A stretch of DNA of 64,000 nt. It comes from Candidatus Latescibacterota bacterium (GTDB taxonomy: Bacteria; Latescibacterota; UBA2968; UBA8231). Location of the stretch: positions 1,472,001-1,536,000 of the forward strand of contig OY730476.1 in NCBI GenBank assembly GCA_963422735.1, read 5' to 3'. Below, piece after piece: positions 1 to 64,000 of the stretch. The number at the start of each line of letters is the position of its first letter. Within the stretch, counting starts at the first letter, position 1. A program made the translations under genes and the position numbers. The notes beneath the pieces are model-generated. The model was not told where the DNA came from. It saw only the letters and a program-made list of their open reading frames with translations, and made no database searches.

Positions 1-36
1 GTAGCGCGAATCTATGTTGAGGGGTTTTATTTTTGT

Positions 37-240
37 TAGGACTTACGCAATCACCATGCGTATAGCCGGAGCTTTGAGTTGTTGTCGCAAATAGTCCGAC
101 AACAACCCGTGCTTGACCTGATAAATGGTTTGCCCTGTTTGAGAGGCCACGTGCTCAAGTCGAATCCAAACTAACAACGCACACCCGATACGATTGCGCA
201 CAATGCGTACCAATCGACATTGACACCGTTCAAGGGCAGC
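37..240 (-). mobile_element. IS701-family transposase C-terminal remnant with right end
   Basis: ERCQCRLVRIVRNRIGCALLVWIRL...TIYQVKHGLLSDYLRQQL matches the IS701-type C-terminus and runs into GCGTAAGTCCTAA; the N-terminal part is missing. Confidence 0.65.
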
Positions 241-410
241 ACAAATTTTCCAAGGCTGGTCTTGGGTCCATGATATCCCTCCATTATTTGGTTGTTTGGA
301 GAAAAAAAAGGACACAAGGCCAGTCTTGTTTCAAGTGGTATGGGATAATCTCAGGTTACGACCGAAAATTCGCATGTAGTATAATCAGACAACAAGAGAG
401 GAGGGTGGCC

Positions 411-620
411 ATGCTCTGCTCCACGCCGGCTGTCAAGTTCACCTATGAGGACTATCAGCACACCCCGGATGACCAGCGCTACGAGTTATTGGACGGAGAA
501 TTGATCATGGCCCTCGCGCCCAACTTAGGACATCAGCGAATTAGCACCCAATTGGGATGGCGGCTCGCTCAATTCGTGGCGGAGAGGGGGCTAGGCGAGG
601 TCTTTTTCGCCCCCTGCGAC
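411..620 (+). pseudogene. Uma2/DUF820 family endonuclease, N-terminal fragment
   Basis: FTYEDY...RYELLDGELIM.AP..HQRI...GEVFFAPCD, then homology stops; GGAGG SD and TATAAT (380-385) upstream. Confidence 0.75.
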
Positions 621-725
621 GAGGCATTCAAAAGAGAGCCGCTGATCCGATTAGAGGGCGGGTGGGCCGATCTAAAAGAGCTTGAGAGCGTGGATGTCTC
701 ACCCGCTCACTCGCTGTCCAAGCAT

Positions 726-760
726 AAAAAAACCGGCCCCTTTTTTCGCTGGGGCCGGTT
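726..760 (-). terminator. Rho-independent terminator-like hairpin
   Basis: 10-bp stem AACCGGCCCC/GGGGCCGGTT with a T-run on the minus strand. Confidence 0.55.
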
Positions 761-764
761 AATC

Positions 765-967
765 CAAGAAACGCGCATGCTGCTGGTAGAAGGCTTTGAA
801 ATTACGATAGGGGGACTGATGAACCAAATCAACAGCGTCATGCTCTCGCTCAAACAGAGTTGACCCGCCCGACGACGCTGCCCGGTCGTGAATTGGTGGC
901 GTATCCACGGCTCTTCAAAGGCTTGGCAAAAGTCATCGATTTGGCAGAACAATTCGACTCAATTCAT
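765..967 (-). mobile_element. IS982-family transposase 5' remnant (stop and frameshift)
   Basis: MN*VELFCQIDDFCQAFE...LCLSESMTLLIWF, then HQSPYRNFKAFY in a shifted frame. Confidence 0.75.
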
Positions 968-1029
968 CGCGAGGGCTCCTCGATGGCTAGGCTTTATGGT
1001 GGGCATACCTACGTTTAGCCAAAAAGGAG

Positions 1030-1090
1030 TCCCGCTGCTTCCATCGCTTTTTAGGGCCGGTTTTTTTGGTTGATGGCAACAGGCAATTAA
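1030..1090 (-). mobile_element. IS982-family transposase 3' remnant
   Basis: Reads LIACCHQPKKPAL, resembling the IS982 C-terminal LIAYCHQPKKPSL. Confidence 0.6.
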
Positions 1091-3699
1091 TTCCCCGGAA
1101 TCCTGAGCAGGCGCGCACCAATAGTATAGCTGCGGGAGTCGGGCGAGTGGAAGTGACGATACGCCGACCGCACGCCGTTGAAATGGCCGAAGTGGCCACC
1201 CCGGATGACGCGACCAAGGCCGGATGTAGGCCCCGGGGGATCAACCTGAGGTGAGCTATTATAATAATCCTCGTCATACCAATCCTGAATCCACTCCCAA
1301 ACATTCCCGTGCATATCATACAAGCCCCAAGGATTCGGCTCCCTACCACCTACCGCTTTCGCTCCTTCATTAGGATAATTATTACCATGATACCACGCAT
1401 AATCCGTCAGTAGGCTCTCGTCATCCCCAAACGACCACCGCGTCTGCGTCCCCGCCCGACACGCATACTCCCACTCCGCCTCCGTCGGAAGACGATACAA
1501 TTCCTCGCCCGCTTCCGCATTCAGACGACCGATAAACTCATGCACTTCATCCCAAGAAATAATCACCGCCGGATGAGATGAATTTGCCTCAACTCTGGCT
1601 CGACCAGACCAAGGCTCTTTATCCATTACCGCCTTCCACTGACCCTGCGTGATCTCATATTTCCCCAACCAAAAACCACGACTAATCTCCACCTCATGCA
1701 CCGGACTTTCATCTTTCCGACCCGTATTCGACCCCATCTGAAACACCCCCGGCTCGATCCACACAAACTCCATTGACGCACCCTCCAGCAGCGAAAACGT
1801 ACGCTCTTCCCCCTCCGCCCCAGTACCAGAGTCATCCGCCCCAGTACCAGAGTCGTCCGCCCCAGTACCAGAGTCGTCCGCCCCAGTACCAGAGTCGTCC
1901 GCCCCAGTACCAGAGTCGTCCGCCCCAGTACCAGAGTCGTCCGCCCCAGTACCAGAGTCGTCCGCCCCAGTACCAGAGTCGTCCATCACATAAATCTCAA
2001 GATTGCCGCCGCGATTAAAGGCGATTTGGGCACCATCGGGAGACCAAGCAGGCTGCACACCTTCGGTTAGCCGCTCCTTATTTGAGCCGTCCACGTTCAT
2101 CACGTAAATGCCGCGGCTACCAGACGAGAAGGCGATTTGGGCACCATCGGGAGACCAAGTAGGAGTCCGATCATCACTACTATTGTAGGTTAGCCGCTCC
2201 TTATTTAAGCCGTCCTTATCCATCACGTAAATCTCATAATTGCCGGCGCGATTAGACGAGAAGGCGATTTGGGCACCATCGGGAGACCAAGCAGGCTGCA
2301 CACCTTCGGTTAGCCGCTCCTTATTTGAGCCGTCCTTATTCATCACGTAAATCTCATAATTGCCGGCGCGATTAGACGAGAAGGCGATTTGGGCACCATC
2401 GGGAGACCAAGCAGGCTCCTTACCTTCGGTTAGCGGCTCCCCATTTGAGCCGTCCTTATCCATCACCTGAATGGTGGTGACGATGCTGTCGCCAGACCGG
2501 AAGCTGCGCGAGAAGGCGATTCGGAGGCCATCGGGAGACCAAGCAGGCAGATCATCCGTAAATTCTTGGTTGGTTTCGGTTAGCCGCTCCTTATTTGAGC
2601 CGTCCTTATCCATCACGTAAATCTCATAATTGCCGGCGCGATTAGACGAGAAGGCGATTTGGGCGCCATCGGGAGACCAAGCAGGCTCCTTATTCGCGGC
2701 TTGGTCGGTTAGCTGGATACCTAAGTCGTCCGAAACCCGTTTCCCGCTCGCTATCCTTTGACCGATCCCCGCAGGCAGTGCCCCATCCAACGGATTCGAT
2801 ATATACCTCATAATCACCAGCACGTCAGTCTCATTGACTTCCCCATCGCCGTTGACATCCCCCAAGAGAATACTGCCGTTGTTCGGCATTGCAATAGACG
2901 GATTGGAGCTGTACATCACTGCGAGCATCGCGTCTTCCAGAACCACCTGCCCATCGTTATTCACATCCCCCAAAATTTCCCCTGCCAACACTTTGTCTCT
3001 CGTCAATGGTGCCGCATCCACTACCAACTCTACCTCTGCCATCCCCACTCGTACTCCAAAAGCTGCATCCGCGTAGGTCGTCAAGCCCTCGCCTGAAACA
3101 ACGAGACCATATTCCTGCTCCGCCGCGTCCGTGGACATAGTCGCCGCTGTCGAGGAAGCCTCCGCCACTATCCCCGCCTGCCCGTCAATGAGCACCATCC
3201 GCTGGGTCTGCCACCCTCCACCCACTGTCAACCGATAGAAATACACCCCAGCGGCCATCGCCTGTCCCGCCGCATCGGTCGCGTCCCACTTCGCCGCGTG
3301 AAAACCGGCCTGCCGCTCCGCGTCCACCAGCGTCGCAATATGCTGTCCCAACACGTTAAACACATCGAGCCGCACGTGCGTAGCCATGGGCAGTTGATAG
3401 GGGATCACGGTCGAAGGGTTGAATGGGTTGGGGTAATTCTGTCCTAGGGCAAATCCCTGCGGCAATGCCGGCCCGCCCAACGACGCCAGCGGCACCGCGA
3501 AATACCCGGACTCATCGGTCATCGCCCGTGCCACCGCGCCTTGATGCAAATCAGCCAAGTCAAAGAGCGTCACTTGTGCCCCGGCCACTGGCCGTCCATT
3601 GGCAAGCCGCACCTGCCCGGAAACAGTGGATGGCTGCGCCGTATGCGCTTGAACAGGAAGCATCAAGCCCATCAGAAATACTATTAGAAATCTCATCAA
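1087..3699 (-). CDS. Secreted multidomain protein: carboxypeptidase-regulatory-like domain with nested FlgD-Ig/CTD-like domain, dockerin, PD40 (TolB-like) repeats, low-complexity linker, C-terminal FGE-sulfatase (CLec) domain
   Basis: Signal peptide; QNYPNPFNPST; GDVNNDG/GDVNGDG; repeated PAWSPDG; RLPTEAEWEYACRAG and NPWGLYDMHGNVWEW. Confidence 0.85.
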   Translation of the reverse strand: MMRFLIVFLMGLMLPVQAHTAQPSTVSGQVRLANGRPVAGAQVTLFDLADLHQGAVARAMTDESGYFAVPLASLGGPALPQGFALGQNYPNPFNPSTVIPYQLPMATHVRLDVFNVLGQHIATLVDAERQAGFHAAKWDATDAAGQAMAAGVYFYRLTVGGGWQTQRMVLIDGQAGIVAEASSTAATMSTDAAEQEYGLVVSGEGLTTYADAAFGVRVGMAEVELVVDAAPLTRDKVLAGEILGDVNNDGQVVLEDAMLAVMYSSNPSIAMPNNGSILLGDVNGDGEVNETDVLVIMRYISNPLDGALPAGIGQRIASGKRVSDDLGIQLTDQAANKEPAWSPDGAQIAFSSNRAGNYEIYVMDKDGSNKERLTETNQEFTDDLPAWSPDGLRIAFSRSFRSGDSIVTTIQVMDKDGSNGEPLTEGKEPAWSPDGAQIAFSSNRAGNYEIYVMNKDGSNKERLTEGVQPAWSPDGAQIAFSSNRAGNYEIYVMDKDGLNKERLTYNSSDDRTPTWSPDGAQIAFSSGSRGIYVMNVDGSNKERLTEGVQPAWSPDGAQIAFNRGGNLEIYVMDDSGTGADDSGTGADDSGTGADDSGTGADDSGTGADDSGTGADDSGTGADDSGTGAEGEERTFSLLEGASMEFVWIEPGVFQMGSNTGRKDESPVHEVEISRGFWLGKYEITQGQWKAVMDKEPWSGRARVEANSSHPAVIISWDEVHEFIGRLNAEAGEELYRLPTEAEWEYACRAGTQTRWSFGDDESLLTDYAWYHGNNYPNEGAKAVGGREPNPWGLYDMHGNVWEWIQDWYDEDYYNSSPQVDPPGPTSGLGRVIRGGHFGHFNGVRSAYRHFHSPDSRSYTIGARLLRIPGN
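1814..1984. repeat. 21-bp tandem repeat x8 encoding (DDSGTGA)8
   Basis: TCCGCCCCAGTACCAGAGTCR repeated 8 times. Confidence 0.95.
1985..2710 (-). repeat. Near-identical DNA repeats encoding PD40 blades
   Basis: Six WSPDG blades with long stretches of DNA identity. Confidence 0.85.
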
Positions 3700-3714
3700 A
3701 GAATCTCCCTATTT

Positions 3715-3801
3715 ATGTGAGTTCGGGTTAACCGGCTTCTAGTTGGAATCGTCCATTGCTTTTTAGGCCGGTTTTTTAGGTTGGTGGCAATCGGTAATTA
3801 A
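3715..3801 (-). mobile_element. IS982 3' remnant with terminal sequence TAACCCGAACTCACAT
   Basis: LITDCHQPKKPA* followed by the IS982-type end CCCGAACTCAC. Confidence 0.65.
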
Positions 3802-3870
3802 TCCGGAATCCTGAGCAGGGGCATAAAATGGTATAGCTGCGGGGTAAGCGAATACTCCTCGTCATACCAA
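3798..3870 (-). pseudogene. Degenerate, internally deleted copy of the FGE gene 3' end
   Basis: Shares TCCTCGTCATACCAA, GTATAGCTGCGGG and CCGGAATCCTGAGCAGG with 1087-1282. Confidence 0.75.
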
Positions 3871-3946
3871 CTGATACGCTCCTTTTTAGGGAGATGGTGA
3901 GGGGGAGGAATGGAGCTAGATACACTAGCAGTTTGATGTAGAACGT

Positions 3947-3983
3947 TAAGTCCCGGCCAGACCTATTGCCCAGCCGGGACTTA
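3947..3983 (-). terminator. Stem-loop downstream of the 3993..4916 gene
   Basis: 11-bp stem TAAGTCCCGGC/GCCGGGACTTA. Confidence 0.6.
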
Positions 3984-3992
3984 TCACACAGG

Positions 3993-4916
3993 TTAATCGG
4001 CGAATGTCGCCTTGATACGGCCCCAAGAGGAAGTCTCAGTGGAAGAGACAGTCTTAGCCGCCGGCTGCCAATAAGGCGCAGAATCAATCACATAAGGATC
4101 AGGGTCCATAGCCGCCCGCTGCAAAAGCTGAACGCTGTCCCAGTTAAAATCCGCGTACTCAGTCTCTATCCCTGGTTCCGCACGTGCTTGCTCATCTAGT
4201 TCGTCCACAAAACCACCACCCTCATCAGGTGTGCGGATTCTAGAAGACTTCACCTTAATCGTAAACGAAATAATGCGAGAGGGAGAAAGCGCTAGGGACG
4301 CGTCGTGGATTTCAACCAAATTCCTGAAATGCTCATAAAACTCCTTGCGACAACGCCGCTTTCTCTCATCACAGGACCGAAAGTTTTGAGTGCCAGAAGC
4401 AGTCAGTCCGAAAGGCTCGTCTCCGTCCAGTTCGAAAAACTCTCTTAGGGTCTGTGCTTGGCCAATCCTTGCACCGGTATCGTACGTCCTCCCCTCAAGG
4501 AATAGAATATTCTTGAAAAGCGAATCCTTCCTAGCCTTAGCCGGGTCCTCCACATCCTTAGCTGCACCTAAAGGAATCCAAGACGGATACCAAGAGCTTG
4601 TACCATCTCCTCGATTCCTCAGATCCTCCCTTAAGAAAGCCTTAGCTGCTTCAATCCGATCCAGATTGTCCTGAGTCACCTGATCTATTTGCCATTTCCT
4701 CGCTGGAGTAAAATCACGCTCGAAAGTCACCCAAGTTAAAGGGTCCTTCCACTTGTCTATATACTCCAACACTTCCGGCGCAAGTTGCTCATCAATAGGA
4801 TCCACCATATAGAAAGCAACCGTCTCCCAAGTCTCCTCCTGAGCGAACGACACGTTCGGAGCGAACAACATGCAAAGAAAAAGGGCAACCATTCGGCCCC
4901 CGTTAAACGTAGCCAT
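3993..4916 (-). CDS. Secreted hypothetical protein with C-terminal SSWGRIKATF tail
   Basis: GAGGAGG SD; signal peptide ending SFA-QE; lower GC than flanks. Confidence 0.75.
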   Translation of the reverse strand: MATFNGGRMVALFLCMLFAPNVSFAQEETWETVAFYMVDPIDEQLAPEVLEYIDKWKDPLTWVTFERDFTPARKWQIDQVTQDNLDRIEAAKAFLREDLRNRGDGTSSWYPSWIPLGAAKDVEDPAKARKDSLFKNILFLEGRTYDTGARIGQAQTLREFFELDGDEPFGLTASGTQNFRSCDERKRRCRKEFYEHFRNLVEIHDASLALSPSRIISFTIKVKSSRIRTPDEGGGFVDELDEQARAEPGIETEYADFNWDSVQLLQRAAMDPDPYVIDSAPYWQPAAKTVSSTETSSWGRIKATFAD

Positions 4917-5084
4917 TGTTAGGCCTCCTCTAAGTCTTGCCAATAAGTGATTTTCAAGTAATCACCCTTTGGCGGTGTGATTGCCCATTTCAACCGATTA
5001 CTGAAACAGGCGACGAAAAATGCATTTGTAACCAATGGTGCTAGCAGCATAATTTTATTTTGAGGGGAGATGGGGGATAACGTA

Positions 5085-5100
5085 ACGTGAGTTCGGGTTA
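5085..5100 (-). mobile_element. Solo IS982-type terminal sequence
   Basis: ACGTGAGTTCGGGTTA, 15/16 identical to 3715-3730. Confidence 0.55.
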
Positions 5101-5265
5101 AGGGCCTCCTTTTTAGCTGCACTTGTAGGAAGTCCACTACACTGTACTACGACTGTCTAGCCATTGAGGCGTACAGACGAATCCCTCGCAGCGAAATCCA
5201 GCCCTACGACGTCCCCCGCCGACAGCAGCTAGAAATGCCGAGGATAGTTTCCGCTTATACGTAGG

Positions 5266-5356
5266 ACCTATCCCCCCCGGCCTCCTTGCCGACGCGGTAA
5301 GGAAGAGCGGTAGCCGTTCCCCCTTCCTGGGAGGAAGAGGGGCTAGGGGGGTAGGT
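5266..5356. repeat. REP-like palindromic dumbbell element
   Basis: ACCTATCCCCC...GGGGGTAGGT outer IR with internal hairpins such as CTTCCT-ggg-AGGAAG. Confidence 0.45.
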
Positions 5357-5390
5357 TGATGAGCGCTAGAACTTAGTGCTCGAGAAGAAT

Positions 5391-5414
5391 GGGGGGGGGG
5401 GGGGGGGGGGGGGG
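5391..5414. repeat. Poly-G run (24 nt)
   Basis: Homopolymer seen directly; may be an artefact. Confidence 0.9.
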
Positions 5415-5749
5415 TAACTTGTTGTTTTTTAACGACTTACGGCAATAAAATTCGACAACATTTTCAAGCATAGAACAAACCATCCCAGCAAGCGCCGCTC
5501 CCTGCGGTGGTATTCTTTCTAATTCTGATATTGAATTTGTGCCCATGCCCTGTTCATCCTAAAACGTTCCGCAATGTGTGAATTAGATTTTATAGCCTTC
5601 AAAACGAGATGTCAAGCAAAAGTTTTCCCAACCGCGAAATTCCTCTTACAATATATAGCCAATATAGCCGCCATGAACAGCGGCAGTTACAAGACGGGGA
5701 CATACCCGACCAAACGGTAGGTTCTTAGGCACTAAAAAAGGAGGATATC

Positions 5750-8392
5750 ATGGCTGGCGCGAAATCGTTGCAGCGGCTCTGCCGCCAAACCTTGCCGCTG
5801 ATGTTGCAGCAGGCGAATGGGCAGGAGATGATGGCGGCGGTGCGGGAAGTGGTCGCTACCGATCGCTGGAACTCGTTTGACCGCTTTCGCGAGACGACCG
5901 CAACGCTGGTGCGGCACTACGAGGCCGCCGGCGCACGCGTGGAGGTCGAGTCCATCCAGACCGGAGGGCGGCTTGGGTCGGGCCGATGGATCATCCGCGA
6001 GGCCGCCGATGTCGCGGGCGCGACCGTAGATGTGGTACATCCGCTCGCCGAGCGAGTGCTGAATTGGCAGGAGAATCCCTGGCACATCATCCAGTGGAGC
6101 GCGGCGACCCCGGCGAGCGGCTCGCGGCTGCGGCTAGTGATTCTCGATCGAGTTGAAGATATCCAACGACAGCCAACCGACGGACTCAGTGGTACAATCG
6201 CGCTGACCAAGCTAGACCCGCGCGCTCACCTCGGTCTTTTGGCCGCCAAGGGGGCCGCCGCAGTCATCACCGACCGGCCGGTGCCCAACCTGCCCGGCGC
6301 AGTGGCGTGGAGCAAATTCGGGTGGGGCGCAATTCCCCTAGAACATGCTGCGGCGCGGTTGGTGGGCTTTGCGATCTCTGAGCAGCAGGGGGAGCGGCTG
6401 CGGCGGCTCGCGCAGGAGCACGGCCCCTTAACCCTGCACGTAAGAGCCGACATCCGCAAATACGTCGGCAGCCACGACGTGGTCAGCGGCGTCATTGAGG
6501 GAGCAAGCGATCCACAGGACGAAGTGTGGGCCATTGCTCACAACGCCGAGCCGGGGGCCATAGACAACGCTTCGGGCGTGGCCACCACCCTAGAGATCGC
6601 TCGCGTGATCGAAGGGCTTATCCGGGCGGGAAAAATCGCGCGCCCCAAGCGCACCATTCGCCTGCTCAACGCCTATGAGTGCTATGGTTTTTTCGCCTAT
6701 CTAGAAAAGATGCGGCGCTTGCAGACCCCTTTGGCCGGCGCGTGTATCGACACGCTCGGCTCCCAGCCCGCCGTCTGCGATGGCCGGCTGGAGTGGCACG
6801 CAACGATTCCCATGTCGGCTGGTTTCGTCGACCGGGTCGGCGCGGCTATCTTGCGGGCCGGGGTGCGGCAACACAAGCCAGGCTATCGAGTGCATCTAGA
6901 GCGATTTATGTCGACGTCTGACACCTTGATCGGCGACCCCCAATATGGATTTCCCTGCCCTTGGATCACCACGCATCACCGCAAGAGCGGGCGCGGCTTC
7001 GACGCCTACCACTCTTCGGCCGACGTGGAAGCACTGCTCAGCCCGCAGGGGCTGGAGACCTGTGCGGCCTCAATGGCGGCCTATCTATACTATTTGGCCG
7101 ACATGGGCAGCCGCGAAGTGGAGGAGCTGGTCTGCACCGAAACCCAGTACTTTCTCGCGGCATTGCAAAAGAAAAAGCGGCCCCGAGCCGAGGCCGAATA
7201 CGTGCGCGAGGCGCACAGCCGCAGCGTGCGGCGGCTCGTGCGTTGGCTCTGGGGGGGCAATCGACGCGAGATCTTGGAGGCCATGGACGATAGCGAGCGG
7301 CAAGTGGCGGCCGCAGCCGCCGAGGCCGCGCTGCCGGGCAAGCGAGTGCGGCGCACGGCTCAAGCGCGGCTGGTGCCACGGCGCACGGCCGTACTCTCAC
7401 CGACAGCCGAGAATGCGCCGGCCGCGATCAATGCGCGCATCGCGGCCGCAAAGCTACCGCCATGGGCGCTGTTTTGGGCCGACGGACGCCGGAGTTTGGG
7501 CGAAATCGCCGAGCGCATCGCCTGCGAGGAAGCGGACTATCGGACCGGGCCTCGGGCAGGAGGCACCGTCGCTGTCGCTCGAGTACACGAGTACTTCGCA
7601 GCACACGCCGAATTGGGCTACGCCGAGTTGGTCGACCCGGTCAACGCGATCGGCTGCAGGGAACTAGTGAGGGATTTGCGCCGCTTGGGGGTCGCACCGG
7701 GTATGGACCTGATGGTACACAGCTCCCTATCGGCCATCGGCTTTGTGGAGGGCGGTGCCGAGACCGTCGTCGATGCGCTCTTGCAGGCGGTCGGCAAGCG
7801 CGGAACCCTACTGGCCCCTTCGTTCAATCACCGCGCGGCCGCGGTTTTCAACCCGCTAACCACGCCCACTACCAACGGCGCGATTCCAGACGCGCTGTGG
7901 CGTCGCACCGAGGCAGAGCGCAGCATGCATCCAACCCATGCGGTGGCGGCGATTGGGCCGCGGGCCAGCGACTATTGCCGCGGCCATCTCGAAGCCGGCA
8001 TCTGGGCCGCAGACAGCCCGATCGGCAAATTGGTGCACGACGGCGGCTACATCCTCGCACTGGGCACGACGCACGACACCAGCACGGCTTATCACGTGGC
8101 CGAGCTGTCCGTACCCTGCGGCTGCATCGCATCTTTTGCCCTCAAGGACCAGGTCGTGCGCGAAAATGGGACTGTGGACGAGGTCTTGGGGCTGGCCTTT
8201 CGCAGCGGCCCCTGCCCAGTCCCCACCCACAAGCTGGACTCAACGCTCGACCGGAGAAAGTTGCAGCGGCGGGGCAAGGTCGGGCAGGCCGAATGCGAAT
8301 TGGTGAAGGCCCACGACCTGTGGCGGGTGCGGCGCGAACACCTGCGGCACGTCTGTCCCACCTGCACCGTTAAGCCCCAAGCCACGCGGTGA
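5750..8392 (+). CDS. M28/DUF4910-like metallopeptidase (PA insert, wHTH) fused to AAC(3)-family N-acetyltransferase
   Basis: AHN..GAIDNASG, IDTLG, YHSSAD, DGRRSLGEIAE; then MVHSSLSAIG, RSMHPTHAVAAIG, HVAE; AGGAGG SD. Confidence 0.8.
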   Translation: MAGAKSLQRLCRQTLPLMLQQANGQEMMAAVREVVATDRWNSFDRFRETTATLVRHYEAAGARVEVESIQTGGRLGSGRWIIREAADVAGATVDVVHPLAERVLNWQENPWHIIQWSAATPASGSRLRLVILDRVEDIQRQPTDGLSGTIALTKLDPRAHLGLLAAKGAAAVITDRPVPNLPGAVAWSKFGWGAIPLEHAAARLVGFAISEQQGERLRRLAQEHGPLTLHVRADIRKYVGSHDVVSGVIEGASDPQDEVWAIAHNAEPGAIDNASGVATTLEIARVIEGLIRAGKIARPKRTIRLLNAYECYGFFAYLEKMRRLQTPLAGACIDTLGSQPAVCDGRLEWHATIPMSAGFVDRVGAAILRAGVRQHKPGYRVHLERFMSTSDTLIGDPQYGFPCPWITTHHRKSGRGFDAYHSSADVEALLSPQGLETCAASMAAYLYYLADMGSREVEELVCTETQYFLAALQKKKRPRAEAEYVREAHSRSVRRLVRWLWGGNRREILEAMDDSERQVAAAAAEAALPGKRVRRTAQARLVPRRTAVLSPTAENAPAAINARIAAAKLPPWALFWADGRRSLGEIAERIACEEADYRTGPRAGGTVAVARVHEYFAAHAELGYAELVDPVNAIGCRELVRDLRRLGVAPGMDLMVHSSLSAIGFVEGGAETVVDALLQAVGKRGTLLAPSFNHRAAAVFNPLTTPTTNGAIPDALWRRTEAERSMHPTHAVAAIGPRASDYCRGHLEAGIWAADSPIGKLVHDGGYILALGTTHDTSTAYHVAELSVPCGCIASFALKDQVVRENGTVDEVLGLAFRSGPCPVPTHKLDSTLDRRKLQRRGKVGQAECELVKAHDLWRVRREHLRHVCPTCTVKPQATR

Positions 8393-10554
8393 ATAGATCG
8401 CTCCCCTCTCCGTACGGCCGGCACCTCCAAGGCAGCCAAAACGACGGACTCACTGATGCCGCAGGCCGCTCTCATCTGACGCTGCGCGGCTTTTGGGTCG
8501 GCGCGTTCCTCAGCTTCTTCCTGTCCATTGGCGCACCCTATGCCAACATGGCTATGCGGGCGACCAACATGGCCTTCGACTTCAATACCCCAGGGGCCAT
8601 CTTTCTGTTTCTGGTGCTGGTCGGCTTGCTCAATACGCTCTTCAAGCTCACCGCCCGCGACTTCCGCCTAGCAGTAGGGCTAGCCCTACTGGCCACGGGC
8701 GGCTTTTGCAGCTATTGGGCCAACCGCGGCGCGGTTGATTGGTACTCGCCTGGTTTTTGGTTTGGGGCCTTCCTTGCTCTATCTTCGCTGTGGAACGTGC
8801 CCGTGGTGCAGCGCGGAGGTACCCTCGCGCTCAACCGCGCCGAACTGGTACTGGTGTACGTGATGCTGCTGGTTGTCTCCGCCCTCTGCACCATGGGGCT
8901 AACACAGCAGCTTTTGCCGACTCTCACCGGCATTTTCTACTACGCCTCCCCAGCCAATCAATGGGCCGAAAAGCTCTTTCCGCTCTTTCCCTCGCAGCGC
9001 ATCCTCGTCGATGACGGCGCGGGCAACCGCGGCTTTTACGAGGGTGGTGCGCTCGCCAACGTTCCCTACGCCACTTGGGTTGAACCGCTGTGCTGGTGGG
9101 CACTGCTACTCCTCTCGCTGTACGTGGCGATGGTATCGACGGCCGTGATCTTGCGCCGACAGTGGGTCGAGCGCGAGCGACTGGCCTATCCGCTGACCCA
9201 GCTCGGAGTGGCCATCGTGCAAGGCGAGCGCGGCACCGGGCTGGTCAATGGTTTTCTCAAGCACCGGGCCTTGTGGTGGGGTGCAGCCGTGCCGCTCGCG
9301 TATGGCAGCCTCAAGGCCCTACACCAATACGACCCGTCCTTGCCCAGCTTCGGCCTGATTTGGTGGATACCGTCTTTTATCGGCCAGCAAAGTCTGCAAA
9401 TCTGGATCAGCTTCGCGCTTGTTGGATTTTCTTATCTCATCAGCACTCAAATAGCGGCCGGCATCTGGATTTTCTATCTGCTCTCCAAGGTCGAAGCCGA
9501 GTTCCTCGCCCTATCCGGCCTCAAATCCAACAGCAAATTCGTCTATGGGATCGCGCATGAGCCGCTTTTGGCCTATCAAGGCGGCGGCGCGCTCATCGCC
9601 ATGGTGCTCCTCGGATTGTGGACGGGGCGCGGCCACTTGCGGGACGTATGGCGCAAGGCCCTCAGCCGCAATGCGGACATAGACGATGGCGACGAAATCA
9701 TGTCCTACCGGGCGGCCGTGATCGGGGTGGTCTTCGGCACCGGGGGCATCGTGGGCTGGCTGTGGCTGATGGGCACCCCGCTTTGGGTCGGCGCACTCTT
9801 TGTGGCGGTGGCTTTGTTGGTGTTTATCGGTATCACACGGGTCGTGTGCGAAGCCGGCCTAGCGGCCGTACGCTCGCCCATGATCGCCCCGGATCTCATC
9901 GTGCAGGGCATCGGCTCGCAGGCGATCGGTGCCAGCGGCGTCTTCAACCTTTCCTTTGCCTATATCTGGTCAGCCGACATCCGCATCTTTCTGCTGGCCA
10001 TGGTCGCCAATGGCTTGAAGTTGATCCAAAACATGGATCGCTGCAGTCGGCGCGTCGTCTTCTGGTCGGCGGTGGCAGCCATCTTCATCGGCGTGACGGG
10101 CTCCTGCTGGATGGTCTTCCACCTCGCCTATAAATACGGGGGTATCAACCTCGACGGCTGGCGCTTTCACGGCGGCCCATCAACCATCTACAACGCTGCG
10201 CAGCGTGCATTAGAGCCAGCCGGGGCCGACTGGTTGGGGTTGGCCTTCTTCGCCGGCGGGGCCGTGGTCATGGTCCTGCTTACTTGGGCACGGCAGCACC
10301 TGCTGTGGTGGCCCTTCCATCCAATCGGCTTCCCGATTGGCGCGAACTTCATGCTCGACAAAATCTGGTTTTGCGTACTCTTAGCTTGGGCACTCAAGAA
10401 GCTGATCTTGCGTTTTGGCGGGGCGGCGCACTATCGGAAGAGCCAACACTTCTTTATGGGCTTGATCATGGGCGAGGCCCTGTGCAACGGGCTGTGGCTA
10501 GTCATCGACTACTTCACCGGCAAGGTCGGCAACGCCGTATTCATTCTGGGATGA
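8389..10554 (+). CDS. DUF6785/DUF6784-type polytopic membrane protein (putative OPT-like transporter)
   Basis: Many TM helices; LRRQW.ERERL.YPL, EIMSYR, R...EAG, WWPFHPIGF motifs. Confidence 0.7.
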   Translation: MNRSLPSPYGRHLQGSQNDGLTDAAGRSHLTLRGFWVGAFLSFFLSIGAPYANMAMRATNMAFDFNTPGAIFLFLVLVGLLNTLFKLTARDFRLAVGLALLATGGFCSYWANRGAVDWYSPGFWFGAFLALSSLWNVPVVQRGGTLALNRAELVLVYVMLLVVSALCTMGLTQQLLPTLTGIFYYASPANQWAEKLFPLFPSQRILVDDGAGNRGFYEGGALANVPYATWVEPLCWWALLLLSLYVAMVSTAVILRRQWVERERLAYPLTQLGVAIVQGERGTGLVNGFLKHRALWWGAAVPLAYGSLKALHQYDPSLPSFGLIWWIPSFIGQQSLQIWISFALVGFSYLISTQIAAGIWIFYLLSKVEAEFLALSGLKSNSKFVYGIAHEPLLAYQGGGALIAMVLLGLWTGRGHLRDVWRKALSRNADIDDGDEIMSYRAAVIGVVFGTGGIVGWLWLMGTPLWVGALFVAVALLVFIGITRVVCEAGLAAVRSPMIAPDLIVQGIGSQAIGASGVFNLSFAYIWSADIRIFLLAMVANGLKLIQNMDRCSRRVVFWSAVAAIFIGVTGSCWMVFHLAYKYGGINLDGWRFHGGPSTIYNAAQRALEPAGADWLGLAFFAGGAVVMVLLTWARQHLLWWPFHPIGFPIGANFMLDKIWFCVLLAWALKKLILRFGGAAHYRKSQHFFMGLIMGEALCNGLWLVIDYFTGKVGNAVFILG

Positions 10555-10565
10555 TCCTATATTCC

Positions 10566-10594
10566 TTGACATTGCGGGAGGGCGGGCCTATCTC
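10566..10594 (+). promoter_or_regulatory. Putative sigma70 promoter with very short leader
   Basis: TTGACA-17nt-TATCTC, 9 nt before ATG 10604. Confidence 0.4.
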
Positions 10595-10603
10595 TTTTGC
10601 CCT

Positions 10604-11893
10604 ATGAACCGACTCGTCTTTTGCCTCGCCGCCGCGCTCATCGCCTGCGTCGGCCCCTTCGCCGGTAAGAAGGTTCCACCCTATCTTGCGGCTCCCCCCG
10701 TGCTCAAAGCGACCTTTTCCAGCGAGGAGGCTGCCGCGCATCTGGTCTGGCACCCGGTATCTTCAGCAGGCTTTCTCTACGGCGAAATTCAACGCGCCGC
10801 CGGGGGCGAGTTCGCGGCCATAGCGCACGTGGAATCTGCAGCCGACACCACCTTTACAGACGCCGGCCTATTGGCCAACACGCATTACAGCTACCGGGTC
10901 GTCAGCTTCTTCGGCGAGGACGAGAACGTACACAAGCTGGCCAGCACGACGGCCGCAGGCGGATTCCATCGCCGCGTCGCAAGTTGGGCACTGGCCGAGG
11001 GCACAGCCCCCATGCGGCTGGCCATCAGCCGCGATGGCACGGTTTTTGTCGTCGGCGCGGGCAAAGGACGCGTCGAGCGCTTCGACCGCGCGGGCCACGC
11101 CTTGGACGCATGGGTCTATACCACTGAGCCACTGGCTTGTATGGAAACGAGTGCGCTGGACGGGCCGGCGTTGGCCCTCGACGACGACGATCACCTCTAC
11201 GTAGTGTACAACCTGCACCGCCCGAGCCAGAAGCCAGAGGCATTTTGGGCGAAATTCGCCCCGGATGGTCGGCTGCTGTGGACGCGCCCACTAGCCGGGC
11301 TGTTCGCCCGCCACATCGTCATCGACGGCGATGCCATCTACATCGAGAGCATCAGCCAATTGCAGCTATTCGACCAAGCCGGAGAGCAGCAAGTCCAGTA
11401 CGCCATCCCGGCCCTGCTGGTGGCTAGTCTGCGGCTTTGGCAAGGGCGTTTCGCCGCGCTGATCGAGTCATTGGCCCTGCGCACTGGCGACTGGCAGGCA
11501 CCTCGGCTAGTCGTGTACGACGACCCACAGCGCGCCTCAGCCAGCCGCGTCATTGGCCGCGATCCCAAATCGCATCAGGACCGCGGCAACGGGCTTTTGC
11601 TGCGGCCCACCGACTTTGCCGTCGATGAAGCCACCGACCGGGCTTTCGTGGTCAATGCCGGCCATAGCCGCATCGAGGTGTTCCAGCGGGGGCGCTACTT
11701 GACGCGCTGGGGCGAGGAGGGCGAGGAGGACGATCAGTTCCGCTTCACAGGCCGCATCCAAATCGTCGTCGATATGGCCACTGGTGAAGAAAGCGAGCGC
11801 GAGGTAGTGGCCGGCGGCATCGCCCGCGACGCCGAGGGATTTATTTACGTGGCCGATACGTTCAACGATCGGATTCAGAAGTTCCAACCATGA
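10604..11893 (+). CDS. Lipoprotein with FN3-like domain and NHL beta-propeller
   Basis: LIAC lipobox; FTDAGLLANTHYSYRV; IYVADTFNDRIQKF. Confidence 0.75.
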   Translation: MNRLVFCLAAALIACVGPFAGKKVPPYLAAPPVLKATFSSEEAAAHLVWHPVSSAGFLYGEIQRAAGGEFAAIAHVESAADTTFTDAGLLANTHYSYRVVSFFGEDENVHKLASTTAAGGFHRRVASWALAEGTAPMRLAISRDGTVFVVGAGKGRVERFDRAGHALDAWVYTTEPLACMETSALDGPALALDDDDHLYVVYNLHRPSQKPEAFWAKFAPDGRLLWTRPLAGLFARHIVIDGDAIYIESISQLQLFDQAGEQQVQYAIPALLVASLRLWQGRFAALIESLALRTGDWQAPRLVVYDDPQRASASRVIGRDPKSHQDRGNGLLLRPTDFAVDEATDRAFVVNAGHSRIEVFQRGRYLTRWGEEGEEDDQFRFTGRIQIVVDMATGEESEREVVAGGIARDAEGFIYVADTFNDRIQKFQP

Positions 11894-12825
11894 AGGCCGC
11901 ACTCGCGTTTCTATTGCTGGCCTTGCTGTGCAGCGAGGGCCAAGCCCAGCGCCAAAACAAGCGGGGGTACAATCTCTGGGCTAAAGAGAAGATCCGCTAT
12001 CTCAACGCCAAGGTCACCATCGAACCCTACAATCCGCAACTGCGCGTCCTCCTCGCCAACGCTTGCTTTGAAGATGGACAAAAGTACGAGGCCAAAAAGC
12101 TGCTGCGCGAGGCATTGCAGCTCGACCCCAACTACGCCGAGGCGCACTGCAACCTCGCGGTCATGCTCCACGGCGAGGGATACGACCGCGAGGCCAAGCA
12201 CCACTACGAGGAAGCCCTGCGGCTGGATTCGCTGATGGTCGAAGCCATAGCCGGGCTGGGGACCTTGCTCTGCCGCACCGAGCGCCAAGCCGAGGGTCTC
12301 GAATACCTCGAAAAGGTCGTCGCGATCCAGCCCGATCACGTCAGCGCCCGCTTTAACATGGCCGTGGCCTATCACAAGGTTGGCGACTTCAAAAAGTCCA
12401 TCGAACACCTAGAGACCTTGTTGCAGGTCGATTTCAAATATCGCGGTGCGCGCCGTGCGCTGGCCCGCGCTTACTACAGCCTCGGGCTGTTGCGCCTGCA
12501 AGCCCAACGGCCCGAGTTGGCACTCGCCGTGCTGGCCAAGGCCGTCGAATACGAGCAAGACAACGAAAGCATGTTCTTCGCCAAGGGCCTTGCCCACCTC
12601 GACAGCGGCGATCTCGTCGGGGCCGAAGCGGCCTTTAAGCAGGCCATTGCACTGTCTGGCGATCACATTCCAGCTCTGCACAACCTCGGCGTGATCTGCG
12701 AAAAGACCGAGCGATATGCGGAAGCCGTCCAATACTACGGCAAGGTCCAGCAGCTAGCCCCACATCTAGCGACGATCGAAGCAGTCAAACACGCCTCGTA
12801 CAACGTGAATTACTTGATCGAATGA
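11890..12825 (+). CDS. Secreted tetratricopeptide repeat protein
   Basis: ALQLDPNYAEAHCNLA-type repeats; signal peptide. Confidence 0.85.
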   Translation: MKAALAFLLLALLCSEGQAQRQNKRGYNLWAKEKIRYLNAKVTIEPYNPQLRVLLANACFEDGQKYEAKKLLREALQLDPNYAEAHCNLAVMLHGEGYDREAKHHYEEALRLDSLMVEAIAGLGTLLCRTERQAEGLEYLEKVVAIQPDHVSARFNMAVAYHKVGDFKKSIEHLETLLQVDFKYRGARRALARAYYSLGLLRLQAQRPELALAVLAKAVEYEQDNESMFFAKGLAHLDSGDLVGAEAAFKQAIALSGDHIPALHNLGVICEKTERYAEAVQYYGKVQQLAPHLATIEAVKHASYNVNYLIE

Positions 12826-12827
12826 GT

Positions 12828-12856
12828 TTGACTTTTGCTCGGCTAACACGTACACT
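12828..12856 (+). promoter_or_regulatory. Putative sigma70 promoter of infA
   Basis: TTGACT-17nt-TACACT. Confidence 0.55.
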
Positions 12857-12938
12857 CTGTATTTTTTGCAAGCCGCTTTAGCGGCTGTTTTTCCATGGCG
12901 CGGAAAACGCCGCCCCCCATCTCCTTAAGGCGAAAGCA

Positions 12939-13157
12939 ATGGCCAAAGAGGAAGCAATCGAAGTCCAAGCAGTGGTCAAAGAGGCCCTGCCCAACGGCTA
13001 CTTCAAGTGCGAGATGGAAAATAGCCACGAGATTATGGCCCATGTCTCCGGCAAGATGCGCAAGTACTACATTCGCGTGCTTCCGGGCGACCAAGTCACC
13101 GTGGCCCTTTCGCCCTATGATTTGAGCCGCGGACGCATCACTTTCCGCAACCGCTGA
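12939..13157 (+). CDS. infA: Translation initiation factor IF-1
   Basis: MAKEEAIE...[31 protein letters not shown]. Confidence 0.97.
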
Positions 13158-13203
13158 GACGCTGCAAGGCCGTCTCGATGAGCCTCACACCTGATCAAGT
13201 CAC

Positions 13204-14778
13204 ATGGAGAGGAACCAGACTAGTACGCATCGGGCTTGGCCCTTCCAAGAGGCGGCACAGATCGTCGAGCAGCGCCGGCCTAGCGGGGCTAGTCCGGTGC
13301 TATTCGAGACTGGCTTTGGCCCCAGCGGCTTTCCTCATCTAGGGCACTTTTCAGAAGGCGTCCGCACCTCCTGGGTGCGCAACGCCTGTGAGTACCTCTA
13401 CGGATTAAAGACCCGCTTACTCTGCTTCAGCGACGACATGGATGGCCTGCGCAAGGTGCCCAGCAACTTGCCGCAGCCCGACATGCTCGCCGCCCACCTC
13501 GGCAAACCCCTACACGCTGTCCCAGATCCCTTTGGTTGCTGTGCGAGTTTCAGCGACCACATGAACGCCAAGCTGTGCGAGTTTTTCAACGCGTCCGGCT
13601 TCGACTACGAGTTCCGAAGCTCGCGTGATGTCTACGTGCGCGGCGACTTCGACGAAGGGCTTTCGATTCTCCTAGACAAAGCCGAGGAAGTTCGCCAGAC
13701 CATCGTGCCCACGCTGCGGGAACAAAATCGCCAGCACTGGTCGCCCTTCTTCCCAATTTGTCCCAACTGTGGCTCGATCATGGCCACGCGAGTCACCGCT
13801 TACCACCCCAGCCGGGGCAGCGTGAGTTTCACCTGCGACCTCGATACCGGCCACTACACCGGGTGTGGCGAGAGCGGCGAGCAGTCGGTGCTCGGCGGCA
13901 ACGCCAAGGTGGGCTGGAAAGTCGATTGGGCACTGCGCTGGTACGCCTATGAGGTTGATTATGAAATGTACGGCAAAGACCTCATCGACTCGGTGCGCCA
14001 GTCCTCCCGCATTGTGCGCCTGATGGGCAAGCAGCCGCCAGTCGGCTTGTGCTACGAGTTTTTTCTCGACGAGGAAGGGCGAGGGTTGGCGAGTAGTGCC
14101 GGCCGCATGGGGGTGACGGTGGATGCGTGGAAGAAGTACGCGCCTATAGAATCCCTGCTTTTCTTTTTGTTCCAAAATCCCAAGCGGGCCAAGCGGCTGC
14201 ACTGGGATATCGTCCCCAAGTGCGTTGACGACTATCTCGATGCACTGCGGCTCTATCCCGATGTGGTAGAGGAAAAGCAGCCCGAGCAAGCTGTCTGGCA
14301 TATCGGCGACCGCGGCGCAGTCGTACCCGAGTACGCGTCCCGGGTCAACTTCTCGACGGTCAACAATCTGATCTCGGCCTTGGGAGTGGATTCGGTCGAA
14401 GTGTTGGGCGACTATCTGGCGCGCTACGACGCGCAGGCTTCTACCTATCCGCAGGTAACGCAGGCACTGGTGGAGAAGGGGTTTAACTACTACCGAGATG
14501 TGGTGTTGCCGAACAAGCACTTTCGTCCGCCCTCGGACGAGGAGCGGGCGCTCCTAGGGCAGTTGGCCGAGCGGCTGAGCGCGATCAACGGGGCCACGGA
14601 GGAGGAATTGCAGGCCATTCCGTTCGATTTGGCCCGCGAGGTCGGAGTCCCCCCCAAGTCGCTGTTTCGGATGTTTTACGAAGTGGTGCTGGGGCAGGAG
14701 CAAGGGCCGCGGTTTGGGTCGCTTGTGCAGCTAGTAGGGCGGGAGCAGGTAGTGAAGATGGTGCGGGAGAAAGCGTAG
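13204..14778 (+). CDS. lysS: Lysine--tRNA ligase, class I (degenerate KMSKS)
   Basis: WPFQEA, ETGFGPSG.PHLG, SDDMDGLRKVP, WKVDWALRW, YGKDL, QGPRFG. Confidence 0.88.
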   Translation: MERNQTSTHRAWPFQEAAQIVEQRRPSGASPVLFETGFGPSGFPHLGHFSEGVRTSWVRNACEYLYGLKTRLLCFSDDMDGLRKVPSNLPQPDMLAAHLGKPLHAVPDPFGCCASFSDHMNAKLCEFFNASGFDYEFRSSRDVYVRGDFDEGLSILLDKAEEVRQTIVPTLREQNRQHWSPFFPICPNCGSIMATRVTAYHPSRGSVSFTCDLDTGHYTGCGESGEQSVLGGNAKVGWKVDWALRWYAYEVDYEMYGKDLIDSVRQSSRIVRLMGKQPPVGLCYEFFLDEEGRGLASSAGRMGVTVDAWKKYAPIESLLFFLFQNPKRAKRLHWDIVPKCVDDYLDALRLYPDVVEEKQPEQAVWHIGDRGAVVPEYASRVNFSTVNNLISALGVDSVEVLGDYLARYDAQASTYPQVTQALVEKGFNYYRDVVLPNKHFRPPSDEERALLGQLAERLSAINGATEEELQAIPFDLAREVGVPPKSLFRMFYEVVLGQEQGPRFGSLVQLVGREQVVKMVREKA

Positions 14779-14850
14779 CGCAGACAGGAACATTCGCCGG
14801 AATTGCGAGGGTGCGGTAGGTACCGCGCCCTCTTTTTTGTGGAGCGAACC

Positions 14851-15780
14851 GTGGGAGATCAACAGGACCTTTTTTTCGAAATCATGCCGCCGGCCAAGCC
14901 TCGGCACGTCGAACGGATGCAGCAGGTGCAAGAGGAGTTGCCCGCGCGGCTTTTTTTGGGGACGACGAGTTGGTCGAATGAGGATTGGGAAGGGCTGATC
15001 TATCCAGAGGGCTGCGCCGCGGCCGATTACATAGAGCACTATGCAAAGGTCTTCAGGAGTGTGGAGATTGACTCGACTTGGTATCGGGTGCCGACGCCAA
15101 AGGCGATCGAAGGATGGCTGCGGCGGACGCCTCCGCACTTTCGCTTTACCGCCAAAATCCCCCGAGTGATCAGTCACGAGAAAATGCTCATTGACTGCAT
15201 GGAGGAGATGGAGGCCTTCCTCGACGCGATGGCCCCGTTGGGCGAGCGGTTGGGGCCGCTGCTGATGCAGTTTCCATACATTGCGCGGGGACAGGACGCC
15301 CACGAAAACGAGTACGGCAGCGCGTTCACTAAGCGCCTAGCGGCATTTTTACCGCAGCTGCCTACGGGCGAGTTCCACTTTGCAGTGGAGGTGCGCAACG
15401 GGAGCTGGTTGCGGGCGGAACTGTTGGACTTGCTGCGCGAACACGGAGTGGCACTGGTGCTGAACAACTACTATACCATGCCGAGCCTAGAGGAGACTCT
15501 CAAGCGGGTCAATCCATTAACGGCCGACTTCCTCTACGTGCGCTTTTTGGGAGATCGCAAAAAGATGGACGCCTATGTCGAGGAGCGAATTCACCGAGGC
15601 GAACAGGAGCGGCATTGGGACCGCCTCGTCTGGGACCGCGCCGCCGAGACCCAGCACTGGGCACAACAGGTGCGGGAGCTGGCGGAGGCTGTGCCGGAGC
15701 GGGATGTGTACGTGTTTTTTAACAATCACTACGCCGGGTACGCGCCCGGTTCACTCGGCATTTTTGCTCAGGCGTGGTAA
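14851..15780 (+). CDS. DUF72 (YecE-like) protein
   Basis: GTTSW..W.G.IYP, VEIDSTWY, FAVEVR, YVRFLG, VFFNNHY.GYAP. Confidence 0.9.
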   Translation: MGDQQDLFFEIMPPAKPRHVERMQQVQEELPARLFLGTTSWSNEDWEGLIYPEGCAAADYIEHYAKVFRSVEIDSTWYRVPTPKAIEGWLRRTPPHFRFTAKIPRVISHEKMLIDCMEEMEAFLDAMAPLGERLGPLLMQFPYIARGQDAHENEYGSAFTKRLAAFLPQLPTGEFHFAVEVRNGSWLRAELLDLLREHGVALVLNNYYTMPSLEETLKRVNPLTADFLYVRFLGDRKKMDAYVEERIHRGEQERHWDRLVWDRAAETQHWAQQVRELAEAVPERDVYVFFNNHYAGYAPGSLGIFAQAW

Positions 15781-15891
15781 GGAGTGACATTGGACGGTTT
15801 GATTGCCCCACACGAATAAATCATACTGCTTGAAGCTTGTGTCTGAAGGAGGAGGAGGAACTCGAACCAATCAACGCAAAAGAGGATAGAT

Positions 15892-16195
15892 ATGCGTTAC
15901 GTTTGCTGTGCCGTATTACTCTTTTTTGTTCTGTCCTGTCAAGCGACGAAGGCAGGAATACGAGGGGACGAGAGGGGAATCGCACCAGCTTCTCAGGGAA
16001 ACTACGACTTGAATGCCCTTGAGTCATAGTCAAGCCTGAAAAGATCGAAGTGGGTGACACGGTGACCCTCGAGGCGTTCTTCGACAACAATGGGAAGAGA
16101 AAATTTATTGATTGCGAACCGGGTCCTCGAATCCTGTCAAGGCTTACCAAGCGACAACTTCGACCTTCGCCTCGAAAAGTCGCTCCAGCGACAAT
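15892..16195 (+). pseudogene. Frameshifted lipoprotein remnant
   Basis: MRYVCCAVLLFFVLSC lipobox with GAGG SD; continues out of frame as VKPEKIEVGDTVTLEAFFDN. Confidence 0.35.
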
Positions 16196-16198
16196 TTG

Positions 16199-16451
16199 TT
16201 ATTGACGATAGACTTCCCGACTATGTTACATCAACGCGGTTCCTGCCGTCATCTATTTGATGGAGGATGAGGTACTCCCCGACACGTACTCGCCAACCAG
16301 AAGCTGTACGCCCTGAAAGTTTAACGACGCCATCTGGACGAGGATCACTTGCTAACTGACGGAACATAGCATCGATGCGTCTGATAGCTTCTCGTGGCAG
16401 CCTCCGAAATTCTCGTTCAGCACGACGTTCTAAATGGATGGTATAACCCAT
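16199..16451 (-). pseudogene. RelE/ParE toxin with 3' frameshift
   Basis: PRPDGVVKLSG..WRVRVGEY; the terminal HSREVYRQ lies in another frame. Confidence 0.75.
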
Positions 16452-16459
16452 CGCATCGG

Positions 16460-16660
16460 TCAAAATTTTCCTTCTTTTTTATTTCTGCCCGTATTTCAGT
16501 ATATTCCCGAAAATCGGTTGCCCTTTCAACGGCCCGATCCAGCCTAAAGCATCTTCTAAATCCTGAAGTCGTTGCATCAGAGAGCGATAATCTTCCATCG
16601 ATAGAACAGTTGCTGTTTTTCGTCCTTTTTCATTGACAACATATTTCGGCTTGATATTGC
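16460..16660 (-). pseudogene. Cognate antitoxin, frameshifted, start lost
   Basis: KPKYVVNEKGRKTATVLSMEDYRSLMQRLQDLEDAL / LDRAVERATDFREY. Confidence 0.6.
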
Positions 16661-16695
16661 AAGGTGGTCTCGCTTCCCAACAAAAGCCTGCGCCT

Positions 16696-17007
16696 CTATT
16701 CGGGCAGCGCGATGTGGGGGTCGTCGGGGTCGGGACGATAGAGGAGCAGAGTGTTGCCCAAAACTTGCACTAGGTGTGCCTCGGTAGCGGCGGCAAGCTG
16801 CTCGCCGACTTCGCGGCGGTCGAGCAGACTGTTGCGCTCGCAGCGCACCTTGACCAACTCGCTGTTGGCGTACGCTTCGTTAAGCGAGCGGATAACGGCG
16901 GCGGAAAGGCCCTCTTTGCCCAAATAGACGGTCGGGCGCAGCGCGTTGCCTAAGCGGCGCAAGTAGCGGCGGTCTTTGCCGCGGAGCTTAGGTGGGGAGT
17001 CTGTCAT
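16696..17007 (-). CDS. yhbY: YhbY/CRM-domain RNA-binding protein
   Basis: RRYLRRLG..LRPTVYLGKEGLS...ELVKVR...VQVLGNTLLLYR. Confidence 0.9.
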   Translation of the reverse strand: MTDSPPKLRGKDRRYLRRLGNALRPTVYLGKEGLSAAVIRSLNEAYANSELVKVRCERNSLLDRREVGEQLAAATEAHLVQVLGNTLLLYRPDPDDPHIALPE

Positions 17008-17074
17008 GATCTATAGGCTCTATCTGTAGCGGCTTGTTAAGCTCTAACAGATACGACTTGCCCGTTCTCGATTG

Positions 17075-17296
17075 TTCTCAGTACGCAGTGGCGCGAGAGC
17101 TTCGTAGCGATTGCCCTTCGCTTCCAATAACACAATGCCCATCTTAATCTCGCCGAGGCTCCATTGTGCCAAGACATCGAATTCGCTCTCCGCGCTCTTC
17201 ACTTCCAACCCCGATAGCCAACCGCAATAACCTCGACCCCTGTCTCAAAAGTGGCCTCAGTTTGTACGGTATATTCTCGTCAAGCAGCACGCGCAT
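17075..17296 (-). pseudogene. DUF5615 PIN-like toxin remnant
   Basis: MRVLLDENIPYKL overlapping the DUF433 stop; frameshifts and deletions downstream. Confidence 0.7.
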
Positions 17297-17492
17297 CGGC
17301 TACTTCCAGCGTCATCTCTAAATAGGCGACTGCTTGCTCTCGCGATACAGTTGGGAAGTCTTCAAGGAATTTGTCGAGCGAGTCCCCAGCGACAATATGT
17401 TGAATCAAAATTCCAACGGGAACGCGGGTTCCGGCAAAAACTAAGGCACCATTCACAACCGCCGGATTACGGGAGATAATTGCCTGCTTCAT
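17280..17492 (-). CDS. DUF433 antitoxin
   Basis: P.VVNGALVFAGTRVPV...GDSLDKFLEDFPTVSREQ. Confidence 0.9.
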   Translation of the reverse strand: MKQAIISRNPAVVNGALVFAGTRVPVGILIQHIVAGDSLDKFLEDFPTVSREQAVAYLEMTLEVADARAA

Positions 17493-17594
17493 AGGTTGGA
17501 CCTCCGTCTCTAAGACTGCGATAGCCTAGGCATCGAATATAGACGCGCCCGCCGCTCTTGTCGAAGTGGAACGATTTTTGCCGTTGGACTTGGT

Positions 17595-19994
17595 ATGTCC
17601 GCGAGCAAAAAGATGCGACGGCGACCCGCGCTGTGGACGGCCCTCGGATTCGGAATCGGCATCTTCTTGGGGCGATCTGTGGAGGTGGGCTTGGTCACAG
17701 CGACGGCCCTGAGCGGGTTGGCCTTTCTCGGCGCGGCCGCAGGCTTCTACCGCAAGGCGTGTTGGGCAGGTTGGATGCTGTGGGGAGTCGCCGTCCTGTT
17801 AGGCGCACTGCGTTACCACATCGACACAGCCCTGTCCCCTTTGCCACACCTAGTCGCGCTCAAGGTCTTTGACCAGCGCGGCGTGGTCACCGGGTGCATC
17901 GTCCAAGAGCCGGAGCGCAGTGACGAGCGAGTGCGCTTTGCCATAGAACTGGAACAGGTGGTCGCCGACAGCACCATCTACCACTTGGGCGGGCAGGTGC
18001 TAGTCACGGTAAAAGACGTGTACTTGCCGGCGGATTACGGCGACCGCGTGTCCCTGCGCGGGAGGCTCCAAAGGCCCCGTGCAGTGCGGAATCCTGGTGC
18101 CTTCGACTACCGGGCCTTTTTGGCCCAGCAGGACATCTACGGCACGCTTTTCGTCGGCAAACCCGAGCAGGTCGTTTCCGTAGAGCACTTGCCCGGACAC
18201 TGGCTGTACGAGGGCGTAGTGCTGCCTCTCAGACGCGCCGTGCGCCAGAGCATTGAGCGCAACCTCGCAGGAGCACCGGCCGGACTGTTGTTGGGCGTAC
18301 TCTTGGGAGAGAAGCAGCGAATTCCCGAGGAGGTGCGCGCTGCGTTTCGCAGCACCGGGCTGGCGCACGCGCTCGTGGTCAGCGGACTCCACGTCGGGAT
18401 GGTGGGCGGGTTCTTCTTCTTTGGGTTCCGGCTCCTGCGGCTCGCCGACCGACCGAGTTCCGCGGCCACCATCGTCGCGCTGGTGCTCTATGCCCTCGCA
18501 ACCGGGGCACAGGTGCCGGTAGTGCGGGCGGTGCTGATGGGAGCGGTGGTGCTGTTGGGGCGGGTGCTCCGGCGGCAGGGCGACATCTACAACACTCTTG
18601 GGCTGGCGGCACTAGCGATTTTGGTGATATGGCCGGAGAGTCCGTGGAGTCTGAGCTTCCAGCTCTCCTTTGGCGCGACGTGGGCCATCGTCGCCTTGCA
18701 CGGACCGCTCGCCTCGCTTTTCCCCGCAGCCTCTCAGCGCGCCGACAGCCGGGTAGGTCGCTTTCTCGTCAGCCCGCTGTGCGCCACGCTGGCGGCCCAA
18801 CTCGGCACTGGGCCTTTGATCGCCTATTCCTTTCAGCAGCTAGCATTGGGGGCCGTGGTGGCCAATATAGTGGTAGTGCCGCTCTTGGCGCTCGCCGTGG
18901 GCCTAGGGCTGCTAGCCGCGTTGATGGGTTGGATTTTGCCTTGGGTCGCCACTGCGTTCAACGCCGCCAATTACCTAGTCCTCGTGGGGCTGATCGAGTT
19001 GGTCTCGTGGTGGGCCTCGCTGCCCTTTGCATCCGTGGTGGTGCCGCGTCCGGGGGGGATCTTTGTCGCACTGGCCGCCGCGCTCTGCCTGCTCGGCCCA
19101 CTTTTGTCCCACAGGGCGTGGGCGCGCAAAGCCGCCATTTTCGCAGCACTCGTCTGGTTCAATGTCGCGGTGTGGACCTACGCGCTCCGCTCCCGCGACT
19201 TGGAGATCGTCTTTTTGGACGTGGGCCAAGGCGACGCGGCGTTTGTGCGCTTCCCCGACGGCAAGACCATGGTTGTCGATGGCGGCGAACGCAGCGAATA
19301 CTTCGACTACGGCGAACAGGTGCTGCTGCCTTTCTTGCGCTACATGGGCGTCCGGCGGGTCGATGTCGTCGTGGCCTCGCATCCACACAACGACCACATC
19401 GGCGGCCTGGTAGCCCTGTTGGAGCAAATGGAAGTCGGCCACTTTCTCGACAGTGGGCAGGTCTATGGCTCGTGGACGGCGCGGCGGCTGCGGGAACTCA
19501 TGGCCGAGCGGGGCGTGCGCTACCACCGGGTCGCGGCGGGCGACCGCTTGGCGGGCTTGGGCGGGGTCGCGGCGCTTGTCCTACATCCAACTGCGGACTT
19601 TGTCGATGCAGACGGCAACTCCCCTTTTGGCCTCAACAACGGCTCGGTGGCCTTTAGCTTGCAGCACGGAACCGTGCGGGTGCTCTTTACCGGCGACGTA
19701 GAGCAGGAGGCCGACCCGGCGATCCTCGCTTGGGGACCGCGGCTGCAGGCGTACTTGCTCAAGGTGGCTCACCACGGCTCGCGCACCTCGTCGCAGCCAC
19801 TTTTCGTCGCGGCAGTCGCGCCCGCAGTGGCAGTGATGTCGCTGGGGGAGGGCAACAAGTTCAAGCACCCAGCCCCCGAGGTCGTCGCACGCTACGCAGC
19901 GCACGGGGCGCGCGTACTGCGCACCGATCACATCGGCGCGGTGCAAGTGCGGATTGACGGCGCGGGCATGGTCGTGCAAACGATGATGGAATGA
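17595..19994 (+). CDS. comEC: Competence protein ComEC/Rec2
   Basis: RNPGAFDY, GLAHALVVSGLHVG, SFQLSF, DVGQGD, SHPHNDHIGG, KVAHHGS. Confidence 0.95.
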   Translation: MSASKKMRRRPALWTALGFGIGIFLGRSVEVGLVTATALSGLAFLGAAAGFYRKACWAGWMLWGVAVLLGALRYHIDTALSPLPHLVALKVFDQRGVVTGCIVQEPERSDERVRFAIELEQVVADSTIYHLGGQVLVTVKDVYLPADYGDRVSLRGRLQRPRAVRNPGAFDYRAFLAQQDIYGTLFVGKPEQVVSVEHLPGHWLYEGVVLPLRRAVRQSIERNLAGAPAGLLLGVLLGEKQRIPEEVRAAFRSTGLAHALVVSGLHVGMVGGFFFFGFRLLRLADRPSSAATIVALVLYALATGAQVPVVRAVLMGAVVLLGRVLRRQGDIYNTLGLAALAILVIWPESPWSLSFQLSFGATWAIVALHGPLASLFPAASQRADSRVGRFLVSPLCATLAAQLGTGPLIAYSFQQLALGAVVANIVVVPLLALAVGLGLLAALMGWILPWVATAFNAANYLVLVGLIELVSWWASLPFASVVVPRPGGIFVALAAALCLLGPLLSHRAWARKAAIFAALVWFNVAVWTYALRSRDLEIVFLDVGQGDAAFVRFPDGKTMVVDGGERSEYFDYGEQVLLPFLRYMGVRRVDVVVASHPHNDHIGGLVALLEQMEVGHFLDSGQVYGSWTARRLRELMAERGVRYHRVAAGDRLAGLGGVAALVLHPTADFVDADGNSPFGLNNGSVAFSLQHGTVRVLFTGDVEQEADPAILAWGPRLQAYLLKVAHHGSRTSSQPLFVAAVAPAVAVMSLGEGNKFKHPAPEVVARYAAHGARVLRTDHIGAVQVRIDGAGMVVQTMME

Positions 19995-20003
19995 GGGATG
20001 CGC

Positions 20004-21062
20004 CTAGGCTTGCAGCCCCAATTCAGGGCACTCAATCAAGGACCGCAGGCGGTCGAGGAAGCGGGCCGCCGCGCCGTTTTCGAGCAATCGGCTCTCAACC
20101 GTCAGGCTCAAAGAGATCAACGCTCGCGGTACCACGCGGCCCTCGCGCACGGCCGGGCGCTCGGCAATGCGCCCCAGTCCCAAAGCGGCTCGGTGAGGAG
20201 GGCGGAGGATGGGAGTAAAGGCGTCAATGCCGTACATGCCGAGATTGGCGATGGCAAAGGTGCCGCCCTGCACGGTCTCCGGCTCCAAGGCGCACCGCCG
20301 CACCTGAAGCGCTAGGGAGCGCGCCGCCGCCGCGAGTTCGGCCCAGCTCTTGGTATGCGCGTCGCGGATGACCGGAGTCGCCAAGCCATCGCCCGTATCT
20401 ACAGCGAGGCTGAGATGGACGGCCTCTGTTCCCGCGGCATTCAACTGAGGATGCTCGATCAAGGCGACGACCGCCAGCTTGGCAATCAGGTGGTGATATG
20501 CAGGTGCCGGCGCATCCTCCGCCTCGAACTGCGGACGCAACGCCACCAGTTCGGTAGCGTCTGCTTCAGTCGTCAGGATCGCAGGGGACGCCTGACCGCT
20601 GCCAGCGGCAGCCGCGCGAACATCGCGCTCGACGATCCGGCCCGTGCGCCCGCTGCCCGTGAGCACGCGCCATTCCACCCCGAACGCCGAGGCCACGCGC
20701 CGGGCGCGGGGGCTGATGGTCGGCCCTGATGAGCGGACCGGCGCAGGCGTTGAGGCCGGCTCTGCTACGGGCGCGGGAGCCGCAGGCGTTGGGGCCGGCG
20801 CGGTCGGCATTTCCTCGCCGGGCTGCAACAGATAGCCCAAGAGGGTGCCCACCGGCACGGTATCGCCGGGCTGGGGCGCGTCCGGAGGGATGCACAGGAT
20901 GCCGCCGGAAAAGGTCTCGATCTCGTTGAGGGCCTTGTCGCTTTCCACCGCAAAGAGGATTTCGCCCACCTCGACCGCGTCGCCATCGGCTTTGAGCCAC
21001 TCGACGAGGGTGCCCTCTTCCATGGTCCATCCCAAGCGGGGCATTGCGATTGCCTCGGCCAT
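20004..21062 (-). CDS. 2-oxoacid dehydrogenase E2-like protein (lipoyl and E3-binding domains; degenerate catalytic domain)
   Basis: VESDKA lipoyl motif; SPRARR..GSGRTGRI; catalytic DHR motif replaced by ESR. Confidence 0.85.
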   Translation of the reverse strand: MAEAIAMPRLGWTMEEGTLVEWLKADGDAVEVGEILFAVESDKALNEIETFSGGILCIPPDAPQPGDTVPVGTLLGYLLQPGEEMPTAPAPTPAAPAPVAEPASTPAPVRSSGPTISPRARRVASAFGVEWRVLTGSGRTGRIVERDVRAAAAGSGQASPAILTTEADATELVALRPQFEAEDAPAPAYHHLIAKLAVVALIEHPQLNAAGTEAVHLSLAVDTGDGLATPVIRDAHTKSWAELAAAARSLALQVRRCALEPETVQGGTFAIANLGMYGIDAFTPILRPPHRAALGLGRIAERPAVREGRVVPRALISLSLTVESRLLENGAAARFLDRLRSLIECPELGLQA

Positions 21063-21072
21063 GCGCTTGCTC

Positions 21073-22050
21073 CTACTCGGCCATCAGGTCGCGGATGGCC
21101 CGGTCTATGTCCTTCCCATTGGGCGCAACCGCGGCCTCTAAGGGCGCACTGTACGGCGTGGGCACGTGTGCGCCGTTGACGCGGCGCACCGGCGCGTCGA
21201 GATCGTCGAAGGCCCGGTCAACCACTTCGGCGGCGATTTCTGCGCCCATGCCGCAGGGAGCAAAGGTCTCATCGGCGATCAGCAGGCGGCCCGTCCGGTG
21301 TACGGATTCGAGCACAGCGTCGATGTCGAGGGGGGACGTAGTGCGGGGGTCAATGACTTCGATCGAGATGCCCTCGCCGGATAGAGCCTCGGCGACTTGG
21401 AGCGTCTCGGGTACCATGGTCGTCAGGGCCACGACGGTCAGGTGCTCGCCGCGGCGGCGCACGGCTGCCTGGCCAAAGGGAATGCAGTACTCCTCTTCTG
21501 GAACTTCGCCACGGGTGTTGAGCAAGGACTTGTGTTCGAGGAAGAGCACTGGGTCGTCGCCGCGCAGGGCCGTCTTGAGCAGGCCCTTGGCGTCGTACGG
21601 GCTAGACGGCACCGCGACCTTGAAGCCGGGCAGATGCGTAAAGATCGGATAGTAGTTGCCCGAGTGATGGGTAGCGGCCGCGCCGCCGACGCCAATGCAG
21701 CCGCGCAGAACGATGGGCATTTTCAGGCGACCGCTGCTCATGTACTGCATCTTGGCGATCTGGTTGATCAGCTCGCCGAACGCATCGAGGATGAAATCCA
21801 AGAACATAAAATCCACAACGGGCCGCGTGCCGGTCATGGCCGCGCCAGCGCACAGGCCGACGAAGCCGCGCTCGCATATCGGGGTGTCGCGTAGGCGCTC
21901 CGGGCCGTACAGATCAAAGAGACCGGTGGTAGTGTTGAAGTTGCCGCCGCGCGGACCAATGCCCTCGCCGACGACGAAAATGGTCTCGTCTCGCGCCATC
22001 TCCTCGGCTAGGGCTTGCCGCGCCGCTTCCACGTACGTGAGTTCGGGCAT
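21073..22050 (-). CDS. TPP-dependent dehydrogenase E1 beta subunit
   Basis: DTPICE.GF.G...GAAMTG.RPV, PSSPYDAKGLL, PVLFLEHK. Confidence 0.93.
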   Translation of the reverse strand: MPELTYVEAARQALAEEMARDETIFVVGEGIGPRGGNFNTTTGLFDLYGPERLRDTPICERGFVGLCAGAAMTGTRPVVDFMFLDFILDAFGELINQIAKMQYMSSGRLKMPIVLRGCIGVGGAAATHHSGNYYPIFTHLPGFKVAVPSSPYDAKGLLKTALRGDDPVLFLEHKSLLNTRGEVPEEEYCIPFGQAAVRRRGEHLTVVALTTMVPETLQVAEALSGEGISIEVIDPRTTSPLDIDAVLESVHRTGRLLIADETFAPCGMGAEIAAEVVDRAFDDLDAPVRRVNGAHVPTPYSAPLEAAVAPNGKDIDRAIRDLMAE

Positions 22051-23048
22051 TACGCGCCGCCCCTTTGGCTAAAGACGTGGTCGGCCACGGTGGCTGGGTC
22101 GGGCCATGGACTGTCGTGGGCAAATTGCAAAGCCTCGGCGATCAGTGCGGTGCCGTCCGCCGCGATCACATCGAGTTCTTCTTGGCAGGCGTGGCTCGCA
22201 TCTAAAAGCCGGTGGGCAAAGGCCGAGATGGGGTCGCGCTTTTTCCAAGCGTCGATTTCCTCGGTGGAGCGGTAGCCTCCGTCGCGCATTCCTTCGGCGT
22301 GTGGCCGGGTGCGGTAGGTCTTGCACTCAAGGAGGGTCGGGCCGCCGCCTTGGCGTGCGCGCGTTACCGCTTCGCCAGCCGCCGCGTACACCGCAGCTAC
22401 GTCGTTGCCGTCGATGGCGATGCCAGGCAGTCCGTACGCTTCGGCGCGGTTGGCCACTTGCGGATTGCGGGTAGTATCGACAAAGGCCACTTCCGTGGCG
22501 TAGAGGTTGTTTTCGCAAACGAAGAGCACTGGCAACTGCCAATTGGTCGCTAGGTTGATGCCCTCGTGGAAGGCACCGTTGGCTACCGCGCCGTCGCCAA
22601 AAAACGCCACGCCGACCTTGGGGACGCCCAATAGTTTAAAGGAGTAGCCAGCGCCGGCGGCTTGCAGGATGCAGGGACCGACGATGCCGCTGGTACCCAT
22701 CATTCCCACTTGCGGCGAGAAAAGGTGCATGGAGCCGCCGCGCCCCTGCGAGCAGCCCGTAGCTTTGCCAAAAAGCTCGGCGATTAGCTCCCTGGGCGGT
22801 ACGCCTTTGGCGAGGGCGTGGCCGTGACCGCGATGCGTACTAAAGACCGCGTCATCGTCGTTGAGATGAGCGCAAACGCCGGTGGCGATGGCCTCCTCGC
22901 CGACGTACGTGTGGCAGGCACCGGGGATCAGACCGGCTTGGTAGGACCGGGCGAGTTGCTCTTCGCAGCGACGGATGACCAACATCTGGCGATAGAGCAC
23001 CAAACAGGTATCCTTGTCGGGCAGAGCTACTTCCGTTGAGGTAGGCAT
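22050..23048 (-). CDS. TPP-dependent dehydrogenase E1 alpha subunit (acetoin/pyruvate type)
   Basis: HTYVGEEA, STHRGHGH, GRGGSMH, GDG..ENN. Confidence 0.93.
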   Translation of the reverse strand: MPTSTEVALPDKDTCLVLYRQMLVIRRCEEQLARSYQAGLIPGACHTYVGEEAIATGVCAHLNDDDAVFSTHRGHGHALAKGVPPRELIAELFGKATGCSQGRGGSMHLFSPQVGMMGTSGIVGPCILQAAGAGYSFKLLGVPKVGVAFFGDGAVANGAFHEGINLATNWQLPVLFVCENNLYATEVAFVDTTRNPQVANRAEAYGLPGIAIDGNDVAAVYAAAGEAVTRARQGGGPTLLECKTYRTRPHAEGMRDGGYRSTEEIDAWKKRDPISAFAHRLLDASHACQEELDVIAADGTALIAEALQFAHDSPWPDPATVADHVFSQRGGA

Positions 23049-23055
23049 GGCGGCG

Positions 23056-23084
23056 AATATAGCGATTGTCCGCCGCCCTGCCAA
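23056..23084 (-). promoter_or_regulatory. Putative leaderless sigma70 promoter of the E1 operon
   Basis: TTGGCA-17nt-TATATT-7nt-ATG, no SD. Confidence 0.5.
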
Positions 23085-23191
23085 AGACGCCCTAAGAAGC
23101 TGTCGCTACAATTCCCGCATTGCGGGCGAGACGCCCGCGCATCCATGAAGTGGAACCGGGAGAAAGTCAGACACTACCGACGGGCAGCCAA

Positions 23192-23400
23192 TCAATGGAC
23201 GCGCGGCAGATGCGGCAGGTGGGCAAAGTGTTGGTCTCGGGAAAAGAGTTGCAGGCCGTGTTCAACCACGAGCGCGGCAATCCAGATATCGTTGGTGGGA
23301 ATGGGCGTACCCTGCTGACGCAACTGGCAAAAGAGTTGGGCATAGTGCCGCGTTGTGGCCTCGCTGGCATAGAGAGCGGACACCCGAGGCCGATTGAGAA
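23192..23400 (-). pseudogene. VapC PIN toxin, C-terminal half
   Basis: YAQLFCQLRQQGTPIPTNDIWIAA...SRDQHF. Confidence 0.8.
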
Positions 23401-23619
23401 AGCTCAGATAGGCATGGCGGCGAATATAGCTTTACCACTTTCACACCGCCTTTTTGCTGAAGGAGTCGTAGTCCAAGTCGTCGCGGGCGTAGGCGTCAAT
23501 GGCGGATTTGGAGCACTTCTGCCCGCGTAGGGGGTTCGCCTTCCCCACTTGAGGTCGCGTATCAAAGCGAGGAATCGAACGTTATCGAATTGTCCGCCAC
23601 CCCGCCAATTAAGGCCCCA

Positions 23620-24186
23620 TCACAAGTCAATCCAGTAGCGCAACTTCCCAATGCGCCGCGCGGGCTTGCGGCCCTCGGCGCGAAATGCTTGGCTGGGCAT
23701 GGCCATCGCGCTCTCGAATTGGCCGCCGTTGTGCTCGATAATTTTGCGCGAGCCAATGTTGTCCGAGTCGCAGGTGACCAACACGCGGTGCAGCCCGAGC
23801 TCCCGCGATACCACTAGCGTCAGGGCGAGGAGGGCCTTGCCGTAGCCGCGGCACCGCCGAGAGGGTCGGATGCTGTAGCCAATGTGTCCTCCGTAGGTGA
23901 GCAAATACGGGGTGCAAAGGTCGGGCCTTATGGAGGTTTGGCCGATGTACTCGCCGTCGTGTACGAACCAGAGCACTCGGTCTGGGTACCGCGCCCGCGA
24001 ACCCGTCGCATCGGCGAGGGCCTTGAGGTCGCGCACGAATTGCGGGAATTGGTCGGCGAGGGAAGCACTGTCGTAACCGAGGGATAGGGCGTACGTCGAG
24101 TCGAAACGGCCTTCGGCTAAGAACTCGGCCGCGCCCTCTAGGAAGCTATCCCGGTACAGGACGGAGGGAGTGGCGAGGGATTGCAT
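23620..24186 (-). CDS. GNAT family acetyltransferase
   Basis: GGHIGYSIRPS.R.RGYG, VLVTCDSDNIGSRKIIE.NGG. Confidence 0.9.
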   Translation of the reverse strand: MQSLATPSVLYRDSFLEGAAEFLAEGRFDSTYALSLGYDSASLADQFPQFVRDLKALADATGSRARYPDRVLWFVHDGEYIGQTSIRPDLCTPYLLTYGGHIGYSIRPSRRCRGYGKALLALTLVVSRELGLHRVLVTCDSDNIGSRKIIEHNGGQFESAMAMPSQAFRAEGRKPARRIGKLRYWIDL

Positions 24187-24413
24187 GATCGGTTGGATAT
24201 AACATAGTGGGCAGGACTTTTTGGGGTGGGGCAAGGTAGGGTGTGGAGGCTAGACCGTCAACTTGGCGGGGCGCGCTTGCCCATTCGCAGGCGTGTATCT
24301 TAATTGCCTAATAGTGTGAATCACCCTTTCCTTGGAAAAGAATCGGCGAGCCAATGGCGCGGGCGGTATATATAGATGTATGAGATAGCTTTTATACAAC
24401 GGACCAAAAAACC

Positions 24414-25988
24414 ATGAGCGAAATCATCCAGCTCGACGATAGATCGGTCGGAGCGATTCTCCGCAACATGACGCCGGCCAGACTCTACGAAGAAGCACTG
24501 CGCCACGAGCGCGGATCCATCATTTCCGACCAAGGCGCGCTCGTGGTTTCCTCGGGCGACAAGACCGGGCGCAGCCCCAGCGACAAGCGCATCGTCTTCG
24601 ACCCACAAAGCAGTGCCGACATCTGGTGGGGCGCGGTCAACATCAAGCTCCAAGAGCACACCTTTATGATCAACCTAGAGCGGGCCATCGACTATCTCAA
24701 CACCTGCGAGCGGTTGTACGTGATCGATGGATTCGCCGGCTGGGATCCTCAATATCGGCTCAAAATCCGCGTGATTTGCTCCCTCGCATACCACGCACTC
24801 TTCATGCACAACATGCTCATCCGCCCGTCCGAGGCCGAGCTAGCCCAATTCGGGACGCCGGATTTTACCATCTACAACGCCGGCCGCTTTCCGGCCAATC
24901 GCTACACTTCGGAGATGACCTCCACGACCAGCATCGACCTAAGCTTCGAGCGCCGGGAAATGGTGATTCTGGGAACCGAGTACGCGGGCGAAATGAAAAA
25001 GGGCGTGTTCACGGTAATGAACTTCCTCATGCCCAGAGCCGGCCTGTTGCCTATGCACTGTTCGGCCAATGCGGGAACCGGCGACACCGCGCTGTTCTTT
25101 GGCTTGTCGGGTACGGGCAAGACCACGCTCTCGACCAACCCGCAGCGGCGATTGATCGGCGACGACGAGCATGTCTGGAGCGCGGAAGGAATCTTCAACA
25201 TTGAGGGCGGCTGTTATGCCAAGTGCATCGACTTGACCCTGGAGCAAGAGCCTGAGATTTTTCGCGCCATCCGCTTTGGCACAGTCTTGGAAAACGTCGT
25301 CTGCGACGAGGAGAGCCGCCGAGTCGATTACGCTGACGGCGCGATCACCGAAAACACCCGCGCGGCCTATCCCATCGACTACATCCCCAACGCGGCGATC
25401 CCCTGTACAGGTAGCCATCCTCGCGACATCGTCTTCCTCACCTGCGATGCCTTCGGTGTGTTGCCGCCGGTTAGCTGCCTGACGCCCGACCAAGCCATGT
25501 ATCACTTTATGAGCGGGTACACGGCCAAGGTCGCCGGCACCGAGATGGGCGTCACCGAGCCAGAGGCCACGTTTTCGGCGTGCTTTGGCGCGGCCTTCAT
25601 GGTCTGGCATCCGAACAAATACGCCGCCCTGCTAGCCAACAAAATCTGCGCCCACAACACCCAAGTCTGGCTGGTCAACACGGGCTGGACGGGTGGGCCG
25701 TACGGCGTGGGTACGCGCCTCTCGCTCCAGCACACCCGGGCGATTATCAGCGCGATCCACGCCGGTGCCCTCGCCGATGCGCCCGTGGAGCGAGAGGCGC
25801 ACTTCGGCTTTGACGCGGTATGCGCGTGTCCGGGCGTGCCCAGCGCACAGATGGTGCCGCGACGAACCTGGGCCGATGGAGCGGCCTACGACGAGCGCGC
25901 TGGCCAACTCGCCGAACTATTCAAGGCGAACTTCGCCGCCTTCGAGAGCGGGGCTTCACCGGCCGTAAAGCGGGCCGGACCGACGTGA
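24414..25988 (+). CDS. pckA: Phosphoenolpyruvate carboxykinase (ATP)
   Basis: [41 protein letters not shown]. Confidence 0.97.
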
Positions 25989-26022
25989 GTCAAAATGACT
26001 CATCACCCATAAGGAGAAATCA

Positions 26023-27345
<1,323 letters not shown>

Positions 27346-27354
27346 ATTCACCCC

Positions 27355-28407
27355 ATGAACGTCGCCGTCCTGCTTTCTGGTGGGGTCGATAGCTCGTCGG
27401 CCCTTGCGCTGCTCCGGCGCGAAAAGCGGCTTGCCCTCAAAGCCTACTACCTCAAGATCTGGCTGGAGGATGAACTGTTTTCGCTCGGCGACTGCCCGTG
27501 GGAAACGGATTTGTCCTACGCCCGCGCCACCTGCGAGCAGCTCGGGGTGCCGCTCGAGGTCGTGCCGCTACAAAGCGAATATCGCGCCCACATCGTCGAG
27601 CACGCGTTGGCCGAACTGCGCTTGGGGCGTACGCCTAGCCCAGATATCTGGTGCAACCAGCGCGTCAAGTTCGGAGCCTTTTATCAGCGGGTGGCCGGCG
27701 AATGCGACCAAATTGCCTCTGGGCACTACGCCCGTGTCGAGGAAGATGCGGGTGGCTATCGGCTCCGGCGCGCTGCCGATCCGGTCAAGGACCAGACCTA
27801 TTTCCTCTCCAATCTGAGCCAAGCGCAACTCGCTCGGCTCAGATTGCCCATCGGCCATCTGCACAAGCACCAAGTGCGCACACTCGCCGCGGAATTCGAC
27901 CTGCCGGCCAAGGACCGCCCCGACAGCCAAGGCATCTGCTTCTTGGGCAAGATCAACTACCGGGACTTCGTCCGCTTCCACTTGGGAGAGGCCCGGGGCG
28001 ACATCGTCGAGCAGGCGAGCGGGCAAAAGAAGGGCGAGCACCCCGGCTATTGGTTCTACACCACTGGCCAGCGGCACGGCCTGCAACTCGGTGGCGGCCC
28101 TTGGTATGTTACAGACAAAGACGTCGCCAACAACATCGTGTACATTGCCCACGGCAGCGCGCCGACACGAGCCGGACGCCGCGAACTGATCGCCGAACAA
28201 ATCCATTGGATCGCTGGCGCACCAGCGCAAGGCGCACTCCACGTCAAGCTGCGGCATGGGCCAGCCCGGACCCTCTGTCAGGTGCAGATGCTCGCGCCGG
28301 ATCGCGCCCACGTCGCCTTATCTACGCCCGACCCCGGCATTGCTCCGGGCCAACACGCGGTATTCTACGACGGTGACGTTTGCCTCGGCGGCGGCGTCAT
28401 TGCCTAG
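27355..28407 (+). CDS. mnmA: tRNA 2-thiouridylase
   Basis: SGGVDS, PD..CN, KDQTYFL, DSQGICF, APGQ. Confidence 0.95.
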   Translation: MNVAVLLSGGVDSSSALALLRREKRLALKAYYLKIWLEDELFSLGDCPWETDLSYARATCEQLGVPLEVVPLQSEYRAHIVEHALAELRLGRTPSPDIWCNQRVKFGAFYQRVAGECDQIASGHYARVEEDAGGYRLRRAADPVKDQTYFLSNLSQAQLARLRLPIGHLHKHQVRTLAAEFDLPAKDRPDSQGICFLGKINYRDFVRFHLGEARGDIVEQASGQKKGEHPGYWFYTTGQRHGLQLGGGPWYVTDKDVANNIVYIAHGSAPTRAGRRELIAEQIHWIAGAPAQGALHVKLRHGPARTLCQVQMLAPDRAHVALSTPDPGIAPGQHAVFYDGDVCLGGGVIA

Positions 28408-28696
28408 CAACCGTACGTGCGTCCTCCCGCATTTAGCACATCATTATTTTCTTAATGCACACCCGATCGTAGCGTATCCCTCTACATCATCTAGCAGAAT
28501 TATTGGTGCGGCACTAAATGGTTCGACTATTCCTGCACCAAGCTGCGGATTGCGCTCAACAGCGGAAAGGCATATCAGCATATAAAATCGATTTTTTCCA
28601 AGACAGTTTTTCTCCACTGGCGGTGTGGTTTCTGCGGCCGCGTTATACCTTCGGTGACCATCGCGGGAGGTTGAGGGTGCTGGTCGTTAGGGAGAA

Positions 28697-29029
28697 ATGG
28701 CACTCAGAATTATCGTTGGCCTGATTGCTCTTGTGGCCATCATTCAGGGCTTGGCAGGCAACCCAATCGCAGGGGGCATTCTGACGTTCGCGCTAGTCGT
28801 TCTGGGCCTAGTGTACGGGGCAACGGCTCTTGATGCCGAGGACGCGACAGCCTACTTGGCGGTCACAATTGCAGTCGGCGCTGCCGCAAGTGCGAACGGG
28901 CTGGATCAGGACCTGCTCGACATACTTGGCGATCGCCTAGACTCCATCGTCGATCAGGCCAGCATCGCTCTATACGCTGGCGTCATAACCATACTCATCA
29001 GGAGGATGATCAACCGGCTCAAGGGTTAA
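28697..29029 (+). CDS. Small hypothetical membrane protein
   Basis: GGAG SD; about four hydrophobic segments. Confidence 0.65.
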   Translation: MALRIIVGLIALVAIIQGLAGNPIAGGILTFALVVLGLVYGATALDAEDATAYLAVTIAVGAAASANGLDQDLLDILGDRLDSIVDQASIALYAGVITILIRRMINRLKG

Positions 29030-29163
29030 CAATGACCGGCGGATGAGCGGCTGCAAGCGCAAGTCCTCCGCGATATCCGACGCACGTTGCATCTGCGCGA
29101 GTAGGTGCAACACGGTATGGCTTGGTGTCTGTACATATAGAGATGGCACTCCTGTCTCGTCGT

Positions 29164-30138
29164 CTAGGCGATTGCTCGACATCGCAGACGACGATCATCC
29201 ACATCCTTTGCCACCTCAACCATCACTTTAAGCGCCTCTTGCGAGCTCGCCTCGTGCTCATCGGGCTTCTGTTTCAGCCCCCACGATGAACCCATGATCT
29301 TGTCACAGAAGGCACCCGCAAACATCCGCTCCTCATTTTCCCCCAATACATCGCTGAAAACCGTCACTGCCTCACGCAAGATCTCCCGCTTCTCTGCAGC
29401 GGTTTGTCCGAAGCCCATCGCGTTGTTGATGAACCGGCCGACGTCCAGACACGAGGCACCGATGACGCCCTTAGGATCTATCGCCAGCCAGCCGCGGTCT
29501 GCGTCAGACAGGATGTTCCAGTGATGGAGGTCGCCGTGCAGCAGCATTTGGGGCTCATCCGGCTCCATCAGGATTCCCATCATGGACTCTACGCGCGGAA
29601 TCTGCTCGATATAGCCTCTTGCTCTCTCGGGATCCTTGCAGCTTCTGGCGTCCTCAAACGCACCTTGCATCCAATCCATAAAGTGCGGCAGGGTGTGGTT
29701 CGACGGCGGCAGGGTCGCGTGTAAATCCTCGAGGATACGCGCCGTAATCTCACTTTGCTCGCGTGCGTTCTCAACGGAATATAGCATCTTGCCAGGACGC
29801 AGTCGTTCGAGCAACATGGCGTTGAGCGCTTTGTCGCAGTCGATGAGCCGGTTGATCCCACGGCCTTCATAGATCGCCAACGCTTCTATCTCTGCGCTGA
29901 AATCGTCGTGCGGGACGCCCACCTTGAGCACGGCCTTTTCTCCATTGCCCATCTCGACATAGGCGATATAGTTGACCTTGATCTCCTCGGTCGGTGAGCC
30001 GAGTATCAGGCTCCACTTATCGCAGCATCGCCCGAGAATGGACGGCAGTTCCCCAAGCCATGCTTCGCCTTCTTTGCCAAATTCTCTGGTCGCGTATCTC
30101 AGGAATCGCTCGGGAAACTTCAGTGCGTCAATCGGCAT
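29164..30138 (-). CDS. APH(6)/hydroxyurea-kinase family phosphotransferase
   Basis: AVLKV, MLLERLRPG, LLHGDLHHWNIL, WLAIDPKG. Confidence 0.88.
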   Translation of the reverse strand: MPIDALKFPERFLRYATREFGKEGEAWLGELPSILGRCCDKWSLILGSPTEEIKVNYIAYVEMGNGEKAVLKVGVPHDDFSAEIEALAIYEGRGINRLIDCDKALNAMLLERLRPGKMLYSVENAREQSEITARILEDLHATLPPSNHTLPHFMDWMQGAFEDARSCKDPERARGYIEQIPRVESMMGILMEPDEPQMLLHGDLHHWNILSDADRGWLAIDPKGVIGASCLDVGRFINNAMGFGQTAAEKREILREAVTVFSDVLGENEERMFAGAFCDKIMGSSWGLKQKPDEHEASSQEALKVMVEVAKDVDDRRLRCRAIA

Positions 30139-30170
30139 CTGCCGCTCTCTTGCTCAAATCGCTCAACGCG

Positions 30171-31055
30171 CTACTTGAGGAACATCTCTCCGGTGAAGGG
30201 CAGAGGCTCAGCTGGGCGCTCGTAGCGAATCTGTTGGGGCGTCTTTTCGAGCGCGGCGGCCCACTGGTCGCGCCAGCCTTCATAGGAGGTCTCCGAGGCG
30301 GGGTCGCGCCGGCTGCGGGCGATGAGACTGGGCCATTCTGGTCGCGGGGAAGGCTCACCCGTTTTCTGGTAGCGCAGATCCATGCTCCAGCGCACGGCGT
30401 TGGTGTTGTTGGGTCCTGAGCCGTGGGGAGTTAGTTTGTGTACGAACAGAACGTCCCCCTTCTGCATGGGCAGACTAATCCGCTCGGTCTGGGGTATATC
30501 CTGCCCATACGACCAATAAACCATGCGCTGCTGATGGACTCGGGGTTGGACCTGCAAGCAGCCGTTCTCTTCGGTCGCCTCGACCAAGGGGATCCAGACG
30601 GTCACCTGTAGGATGCTTTGTGCTTGTTGGGTGGTGAACACGGCATCCTGATGAAAGACGACATCTGTCGCGGGTAGCTTTGGCCGGACGTGTGACACGG
30701 CATTGCAGGTAATTTCTGGACCGACGAAAGGCTCAATCAGATCGACGAGGTTCTGGTTGCGCAAAAACTCAAAGGTGCCGCGCCGGCGGGTTTCCCCTAT
30801 GTCGGGGCAGCCATCAACTTCGTCGCACTCTTCTGCGAGGCAGGCCAAGCGCCGCGCAAAAGGCTCGTTTTCGTAGAGGTTGGCGATCTTGCCTTGGCCG
30901 TGTAGATCGCGGGCGATTTGATCGACGATGATATTGTGATCCTCGATGAGCGGCGCGAGATCGTCGTCGGTAAGCCCTCCTTTGATAATGACGTACCCTT
31001 CTTCCGCGAAAAAGTCGAGTTGTTGGCCTTTCACTATGGGTCTCCTTCTGCTCAA
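30171..31055 (-). CDS. PhyH-family Fe/2OG dioxygenase
   Basis: FHQD, VWIPL..AT.ENGCL, PHGSGPN...RWSMDLRY. Confidence 0.88.
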   Translation of the reverse strand: MSRRRPIVKGQQLDFFAEEGYVIIKGGLTDDDLAPLIEDHNIIVDQIARDLHGQGKIANLYENEPFARRLACLAEECDEVDGCPDIGETRRRGTFEFLRNQNLVDLIEPFVGPEITCNAVSHVRPKLPATDVVFHQDAVFTTQQAQSILQVTVWIPLVEATEENGCLQVQPRVHQQRMVYWSYGQDIPQTERISLPMQKGDVLFVHKLTPHGSGPNNTNAVRWSMDLRYQKTGEPSPRPEWPSLIARSRRDPASETSYEGWRDQWAAALEKTPQQIRYERPAEPLPFTGEMFLK

Positions 31056-31209
31056 ATCAGCTTAAGTTTTCTTCCTTGCCTCCAAGTCCTTTATAACGAC
31101 TCGACCGACGGGAAGCAAGGCCCCTCGGCCCGTTTCACCTAGACTTGTAAGGGGCTTGGATTGCCTCTACAATAAAAGGCTGCACTCACTCTCAAACAAA
31201 GACTATAGC

Positions 31210-32337
31210 ATGTTGGTGCTGATTTTCCTAGCGCTGCTCGGCTCGATCTACGGCTATTCGGGCTGGCGGCTCATCCCCTATCTCCCTCCGTCCGCACAGA
31301 TCGGTGCCACACTGGCGCTGGTGTTCCTACTATTGATGCCCTTGTTGCTCTTTCGCCTGCGCTCCCGTCCGCATCTGGTCTGGCTGACGGATCCCCTCGC
31401 CTGGGTGGCCTATCTCGGCATGGGCTTTTTCACCGTCTGCTCGACTCTGCTGCTCCTGCGCGATATAGGGGGACTGCCACTGGGCCTAGTCTATCCTATC
31501 GACGCAGGGCTCAATGCCAGCATCGACTTGGCGACCTTTGTCCTGACTCTGATTGTGGCGGCCTATGGCTACTACCAAGCGCGCCGTACGCCCGCGGTTC
31601 GCCGGGTCGATGTCCCTATCGCGGATCTTCCGCCCGCGCTAGTTGGGCTGCGCATCGTCCAGATCAGCGATCTCCACGTCGGGCCGACCATCAAGGCCCC
31701 TTTTGTGGAGCGCGTTGTCGCCCGTGTCAACCAATTGCAACCCGACCTAATCGCCTTCACCGGCGACCTCGCCGACGGAGCTGTCGAACAGCTCGCCCCC
31801 CACACGACCGCCCTAGCCGAACTCACCGCGCCACTAGGAGTCTATTTCTGCACCGGCAACCACGAATACTACTCGGGCGTGGAGAGCTGGACCGAACAAG
31901 CGCGCTGCCTCGGCTTCGACGTCCTGCTCAACGAGGGACGCCTGATCGACTGCGGCGGCGGGCGGATCGCCTTAGCCGGCGCGACCGACTTCAGCGCCGG
32001 CGAGCTAGTCCCCGACCACGCATCGGACCCGGGCAAGGCCCTTGCCGCGAGCGACGGGGCCGATGTGCGCATCCTGCTCGCGCACCAGCCCCGCAGCATA
32101 GAGGCCGCCAGCCAAGCCAATTGCCACCTGCAACTGTCGGGCCACACGCACGGCGGCCAATTTGTGCCGTGGAAGTACGCAATTCCCCTGCAACAGCCCT
32201 ACGTCGCGGGTCTGCACAAATTTCGCGACACTTGGATCTACATCCACCGAGGCACTGGCTACTGGGGTCCGCCGCTGCGGCTCGGGGCCCCTTCCGAAAT
32301 CGCGCTACTCACCCTGAGCCGAGCTGGGTCCGCATGA
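31210..32337 (+). CDS. Membrane-anchored metallophosphoesterase (YkuE-like)
   Basis: DLH, GDLAD, GNHE, GHTHGGQ. Confidence 0.9.
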   Translation: MLVLIFLALLGSIYGYSGWRLIPYLPPSAQIGATLALVFLLLMPLLLFRLRSRPHLVWLTDPLAWVAYLGMGFFTVCSTLLLLRDIGGLPLGLVYPIDAGLNASIDLATFVLTLIVAAYGYYQARRTPAVRRVDVPIADLPPALVGLRIVQISDLHVGPTIKAPFVERVVARVNQLQPDLIAFTGDLADGAVEQLAPHTTALAELTAPLGVYFCTGNHEYYSGVESWTEQARCLGFDVLLNEGRLIDCGGGRIALAGATDFSAGELVPDHASDPGKALAASDGADVRILLAHQPRSIEAASQANCHLQLSGHTHGGQFVPWKYAIPLQQPYVAGLHKFRDTWIYIHRGTGYWGPPLRLGAPSEIALLTLSRAGSA

Positions 32338-32359
32338 AACCGCTTGGCGAAGTTCGTTG

Positions 32360-32767
32360 ATCATAGAGCACTGAGTGGGCGTTGATACCGTTTTGCTAAT
32401 GGTCTGTCCTAAGGTCGTCTCAGAAGCTGTCTTAAAATTCCGGGTTTGGTTTCTCAAGTGGCTCAGAACATCTGGGAACAAGGGCGTCTCGCCCTCGAAA
32501 ATCGCTTGCCGTCAAGAAAACGCGATAGCCCTACAGAGCGGCCCGATGGGGATTTTAAGACAGCTTCTCAAAGGCGAGACTATCTCCCTTTCTCACGTGT
32601 TCGTGGATCTCGTTTAGCATCAGCTTCGCAGCCTGTATCGCAACTAGTTATGGTCTAAAGCGATGATATCCGCGTTTATAAAGGTGGGGCAATAATTCGG
32701 TAGCAAACGTCGTCTTGCCTGCACCGTTTGGTCCGGCAATGATCAGTATCCTTTTGCAGGCTGCCAT
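32360..32767 (-). pseudogene. Zeta-toxin-like P-loop protein, degraded and MITE-interrupted
   Basis: IIAGPNGAGKTT; VAIQAAKLML...SLAF|ETTL split by an insertion. Confidence 0.75.
32423..32567. mobile_element. 145-bp MITE with 16-bp TIRs and TCA target duplication
   Basis: GAAGCTGTCTTAAAAT ... ATTTTAAGACAGCTTC, with TCA on both sides. Confidence 0.88.
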
Positions 32768-32771
32768 CCGC

Positions 32772-34376
32772 TCACATCCCCCACACCGAGACCGGTGTAC
32801 CACCTGCGGTTTCCTCACGGCGATACACCTTGTCGTCCCACGACTTGCCCTCAGTGCGGTCGAAGAGCACGAGGTGCCCTTCCGCCGCCGCGCAGCGATC
32901 CATGTAGGCGCACGTCTGCTCCAGACCTTCGCGCAGCGTCTGCTCCAAACTTCGATGCAGCACCTTGCACTCGATGACGACCTTCTGCACCCTGCCGGGA
33001 TCCCCGCCCACCGGCCACACCAGTAGCAGATCCGTGCGCCTGCGGCCCAAGCCATACTCGCGTTCAATCCGCCCGCCACTGTTGACGATGCGCTGCAAGA
33101 ACGCCTGCAACAGCAACTGTGGGCCGGCCTCCTTGTACTGGAAACGCTCTACCCAGTGCTCGGAATGCTCGCGGAAGAACTCCTGAAACGCGGCCAATAG
33201 CTTGCCCACCTGTAAGGTGCCGTCAGCATCGACGTACCAAGCCGGGTCGTGGTGGATCGACATCTCCTGCGTGGTATAGGTGAGGTCGCGCGGGATCACC
33301 TCGCGGTAGATGGGGTTGGCGATGGCAACGGGACCGTCTCGCGCCACCAAGCCCAAGTCGCGTGCGTACTGCAGATCGTCGGCGGGAATTGAGTCGGCGG
33401 CAGCGGTGCCGCTCAGCAGCGGTTCGACGACTCGGCGCACCCGTTCCTCTTGGAGTTTGTCGGTGAGCTGGTCCAAGTGGGTCTCGCGGCGCAGGATCAA
33501 CTGCTCGCGGGCGTCTTGGATGTCGGCGGCGGTGATCGACCGGCTGCGGTCGCGTCCGGCCTTACTCTTGAAGCAGGCTTCGTAGGCGAGAGCGTTGACC
33601 AGCCACGGTTGGCCCTGGGTCAGTTCCCAGACGTCGCTTCGCGCCTTCTCAGTGGACGCTTGGCCGGTCTCCTCGGTGTGCTGTGCCAGCAGCGATTCGA
33701 CCTCGTCGCGCGAGAAGTCCCCCAGGCGCAGGGATTCGGAGCGGATGTTGAAGGCACTGCCCCCAGCGATGATGGCGTTTTCAGCGGACGACCGGATGCG
33801 GTAATCGCGCACGTCGCGCACGCCGCACAGGATCACGCTCTGCGGAAAGCGGCGCGGGCGCTCCGGGTAGCCAGCGCGTAGTTGCCGCAGCACAGCCAGC
33901 AGGGTGTCGCCGATCAGCGCGTCAATCTCGTCGAGCATGAGCACCAGCGGCTTGGCGTCCGACTCAGCCCAGCGGGCAAGGGTCTCCCCAAGCGCGTCGT
34001 TGGGGCCAGCGTCGTCGAGGATGCTGGGCCAGATGCCAGCGACAAACAAGTCATCGAGCGCGTGGCGCGCCGCACGAGCCAATGCGCTGAGCATCGCCCG
34101 CATGGCCGCGGCCACATCCTCCCGCGCCGACTGGCCGATCTCGACGTTGACGTACGCGCAGCGGAACTCGCCGCTGGCGTTTAGTTCGTCCCTCAGCGCT
34201 AGGAGGGTGGAGGTCTTGCCCGTCTGGCGAGGCGCATGCAGGACAAAGTACTTCCGCTGCCGGATGAGCAGCAGCATATCTTCGACAGCGAGCCGTGCCA
34301 AGGGCGAGATGTGGTAGTGTATCTCCGCATCAATGGGACCGGCGGTGTTGAAGAAACGCATGGTTGTTGTCGTCAT
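32772..34376 (-). CDS. AAA-like ATPase with C-terminal PD-(D/E)XK-like domain
   Basis: HAPRQTGKTS, LMLDEID, REYGLG..RTDLL...IECK. Confidence 0.85.
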   Translation of the reverse strand: MTTTTMRFFNTAGPIDAEIHYHISPLARLAVEDMLLLIRQRKYFVLHAPRQTGKTSTLLALRDELNASGEFRCAYVNVEIGQSAREDVAAAMRAMLSALARAARHALDDLFVAGIWPSILDDAGPNDALGETLARWAESDAKPLVLMLDEIDALIGDTLLAVLRQLRAGYPERPRRFPQSVILCGVRDVRDYRIRSSAENAIIAGGSAFNIRSESLRLGDFSRDEVESLLAQHTEETGQASTEKARSDVWELTQGQPWLVNALAYEACFKSKAGRDRSRSITAADIQDAREQLILRRETHLDQLTDKLQEERVRRVVEPLLSGTAAADSIPADDLQYARDLGLVARDGPVAIANPIYREVIPRDLTYTTQEMSIHHDPAWYVDADGTLQVGKLLAAFQEFFREHSEHWVERFQYKEAGPQLLLQAFLQRIVNSGGRIEREYGLGRRRTDLLLVWPVGGDPGRVQKVVIECKVLHRSLEQTLREGLEQTCAYMDRCAAAEGHLVLFDRTEGKSWDDKVYRREETAGGTPVSVWGM

Positions 34377-34469
34377 TTGTTGCGATCCCTTACTGGCGGG
34401 TGGTCTTAGGACTGTCGATCAACCTGCGCCTCCAAGACCGCCACTTCAAAATTTCCCTATGAGTTTGAT

Positions 34470-34851
34470 TCATGCAATCGCGGCTGCCTCACTCGGCTGC
34501 CCTATAACAGCCCCCGGGGTGATCGCGTAGGCGAGAGATTCGCGGCTCCTGACGAGCAGCTTGGCAAACCCCCGCCAAACGCGGGTGAGGCGTGGCGCAG
34601 TCGAAGACGACGTAGAGCCAGTCTTCGTCGCGGAGATTGCAAGCCTTGGCCCATTCATTTTCACTCAGTTCAATGCCCCCGGTACCAGCCCGTCCCTTGA
34701 CTTCTATGGCGCGTCGTTCCGCTGCGGCGCGGCGGGAGAGCAGATCGAAGCCAGGTCAATCGGTTAGCCCGACGCGACGCGCTAGTTCGGGCCGCGAAAT
34801 ATCCTGCACCTCGGCCCCGAAACGCTCCTCATAAGCGGTAGCGACCTCCAT
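34470..34851 (-). pseudogene. DUF3883 domain remnant (helicase C-terminus type)
   Basis: MEVATAYEE...*PGFDLLS...AIEVKGR...ELSENEWAKA.NL...WLYVV with internal stop and frameshift. Confidence 0.7.
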
Positions 34852-34866
34852 TTTATAATCGCGTTA

Positions 34867-35015
34867 CGGAATTTCCTAGTGTACGGTTGGGGATTCCGGT
34901 TTCATGTAGGCGGTATCACTCGGCTGGCCCGTAGCCCTCGTCCGGGCCAGCGCGGCTCCCCGCGTCAATGTTCCGAGGCCCGTCGCCGGGTACCCGTCGC
35001 CACTAACCACTAACC
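34867..35015 (-). repeat. Dispersed ~150-bp repeat, copy A
   Basis: About 90% identical by eye over a ~120-nt core to 52736-52892, in inverted orientation. Confidence 0.9.
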
Positions 35016-35055
35016 AAGCCGTTACTCCGGCCAGCAGCAGACTTCAACGGCGCGG

Positions 35056-35871
35056 CTATTCCTTCACGGCACCTGCCGTCAGCCCCTGCGTGAAAAATCG
35101 CTGGGTAAAAAGAAAAAAGAGTACCGTCGGCACCAAGGCGATGATCGAGGCCGCCGAGATGTAGCGCCAGTTGACCCCGAAGACGCCTTGGAGACTGGCC
35201 AGCCCCAATTGGAGGGTGTACAGCTCGCGGCTTTTGAGCACCACGAGCGGCCACAGAAAGTCGTTCCACTGGGCCACAAACGTAAACGCCGCCTGCACGG
35301 CGAGGGCCGGTTTGACTAGGGGCATCATAATGCGCGCATAGATGGTCCATGAACCGCAGCCGTCGATGCGAGCGGCGTCCTCTAAGTCGGTGGGAATGGT
35401 GGTGAAGGCTTGGCGCAGGAGAAAGATGCCAAAAGCGTTGACCGCTACCGGCAGGATGACGCCGGCGTACGAATCCACGAGGCCAAGCTTCAAAGTGACG
35501 ATAAAGAGCGGGATTAAGAGGACTTGGAACGGCACCATGGTCGTGGCCAATATGCAGTAGAAAATGGCTTGGCGTCCGCGAAAGTGCATGCGGGCGAGGG
35601 CGTAGCCAGCCAGCGAGCAGCACGCCAAGTTGAGCAGGACGGTGGCGATGGCAATGTAGAAGGTATTGAAGAGATAGCGCACGAACGGGAGGATGTTCCA
35701 AGCCTTGACGAAGTTACTCCAGACGATGGGGTCGGGAATCCACTGCGGAGGATGGGCGAACAGATCGGCCGACTCGGCCTTGAGCGCGGTGGATAGCAGC
35801 CAAGCGAAAGGGGCCAGCAAAATCGCGCCGACCGCGAACAGGACCGCGTAGAGCAGAATGCGCGTGGCCAT
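35056..35871 (-). CDS. Carbohydrate ABC transporter permease (MalG-like)
   Basis: EDAARIDG, QWNDFLWPL. Confidence 0.92.
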   Translation of the reverse strand: MATRILLYAVLFAVGAILLAPFAWLLSTALKAESADLFAHPPQWIPDPIVWSNFVKAWNILPFVRYLFNTFYIAIATVLLNLACCSLAGYALARMHFRGRQAIFYCILATTMVPFQVLLIPLFIVTLKLGLVDSYAGVILPVAVNAFGIFLLRQAFTTIPTDLEDAARIDGCGSWTIYARIMMPLVKPALAVQAAFTFVAQWNDFLWPLVVLKSRELYTLQLGLASLQGVFGVNWRYISAASIIALVPTVLFFLFTQRFFTQGLTAGAVKE

Positions 35872-35872
35872 C

Positions 35873-36793
35873 TCAATATCCTCGGCCAGCGAGGCGAAAA
35901 TTGAGCAGAGCAAAGATCAATATGACGACCAGCAAGCAGAGCGAGACAGCCGCTGCGTACCCTACTTCGAGGTATTTGAACCCGAGCGTATAGATGTAAT
36001 AGGCCAACAGGTTCGTGCGATGGAAGGGGCCGCCGCCGGTCATCACGTACACTTCGCCGAAGGTGCGCAAGGCAGCGATGGTGGCGATGATGGAAACCAC
36101 GAGCGTATAGGGTTTGATCGTTGGAATGATGACGTGGCGCACGACCTGCCACCAACCGGCCCCATCGACGCGGGCAGCTTCTTTGAGCTGAGCCGGAATG
36201 CCCTGCAGGCCGGCTAGATAGATGATCATGTAGTACGGCGCGGCCTTCCACACGGTGACTATGGCCACCGCAAACAGGGCAATCGCTGGCTCGGTCAACC
36301 ACGCGGATTGGGTCTCCACACCCAACAGGCCCAAGAAAGCCTCGGGGACGCCGCGCACATCGGCCAGCCACGACGGGCCGCTGACACCCAGCCCCTTGAG
36401 GAAGGCATTGAGCAGGCCATCGGCATTGTAGAGCCACTTCCAGACGATGCCGGCGACGACTATGGAGGTGACAACCGGAATGTAGTACAGGGTGCGAAAG
36501 ACCTTGATCAGCCGCAGCGAGTTGTCGAGCAGGAGCGCCATAAAAAACGAGAGCACCACGAGCGCGGGCACGACGATGATCGCGTAGAGCAGGGTATTGG
36601 CCAAGACCCGCCAAAACAGCTCGTCGCCCCAAGCGCGGCGAAAGTTGTCGAGGCCGACAAAGGTTGGCGGCGAGAAGATGTTGTAGCGATGCAGGCTGAG
36701 ATAGAGCGTGTCGAGCAAGGGATAGGCGAAGAATACGACTAGGAACAACAGCCCGGGGGCGACAAAGTAATAAGGTGTGTAGCGTCCGTACAT
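35873..36793 (-). CDS. Carbohydrate ABC transporter permease (MalF-like)
   Basis: FVGLDNF, YLAGLQGIP..L.EAARVDGA, MTGGGP. Confidence 0.92.
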   Translation of the reverse strand: MYGRYTPYYFVAPGLLFLVVFFAYPLLDTLYLSLHRYNIFSPPTFVGLDNFRRAWGDELFWRVLANTLLYAIIVVPALVVLSFFMALLLDNSLRLIKVFRTLYYIPVVTSIVVAGIVWKWLYNADGLLNAFLKGLGVSGPSWLADVRGVPEAFLGLLGVETQSAWLTEPAIALFAVAIVTVWKAAPYYMIIYLAGLQGIPAQLKEAARVDGAGWWQVVRHVIIPTIKPYTLVVSIIATIAALRTFGEVYVMTGGGPFHRTNLLAYYIYTLGFKYLEVGYAAAVSLCLLVVILIFALLNFRLAGRGY

Positions 36794-36803
36794 GGATTTA
36801 GTC

Positions 36804-38057
36804 TCAATGGAAGCGCGACAGGTGGTTCCATTTGGATTCGATGCGGCTGAGGGCGGCGTCCGCACTCTGCTGGCCGGCCAATGCCTTGGCGAATTCTTCG
36901 TGGAGAATGTCCTCCATCCGACTCCAGCCCTCGACGTCGGGCGGGGCCATGACAAAGGAGTGGGCGATGTCGGCCGCGGAAAGCTGGTTGGCGGCGTCGG
37001 CCAGCGTGGTGGGCCGGCGGCGGAAATAGGGGTCGGCGGCCGCGTCCACGGTCGAGGGCAAAATGGCGACTCGGCGGCAAAATTCGAGCTGGTTTGCGTC
37101 GTTGGTGACAAACAGCCCGAAGTCAACGGCTTGCTCTACGTGGGGCGAGGCTTTGGGCACGACGAGCACTTGGCTGGTGGCCGGCACTTGGCCGAGGCGG
37201 CCCCGAGGCATGGGTGCTGGTGCCGCCTTTTTGGCAAAGGAGTCGTCGAAGTAGCGGGTGATCCACCCGCCGGAGAAGGGCAGCATGGCCGCACGGCCCT
37301 CGATGAACCAATTGACCTCGTCGCGGTGGGAGGCGGCGAGGGCCTCGGGCGGAACGATTTCTTGCTGATAGGCATCGATCCACTTCTGCAAGATAGCTTG
37401 GGCCTCGGGGTGGTTGATGCGGGCGCGGCGGGCGTTGGGAGTAAAGAGCGGCCAGAAGCCGTCTAGACGCAACAGGGCCCAAGGCGGGGCTACGAGCGAG
37501 GGATGCAGCCGCCAAGAGATGCCGTATTTGCCGGTGCGCTCGCGGATTTGGCGGCCCATGGCGAGCATCTCGTCGATGGTGGCCGGCGGGCGCTCGGGGT
37601 CGAGCCCGGCTTGGGCAAAGAGGTCCTTGTTGTACCAGAGCATGGTGACGCCGACGTACCAAGGGATGGCGTAGTTGCTGCCTTGGAAGTAGCCGACGCC
37701 GCGCCAGAAATTTGCGAGCCGTTTGGCCTTTTCGGCTGGCGCGACCGCTTCGTCCATGTTGACGAGGATGTCGTATTGCAAAAAGCGAGGCAGGTCGTAG
37801 ATATTGGCCAAGTCTGGGGGCGCGTCTCCTACCAAGGCGGCGAGGAACTTCTCGGCCACTTCGCCGCCGCTGACATCGACCCACTTGACTTTTACGCCGG
37901 GATGCGCCTGCTCGTACTCAGCGATCATGCCCAAGATGTAGTCGGCGAATGCATCGCCAAGGGCAATGGTCCAGAACTCGAGGGTGACGGTGGCATCTTG
38001 GCGCGGCTCAGAGCCGCAGGATGAAAGGACGAGGAGGAGAGAAAGGGCTAATGGCAT
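36804..38057 (-). CDS. Sugar ABC transporter substrate-binding lipoprotein
   Basis: LSSC lipobox; YAIPWY, YNKDLF..AGLDPERPP. Confidence 0.9.
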   Translation of the reverse strand: MPLALSLLLVLSSCGSEPRQDATVTLEFWTIALGDAFADYILGMIAEYEQAHPGVKVKWVDVSGGEVAEKFLAALVGDAPPDLANIYDLPRFLQYDILVNMDEAVAPAEKAKRLANFWRGVGYFQGSNYAIPWYVGVTMLWYNKDLFAQAGLDPERPPATIDEMLAMGRQIRERTGKYGISWRLHPSLVAPPWALLRLDGFWPLFTPNARRARINHPEAQAILQKWIDAYQQEIVPPEALAASHRDEVNWFIEGRAAMLPFSGGWITRYFDDSFAKKAAPAPMPRGRLGQVPATSQVLVVPKASPHVEQAVDFGLFVTNDANQLEFCRRVAILPSTVDAAADPYFRRRPTTLADAANQLSAADIAHSFVMAPPDVEGWSRMEDILHEEFAKALAGQQSADAALSRIESKWNHLSRFH

Positions 38058-38198
38058 TGCGAATTGGGGGCGAAAGGGTGGAGTGCAGGGTCTTGTCCAT
38101 ATAAATAGGATTTGGCATCGTCACACGGCTCGTTGTGTTGACAAACTACGTTTGAGCGCATCTGCAAGCAATGCGCCAGCCCCGAAAAGGAGCTTTTC

Positions 38199-38850
38199 AT
38201 GCGTCTGTTTTTCTCTACCCTGATAGGCGTAGTCTTTTTCGCCTGCGCGGATAACGAGTGGATGAATTAGAGCAGCGTCTCGACGAAGTGGAAGCCGCGC
38301 AAGAGGAGGACTTGGCGCGACTCGAAGCCCTCGCGGTGACGGCAGACAATGCCGAGGAGATCGGCCAAGTGCGCGCCAAGCTGACGCAGACGAGTATTTC
38401 GCGGTCGGAATTTACGGCCCTGAGAAATCGCGTGACAGCGCTTGAACGCCAGATTGGGGATTGGAGCGGGATTGTCAGTTCTATTCAGCACTCCATCTAT
38501 GCTGTGCTTCACTGGGCCTACGATGACGAAGATAGTTTTATAACATTTGTCGGCACGGCCTTTGCCGTAGAAGGCAAAACGCTTGGGACATTGATTACTA
38601 TCGGCTACACTCGGAATATGACCCCGACAATCAAAGTTCGCCTGACGTAGGTACGCTGCATATTAGCTATGAAGGCTCTTTTCCGCAGCGTATCACCTTG
38701 GCGTCAAGCAGCGGGGCTCGCCGATTGAAAATAGGTGCTCCAATAGCGACTTTGGGATTCCCCGGCGAGCTTCAAAGCAGTGAAACAGAACACATTTCTC
38801 CGATCGCCACTTTTAAGGATGGCACTATTAGTGCCTTGCGCCCTCCCTAG
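38199..38850 (+). pseudogene. Decayed lipoprotein trypsin-like serine protease
   Basis: FFAC lipobox then frameshift; GTAFAV; IATLGFPGE; PIATFKDGTISALR; catalytic His and Ser segments missing. Confidence 0.6.
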
Positions 38851-39028
38851 CTTAGAGCAGACTATCCTCGCAGGTCTCGACCAGACCCGCGCCTACATGA
38901 ATCGCTGCACCCCAAGCGAAGGGCATCTCGTGATCTTTGACCGCACAGCCGGGATGTCGTGGGACGACAAGATCTTCCGCCGCGAGGAGGGCATGGGCGC
39001 GACAAAAGTCACCGTGTGGGGCATGTAA
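38848..39028 (+). pseudogene. C-terminal fragment of an AAA ATPase paralogue
   Basis: SLEQT...EGHLVIFDR...WDDK...VWGM matches the end of 32772..34376. Confidence 0.85.
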
Positions 39029-39096
39029 AGGTTCGGCAAATAGGTGTGAAAAATCCCGAAAAATCGGCGCGTTTGCAGAATATCTCTGAAGCCAGA

Positions 39097-39960
39097 TCAA
39101 TCGGTCTGGATCTTGAACGATTGTGTAGCGATATGCTCGTGATCCGATGTCCGTGCCTGCTTTGCGGCGTACTCGGTCAGCGGCAGATAGTAATGGGTCT
39201 CGGCGTTGGCTTTGATAAAGCCCTCGGCATAAGCGCACCCGGCGGCTGTGCCAAAGGCCCCGTCGCTAGTCTCGATCCGCTTGCGTGCATACGCCCCACC
39301 GTAGCCTTGGCTTTCTAGGCAATCCAGCGCCGCCAGCTTCTTGGCGACCACATCGGTAATATCGATAAAGACATCGTTGTAGTAGCCGCCCTCCGAATCC
39401 CAGACACTGCGCGGGATCGCCGCAGCCCCGGTGCCAAAATAGAAAATTTGGGCGACCCGATGCGGTGGACGGCTATCGCCGGGATCCACCCCATTGGCCA
39501 GCGCGAGCGCGTGGAGGACGATTTGTCCGCAGATGGCATGGGCGTTGGTCAGCCCGTCGCCTTCCTTGGGAAAGTGCGTCAGCACCACATCCGGCCGCAG
39601 TTGGCGCACCAGCCGCGCCAAGCGGCGCACGGCCTCTTCGGTAACTTGCAACACCGCGTCGTCGGCTCCAAAAAAGTGAATTTCCTCGACTCCGAGCAGG
39701 GCACAGGCTCGCCGCACCTCGTCGGCCTTAACGGCGGCGCGCTCGGCCATCAGCGCCGTTAGTTGATCGGCTTGCGGGACTTCTGCCCGGTGGAACATCT
39801 CGTCGCTGATCACCTTGTCGTGGACCCTCGCTCCGTGCGTCAGTACCACGCAGCCGACCCAGTCGCCACGGGCGATGTGGTGAGCCATCGTGCCGCCCGA
39901 CTGGTCGAAGATGTCGGCTGGATGCGCCCCGATGGATAACAACCGCAGAGTATCGTTCAT
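39097..39960 (-). CDS. PIG-L/LmbE family protein, GalB-like (HxAD) subtype
   Basis: IGAHPAD...GGT, RPDVVLTH, FIDITDV..KK..AL, YAEGF. Confidence 0.8.
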   Translation of the reverse strand: MNDTLRLLSIGAHPADIFDQSGGTMAHHIARGDWVGCVVLTHGARVHDKVISDEMFHRAEVPQADQLTALMAERAAVKADEVRRACALLGVEEIHFFGADDAVLQVTEEAVRRLARLVRQLRPDVVLTHFPKEGDGLTNAHAICGQIVLHALALANGVDPGDSRPPHRVAQIFYFGTGAAAIPRSVWDSEGGYYNDVFIDITDVVAKKLAALDCLESQGYGGAYARKRIETSDGAFGTAAGCAYAEGFIKANAETHYYLPLTEYAAKQARTSDHEHIATQSFKIQTD

Positions 39961-40073
39961 GTTCGGTTCCTTTCGAGTTTTGTCCCCACTCACGCCGAGA
40001 CCACGACCGGCACTCGATGAACGTTCCAAGGCTGACGGGCCCAGATTTCCGCAGTACCCCTTGTTGGCAAACT

Positions 40074-40715
40074 TCACTTGAACAGGCTCTTGCGGCCTAT
40101 CCTGCTGCACAAAGGACACTCGGCTGGCTGATGCCCGCGCGCTGGGCAATGCTCGCGGCCAAAGTAGATGATTTGCAGGTGCAGGTCGTTCCAGCGCACC
40201 TCGGGGAAGAGGCGCTTGCAGTCCCGTTCCGTCTGCTCGACGCTCTTGCCGCTGGACAGGCCCCAACGGTAGATCAGCCGATGGATATGGGTGTCCACGG
40301 GAAAGGTCGGTACGCCGAAGTTCTGCGCGAGCACGACTTGCGCGGTCTTGTGCCCCACCCCAGGCAGGCGTTCGAGTGCGGCCAGATCGGACGGAACTTG
40401 GCCCCCGTGTTCGGCGAGCAGGATTTGCGACAGCGCCCAGATGGCCTTGGACTTGCGCGGGGCCAGTCCGCAAGGGCGAATGATCTGCTCGATCTCTTCC
40501 ACCGCCAACTCGACCATGCGTTCGGGCCGGTCGGCGCGTGCAAAGAGCGCGGGCGTTACTTGGTTGACGCGCACATCCGTGCATTGCGCAGAAAGCAACA
40601 CGGCAATGAGATGCGTGTAGGGGTCTCGACGTTTGAGCGGGACTGCGGGATTGGGATAGAGCCGCTGGAGTGCGTCGAGGACGATCTGAACTTTGGTGGT
40701 AGGTGTTAGCAGCAC
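40074..40715 (-). CDS. nth: Endonuclease III
   Basis: LLSAQCTD.RVN, LPGVGHKTA, FPVDTHIHR. Confidence 0.95.
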   Translation of the reverse strand: MLLTPTTKVQIVLDALQRLYPNPAVPLKRRDPYTHLIAVLLSAQCTDVRVNQVTPALFARADRPERMVELAVEEIEQIIRPCGLAPRKSKAIWALSQILLAEHGGQVPSDLAALERLPGVGHKTAQVVLAQNFGVPTFPVDTHIHRLIYRWGLSSGKSVEQTERDCKRLFPEVRWNDLHLQIIYFGREHCPARGHQPAECPLCSRIGRKSLFK

Positions 40716-40759
40716 CCTACTTCCTCCTGTGCGGGTGTTGTGGGAGCGTTCCTTTGCGC

Positions 40760-40781
40760 TAGGGCAACCGGTTGCCCCTAC
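40760..40781. repeat. GTAG-type REP-like palindrome
   Basis: Minus strand GTAGGGGCAACCGGTTGCCC. Confidence 0.5.
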
Positions 40782-40800
40782 AGTAGAAACCCCGCGTCTG

Positions 40801-41934
40801 CTAGGATGTTTTGCTGCCTGCTGCCCATTGCTTTTTCATCTGCTCCATTTCCGCGTTGGGGCGAATTTTCCCACTGGTAATTTGATTCGCCGAATCGTAC
40901 AACCAGCGGCCTTGGTCGTCGCGCAGGACGGGCATGCGCTGAGCGACCGCCGGGGGTTCGGCCACGCGGGTGGGTTCGGCCGCGTACCAGTAGGCGACGC
41001 TGCTCATCTCGTTGCAGAGGTGATTGCCGTGGCCATGTTCGATGGTGGCCTTGATTTCCCGCTGGAAACGGACGGGGTTTTCGAGGTGGTGGACGTACGA
41101 AGTTTGGTAGCCGTTGGTGTTGTCTTCGTGAATGGAGGAACCGTTGCGCAAAAAGGCGTTGTCCTGCATGCCCCACGCCTGATTGAGGTAATCCTCACTG
41201 CCGGTGCCGTGCAACTCGGGGGGCCACTTGTAGCCATCAACCCAGATCATGTCGTCGCCCTCGCCCCACCAAGTGCCTTGGAAGTTGGTGACGCTGATGT
41301 TGCAGCCGATGTAGTGGCCGCGGCCTTGGGTCTCCAAGATGACGTAGTTGTTGTCCCAAGCAGTCTGTTCCTTGTTTATGATGTTGGCCTCCGGCGCGTT
41401 GACGCGAATTTCGTGGCCCCACCCGCCAAAGGGGTTTTCGCGGCGGAACTCCGCGTGGAAATATCCGGCCTCGCTCGGCACATCGCCGGTCTCGTAATCA
41501 ACGTAGAAGTACTGGCGGTGTCGTTTGCTGCTCTCGTTGACCAGCTCGACGACCGCTCGCTTGTGGAAGGGCATTTGCACGTAGGCGTTGAGGGCACAGC
41601 CGGTATTAAAAACATTGTTACTGCGCGTCGAGGCCGAAAAGAGCAAGGACTGGTAGGAGTTGACGATGCCGTGGCCGAGGCCGAAGAAATCGCCCAGAGG
41701 GCAGACCACGCTGGGGCTATCCGCGTCGTCCCAAGTGATTTTGAGCAGGCATTCTCGGTAGTGGTTGGCTTGGGTCAGCCAGAGGTGGGTGATGCGGCCG
41801 GGGCCTTTGATGTCGGCGAGGATTGCGCTCTCACCGGGTTCGATCCACCAAGCGTCGCTGTTGCGGCCGGTTTCATCCCAGGACGAGGCGCGCCCGGTCT
41901 GGGCAGCGCAGATATAGGCGAGTTGATCGAGCAT
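40801..41934 (-). CDS. DUF2961 (GH172-like) glycoside hydrolase
   Basis: GPGRITHLW, PLGDFFG.GHG, WWGEGDD, GTGSEDY, IEHGH.N. Confidence 0.88.
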   Translation of the reverse strand: MLDQLAYICAAQTGRASSWDETGRNSDAWWIEPGESAILADIKGPGRITHLWLTQANHYRECLLKITWDDADSPSVVCPLGDFFGLGHGIVNSYQSLLFSASTRSNNVFNTGCALNAYVQMPFHKRAVVELVNESSKRHRQYFYVDYETGDVPSEAGYFHAEFRRENPFGGWGHEIRVNAPEANIINKEQTAWDNNYVILETQGRGHYIGCNISVTNFQGTWWGEGDDMIWVDGYKWPPELHGTGSEDYLNQAWGMQDNAFLRNGSSIHEDNTNGYQTSYVHHLENPVRFQREIKATIEHGHGNHLCNEMSSVAYWYAAEPTRVAEPPAVAQRMPVLRDDQGRWLYDSANQITSGKIRPNAEMEQMKKQWAAGSKTS

Positions 41935-41947
41935 GAAGTGCTCCCTT

Positions 41948-43162
41948 CTAAATCTTAACTTTGCCCGTCTTTTGCACCTGTTCATACACGCGGGCGAATT
42001 CCTCCGAGCCGTCGTCGTTCCAGACCTCGGTGCGTACGCCGCGCACATTGCCCTCGACAAATCCGGTCAGCCGCTCGACCGCCGGGATGCTCGGGGTGTA
42101 GTACGTGGTGCCGCCGGGCAGGTGCAAGATGCCGACGTGGCGGGGCAGTTTGCTCTTGGGCCGCGCGGCTAGCTCTGCCAATATCTGCTCATCTACCTCC
42201 ACGCCTAGCCCCGGCCCTTCGGGCACTGGCGTGCTGCCCTCGCCGACTTCGAGACGGCCTCCGGTCACATCCTCCGCGTACTGGTCGTCGAGGTTGGTCG
42301 AATGCGAGACATTGGGAATGACCGCGCCCAAGTGCATGGCCATAGCCTTGCAAAGAGTGCCGCCGGTGAGCTGAACCACGGTCGAAAGGCCGGCGGCGGC
42401 TGCAGCTAAGCCCCGGCGGATGGAGTGGCCAATGCCTATTTCTCCGATCATGTAGAGGTCGGCCACATCCCGCTGAATCTCCGGGCCGCCCCCAAGCTGC
42501 GGCACGTGCATCAAGAGCGGCAGGGAGGTCTTTGAACGCAACAGACGCCAGCCCTCGATGTCATAGGGATAGAGCGGATCTTCCAAGAAGCCGACGACCG
42601 GAAATTTTTCCAGTTCATCGACGATGCGCAGCACGGCCGTAGCGGGCCGATTGTGGTTGAAGTCCCAGTGGACCTTAAAGCCGGGCGGGGCGACTTCTTG
42701 GGCGGCGCGCGTCTGTTCGATCACGTCGTGGTGTTCGGCCGAGTGCATCTTGAAGATGGTGTAGCCCTCTTGGGCCGCGCGCTGGATTTCGCGGGCAAAG
42801 TCTTCGGGGGCCGCCGGCCGGGTCCACGCCGCCACTGGTACGCGATCGCGGACCTTCTGGCCCAACAGCTTGTACACCGGCTCTTCTATGGCCTTGCCCA
42901 TGGCGTCGTACAACGCTCCCATCAGGCCGGTGTTGAGTGCTCCAGCAACATAATTGAACGGCGATTGGTCGATCATGCCCGCGATTTGCCCCTCGGCGAG
43001 CGAGACATGGCCGCGCCCGTCGCCGTAGCCGACGACGCCATTGTCGAGGGTTACGCGGAAGACGGTCTGGGTATCGATTGCGGAGAAGCGGACCTCGTGG
43101 CCTTGGTAGCGGTCGCAGAGGCGCGGGTTGAGGTGGAAGTACTCGACGTTGGTGATTTTCAT
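41948..43162 (-). CDS. Mandelate racemase/muconate lactonizing (enolase superfamily) enzyme
   Basis: ALYD..GK...PVYKLLG.KVRDRVP, KMH, DFN, EDP, PEGPGLGVEVD. Confidence 0.88.
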   Translation of the reverse strand: MKITNVEYFHLNPRLCDRYQGHEVRFSAIDTQTVFRVTLDNGVVGYGDGRGHVSLAEGQIAGMIDQSPFNYVAGALNTGLMGALYDAMGKAIEEPVYKLLGQKVRDRVPVAAWTRPAAPEDFAREIQRAAQEGYTIFKMHSAEHHDVIEQTRAAQEVAPPGFKVHWDFNHNRPATAVLRIVDELEKFPVVGFLEDPLYPYDIEGWRLLRSKTSLPLLMHVPQLGGGPEIQRDVADLYMIGEIGIGHSIRRGLAAAAAGLSTVVQLTGGTLCKAMAMHLGAVIPNVSHSTNLDDQYAEDVTGGRLEVGEGSTPVPEGPGLGVEVDEQILAELAARPKSKLPRHVGILHLPGGTTYYTPSIPAVERLTGFVEGNVRGVRTEVWNDDGSEEFARVYEQVQKTGKVKI

Positions 43163-43447
43163 TTAACATCCCCTCGCTAATTTATTAGTACGTAGTACTA
43201 GCAATACAAGTCCAAGAATAATCAACGGCAAGACAATAAACATGCCACACCCAAGCTTTACCCCATCGGCGACACCACTTCTAGCTTGAACTTCCTGAGG
43301 TTGAGTGCTCTCCTTGTCTTCCTGCCGAATCGGTTGGCTTTTTGTTAGATCCATCTGACAAAAGCGGCAAATTATTGCCTCTTTCTTAATTGTCTCCGCA
43401 CAGTAAGGACACCGTTTCGTTTCCTCAGGGGACGATGGGACTGCCAT
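43163..43447 (-). CDS. Zinc-ribbon membrane protein (low GC)
   Basis: CPYCAETIKKEAIICRFC plus a C-terminal TM helix. Confidence 0.7.
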   Translation of the reverse strand: MAVPSSPEETKRCPYCAETIKKEAIICRFCQMDLTKSQPIRQEDKESTQPQEVQARSGVADGVKLGCGMFIVLPLIILGLVLLVLRTNKLARGC

Positions 43448-43741
43448 TTTCTATTTCCTCCGCAAGTTCTAATGGTGAAACTGCTGACCGCTCGCTTTGC
43501 TTTCCGCAGAAACGAATCGTGCAGAAAAGGTCTGCCTCGCCAGCTTCAGCCGATGCAAGCTCGGCGTACCGGATGTGGATTGCGCACAATCTCAAAGGTA
43601 GGCACATCGGACGACATAAACTCAACGCAACCGGCTTTAACGAGGTCGAGAATGCTCAAAACCGCTTCGGCCTTAAGGCGATTGCGAAGCTGCCACTTGT
43701 CGTCTAAGTGGGCGCTGAAGACTGCAAGTATAGACTCTCAT
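43448..43741 (-). pseudogene. PIN-domain toxin remnant
   Basis: MRVY..CSLQRP-LDD..Q.R...AEAVLSIL...ASAEAG.AD.FCT spread over frames. Confidence 0.6.
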
Positions 43742-43750
43742 GCTTGGAGG

Positions 43751-45136
43751 CTACAAGCCATTCAGGACTTTGCCGGGGTTCATCAAGTTATCCGGGTCGA
43801 GTGCTCTCTTAATGCGGCGCATGATCTCAACGCCCGGGCCGCACTCAGCTTCAAGCGCGTCGAGCTTGCCCAAGCCGATGCCGTGTTCGCCAGTGCAAGT
43901 CCCTCCGGCTTGAAGTGCCCACTCGACGATCTGCTCGCCCAGCCGCTGCACTTGCTCCAGTTCCGCAGCGTTGCCTGGCTCAATGAGGCAGACGACGTGG
44001 AAGTTGCCGTCGCCGACGTGGCCGAAGAGCGGCGCGGGAAAGTCGAGGTCGGCGAGCGCGGCCCTCGTTTGGTGGATGCAGCGAGCAAGGGCCGCAATCG
44101 GCACGCAGACATCGGTTACATAGCCCACCGAGCCGGGGCGGAGCGCACGCGAGGCGTAATAAGCATCGTAGCGCGCCTGCCACAAGCGGTCGCGCTCACC
44201 CTCGGCCGTGGCCCAGCGGAAGAGTCCGCCGCCTCGCCGATCCACGTGCGCGCCGGCGGTTTCAGCTTGTTCGACAACCCCCCTTTCCGAGCCGTGAAAT
44301 TCAAAAAAGAGCGTCGGTGCTACCTCGTAATCGAGGCCCGCATATTGGTTGCAGGCTTGCATTTGCACTTCGTCGAGCAATTCGAGCCGCGCGACGGGGA
44401 TCCCCGCGCTCAAGACGTCGATGGCCGCGGCGACAGCCGTGTCGAGGTCGGCAAAGGGGCAGACGGCTGCGGAGATGGCCGCCGGCAGCTTGGCTAGGCG
44501 CAGGGTCACTTCGGTGATGAGGGCCAGCGTCCCTTCGCTGCCGACCAGCAGGGCGGTCAAATCGTAGCCAGCCGAGGATTTGCGCGCCCGCCCGCCCACT
44601 TCGACGACCGTGCTGTCGGCGAAGATGGCCTTGAGGCCCAAGACATTGTCGCGCATGGTGCCATAGCCAACCGCAGCACTGCCAGAGGCGCGGGTGGCGG
44701 CCATGCCGCCCAAAGAGGCGTCGGCTCCAGGATCAACCGGAAAGTGCAGGCCGGTACCTTGTGCCCGGAGGTGTTCGTTGAGCTGCTGGCGGGTGACGCC
44801 AGCTTCGACCGTGGCGTCCATGTCGGCAGCACTGACGCGGAGGATGCGGTTCATGCGCGAAAGATCGACGCACAGGCCGCCGCGCACGGCGACGATGCCG
44901 CCTTCGACAGCCGTGCCGGTGCCAAAGGGCACGATCGGCACTTGGTGCGCAGTGCATATCCGGGCAATCTGGGCTACTTCCTCAACGCTTGCGGGAAAAG
45001 CTACGGCCTGTGGCGGTTGCGGCGCGTGATAGGAGGCGTCGGCGGCGTGTGCGCGGCGCACCTCAGAGGTCGCATTCAAGCGCGAGCCGAGGAGAGCGGC
45101 CAGTGCCGACTGGACTTGGGGGTCTATGGAATTCAT
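43751..45136 (-). CDS. FAD-linked 2-hydroxyacid (D-lactate/glycolate-type) dehydrogenase
   Basis: PVDPGADASLGGM, GSEGTL, GHVGDGNFH, GEHGIG, DP.NLMNPGK. Confidence 0.92.
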   Translation of the reverse strand: MNSIDPQVQSALAALLGSRLNATSEVRRAHAADASYHAPQPPQAVAFPASVEEVAQIARICTAHQVPIVPFGTGTAVEGGIVAVRGGLCVDLSRMNRILRVSAADMDATVEAGVTRQQLNEHLRAQGTGLHFPVDPGADASLGGMAATRASGSAAVGYGTMRDNVLGLKAIFADSTVVEVGGRARKSSAGYDLTALLVGSEGTLALITEVTLRLAKLPAAISAAVCPFADLDTAVAAAIDVLSAGIPVARLELLDEVQMQACNQYAGLDYEVAPTLFFEFHGSERGVVEQAETAGAHVDRRGGGLFRWATAEGERDRLWQARYDAYYASRALRPGSVGYVTDVCVPIAALARCIHQTRAALADLDFPAPLFGHVGDGNFHVVCLIEPGNAAELEQVQRLGEQIVEWALQAGGTCTGEHGIGLGKLDALEAECGPGVEIMRRIKRALDPDNLMNPGKVLNGL

Positions 45137-45275
45137 GGGCGGATAATATGTCCAACGGCCGGAGGGCCGTCAAAAAAGTCGATTATCAATACTCAGGTGA
45201 GTACGGCACACAACTATAGGGCAGAGGAATAGCTATTTACAAACTGTTCGCTATATGCGAACATGATTGACATGA

Positions 45276-45500
45276 ATGCGGAAAAAGCCATGGGTGCCCA
45301 AGGCGATCAGGGATATGCGCCGCCTCGCTACACAGGATCGCGGAGGATCATTGCCAAAGTTGATCAGTATGCCAGAGATCCGGCCTCTTTGGCCAACCAA
45401 GTGATTATAATGACCGGCAGTGAGTATAGGCGTATGGGAGTTGGAGACTATCGCGTTATCTTTGACATGTGAATAGACAAGGGAACATTGTGAAAGTCGT
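45276..45500 (+). pseudogene. RelE-family toxin, frameshifted
   Basis: W.PKAIRDMRRL / RIIAKVDQYA.DP...RMGVGDYRVIF. Confidence 0.7.
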
Positions 45501-45585
45501 TTATGTCGAACGCATCTTGATCGAAGTGCCCTTCACGCTATCGCTTTCTTCTTGTAACTCTTCTCTAACCGGAGCCTAAACAAAC

Positions 45586-45960
45586 ATGTCGCAACCCCTT
45601 CTCAGCGCCGCCGAGAGCCGCCAAAACCGAGTAGGTGAATCGTGGGGCCATCTGACTTGGTTGGCGGGCCGTCCGCAGGGCAATGTCGAGGGCCTCACCT
45701 TGGGCCGCGTCGTCCTCAAAGCCGGCCAAGCCAACCCGCGCCACGCCCACCCCAATTGCGAAGAAGTGCTCTATCTGCTCGCCGGCCGCGTAGAGCACAG
45801 CTTGGGCGACCAGTCTTTCACGCTAGAAGCCGGCGACACCCTTGCCATCCCGGCCGGCGTCTTCCACAACGGAATTAGCCTCGGCCCCGAGGACGCGGAT
45901 ATGATCGTGGCCTACTCGGAAGGAGACCGCCAATTCGTCTTGGAAGAAGACCGCTCGTGA
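45586..45960 (+). CDS. Cupin domain protein
   Basis: HAHPNCEEVLY, GDTL.IPAGVFH. Confidence 0.9.
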   Translation: MSQPLLSAAESRQNRVGESWGHLTWLAGRPQGNVEGLTLGRVVLKAGQANPRHAHPNCEEVLYLLAGRVEHSLGDQSFTLEAGDTLAIPAGVFHNGISLGPEDADMIVAYSEGDRQFVLEEDRS

Positions 45961-46302
45961 CCCGCAACGCTCTATACTTCGCCTTGGGATCTGGTCCCTT
46001 TCGCCCATGTTCCGCGCCTATCGCCGCGGCGGCAAAATTCTCATGCTGGGCGTTGATTACCAAACTCCACCTATATCCATCTGGTCGAAGCACTCTACTG
46101 GCATCACCTGCGTCGGTCCGATCCTCAAGCCGCTTATCCCGTCTTAGACCGCCCGCGTCTGGGAGCCTTTTGGGATGTCAGCGACCCGCTGACACGGGGC
46201 CTCGTCGGCGCGTCCCCGTGCCGGCTTTTTGCCATAGGCACTTATGATGTCGATACCCTGCTAGCCGAGATCGTGGCAAGCCCCGAGAGCTATTGGGTCT
46301 GA
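45960..46302 (+). pseudogene. AAC(3)-family acetyltransferase, C-terminal remnant
   Basis: YRRGGKILMLGVDYQ / STYIHLVE ... GLVGASPCRLF spread over frames. Confidence 0.6.
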
Positions 46303-46437
46303 TTCTAACCGCCGTATAGGCGCGGAGAGTGAGCTCGGCATACGGCTGCTAACTGGTCCGCTGCTCAGGCTCTATTCTACGACCGGGGTACTGACCTTGT
46401 GCTTGGAGATGCCAAAAGTGGTGCGGCGAAAACGGGA

Positions 46438-47154
46438 CTACTCAGGTGTGAAGTCGGCGGGTTCGAGAGCGTACCAGTACACCGCGCCGTTATCGATCAG
46501 TGTCTGGATCTCGTGGACGTTGCGGACGCTGGCAATGGCGGCGTGGGCTGGGTGCCCAGTAAGTTGAGTGAGTAGGATGGCGTTGCGCTGGGCACGGCTC
46601 GTATCGCGTTGGTCAGCAGTGTAAGAAGTCTCGACAGCGATGTAGTGGATAGCGCCATCAGAGTCCGTAGCCTCGATAACCAGATCGGCGCGAAAGAAGC
46701 TGCGCCGATCGTTTTGGGGAATGTTGTCGGTCTCGCGTTGGAAAATCAATTGGCCGAGATCCAGCCTTGTCAAGAGCCCCTTGAACCGGAAGCCCATACC
46801 GTCGGTGATCTCTAGGAAATGCACACCGACCACCTGCCGGGCTACGTTGCCGCGCAGTTCGCCGATAGCATCTCCCTGCCGGGCTACTTTGCCGCGCAGT
46901 TCGCCGATAGCATCTCCCTGCCGGGCTACGTTGTCGCGCAGTTCGCCGATGGAACTCTCCATTCGCTGATTGAACTTCCGCTGCTCACCAATAAAGCCCC
47001 CGACATGAGTTTCGAACTTGGCAAATCGCTCGGGTAGCTGAATCAGCTCGTCGCTCAGGACATGGCGGCGGACAGCTTGGCGGAACTCGTCGTTTTCGTT
47101 CAGCAGGCGGCTCAGATCGTCGGCTGCGTGAATGACGGTCATCGTGGTCTCCAA
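46438..47154 (-). CDS. Coiled-coil protein with PD-(D/E)XK-like C-terminus
   Basis: LSDELIQLP; heptad repeats; ADLVIEA...IAVETS. Confidence 0.65.
   Translation of the reverse strand: METTMTVIHAADDLSRLLNENDEFRQAVRRHVLSDELIQLPERFAKFETHVGGFIGEQRKFNQRMESSIGELRDNVARQGDAIGELRGKVARQGDAIGELRGNVARQVVGVHFLEITDGMGFRFKGLLTRLDLGQLIFQRETDNIPQNDRRSFFRADLVIEATDSDGAIHYIAVETSYTADQRDTSRAQRNAILLTQLTGHPAHAAIASVRNVHEIQTLIDNGAVYWYALEPADFTPE
46833..46950. repeat. 42-bp tandem repeat (~2.8 copies)
   Basis: Encodes IGELRGNVARQGDA units. Confidence 0.9.
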
Positions 47155-47174
47155 GGCGAGGGAACGATAGACGA

Positions 47175-47966
47175 TCAGACCCGCATCCGCAGCATGGGGC
47201 GGCCAAAAGATACTTCGAGGAATTGGCCGGTGTGCGCCGAGCGCGTACCAGGGGACATGAAGTGGATGACAAAGGCGCGGCGCTGGCGATCGGTTTGGTT
47301 CGGCGGGGTGTAGTGCAGGGTTTGGCAGTGGTGGAAAAGCGCACCGCCTGCGGGTAGGTCTATGACTGCGGCTTGGGTTGCATCGACTTGGTCGCCGTAG
47401 TCGAGCAAGGCACTGGTCTGATCTGAGCGCTCGTGCCCGACGGGCATCAGGTGAGATTCGGGCAGCAGGTGCATGGCACCGTTGGTCACATCGACATCGT
47501 CGAGCGTCATCCAGCAGCTAACCAAGTTGGCCGGCATACATTTCCAGTAGGCGTTGTCTTGGTGCCAAAAGACGGGGCCGCCGTGGTGGGCGGGTTTGTA
47601 GAGGGCTTGGTCGTGGAAGAGCTGGATATTGGGGCCGATGAGGTCTTCTGCAATGTCGAGGATGCGGGTGTCGTAGAGCAGTTGCCGGAAATGGATGCTA
47701 CGCTCGCACATCTGCATGATCTGCAACATTTGCTCGTCGGCGCTGTTCTTTTCGTCGAGGTCGTCGGTGTCGCTGATGGACAGGTTGCGGAAGCGCCCGT
47801 TCTGGCGCGCTTCGGCAAAGAGCCGATCGTATTCATCGCGCAGCACGGCGACGAGGTCGTCGTCGAGCAGCTTGCCGATGATGATGAAGCCACGGCGGCG
47901 GAATTGGTCGATCTGCTCTTGGTCGAGTGCTTTGTGGAGCTGGGTAACGGACGGGGCTGTGGTCAT
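47175..47966 (-). CDS. PhyH-family dioxygenase
   Basis: WHQDNAYW, HYTPPN.TDRQRR. Confidence 0.9.
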   Translation of the reverse strand: MTTAPSVTQLHKALDQEQIDQFRRRGFIIIGKLLDDDLVAVLRDEYDRLFAEARQNGRFRNLSISDTDDLDEKNSADEQMLQIMQMCERSIHFRQLLYDTRILDIAEDLIGPNIQLFHDQALYKPAHHGGPVFWHQDNAYWKCMPANLVSCWMTLDDVDVTNGAMHLLPESHLMPVGHERSDQTSALLDYGDQVDATQAAVIDLPAGGALFHHCQTLHYTPPNQTDRQRRAFVIHFMSPGTRSAHTGQFLEVSFGRPMLRMRV

Positions 47967-48236
47967 CTGTATCCTCCTAGTGAGGCGTGCAAATTAACAA
48001 GGGCAGCGACAAATCACAACCGCCTGTGGGTCTTGGGGACGATGTGGATGGAGGATCTAAAGCGCGAGTTAATTGAGGCCATTCACGCCACGGGAACGAT
48101 ACCCATACTCGGCGGTATCGAATATGCGGAAGACATTGTGCAGCAGATAAATATCAACCGCCGCGCCCACCTCGAATGGATTGGCACCCACCGCCATTTG
48201 TGGGCATAGCGGCTGAGGCCGCAAGGAGCTAACGAT

Positions 48237-49247
48237 ATGGACATCCAAGCGATCCAACGCGCCATCGACGCGCAGCCCCGCCACCGCCTGACGCATTTGC
48301 CAACGCCCTTACAGCATTGTCCGCGGCTGTCGGCCGCGCTCGGGGGGCCGCAGGTATGGATCAAGCGCGACGATCTGACCGGCCTCGCCTTGGGCGGCAA
48401 TAAGTCCCGCTACCTCGAATTCACCCTCGCCGAGGCCACGGCCCAAGGGTGCAATGCGGCCGTGCTGAGCGCGGTCGTCCAGTCCAATCACTGCCGCCAA
48501 TTCGCCGCGGCCTGCGCCCAGCTCGGCCTCAAGGGCGTCGTCGTCCTGCGCGAGGACGATTCCATCATGGGACGCAAGTCGCCAGCCCAAGGCAACTACC
48601 TTTTAGACCAGCTATGCGGGGTACGCATTCGCTTTGCTCCGCCCGAAGGCATTGGCGCAACCATAGCCGAGGAAGTGGAGCGACTCAAGCAAGAAGGGTA
48701 CAAGCCTTTCACCGGCCTGTCCGGGCTGTTGTCGCGCGTGGCCTATATCCAATGTGCGTTGGAAATCGAAACCCAACTGTGCATCGCGGGCATCCAAGCC
48801 GACGACGTGGTAGTCGGGTCCGGAGGAACCAGCTTGGCTGGGCTGGTAGCCGGCTTTTCCCTCTTGGGGCGGTCGGCCTGCTTCCTCGGCACTCCCCAGA
48901 GCAAAATGAGCCAGCGCGAAGGGGTATCTGAGCGCATCGCGCAAGCCGCCGCGCAAGCCGCGGCCCACCTCGGTCTCGAATGCGCGCCCAATCCGAGGCG
49001 AATCGCCGTGACCGATGAGTACGTCGGCCCAGGTTTCGGCCATTTGGACCGCGCCACGCTCGACAGCATCCGCCTCCTCGCCCAAAGCGAGGGCATCTTC
49101 GTCGATCCCACCTATTCGGGCAAGGGATTGGCCTGCCTAATCGATCAGGTGCGCCAAGGGCGTTTCCGCGACAGCGAAAACATTGTCTTCGTCCACACCG
49201 GCGGAACGCCGCTTCTATTCGCCTACGGGGAAGCTCTGCTCGACTAG
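48237..49247 (+). CDS. D-cysteine desulfhydrase/ACC deaminase family PLP enzyme
   Basis: IKRDDLTG...GGNK.R, QSNH.R, DPTYSGK, VHTGG. Confidence 0.9.
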   Translation: MDIQAIQRAIDAQPRHRLTHLPTPLQHCPRLSAALGGPQVWIKRDDLTGLALGGNKSRYLEFTLAEATAQGCNAAVLSAVVQSNHCRQFAAACAQLGLKGVVVLREDDSIMGRKSPAQGNYLLDQLCGVRIRFAPPEGIGATIAEEVERLKQEGYKPFTGLSGLLSRVAYIQCALEIETQLCIAGIQADDVVVGSGGTSLAGLVAGFSLLGRSACFLGTPQSKMSQREGVSERIAQAAAQAAAHLGLECAPNPRRIAVTDEYVGPGFGHLDRATLDSIRLLAQSEGIFVDPTYSGKGLACLIDQVRQGRFRDSENIVFVHTGGTPLLFAYGEALLD

Positions 49248-50776
49248 GGGGCTAACCCCAACGGCCCAACCAACTCGTCCAGCGCGTCAGCCAGCGGCTG
49301 TGGGTCGGCAAAATCGGCGATGACGGCAGACAAAAAGATCACGCCGCCGCGACGGGCAAAATCCGCAATCTGCGCGTAACTCAGCTTGGGCAGGTCGGCT
49401 AGCTGTTCGCCCACTAAGTGTGCGAGCCGCTGCTCTAAGACCGGAGGCCGGTCGGCGTATGGCATGTTCTTCAGCAATAGGATTAGGTCGTTGCGCGCCA
49501 AGACGCGCTCGCGGACTCCGTAGCCCAAGCGGCGGCAATATCCGGCAAAATCGTCTAAAGCATCTGCACGCCCCCTCGTTAAGCCCAGGGCATCCTCCCG
49601 GCCAAAGAGGGTCGTCATTATGGTCTGTGCGATCAGGTAGTGGCCCCAGACCGTAGGGTGCAAATACTCGGTGATTAACTCGTCGCCGACCAAACCAGCC
49701 GGAGCATGGGCGGCAAACGCCTGCTCCACGTCGATCAAGATCGCACTATACTCAGCAGCCAAGGCGCGAATGGCGCGGTTGAAGGGCGAGCAGGCCCGCA
49801 GGTGGATGCCGTCTAAATCGCGGGCGCGCACAAACGCGGCTAGCGCCTGCGCCGAATCCCCGGCCGCTTGGTGCGCCGAGCCAGCGGCAAAGTGCAGGGC
49901 CGCATGCTGTGGATAATCCGCAGGCACCGCGTCCAGCGGCGGGACCGGTCCCTGCGAGCGCAGGGGATAAAATCCGGCCAAGTTGGAAACCAGCGTACAG
50001 AGCGCAACCGGCACCTCGCGCTCGCGCAGCACTTCGATCATCTCGGCCATATTGCGTTGGTAATGGGCCTCAGTTTGTCGGTGCGCCTCGTCCCCCAAGT
50101 AGATCGCGCGCCGTACCAAGTGTACGCCAAAGGACTCGGCAGGTGCGGCCGGGCGCAGTGAGTGCAGCAGGCTTTCGAGCAAGTAGTAGCTTTTCGTCCG
50201 CTGCAAGAACATTTGCAACTGTATGAAGGACCAGTTGCCGCTCAGGCGCGCAAACGGGGTCGAAGCTCCGTACGGCCCCACGAACTCGTTGTGGCCAGCG
50301 TAGATCAAGACCAGATCTGGCTCGTGCTCGACCACCTCCTCGACAAATTCGCGCAAGACAAAGGAATTGATAGCGGTGACGCCGCAGTTGACGACCTCGA
50401 TCACGCGCTCTGGATACGCATCGGCGAGCATCTGTTGCAAGAAGTTGGGAAACGAGGTATAGGCGGGGTTGGGGAAGCCGAGCAGGGTCGAAGCCCCCAG
50501 CGCGAACACGCGAAACGCACGTGCGTCTTTGTCGCGGGCAAAGCGATCTTGCCCCGGGGCCAAGCGCACGTACTGGCGGGGGAAGAAGCGCCGCGCAGCC
50601 TGCGGGTTGATGCGATAGGACGAGTCGCTAGCTGCGAAAAGGGCGTCGTCCGGGCCGACGCCCACCAGCTGCAAGCCCGCCTCAAAGAGCACGACGAACG
50701 ACAAACCAACCAATAGGGCAACGGCCCGGCCTTTTGCTCTGTTTGCCGTTTTTGCTTTGTTTGTCGCGTTCATCAA
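49244..50776 (-). CDS. Membrane-anchored SGNH/GDSL hydrolase-like protein
   Basis: LGAST, VNCG...INS, YAGHNE, EYLHP. Confidence 0.8.
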   Translation of the reverse strand: MMNATNKAKTANRAKGRAVALLVGLSFVVLFEAGLQLVGVGPDDALFAASDSSYRINPQAARRFFPRQYVRLAPGQDRFARDKDARAFRVFALGASTLLGFPNPAYTSFPNFLQQMLADAYPERVIEVVNCGVTAINSFVLREFVEEVVEHEPDLVLIYAGHNEFVGPYGASTPFARLSGNWSFIQLQMFLQRTKSYYLLESLLHSLRPAAPAESFGVHLVRRAIYLGDEAHRQTEAHYQRNMAEMIEVLREREVPVALCTLVSNLAGFYPLRSQGPVPPLDAVPADYPQHAALHFAAGSAHQAAGDSAQALAAFVRARDLDGIHLRACSPFNRAIRALAAEYSAILIDVEQAFAAHAPAGLVGDELITEYLHPTVWGHYLIAQTIMTTLFGREDALGLTRGRADALDDFAGYCRRLGYGVRERVLARNDLILLLKNMPYADRPPVLEQRLAHLVGEQLADLPKLSYAQIADFARRGGVIFLSAVIADFADPQPLADALDELVGPLGLAP

Positions 50777-50788
50777 TCGTCAAAAAAC

Positions 50789-52735
50789 ATGGCTGAAATC
50801 GACCCATCTGACAATGCGCCGGCCGCCATTACGGGCCGAAGCATCCTCGTCGGTGCCGTGCTGAGCTTGGTCATTGCCATCGGTATCCCTTACGGTAGCA
50901 TGGTCGTGCAAGGCTCGCGCCTTGGGCTAAGTTCGGCCACGCCAGCGGCGTTCTTCCTGCTATTCGTCCTGCTCCTGACGGTCCAAATCGCCTTGGGACG
51001 CTGGGGTTTCCGGCGCGGCGAGTTGGTCGTCATCTTCGCCATGATGGCCGTCGCCACGGCCATCCCCACGCGCGGCGTGGTGGGGATGCTGCTGCCCATG
51101 ATCACCGGCACCTTCTACTACGCCACCCCTGAAAACCAATGGGCCGACTTAGTCCACCCGTTTCTCTCGGATTGGATGGTGGTGTACGATCCGGCCGCAG
51201 TAAAGGCATTTTACGAGGGTACGCAAGGCTCGGCCATTCCCTATGACGTCTGGCTCAAGCCGCTCGGGCGCTGGCTTGCATTCTACGCGGCGTTGTACGC
51301 AACCATTATCGCGGCCATATCCATCTTGCGCCGTCAATGGGTCGACAACGAGCGACTCGTTTTTCCGCTCGCCCAAGTCCCGCTCGCCATGATACAAGAC
51401 GATGGCGAGCAAAAAATCCTCAAACCCTTTTTTCGCAACCCCATCATGTGGTGCGGCTTACTGCTGCCCTTCTTGCTCAACAGCACTAACGCCCTGCACC
51501 ACTATTTCAACTTCGTCCCTTCCCTCGCCCTTCAGACCAGCGTCGAGCTTTTCAACCGCACGGCCTCGCTCAACATCCGCATCAATTTCCTAATGTTCGG
51601 CTTCGCGTACTTCATCAACTCCAATATCGCCTTCAGCCTGTGGTTTTTCTACCTGCTGCACGTGATACAAGAGAGCATCTTCAGCTACATCGGCATCTTC
51701 AGCCCCGAGGAGTTGGGGCCTTGGACCGGGTCTGGGCCGGTGGGCGCGATCATGGGGCATCAGATGATGGGCGCGCTCATCGTCTTGGTGTTCTATGGGC
51801 TGTGGACGGCGCGGCCCCACCTCAAAAACGTCCTGCGCAAGGCCCTGTGGGGCGACGACCGGATCGACGATTCGCAGGAGATTCTCTCCTATCGGGCCGC
51901 GTTTTGGCTCTTCGTCGTCGGCGTCGGCGCGATGGGCTTCTGGTTGTGGAAGAGTGGGATTCCGGCCTGGATCGTGCCCTTCTTCCTGTTCTCGTCCCTA
52001 GTCATATTCATCGGCCTAGCGCGCGTCATCGCCGAAGCGGGCATGCCCACTGTAACCCCGGAAATGGTCCCGGCCGGCTTTGTCGTCTCCGGCGTTGGAG
52101 TCCCGGCCCTCGGTGCGCCAGGCATGGTCGCCACGGGCTATTCCTTTGTCTGGGCGGGCGATCTGCTGGTCTTTATGACCGCGCCCCTCGCCAACAGCCT
52201 GCGCTTGGGCAGCGCGATCAACGGCACCCGCCGGCCGCTCTTTTGGGCGATTGTCGCGGCTATGCTCATCAGCCTCGTGGTCTCCTGCTGGTTCATGCTC
52301 TACCTCGCGTACCGCGACGGCGCGCTCAACCTACATCCCCAATACTTTACCGGCTTTGCCGCATATCCCTCGGACTTTGCCGCGAAAAAACTCGCCAATC
52401 CCACCGGGCCGAGCCTCGCCGGGTGGCTGTGGACGGGCTTTGGTGCCCTGATCATGGGCGGCTTGATGACCGCCCGCCACTTCTTCGTGTGGTGGCCCTT
52501 TCACCCGCTTGGCTTTGCTGTGAGCACCGGCTGGGTAATGAACAGCATCTGGTTTTCGATCTTTCTAGCTTGGCTCATCAAGATCACCGTCCTCAAATAC
52601 GGCGGTCCCCGCACCTACCTTCTCACTCGTCCCTTTTTCGTCGGGGTCGTGCTCGGCCAGTTCGTCGCTGCCGGCCTGTGGCTAGTGGTGGATGGCTTTA
52701 CCGGGATGGTCGGTAATCGGACGCCGGTGTATTGA
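50789..52735 (+). CDS. DUF6785/DUF6784-type polytopic membrane protein (paralogue of 8389..10554)
   Basis: LRRQWVDNERLVFPL, EILSYR, RVIAEAG, WWPFHPLGF. Confidence 0.7.
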   Translation: MAEIDPSDNAPAAITGRSILVGAVLSLVIAIGIPYGSMVVQGSRLGLSSATPAAFFLLFVLLLTVQIALGRWGFRRGELVVIFAMMAVATAIPTRGVVGMLLPMITGTFYYATPENQWADLVHPFLSDWMVVYDPAAVKAFYEGTQGSAIPYDVWLKPLGRWLAFYAALYATIIAAISILRRQWVDNERLVFPLAQVPLAMIQDDGEQKILKPFFRNPIMWCGLLLPFLLNSTNALHHYFNFVPSLALQTSVELFNRTASLNIRINFLMFGFAYFINSNIAFSLWFFYLLHVIQESIFSYIGIFSPEELGPWTGSGPVGAIMGHQMMGALIVLVFYGLWTARPHLKNVLRKALWGDDRIDDSQEILSYRAAFWLFVVGVGAMGFWLWKSGIPAWIVPFFLFSSLVIFIGLARVIAEAGMPTVTPEMVPAGFVVSGVGVPALGAPGMVATGYSFVWAGDLLVFMTAPLANSLRLGSAINGTRRPLFWAIVAAMLISLVVSCWFMLYLAYRDGALNLHPQYFTGFAAYPSDFAAKKLANPTGPSLAGWLWTGFGALIMGGLMTARHFFVWWPFHPLGFAVSTGWVMNSIWFSIFLAWLIKITVLKYGGPRTYLLTRPFFVGVVLGQFVAAGLWLVVDGFTGMVGNRTPVY

Positions 52736-52892
52736 GGTTAGTGGTTAGTGGTCCGTCCCATCCGCTCCCTTGGCGACGGGCCCCGGAACATTGACACAAG
52801 GGACCGCGCTGGCCCGGACGAGGGCGACGGGCCAGCCGAATGAAACCGCCTAAATGAAACCTGAATTCCCAACCGTAAACTAGGAAATTCCG
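52736..52892 (+). repeat. Dispersed ~150-bp repeat, copy B
   Basis: Matches copy A; fills the whole intergenic region. Confidence 0.9.
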
Positions 52893-54533
52893 ATGAGATA
52901 TATAGGAACTTTGCTGATGTTGGCTTTGTGGGGGTGTGCCCAAGAAAGGGAACGGCCCGTGGCGCGGGTCGATGAAGTGCCCATCTCGGCGGAGAGCCTG
53001 CGGGCCTTTGTCGAAAAGCTGCCCGTAGGCTTGCACAACCCCGAAGGCGGCGACGCGGCCCGACGGCAATACGTGCAATCGCTCATCGACCGCCAACTAA
53101 TCCTCAAAGAGGCTATCGCCCATGGGCTGGATACGCTAGGCTCGGTAAAACGCGCCGTGGATGAGGCCGTGGATGCCCGGGTCATCGCCCTCTATCGGGC
53201 GCGCAACATAACCGCTCAGGTGCAAGTGCCCGAAGAGGATGTGCGGCGCGTATTTGCCGAAGAAGGCTACCACCGCGAGCGCAAACTCAGCGCGATCTTG
53301 GTCCACACCCGCGCTGAAATCGAAGCGGCCATAGTCGCGCTCGATACCGACCAACCCTTTGCCGAGGTGGCCCGCGCGCACTCGCTCGACAAGCGCTCGG
53401 CCAAACAGGGCGGCGAGTTGGGCTTTATCGGCCGCGAGGCCGCACCCAGTCTGCACATCCCAGCCGAGGTCTTCAATACACTGCCTTTGGGGGACATATC
53501 CGCCCCATTGCGCGCCGGCCGCAGTTGGCACATCGTCCGCTTTACTGAAGACCGCGACGCGCCCTACGAGCGCTACCGGCCCCTCATTGAGGAACAGCTA
53601 TTCAACGAGCGCTTGGCCCAAGCTGAGGCCGAGCACTTTGAGTTGCTCCGCACGGCGACGGGTGCGGCCCTCGACCGCGACGTGCTGCAACTCATGCTCA
53701 ACGCGGCCCAGCGCGAGGACACAAGCCTGCTCGACACATGCACTGCGCCGCTTTACACCTTTGCCGAAGGGCAAGCTACGGTCGCTGTGGCGTACAAGGC
53801 CCTGCGGCGGCTCAATGCCCAGCGCAGCCTCAAAGACAGCACGCGCACACACACTGTGCTAGACAGGCTGGTGCTGCGGCCCCTTCTCCAAAGGCGTGCC
53901 GCGCGCGAACAGGGCCTGTACGACGACCCGGATATCCAACGGATGGCCACGAGGGCCTACCAAGACGCCCTCCTCAACGCCGTGCGCAACCGCTTCGCAG
54001 CCGTCGAAATGCTCTCTGACGCCGAGGTGTGGGCCTACTACGACAGCCACCCCGACATGTTTTATCACGAAGAGTCCGTCGAGGTCGAAGAGCTGCTCGC
54101 GTCCAGCCCGGCCGAGGCCCAACAGCTCAGCGACCAGCTCGCTGCCGGCGCGAGTTTTGCCGATCTCGCCGACCGCAGCGTACGCGCCCAAGCCATCCAG
54201 TCGCGAGCGCGCTTCCACTTCCATCCGCGCGACGAGAAGCTCTATCCGCGCCTAGTCCCGGCCATCGATGCGGCAGAAGAAGGCCAGCTCGTCGGGCCGA
54301 TTCGGGTGCGCGACGGGTACTCCATTTTCCGCGTCCAAGGACGCAATCCCGGCAGGGTCGAGCCGTACGAGCAGGTCCAGCACCGCGCCCGCGCTCTGCT
54401 GCGCCGCGAGCGAGAAAACGCGGCCTTCACCACCTTGGTCAAAGACCTGCGCCAGCGCTATCAAAACCGGGTCGCTATTGACGAGCAAGCACTCAAGGCC
54501 GCCCTGCCCGATTCGCTGGTCCAAGGCACCTGA
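52893..54533 (+). CDS. Lipoprotein parvulin-type peptidyl-prolyl isomerase (two PpiC domains)
   Basis: LWGC lipobox; FAEVARAHS.D..SA..GGELG; GASFADLA..S. Confidence 0.85.
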   Translation: MRYIGTLLMLALWGCAQERERPVARVDEVPISAESLRAFVEKLPVGLHNPEGGDAARRQYVQSLIDRQLILKEAIAHGLDTLGSVKRAVDEAVDARVIALYRARNITAQVQVPEEDVRRVFAEEGYHRERKLSAILVHTRAEIEAAIVALDTDQPFAEVARAHSLDKRSAKQGGELGFIGREAAPSLHIPAEVFNTLPLGDISAPLRAGRSWHIVRFTEDRDAPYERYRPLIEEQLFNERLAQAEAEHFELLRTATGAALDRDVLQLMLNAAQREDTSLLDTCTAPLYTFAEGQATVAVAYKALRRLNAQRSLKDSTRTHTVLDRLVLRPLLQRRAAREQGLYDDPDIQRMATRAYQDALLNAVRNRFAAVEMLSDAEVWAYYDSHPDMFYHEESVEVEELLASSPAEAQQLSDQLAAGASFADLADRSVRAQAIQSRARFHFHPRDEKLYPRLVPAIDAAEEGQLVGPIRVRDGYSIFRVQGRNPGRVEPYEQVQHRARALLRRERENAAFTTLVKDLRQRYQNRVAIDEQALKAALPDSLVQGT

Positions 54534-54536
54534 GCG

Positions 54537-55985
54537 ATGACCGCGCGCCTGTTGCTTATTTTGGGCGCACTCGCCTGCGCCGACCAACCCGACCCGCAAG
54601 ATGCGGCGCACCCCGAAGAAGCCCGCCGCTTGCTCCAGCGCGGCACGCTCTTCTTACAACAGGATCGGCCCGCCCGCGCCCTAGCGACACTCGCGCAGGC
54701 CGTGGCGCTCGATTCCTCGTCGAGCACCGCCCATTTTCAGCAGGGGCTAGCGCACGCTCGGCTCGATCAGCCCGCGCTCGCCATTGCGGCCTTCACACGC
54801 GCCTTGGCCCTGACGCCCGAGCAGCCTCGCGCTCACTTTGCCCTCGCCGCCGTGCTGCGCGACCAGCACCGCTACCTAGAGGCCGCAGCCCATCTGGAGC
54901 AGGCCATAGCCCTCGCGCCCGAGCGCGCCAAATATCACTTCTACCTAGGCGAAATGCGCCGCGCCACCGGCGATTTTGCAGGCGCGCTCGCGGCCTTCAA
55001 ACGCACCATCGAACTCGCGCCCGACCACCTTGAAGCCCGCTACTACCACAGCGATCTCCTCGTGCGCAACCAGCAGTTATCCCAAGCGCGTCCGGGCTTT
55101 GTAGAACTGCTCGCCCGCGATCCCAACCATGTCCAAGGCGGCCTCGGCTTGGGCGGTTTGCTCATCCGCCTCGGGGAACCCACAGCGGCCATCACCGTGC
55201 TCGAGCGCGTCGCCGACGCCGACCCGCATAACCCTGCTCCCCACTACCTGCTAGCCCAAGCCTACGCCGAGTGCGACCGCCCCGACGACGCCCGCAACGC
55301 GCAGAGCCGCTTCCAGCGCTTGAGCGCGGCCGAACGCCACTTCAATCAGGGCAACATTTATATTCGCCAACGCGCGTGGGACAAGGCGATCGATTCCCTC
55401 AAGCGCTCGCTCGCCAGCGACTCTACTGCCGTGGACATTCGCCTTCGTCTCGCCACCGTGTACGCGCAGCAAAAGCACTTCGCCGACGCCCGCGCCACCC
55501 TAGAGCAAGTCCTCGCCCGCAATCCCGACCACCGCGACGCCTACATCATGTTGGGCGACCTACACTTGCACGAGGGCGTATTCAAAGAAGCCAACGAGCA
55601 CTTTGGCCGCGCCTTGGCGATTGATCCCGACTCCTTTGCCGCCGCCTATGGCGTGGGCCGAGCGCGGTTCAAAAGCGGCGACTTTGCCGGGGCTGTCGCT
55701 GCATTGCGCCAAGCCCTCGCTCGCGATCCCGACCACCGCGACGCCCACTATGTCCTCGGGCTGGCCTACGTCCGCCAATCAAGCTACCGCGATGCTCACG
55801 CCCATTTCGCTCGCAGCATTGCCCTCGACCCAGACCACGCGGAATCGCACTACGGGCTGGCGCTGATCCTCATGCAGCAAGGGCAGCGGGAACAAGCGCG
55901 GCAAGCCTTGCAAAAGGTGCTCGACCTCGCCCCGGATCACCAGCGGGCCCGGACCAAGCTAGGCGAGCTGGATCAAGAGCCGTGA
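54537..55985 (+). CDS. TPR repeat lipoprotein
   Basis: About 12 TPR motifs. Confidence 0.88.
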   Translation: MTARLLLILGALACADQPDPQDAAHPEEARRLLQRGTLFLQQDRPARALATLAQAVALDSSSSTAHFQQGLAHARLDQPALAIAAFTRALALTPEQPRAHFALAAVLRDQHRYLEAAAHLEQAIALAPERAKYHFYLGEMRRATGDFAGALAAFKRTIELAPDHLEARYYHSDLLVRNQQLSQARPGFVELLARDPNHVQGGLGLGGLLIRLGEPTAAITVLERVADADPHNPAPHYLLAQAYAECDRPDDARNAQSRFQRLSAAERHFNQGNIYIRQRAWDKAIDSLKRSLASDSTAVDIRLRLATVYAQQKHFADARATLEQVLARNPDHRDAYIMLGDLHLHEGVFKEANEHFGRALAIDPDSFAAAYGVGRARFKSGDFAGAVAALRQALARDPDHRDAHYVLGLAYVRQSSYRDAHAHFARSIALDPDHAESHYGLALILMQQGQREQARQALQKVLDLAPDHQRARTKLGELDQEP

Positions 55986-58273
55986 TCCGCTGTTTCCGCG
56001 CCCTGTGCTTGGCCGGCCTCGGCCTCGGCTGCCAAGCCCTGCCCGAGGCCGAAAGCGACCGCGTCTATGCCGAGGCCCTGAGCCTACTGCACCAAGGGCG
56101 GTTCTCCGAGTCCGCAGCCCTCTTCCAGCGCGTCGTCAGCTTGGCACCCGACAGCGCGATTGCCCAGATCCGCCGCGGCGAAGCCCTGCTCCGCCAAGGC
56201 CGGTGGCAGAGCGCGGGCCGCCTCCTCGACGAGCTGCCAGCACCAGCGCGCCAACAGCCAGCGGCCCGGCTCCTCGAAGCGCGTCTCCTCGCCTTTGGTG
56301 GCTTTGCCCGCGAAGCCGAACTCGCCGTCAATGAAATCCTCGACGAATACCCCAACTCGCTCGACGGCCGCCTGCTGCTGGCCGAGCTATACTTGCAGGC
56401 TGCCGCCACTATGAACCTCGAGCGAGCCACGGCCCTGTGCAGCCAAGCGCTGGCCGCCCAACCCCAACGCCGCGACGCGCATTACCTTCTGCTCCAAGCC
56501 ACGCTGCGCCTCGGCCGCTTTCCCGCGGCCTTGGAACGCAGCCGCTCGCTGCTCGACGCCTATCCAGACGATGGCCGCGCCTATCTCTTGGCGGGCACGG
56601 CCGCGTTCTGGGCGGGAGACGACCGCGCACGTCCTTGGCTCGAAAGAGCGGTCGATCTGTTGGAGTCGCTCGACCGCCTAGAGGCCCTGTGGCTGCTCAA
56701 GCTGACCCACGAGCGGCAGGCCGACGATGCGACCGCGCTGCTGCCGCGCTATCGCTTTCCACTGCACACCTTAGTGCCAACAGCGACCGACCTGCACTTT
56801 GTCGATGTCGCTGCGCGCGTCGGCGTGGCCAAGAAAGATCGCGGCCGCGGCAGTGCCTGGCTCGACTTTGACGGCGATGGCGACTTCGATCTCTTCAGCG
56901 TTGGCATCCAGGTCAAACACGCGCTCTTTCGCAACGACGGCAGCCAATTTTGCGATGTCGCCCAAGCGGCCGGGCTAGCCGACGCCCGAGGCGGTTGGGC
57001 TGCGGCGAGCGCGGACTTTGATAACGACGGGGACGACGACCTCTTTGTCAGTCGCGACGCCTGGGAGGGCCGGGCACCTAACTCATTGTACAGAAACGAC
57101 TCGGGCGCATTCATCGACATTGGGCGCACCGCCGGAATGGCCGACTCCAGCGACAGCTTTACGGCCGCTTGGCTCGATTTCGACTGCGATGGATACCTCG
57201 ATTTATACGTGGCCAACGGCGTCACTGGTACGGACGCGCCAAATGCCCTCCTGCACAACCAGAAAAACGACGCGTTCCTCGACGTGGCGGCTGCCGCCGA
57301 GGTCGCCGACTCAAGCAAGACTATCGGCACGGCCGCTGGCGACTTCGACGGCGATGGCCTGACCGACTTGTACGCGGTCAACATCGGCCAGCTCAACCGC
57401 CTCTATCGCAACCTCGGCGACGGAACTTTTGCCGAGGTGGCCGAGCGCGCCGGAGTCCTTTTCCCAGTGGAAGGCGGGTATGTGGCGTTCTTTTTCGACC
57501 TTGACAACGACGGGCATCTCGACCTATTTGCTTCAACTATGAGCGCCTTTCCCGATGTCCTCAACAGCATGGTCACCGGTGAGGCCATTGAGCCGAACCG
57601 TCCCTTTCTCTATCGCAATATGGGCGACGGCACCTTTGCCGACATCACAGTCGCCGCGGGCCTCAAGCGCTCTTTCGGCAGTATGGGCGCGGGCCTCGGC
57701 GACATAGACAACGACGGCTTTGTCGATATCTACCTCGCCAACGGCGGCCCGCAAATGGCCCGCCTTGAGCCCAACGCGCTCTTCCGCAACATGGGCGACG
57801 GAACTTTTGCCGACATCACGGCCACTGCGGGCACCTCCAGCCTCGGCAAGGGCCACGGGGCCACCTTCGCCGACTTCGACCAAGATGGCGACTGCGATCT
57901 CTACGCCGGTTTGGGCGGCCACTACGACGCCGATACGTGGGACAACGCGCTCTATCGCAACGACGGCCCGGCGCAGCACTACCTATCCATCGAGCTTGTG
58001 GGCACGCAGGCCAACCGCAGCGGGCTCGGAGCTCGCGCCGCAGCCTTTGCTGCGGGCCGCGTCATTCGCGCTCAGCGCCAGAGCGGCTTTGGCTTCGGCA
58101 GCAGCAACGAACCAGTCCTGCACCTCGGGCTGGGGTCGGCCACTCGCGTCGATAGCCTGCACGTGCTCTGGCCCGGCCAGTCCCCACAGCGCTTCTTTGA
58201 CCTGCCCGTCAATTGCCGCATCCGCATCGTCCAACGCGAGGCGCACTACCGGATTCTCAGGAGGCCACCATGA
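55982..58273 (+). CDS. TPR + FG-GAP/ASPIC-UnbV (CRTAC1-like) protein
   Basis: Repeated DFDNDGxxDL; LYRN.GDGTF; NRSGLGAR; LHLGLG. Confidence 0.88.
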   Translation: MIRCFRALCLAGLGLGCQALPEAESDRVYAEALSLLHQGRFSESAALFQRVVSLAPDSAIAQIRRGEALLRQGRWQSAGRLLDELPAPARQQPAARLLEARLLAFGGFAREAELAVNEILDEYPNSLDGRLLLAELYLQAAATMNLERATALCSQALAAQPQRRDAHYLLLQATLRLGRFPAALERSRSLLDAYPDDGRAYLLAGTAAFWAGDDRARPWLERAVDLLESLDRLEALWLLKLTHERQADDATALLPRYRFPLHTLVPTATDLHFVDVAARVGVAKKDRGRGSAWLDFDGDGDFDLFSVGIQVKHALFRNDGSQFCDVAQAAGLADARGGWAAASADFDNDGDDDLFVSRDAWEGRAPNSLYRNDSGAFIDIGRTAGMADSSDSFTAAWLDFDCDGYLDLYVANGVTGTDAPNALLHNQKNDAFLDVAAAAEVADSSKTIGTAAGDFDGDGLTDLYAVNIGQLNRLYRNLGDGTFAEVAERAGVLFPVEGGYVAFFFDLDNDGHLDLFASTMSAFPDVLNSMVTGEAIEPNRPFLYRNMGDGTFADITVAAGLKRSFGSMGAGLGDIDNDGFVDIYLANGGPQMARLEPNALFRNMGDGTFADITATAGTSSLGKGHGATFADFDQDGDCDLYAGLGGHYDADTWDNALYRNDGPAQHYLSIELVGTQANRSGLGARAAAFAAGRVIRAQRQSGFGFGSSNEPVLHLGLGSATRVDSLHVLWPGQSPQRFFDLPVNCRIRIVQREAHYRILRRPP

Positions 58274-61200
58274 GACTCTTAGCGCTTCTCGGCATCTGTT
58301 TGGTACCGCTGGTCGCAGCCCACGCCCAAAAGGGCCACCGCGTCACCAGCCGCTCCGTAGTGGTCAATAGGGCCGCGCACTGGCACAATTGGCAGCTACC
58401 TATCCACGCCGTGAAGGTGTCGCCGGACGGCGCGGTTGAGCCGCGCTTTTTTCGCGCACATTTCAACCTGCTCGACGACCTGAAGACCTTCACCCGCCCC
58501 ATCGTAGATCTGCGTCGCCGCCGCAACCAGACCGCCATCCTCAACATCGATAGCACCCAGACCCGCGACGTAAAAGGCGAAGTCATCCTCGACCGCAAGG
58601 GCAACCCCATCTATTCCTATTTCTTTCGCCCGGGCATCAGCCGCGTCGGCTCTAATGAGGCCGCTGCCGCCCACATTCTCGACGGCGATCCAACCACCTT
58701 CTGGGAGCCCGACCCGCAGGCGCCGCTCGACGACTGGTGGATCGAAATAGACTTGGGCCGCGTCGTGGCAGTCGATTCCCTCGTCATCCACTTCGTCGAG
58801 GAAGAGCTAGGCGATCCCTTCTTCCAGTTCCGCGTCCTCGCCGCACCCGACCAAGAACCGGTGTGGGAAAACGCCGACAAAATCACCTTTGAACGAATCG
58901 CCAACACCAAGGCCCCCAACCGCGACCAGCGCACCTTCCTCATCGGCCTCGAACAGCTCAAAGCCGACCCCGACTGGCAGGGCCAGCTAGTGCAGACCAT
59001 CCGCATCGTGGTCAGCGATACCCGCGGCGAGCGCGGCGAGCGCATCAGCGAAGAGGAATGGCAGGCCCTGCCAGCCGACGAGCGCGGCGCGAGCGTCTAT
59101 TTCATCCGCGACGAACAGGGCTTTGAAGAGCCGGTCGAGCGCGCAATCTATGAAAGCCTCGCCCCCCAACGCCAAGGCCGCTTGGATTTCTATCGGCGCG
59201 AGCGACCGCGCTTAGCCGAAATCGAGGTGTACGGGTTTGGCGACAACATCAGCAGCGGCTTGATAGCCGGCGGCGGCCGCCTCGGCCTGACCGGCGACGG
59301 CTTCCTACCAGGGCCGGCTTTTGACGCGGATTTCAACACCAGCTTTCTGCACCTTGTTTGGTCGCCGACCATCGACCGCGGCGTGCTCACCGTTGACATG
59401 GGCGCGTCGTTTTGGCTCGACGCCATGCGCATTTCCTCGGCCCGGCCCCAGCCCTTTATCGACGGCTACTTGATCCGCGGCTCCGACGGCTCGCGCGACA
59501 CGCGCGGCAGAATCAAGTGGGCGCGCCTCAGCCCCCGCTCCCGCGAGGACAATAGCTCCGACCGCTTTGAGCACATCATCGATACCTACATCTCCAGCCC
59601 TAAGCTCCGCTTCCTCGAAATAAGCATCATCTCGTCGGACCCGCGCCGCCGAGGCGGGTACAACACCGGGCCGACCATTGCCGAGTACCAGCTTTTTTCC
59701 ACCGGCTACCCAGCGCAAGCAGAGTTGACTTCCGATCTGATTGCGCTGCCTGGGGCGCGCAACTTCGGGGCCATTACTTGGGAAGCCCAAACGCCCCCGG
59801 GCACGACCGTGGCAATTCGCACCCGCACCGGCGACTTGCTGGGCAAGTTCATCCGCTACTTCGATAGATCGGGCAACGAAATCACCTATGACGCTTGGAA
59901 AAACCTCTTGGGTAGCTTCAAGGGGCCAGCCGACACCACCTTCGTGCCCACTAGCGGCTGGAGCTCTTGGAGCCGCGCCTACCAGCAGCCCGGCGACATT
60001 GTCACCTCCCCCGGTCTGCGCAAGTTCATGCAGTTCCAAGTCGAGATGACTACCACCGACCGCGAGGCCGCGGCTTCGATCCGCTCGCTCGCAGTCGAAC
60101 TGCTCAATCCCGTGGCCGAGCGCATCGCGGCCGAGCTGTGGCCAGCCTCGGTGGAGGTCTCCGGTGTGCGGGAGACCTTTGACGTCTTTGCCCAACCCTA
60201 CTTCATCGAGTCGCCCGCGGCATCGCGCAGCTCTGGCTTCAACGAAATCCTGCTGACCATGCCGGCCGCGGAAAACCTCGAACTCTTGGAATTTGGCATC
60301 GGCAGTCCAGACGGCGAAAAGGTCTTTCGCTCCGGGGCTGAGGGCGGCCTACTCACGGCCGACGACCAGACGCCAGTCGCGCTTTTGGCCAACGGCGGCG
60401 ACTCGATCTGGGTGCGCCTAGACGACGCGCTCAACATCCTGCCTGCGGCTAGCCGCACGTACAACCGCATAACCCTTGAGGGCGAAGAGGTGCCCGTGAC
60501 CCAAGACGGCTTGCCACTTACGGCCGCGGCGTACGGCACCCTCGACGAAGACGAACGGGGGGCCATCCGCTACTTCCGCCGCCGCGGCGACCGGCTCAGC
60601 GAGATCGACCAAACCAGCTACCGCGACCTGCCCAGCGAGGAGCAAGGCCCGGTCCGCTACTTCCGCGTTCTGCGCGGCGATGGAGCCCAGTTCCCCTTTG
60701 ATGTGCGCGGCGACTCGCTCGACTCGGTCGCGTACAACCGCCTCTTTTCGACCGAGCGCGGCATTGTGACCGGGCCGGGCCAGCGTTTCCGCTTGCGCCT
60801 TTCAGCACCGGTCTTTCTCAACGGCACGACCTTGCGCCTGTTCGTGCGCCACGCAGCGAGCGCCGATGCCGAGGTGGCGTGGCAGGCCGTTGAAGCGGGC
60901 AACGCCGACGAAGGCGTCGCCAGCAACACGCTCTCAATCAAGGTCCCCATCGACAGCGATCTCGTCCATGGCCTCACAGTCGGCCCCAACCCCTTTACCC
61001 CCAACGGCGACGGGATCAACGACGCGGCTGAAATTTCGCTGGATATCTTCAAGCTCACTTCGAGTCGCCGCCTCCAAGTGCGGATGTACGCGCTCGATGG
61101 GCGACGGGTTTGGCAGCGCGAAGAAATGGTGCTGAGCGGCCGCACCACCGTGCGTTGGGACGGCGTCGATGATCGCGGCCGCCAAGCACCGCCCGGGCTG

Positions 61201-61281
61201 TATCTGTGCCAAGTCCAGCTCGACGCCGACGCCGCAGAGCACCCGACGACCCAAGCGCGGATTATCGCCGTGGCCTACTAG
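58270..61281 (+). CDS. Large secreted protein with discoidin-like domains and C-terminal FlgD-Ig/CTD-like domain
   Basis: Signal peptide; DGDPTTFW..WIEIDLGR; PNPFTPNGDGIND...WDG.D..G...PPGLY. Confidence 0.8.
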   Translation: MRLLALLGICLVPLVAAHAQKGHRVTSRSVVVNRAAHWHNWQLPIHAVKVSPDGAVEPRFFRAHFNLLDDLKTFTRPIVDLRRRRNQTAILNIDSTQTRDVKGEVILDRKGNPIYSYFFRPGISRVGSNEAAAAHILDGDPTTFWEPDPQAPLDDWWIEIDLGRVVAVDSLVIHFVEEELGDPFFQFRVLAAPDQEPVWENADKITFERIANTKAPNRDQRTFLIGLEQLKADPDWQGQLVQTIRIVVSDTRGERGERISEEEWQALPADERGASVYFIRDEQGFEEPVERAIYESLAPQRQGRLDFYRRERPRLAEIEVYGFGDNISSGLIAGGGRLGLTGDGFLPGPAFDADFNTSFLHLVWSPTIDRGVLTVDMGASFWLDAMRISSARPQPFIDGYLIRGSDGSRDTRGRIKWARLSPRSREDNSSDRFEHIIDTYISSPKLRFLEISIISSDPRRRGGYNTGPTIAEYQLFSTGYPAQAELTSDLIALPGARNFGAITWEAQTPPGTTVAIRTRTGDLLGKFIRYFDRSGNEITYDAWKNLLGSFKGPADTTFVPTSGWSSWSRAYQQPGDIVTSPGLRKFMQFQVEMTTTDREAAASIRSLAVELLNPVAERIAAELWPASVEVSGVRETFDVFAQPYFIESPAASRSSGFNEILLTMPAAENLELLEFGIGSPDGEKVFRSGAEGGLLTADDQTPVALLANGGDSIWVRLDDALNILPAASRTYNRITLEGEEVPVTQDGLPLTAAAYGTLDEDERGAIRYFRRRGDRLSEIDQTSYRDLPSEEQGPVRYFRVLRGDGAQFPFDVRGDSLDSVAYNRLFSTERGIVTGPGQRFRLRLSAPVFLNGTTLRLFVRHAASADAEVAWQAVEAGNADEGVASNTLSIKVPIDSDLVHGLTVGPNPFTPNGDGINDAAEISLDIFKLTSSRRLQVRMYALDGRRVWQREEMVLSGRTTVRWDGVDDRGRQAPPGLYLCQVQLDADAAEHPTTQARIIAVAY

Positions 61282-61289
61282 TTGACCAA

Positions 61290-62100
61290 TGGTGCTAGTG
61301 TCCTAGATGGACAATTTGACGAATTCATCGCGAGCTGACAAAAGAACCGAACCGCTCGTGTCCATCACCTTTTGCATGGCCGCGAGTAAAGCGGCCGGGC
61401 TCATCAGAATACCCAGAATGGAAAGCGCACTACCCAGTGGTATTTCTAAAGTCTCGCGTGAGCTGTAACGGGGAGCTTGCGATTGGGTCGATCGATGCTG
61501 AGATGGGCATACAGGGTGCCCCCGTGGGGTTTTCCAAAATCACGGTCGACCCCGTCATACCGCTGGGCGCGGGGCTCGAGAACGCGGTCGTCACCTCGCG
61601 TAGGCGAGGATTTCCCGCCCCCCGTCGAGCTGAGCCTAAATCGCCTCCGGCTCCAGTTGACAGATCGCCGCGCCAACGTCGTTCGCACAGCAACTCGCGC
61701 TCGAGATAGATCCCGGCGTTTGCCTAGCACATCTGCCAGTGCCTGCGAAGATTCGGCCAGTTCTGATGCTAACAGCGCGGCAAAATTTTTAGGGTCTCTC
61801 AGCAGAAAGAAGGCGATGGGCCAGCACTCGGGTGAGAGGAGGATGCGAAGAATATCCATCATATTGGACGGCGGCATGTCTTCTCCAAGGCTTCGCCTCC
61901 CACAAAGCATACCAAGCCGCTGCTCCAAAAGCTGAAGCCCTCCAGTTCCTTATCCAAATCGAGTTGATAGGAAATATTCCTATCCCGATTCCTCATATCA
62001 TAGGGCGAATTAGAAGTCCGAGTGCCGTCATCAGCGCGGCCTGTCGTTCTTCCTTCTCTCTGAGGTCGCTAATGCGCTGAGCCAATTTGACGCTGAGCGT
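61290..62100 (-). pseudogene. Unidentified degraded coding remnant (lower GC)
   Basis: Broken helical-looking ORF pieces joined to a truncated amidase. Confidence 0.25.
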
Positions 62101-62104
62101 TTCG

Positions 62105-62272
62105 ATCCTGAGCCCGCTCCGGCGCGACCGTGATGAAGGCATTGAGCTTTGAGTCGAGCGATTCGATTCGGCGCAGCACGGCCTGTACGACCTCCACCGG
62201 GGACAGCTCGCGGCGCTCGTACAGGCGGCGCAGTTCAGCACCGGAGAGATAGCACAGATCGGTGTCGTTCAT
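62105..62272 (-). pseudogene. Amidase (GatA-like) N-terminal fragment
   Basis: ELSPVEVVQAVL.RIE..D.KLNAFIT, then homology stops. Confidence 0.8.
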
Positions 62273-62276
62273 GTTG

Positions 62277-63269
62277 TTATGAATCTGGAAGCACCACTTC
62301 TCTGCCGAGGCGGGACGACTCCATACACGCCGTCAGTACCGCCACCAGATGGCGGGCGTATTCGGCCGTCACCGGTGGCTCCGTTCCCGCGTCAATCGCC
62401 TCGACGAACGCGCCTAGCTGCCGCGTCGTGGTGTCGTGGTTCTCGGTCACCTCGGCCTGTTCCCAGTCCCCATCTCGGCCGATAAATAGATCGTTCCTTC
62501 CCGATTCGATCCCTCTTCGCAGTTGGATCATGCCGTCCGTGCAGACAAACTCCGTGCTCAAGCGTTTACCCCCCGTCCTCCACCACACGTGAATCAGCGT
62601 CGAGTACATTCCGTTGTCGAACTGCAAAAGCACCATGGCCACATCGTCCGCTGAGAATTCAAAAAAACGGCTGTCGATTAAGGCCTTGACGGCGACGACG
62701 CGACTGCCCGTCCACCAGCAGGAGCGATCGATCAAGTGGATGCCGTTCTGATACCACAAGCCCCCATGCGTCGCCTTGTCGAGGTACCAGGCCGGCCTGT
62801 TGGGGTTGAAGGGGCGATAGGCCTCGTCGCAGAGACAGATCAAGTCGCCCACGGCCTGCTCGCGCAGCAGCTTCTTCACGGCTCGGTTTGGCGGCGAGAA
62901 GCGGTGCATGTGGCCGACGGAGAGCTGTTTGCCGGCCCGCTGCGCGGCCGCGATCATGGCGTCTGCCTGCTCCACGTTGACGGCCATCGGTTTTTCCACC
63001 AGCACGTGTTTGCCGGCCTCCAAGGCGGCTACGGTCACTTCGCAGTGCAGGCCGTGGGGCAGGCAGACGATGACGAGGTCAACCCGATCATCTGCGAGCA
63101 GATCCTCATAGGAGGAGTAGCTGTGGCAACCGTACTCCGCGCAGACGAGGGCTAGGCGTTCCGCGTGGGTGTCGGCGACCGCCCGCAAGTGCGTAGATTC
63201 AAGGGCCGCCACCGCTTGCAGATGCCCTCTGGCTATGCTGCCGGCACCGATGATTCCAACTCCGTGCAT
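62277..63269 (-). CDS. Gfo/Idh/MocA oxidoreductase
   Basis: GIIGAGSIA, AGKHVLVEKPMA, IHLID. Confidence 0.92.
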   Translation of the reverse strand: MHGVGIIGAGSIARGHLQAVAALESTHLRAVADTHAERLALVCAEYGCHSYSSYEDLLADDRVDLVIVCLPHGLHCEVTVAALEAGKHVLVEKPMAVNVEQADAMIAAAQRAGKQLSVGHMHRFSPPNRAVKKLLREQAVGDLICLCDEAYRPFNPNRPAWYLDKATHGGLWYQNGIHLIDRSCWWTGSRVVAVKALIDSRFFEFSADDVAMVLLQFDNGMYSTLIHVWWRTGGKRLSTEFVCTDGMIQLRRGIESGRNDLFIGRDGDWEQAEVTENHDTTTRQLGAFVEAIDAGTEPPVTAEYARHLVAVLTACMESSRLGREVVLPDS

Positions 63270-63345
63270 CTCATCCTCGATTCGGAAGGTGGGAAGTATA
63301 AACGGGCATTTGAACCTTGGCCCACCTCGATGGACGGGCCTCTCC

Positions 63346-64000
63346 CTATGGTTTCTGAGCACCGTTCGTCTCGATGTACACCGAAAACAGCGACTGCGAA
63401 CAGGTGATGAACAGCCTGTTCTTTTTTGCACCGCCGAAGCAGAGGTTGGCGCAGGGTGCCGGCAGGTGGATCTTGCCGATCAAGGTACCGTCGGGAGCAA
63501 AACAATGTACGCCGTCGTAGCCCTCGCCCCCCCAGCAGGCCCCCGACCACAAGTTGCCATCCACATCAGTGCGGATCCCATCCGACGAGCCAGGCTCCAT
63601 GTCGGCGAAGACGCGCCCGTTTGCGATGCGGTCGCCGTGGACGTCGAAAACGCGGATGTGGGTGGGGTGTTGGGGGCCGTCGGAACGCCCGGTATCGACG
63701 ATGTAGAGCAGGGACTCGTCCGGGCTGAAGCAGAGGCCGTTTGGCCGCTGGAAATCTCCGGTCACCACCGTCGCTTGCCCAGTGTCCGGGTCGAGACGGT
63801 ACACGTTGGCGGCATTCTCGAACGCACCCCGATGCCCCTCGTAGTCCAGCAGAATGCCGTAACCGGGATCCGTGAACCAGATCGAACCATCGGATTTTAC
63901 TACGATGTCGTTGGGGGCGTTCAACGGCCTGCCCTCGAACTGGTCCATCAACACGGCGATCGAACCGTCGTATTCCGTCCGCGTGACTCGGCGTGCGTCG
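63346..64000 (-). CDS. SMP-30/gluconolactonase family protein (5' end outside window)
   Basis: LNAPND...DGSIWFTDP, PNGLCFSPDE, DGIRTD.DGNLW. Confidence 0.92.
   Translation of the reverse strand, partial: DARRVTRTEYDGSIAVLMDQFEGRPLNAPNDIVVKSDGSIWFTDPGYGILLDYEGHRGAFENAANVYRLDPDTGQATVVTGDFQRPNGLCFSPDESLLYIVDTGRSDGPQHPTHIRVFDVHGDRIANGRVFADMEPGSSDGIRTDVDGNLWSGACWGGEGYDGVHCFAPDGTLIGKIHLPAPCANLCFGGAKKNRLFITCSQSLFSVYIETNGAQKP

Follow-up and report, generated by a model that had tools for sequence, protein, structure and literature searches.

The 64-kb window analysed here (1.472-1.536 Mb), from a Latescibacterota bacterium of the soil/sediment type, carries on its minus strand an operon of three genes in the order E1α, E1β and E2. 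The α-subunit of the ThDP-dependent 2-oxoacid dehydrogenase (E1α, minus strand, 22050..23084 or 22050..23048) is matched by Pfam E1_dh with 265 bits; a TTG at 23084 gives the longest open reading frame (ORF), while the ATG at 23048, which is used by most relatives and yields a protein of 332 aa, is likely to be the start. Against the NCBIfam model PDH_E1_alph_y the protein scores 341 bits, under the cut-off of 394. E1β (minus strand, 21073..22050, 325 aa) overlaps E1α, position 22050 being common to both genes, contains the Pfam domains Transket_pyr and Transketolase_C, and reaches 353.7 bits for NCBIfam PRK09212, over the cut-off of 321. Ten nucleotides separate the E1β stop codon from the ATG of the E2 homologue (minus strand, 20004..21062), which is preceded by GGAG. 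A scan of positions 19800-23700 returned one promoter-like site at 23084-23056 (mean of shuffled sequences 0.7), and one terminator-like site, which lies within E1α (shuffled mean 3.2); both results are uninformative.

The E2 homologue is an intact ORF of 352 aa composed of a lipoyl domain, an Ala/Pro linker, a domain for peripheral-subunit binding (PSBD) and a degenerate CAT-type core. The lipoyl domain (aa 1-86, minus strand, 20805..21062) is matched by Biotin_lipoyl (PF00364, residues 4-75, 39.4 bits) and holds the lipoyl-lysine motif VESDKA with Lys43 (codon 20934-20936). The PSBD (aa 114-150, minus strand, 20613..20723) is matched by E3_binding (PF02817, residues 116-149, 34.6 bits). The core (aa 155-352, minus strand, 20007..20600) is matched by 2-oxoacid_dh (PF00198, residues 159-348, 159 bits), with the match restricted to profile positions 28-229 of 232. 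ORFs and Pfam matches thus bear out the first-pass annotation as far as it described an E1α-E1β-E2 gene set with an intact E2 ORF in which VESDKA and the PSBD are retained. It had also stated that no E3 is adjacent; indeed, none lies anywhere in the window, and the four PF02852 (E3) matches of the genome are found outside it at 0.43, 1.89, 3.30 and 4.51 Mb. E2-type genes of this kind carry the automatic names "dihydrolipoamide acetyltransferase" or "pyruvate dehydrogenase E2 component". The three genes, among them the core stretch 20004-20457, are all represented in metatranscriptome contigs from three libraries of two studies, which are 90-95% alike and thus from relatives rather than from this strain; one contig of 2121 nt spans 20805-22925. 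Since these are contigs, DNA carry-over is possible and the RNA status of the run X7 is a guess, they lend the operon E2 weak support, and bins that lack cover (such as 20519-20621 in X19, or 20004-20724 in both X7 and X18) carry no meaning.

Loss of the catalytic residues and the predicted fold

Both members of the catalytic pair were reported as lost in the first-pass annotation, and comparison with 70 canonical relatives confirms this. In the segment GGTFAIANLG, Ala272 (codon 20247-20249) occupies the site of the catalytic Ser/Thr, which is S or T in 69 of the 70, and in VESRLLENG, Ser324 (codon 20091-20093) occupies the site of the catalytic His, which is invariant among them. The consensus TFT(I/V/L)(S/T)N accordingly reads FAIAN and DHRxxDG reads ESRLLEN, while DHR is present in 70/70 canonical relatives. 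The shortened N-terminal arm of the catalytic domain is also real: relative to the canonical sister clade, helix H1 (R..IA..L..S) is deleted, with approximately 21-25 residues gone right after the PSBD, and a further 7 residues are gone from a later hairpin. None of the NCBIfam E2 equivalog cut-offs is reached, the best scores being 183.7 versus 722, 166 versus 445, and 155.9 versus 449. When the 150 nearest 50%-identity clusters out of 1.84 billion proteins were compared, 147 representatives kept the catalytic His, and the three without it were the representative of the degenerate clade itself and two fragments, which argues that the substitutions are not chance. Taken together, the residue and H1 losses suggest that the E2 would be inactive.

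In its model, the core nevertheless keeps a CAT-like E2 fold. The AF2 model has a pLDDT of 84, with most of the core above 85, and Foldseek aligns it to E2 cores with target-normalised TM scores of 0.72-0.84. Prediction of the oligomeric state, which had been proposed as a check, returned a homotrimer of the core (residues 155-352) with an ipSAE of 0.92, compared to 0.38 for the best control, although this score may reflect likeness to solved E2 trimers. At least 95% of the contacts agree between runs and the partner pLDDT is at least 87; on calibration, 20 of 30 solved pairs attained the mark, as did 1 of 23 single chains. Conservation between the two types of degenerate core described below (A and B) is not significantly enriched at the predicted trimer interface (22/44 invariant positions at the interface versus 59/154 elsewhere; Fisher p = 0.17).

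Conservation, selection and origin of the degenerate core

These losses are a fixed trait of 50 of the 120 closest database proteins and of 21 of 80 related species genomes, all of them Latescibacterota, and the E2 ORF is intact in the window as well as in all 21 of these loci, of which 16 belong to type A and 5 to type B. The proteins fall into two clades. Clade A (39 proteins) shows A270, A/V272, E323, S324, E/K328 and N/S329, whereas clade B (11 proteins) shows A/V270, A272, D324 and S329, with Ser324 and Asp324 invariant in the respective clades (39/39 and 11/11). The canonical relatives (n = 70) have T270, S/T272 (69/70), D323-H324-R325 and D328-G329 (70/70 each). The Arg of DHR, invariant in all 70, is variable in clade A (R in 10 proteins, G in 20, E in 7, P in 2), and therefore constraint on the active site itself has been lifted.

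Within clade A, dN/dS is 0.109 for the lipoyl domain, 0.072 for the PSBD and 0.163 for the core, compared to 0.073 for E1α, 0.060 for E1β and 0.147 for the neighbouring ComEC gene. For the core, clade B gives 0.184 and the canonical sister clade 0.125. Of the 86 lipoyl-domain positions, 60 are invariant when clades A and B are taken together, and the lipoyl domain and PSBD of the degenerate E2s hardly vary overall. The E2 core is thus under long-term purifying selection and is not decaying, and the expectation that orthologues would share the loss of both residues with dN/dS below 1 (0.16-0.18 for the core) held.

The sister clade (L025-L027) is syntenic (ComEC-E2-E1β-E1α) and keeps canonical DHR and TISN motifs, and therefore it was within the lineage of the operon E2 that an orthologue lost them. 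The canonical E2s of the E1αβ-type PDH/BCKDH/acetoin kind in this clade (P0048-P0111) occupy the orthologous position, share 58-60% identity and the same fold with the operon E2, and are almost identical to it in the lipoyl domain and PSBD. By contrast, they read GGTFTISNLG and FDHRILDGG, possess H1 and are 388 aa long, while the operon E2 reads GGTFAIANLG and VESRLLENG, has H1 and the hairpin segment deleted and is 352 aa long. In the sister clade a D-2-hydroxyacid dehydrogenase gene adjoins E1α upstream, a close orthologue of which is absent from the host genome (best match 52% identity, elsewhere in the genome).

The degenerate core itself occurs as two deeply diverged cassettes, A (VES.LLENG) and B (FDD..DSG), which are swapped among otherwise ~95%-identical operons, with a breakpoint at codon ~151-154 and the cassette running to the stop codon. 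As judged from the alignments, this pattern is the product of recombination. Between A and B, dS is 1.27 in the core and ~0.33 in the flanks, and the H1 deletion and the T/S-to-A changes are common to both, which argues that the degenerate state predates the host species group. The NPPQ segment has been rewritten in both cassettes, each time differently, and the His was replaced by different residues in the two. A second degenerate E2 of the same operon family (L052/L071) keeps VESDKA and the PSBD and is more degenerate, its core matching PF00198 with 31-36 bits only and showing a dN/dS of 0.23; by sequence comparison, its degeneration arose independently. A more far-reaching proposal, which we consider speculative, is that Latescibacterota contain at least two independent counterparts of mitochondrial E3BP, each a lipoylated pseudo-E2 with its own E1, and that the A and B cores of one lineage are ancient, non-recombining cassette types traded between species, in which case the core would not be a passive scaffold but a docking module fitted to a partner that varies (a regulator, an enzyme accepting the acyl group, or a further E2 core), maintained by selection of a balancing or partner-specific kind.

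Genomic context

The canonical E2 and E3 genes for which a search elsewhere in the genome had been proposed do exist. The host genome holds three canonical E2s and four E3-like genes, the lipoylation genes for LipA and two LplA/LipB-type enzymes, and a complete AceE-type PDH as well as OGDH. The pairing of E1 and E2 genes is balanced (AceE/AceF, SucA/SucB, a second E1αβ with an orphan E2, and the present operon), and therefore no canonical E2 is obviously "spare" for the E1 of the operon. An AceF-type and an orphan canonical E2 are present in all five degenerate-operon genomes checked (G000, G001, G002, G006, G007), whereas three of six genomes with a canonical operon E2 (G004, G008, G009) have an SucB-type E2 as the only additional one. 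In the sister genome G003 the operon E2 is still canonical although the set of four E2s is the same, so that redundancy alone does not explain the loss. For the same reason, replacement of the degenerate E2 by a newly gained canonical one was rejected.

Across loci the sole constant unit is E1α-E1β-E2. The flanks vary and include ECF sigma/anti-sigma, PIN, ABC ATPase, OEP, DUF6864 and arylsulfotransferase-like genes and a DDE transposase. The co-conserved partner genes that the first-pass annotation had suggested looking for did not emerge: the flanks of more than 40 loci contain no co-conserved partner, thioesterase, hydrolase or acceptor gene. A GNAT gene at 23620-24234 is often near the operon, set apart from it by variable inserts and found in only some loci.

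Possible roles of the E2 homologue

On balance, the third gene probably encodes a pseudo-E2 whose ability to transfer acyl groups to CoA is gone or almost gone and which has been kept by selection as a lipoyl-carrying, subunit-tethering and trimer-forming scaffold for its own E1αβ, a functional analogue of mitochondrial E3BP (protein X) of independent, Latescibacterota origin. The first-pass annotation had suggested a lipoyl carrier or scaffold whose acyl group is removed by hydrolysis or handed to an acceptor other than CoA. The first part is the best reading; both residues are gone, the lipoyl Lys and PSBD are kept and the loss is conserved. The second part is unsupported, and no thioesterase or acceptor gene is co-conserved with the operon. 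In the mechanism we infer, E1αβ would dock on the conserved PSBD, decarboxylate a pyruvate-like 2-oxoacid and reductively acylate the lipoyl group on Lys43. The acyl-dihydrolipoyl arm would be left undischarged at its own pseudo-E2 core and be discharged in trans, most likely at a canonical E2 core (of the AceF-type or the orphan E2), hydrolysis being less likely, and an E3 encoded elsewhere in the genome, bound to the same PSBD, would re-oxidise the arm.

PMC10156792 describes E3BP as a protein of E2 topology that is catalytically inactive, and the operon E2 likewise combines an E2-like topology with a putatively inactive core without the His. The two share the domain order (lipoyl domain, PSBD, E2-like core) and the lipoyl Lys, human E3BP is the second-best PDB sequence match of the operon E2, and the His is replaced by Ser in both (DSR in human E3BP, 6h60_A, and ESR in the Latescibacterota E2). 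However, the two are of independent origin: the closest relatives of the operon E2 are canonical E2s of Latescibacterota and not eukaryotic E3BP, and it nests among Latescibacterota operon E2s by the canonical syntenic sister clade. Furthermore, its genetic partner is its own E1αβ and not a catalytic E2, and it also lacks the Ser/Thr and helix H1, whereas E3BP retains SISNLG.

That the E2 is still an acyltransferase, with Ser324 and Glu323 (clade A) or Asp323 and Asp324 (clade B) stabilising the tetrahedral intermediate in an ordinary but slow or substrate-shifted complex with a shared E3, seems unlikely. In E. coli E2o, the His-to-Ala (H375A) and Asp-to-Ala (D374A) variants each lose activity 54-fold, H375W loses little, and both residues act through hydrogen bonding (PMC5986005), so that residual transfer would be possible, above all in the Asp-keeping clade B. 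The core dN/dS, close to the canonical value, the invariance of Ser324 and Asp324 in their clades and the balanced E1:E2 gene counts would also fit such an enzyme. Against it, helix H1 has gone together with several active-site residues (the His, the Ser/Thr, Thr270 close to it, and Gly329), A and B have each recast the NPPQ segment in their own way and have replaced the His by different residues, the DHR Arg varies freely (R/G/E/P) in clade A, working enzymes retain the His strongly (147/150), and the scores lie far under all NCBIfam E2 equivalog cut-offs.

Equally doubtful is a new chemistry in which an enzyme encoded at another locus hydrolyses the acyl-lipoyl group or transfers it to an acceptor other than CoA, or in which the lipoyl arm works mainly as a dithiol redox relay that links E1/E3 to another protein. 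E1αβ and the lipoyl domain are very strongly constrained while the E2 active site is relaxed, and with a complete AceE-type PDH and OGDH in the genome the operon need not make acetyl-CoA. The E2 of AcoC-type acetoin dehydrogenases consists of a lipoyl domain and an α/β-hydrolase, and is likewise a lipoyl protein linked to E1αβ that has something other than a canonical CAT-type transferase at its C-terminal end. The C-terminal domain of the operon E2 is, by contrast, a degenerate CAT-type core and no hydrolase, and its match to NF011457 (the AcoC type; 77.9 bits, cut-off 307) is confined to residues 2-163, the lipoyl part. Acyl-lipoyl hydrolases are known from other systems (PMC12643935), but no such gene is co-conserved with the operon, the flanks vary, and the nearby GNAT lies behind variable inserts in part of the loci only.

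Early pseudogenisation, in which the copy lost its activity not long ago and now drifts with selection relaxed, would account for the lost catalytic residues, for a core faster than E1 (dN 0.054 versus 0.020 in clade A) and for the A-versus-B core dN/dS of 0.27, but is highly improbable and was rejected, given that the losses are shared by orthologues, the window and 21/21 degenerate loci all have an intact ORF, dN/dS is far from 1, almost no variation is seen in the lipoyl domain and PSBD, and the degenerate state is older than the A/B split.

Inactive E2 paralogues such as E3BP have been treated as a eukaryotic invention, and the open-access full-text literature searched yielded no description of a catalytically inactive bacterial E2. 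Why the E3BP-type paralogues are inactive is still debated (PMC10156792). If the operon E2 is a pseudo-E2, it would offer a simple, expressible bacterial system for the role of such proteins and for the trans discharge of acyl-lipoyl arms, in which the sole E2 beside the E1 genes has been conserved despite its inactivity, the neighbouring clade supplies canonical orthologues, and degeneration has taken place a second time independently. The two-cassette pattern provides a clean natural illustration of recombination acting on a single domain of a gene for a multidomain enzyme, and the docking-module proposal, if true, would represent an evolutionary mode undescribed for 2-oxoacid dehydrogenase complexes. 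For annotation, it follows that metabolic reconstructions of Latescibacterota would count a PDH or BCKDH that may not make acyl-CoA.

Operon layout and the degenerate active site

The E2 gene (21062..20004, minus strand) encodes 352 aa without an internal stop, and its ATG, preceded by GGAG, lies 10 nt past the stop codon of E1beta (22050..21073, minus strand; Pfam Transket_pyr and Transketolase_C), in agreement with the first-pass annotation, which had described an intact ORF coupled to the E1 genes. The E1alpha ORF (Pfam E1_dh, minus strand) starts at 23084 (TTG) or, more likely, at 23048 (ATG), from which the product is 332 aa in most relatives, and ends at 22050, overlapping E1beta, the three genes being tightly packed. 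On the other side the convergent ComEC gene (17595..19994) has its stop codon 9 nt from that of E2. The E1 pair is closest to the PDH E1 ‘y’ type of NCBIfam, with E1beta exceeding the subfamily cut-off and E1alpha scoring 341 vs 394, while all NCBIfam E2 equivalog cut-offs are far above the score of the window E2 (e.g. 183.7 vs 722). No E3 gene is present in the window, as had been noted for the surroundings of the operon, and the four PF02852 matches of the genome all lie elsewhere. A 136-aa ORF (23120-23530, plus strand) with 87-90% tblastn matches in two loci of relatives (L011, L057) lies between E1alpha and the gene of a GNAT acetyltransferase further upstream (23620-24234, minus strand; PF13302/PF00583), which is found near the operon in many relatives, with variable inserts (ECF sigma/anti-sigma, PIN, ABC genes) in between. 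The first 6000 nt of the window (1-6000) have a G+C of 0.52-0.55, compared with ~0.60-0.66 over most of it, and are possibly foreign or differently composed DNA.

The motifs originally read from the sequence are borne out by comparison with canonical relatives. The lipoyl motif VESDKA is kept, with Lys43 as the lipoyl lysine; in GGTFAIANLG the catalytic Ser/Thr position is Ala272, and in VESRLLENG the catalytic His is replaced by Ser324, the Asp by Glu323 and the Gly by Asn329. In the 70 canonical relatives retrieved by the same search, T270, D323-H324-R325, D328 and G329 are invariant (70/70), and S/T is found at position 272 in 69. Similarly, the His is kept in 147 of the 150 nearest 50%-identity cluster representatives from a set of 1.84 billion proteins, the other three being the representative of the degenerate clade itself and two fragments. 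Pfam matches cover Biotin_lipoyl (residues 4-75), E3_binding (116-149), confirming the peripheral-subunit-binding domain (PSBD), and 2-oxoacid_dh (159-348), the latter with profile positions 28-229 of 232 only (159 bits). Alignment with the canonical sister clade also upholds the shortened N-terminal arm of the catalytic domain: ~21-25 residues are absent directly after the PSBD, corresponding to the first core helix (H1; R..IA..L..S), and a further 7 residues are absent from a later hairpin.

An AlphaFold2 model from a 39-row alignment (mean pLDDT 84) shows a disordered linker (89-111) and a core in which H1 is missing and the first element is a beta strand, at residue 161. Foldseek matched this model to E2 cores (target-normalised TM 0.72-0.84), and the best PDB sequence matches were M. 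tuberculosis DlaT (9y7v) and human E3BP (6h60). The core is probably trimeric, as three copies of residues 155-352 were modelled with an ipSAE of 0.92 vs 0.38 for the best control, on a mark reached by 20/30 solved pairs and 1/23 single chains, although this pass may reflect resemblance to solved E2 trimers, and the run, with its own alignment and three copies, departs from the calibration. The runs share at least 95% of contacts, with partner pLDDT of at least 87; conservation of the predicted interface residues between types A and B is not significantly above that of other core residues. Metatranscriptomic contigs from three libraries of two studies, 90-95% alike and thus from relatives, cover parts of all three genes, including the core region 20004-20457 (X17, X19) and, in a single 2121-nt contig (X18), a stretch that begins in the E2 lipoyl region, spans E1beta and reaches into E1alpha. 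Since such contigs show neither strand nor level and DNA carry-over is possible, they give a weak hint that the operon is expressed in relatives.

Selection on the E2 and origin of the loss

The best 120 of 3864 database hits comprise 39 sequences of clade A, at least 76% identical and with the window's motifs, 11 of clade B (61-67% identical; G-A-TF-A/V-IANLG and FDD-R/Q-..DSG) and 70 canonical E2s, and the DKA lysine is present in every one of these that spans the lipoyl region. At the level of species-representative genomes, 80 loci divide into 16 of type A, 5 of type B, 2 of a third degenerate type and 57 canonical. Within clade A, Nei-Gojobori dN/dS (136 pairs, 105 for ComEC; dS ~0.3) is 0.073 for E1alpha, 0.060 for E1beta, 0.147 for ComEC, and, within E2, 0.109 for the lipoyl domain, 0.072 for the PSBD and 0.163 for the core. 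Core values of 0.184 within clade B and 0.125 within the canonical sister clade indicate that the degenerate core is nearly as constrained as a working one. Loss of His and Ser is thus conserved in both clades under purifying selection, and decay of the gene is ruled out. The active site itself appears to be unconstrained in clade A, because the Arg of the DHR motif, invariant in canonical relatives, is R10/G20/E7/P2 and position 272 is A32/V7.

The gene order ComEC, E2, E1beta, E1alpha, with GNAT further upstream, is common to the window and the sister loci L025-L027, whose E1beta and E1alpha are 85 and 82% identical to those of the window. As these loci are syntenic yet carry a canonical E2 of 388-394 aa, catalysis would have been lost in an orthologue, within the lineage of the window. 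In a tree of E1alpha and E1beta (78 loci), all loci of types A and B fall into a single shallow clade, adjoined by L025-L027 and then L032, both canonical. The third degenerate E2 of this operon family, from other Latescibacterota genomes (L052:8001-9044, L071:8001-9047), has VESDKA and PSBD intact, a PF00198 match limited to the last ~65 residues (31-36 bits) and the motifs ASPFSV..VA and YD(Y/L)SAVTDA, without a His or Ser motif; this single pair gives dN/dS values of 0.07 for the lipoyl domain and 0.23 for the core. Since L052/L071 branch outside all of the above, parsimony suggests two independent losses of catalysis in one operon family. Immediately upstream of E1alpha and in the same orientation, L025 (4722-5855) and L026 (4941-6008) encode a D-isomer-specific 2-hydroxyacid dehydrogenase, glyoxylate/hydroxypyruvate-reductase-like but under NCBIfam cut-offs, which hints at the ancestral substrate route. 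The window lacks such a gene at the corresponding position; its best homologue, encoded elsewhere in the genome, shares 52% identity.

An exchangeable core cassette

The putatively dead core behaves as a cassette (window 20004-20603, E2 codons ~154-352), present as type A or B in loci L005-L024 and L057, in operons otherwise ~95% identical and with a sharp breakpoint behind the PSBD. Between A and B loci, dS is ~0.33 in E1alpha, E1beta and ComEC and 0.26 in the lipoyl domain, vs 1.27 in the core (dN 0.34). Core trees separate A and B as reciprocally monophyletic groups on long stems; the two are interleaved in E1 trees and in those of lipoyl domain plus PSBD; L021 (type B) and L007 (type A), for example, are sisters there. 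Sliding nucleotide identity between these two is 91-100% from the E1alpha start to the PSBD end, 58-68% from there to the E2 stop, and ~91% again in ComEC. All 129 A/B-separating nucleotide sites lie at codon 154 or beyond, with none in the first 150 codons (22 genes), and chimeric cores are found in 0/22 genes. The left breakpoint is unequal among B loci, linker and PSBD being divergent in L057 but not in L021, which points to several recombination events. In the 17 A loci, of which the window is one, E2 always abuts ComEC; in 5/5 B loci the gap holds 0.5-3.8 kb of variable extra DNA, which contains a 231-aa ORF, DUF6864 genes, or arylsulfotransferase-like genes together with a DDE transposase. 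The latter (PF13612; L023:10823-11368), lying amid the arylsulfotransferase-like genes, marks the gap as an insertion hot spot. The H1 deletion and the replacements of T270 and S272 are common to both types, which differ in how the His was replaced; this argues that the dead state is older than the A/B split, and its age would exceed several-fold that of the species group in which A and B are found today.

Other E2s and comparison with E3BP

Canonical E2 and E3 genes are found elsewhere in the 4.95-Mb genome: both accompany the AceE-type E1 (886 aa) at ~3.296 Mb, as they do SucA at ~4.515 Mb, one more E3 lies at ~426 kb, and an orphan canonical E2 of 419 aa sits beside FtsH, with no E1 adjoining, at ~679 kb (G000:C1:678910-680169; L086:8910-10169), which is 31% identical to the window E2 and 37% to that of the sister clade. 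A second E1alpha-beta at ~71 kb (G000:C1:70490-72494; L085), its E1alpha 41% identical to that of the window, is followed by an SDR gene, with no E2 adjoining, and may form one split complex with the orphan E2. LipA and two LplA/LipB-type genes are also encoded. AceF-type and orphan-type E2s occur in all five examined genomes with a degenerate operon E2 (G000, G001, G002, G006, G007). Of six genomes with a canonical operon E2, three (G004, G008, G009) encode a SucB-type E2 as their sole additional E2 and three (G003, G005, G010) have four E2s. Across these 11 genomes, degeneration is seen only where other E2s exist, but such redundancy is not enough to bring it about.

The window E2 is most economically read as a pseudo-E2 with an abandoned acyl-transfer site, in which selection would maintain the lipoyl arm and PSBD as well as a folded and probably trimeric core, beside the highly constrained E1alpha-beta. 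We favour emptying of the acyl-dihydrolipoyl arm in trans, at a canonical core of AceF type or of the orphan E2. Alternatively, the degenerate site may retain residual acyl-transfer activity, a route we keep because, in E. coli E2o, His and Asp are each reported to contribute only 54-fold (PMC5986005). The first-pass annotation had proposed a scaffold or lipoyl carrier, which the constrained lipoyl domain, PSBD and folded core support, and release of the acyl group by hydrolysis or to another acceptor; the arm may be emptied in this way, but no co-conserved partner gene was found.

As a pseudo-E2, the protein resembles mitochondrial E3BP, which is described as combining E2 topology and an inactive core with a retained lipoyl domain (PMC10156792), the core of the window E2 being presumed inactive from its residues. 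Human E3BP (6h60) has the same His-to-Ser replacement but keeps SISNLG, unlike the window E2, which moreover is of independent origin and the sole E2 encoded beside its E1. No report of a catalytically inactive bacterial E2 was found in the open-access literature searched. The window E2 thus appears to be a bacterial, independently evolved E3BP-like pseudo-E2, of a kind that arose repeatedly and with a core cassette that is dimorphic and recombining.
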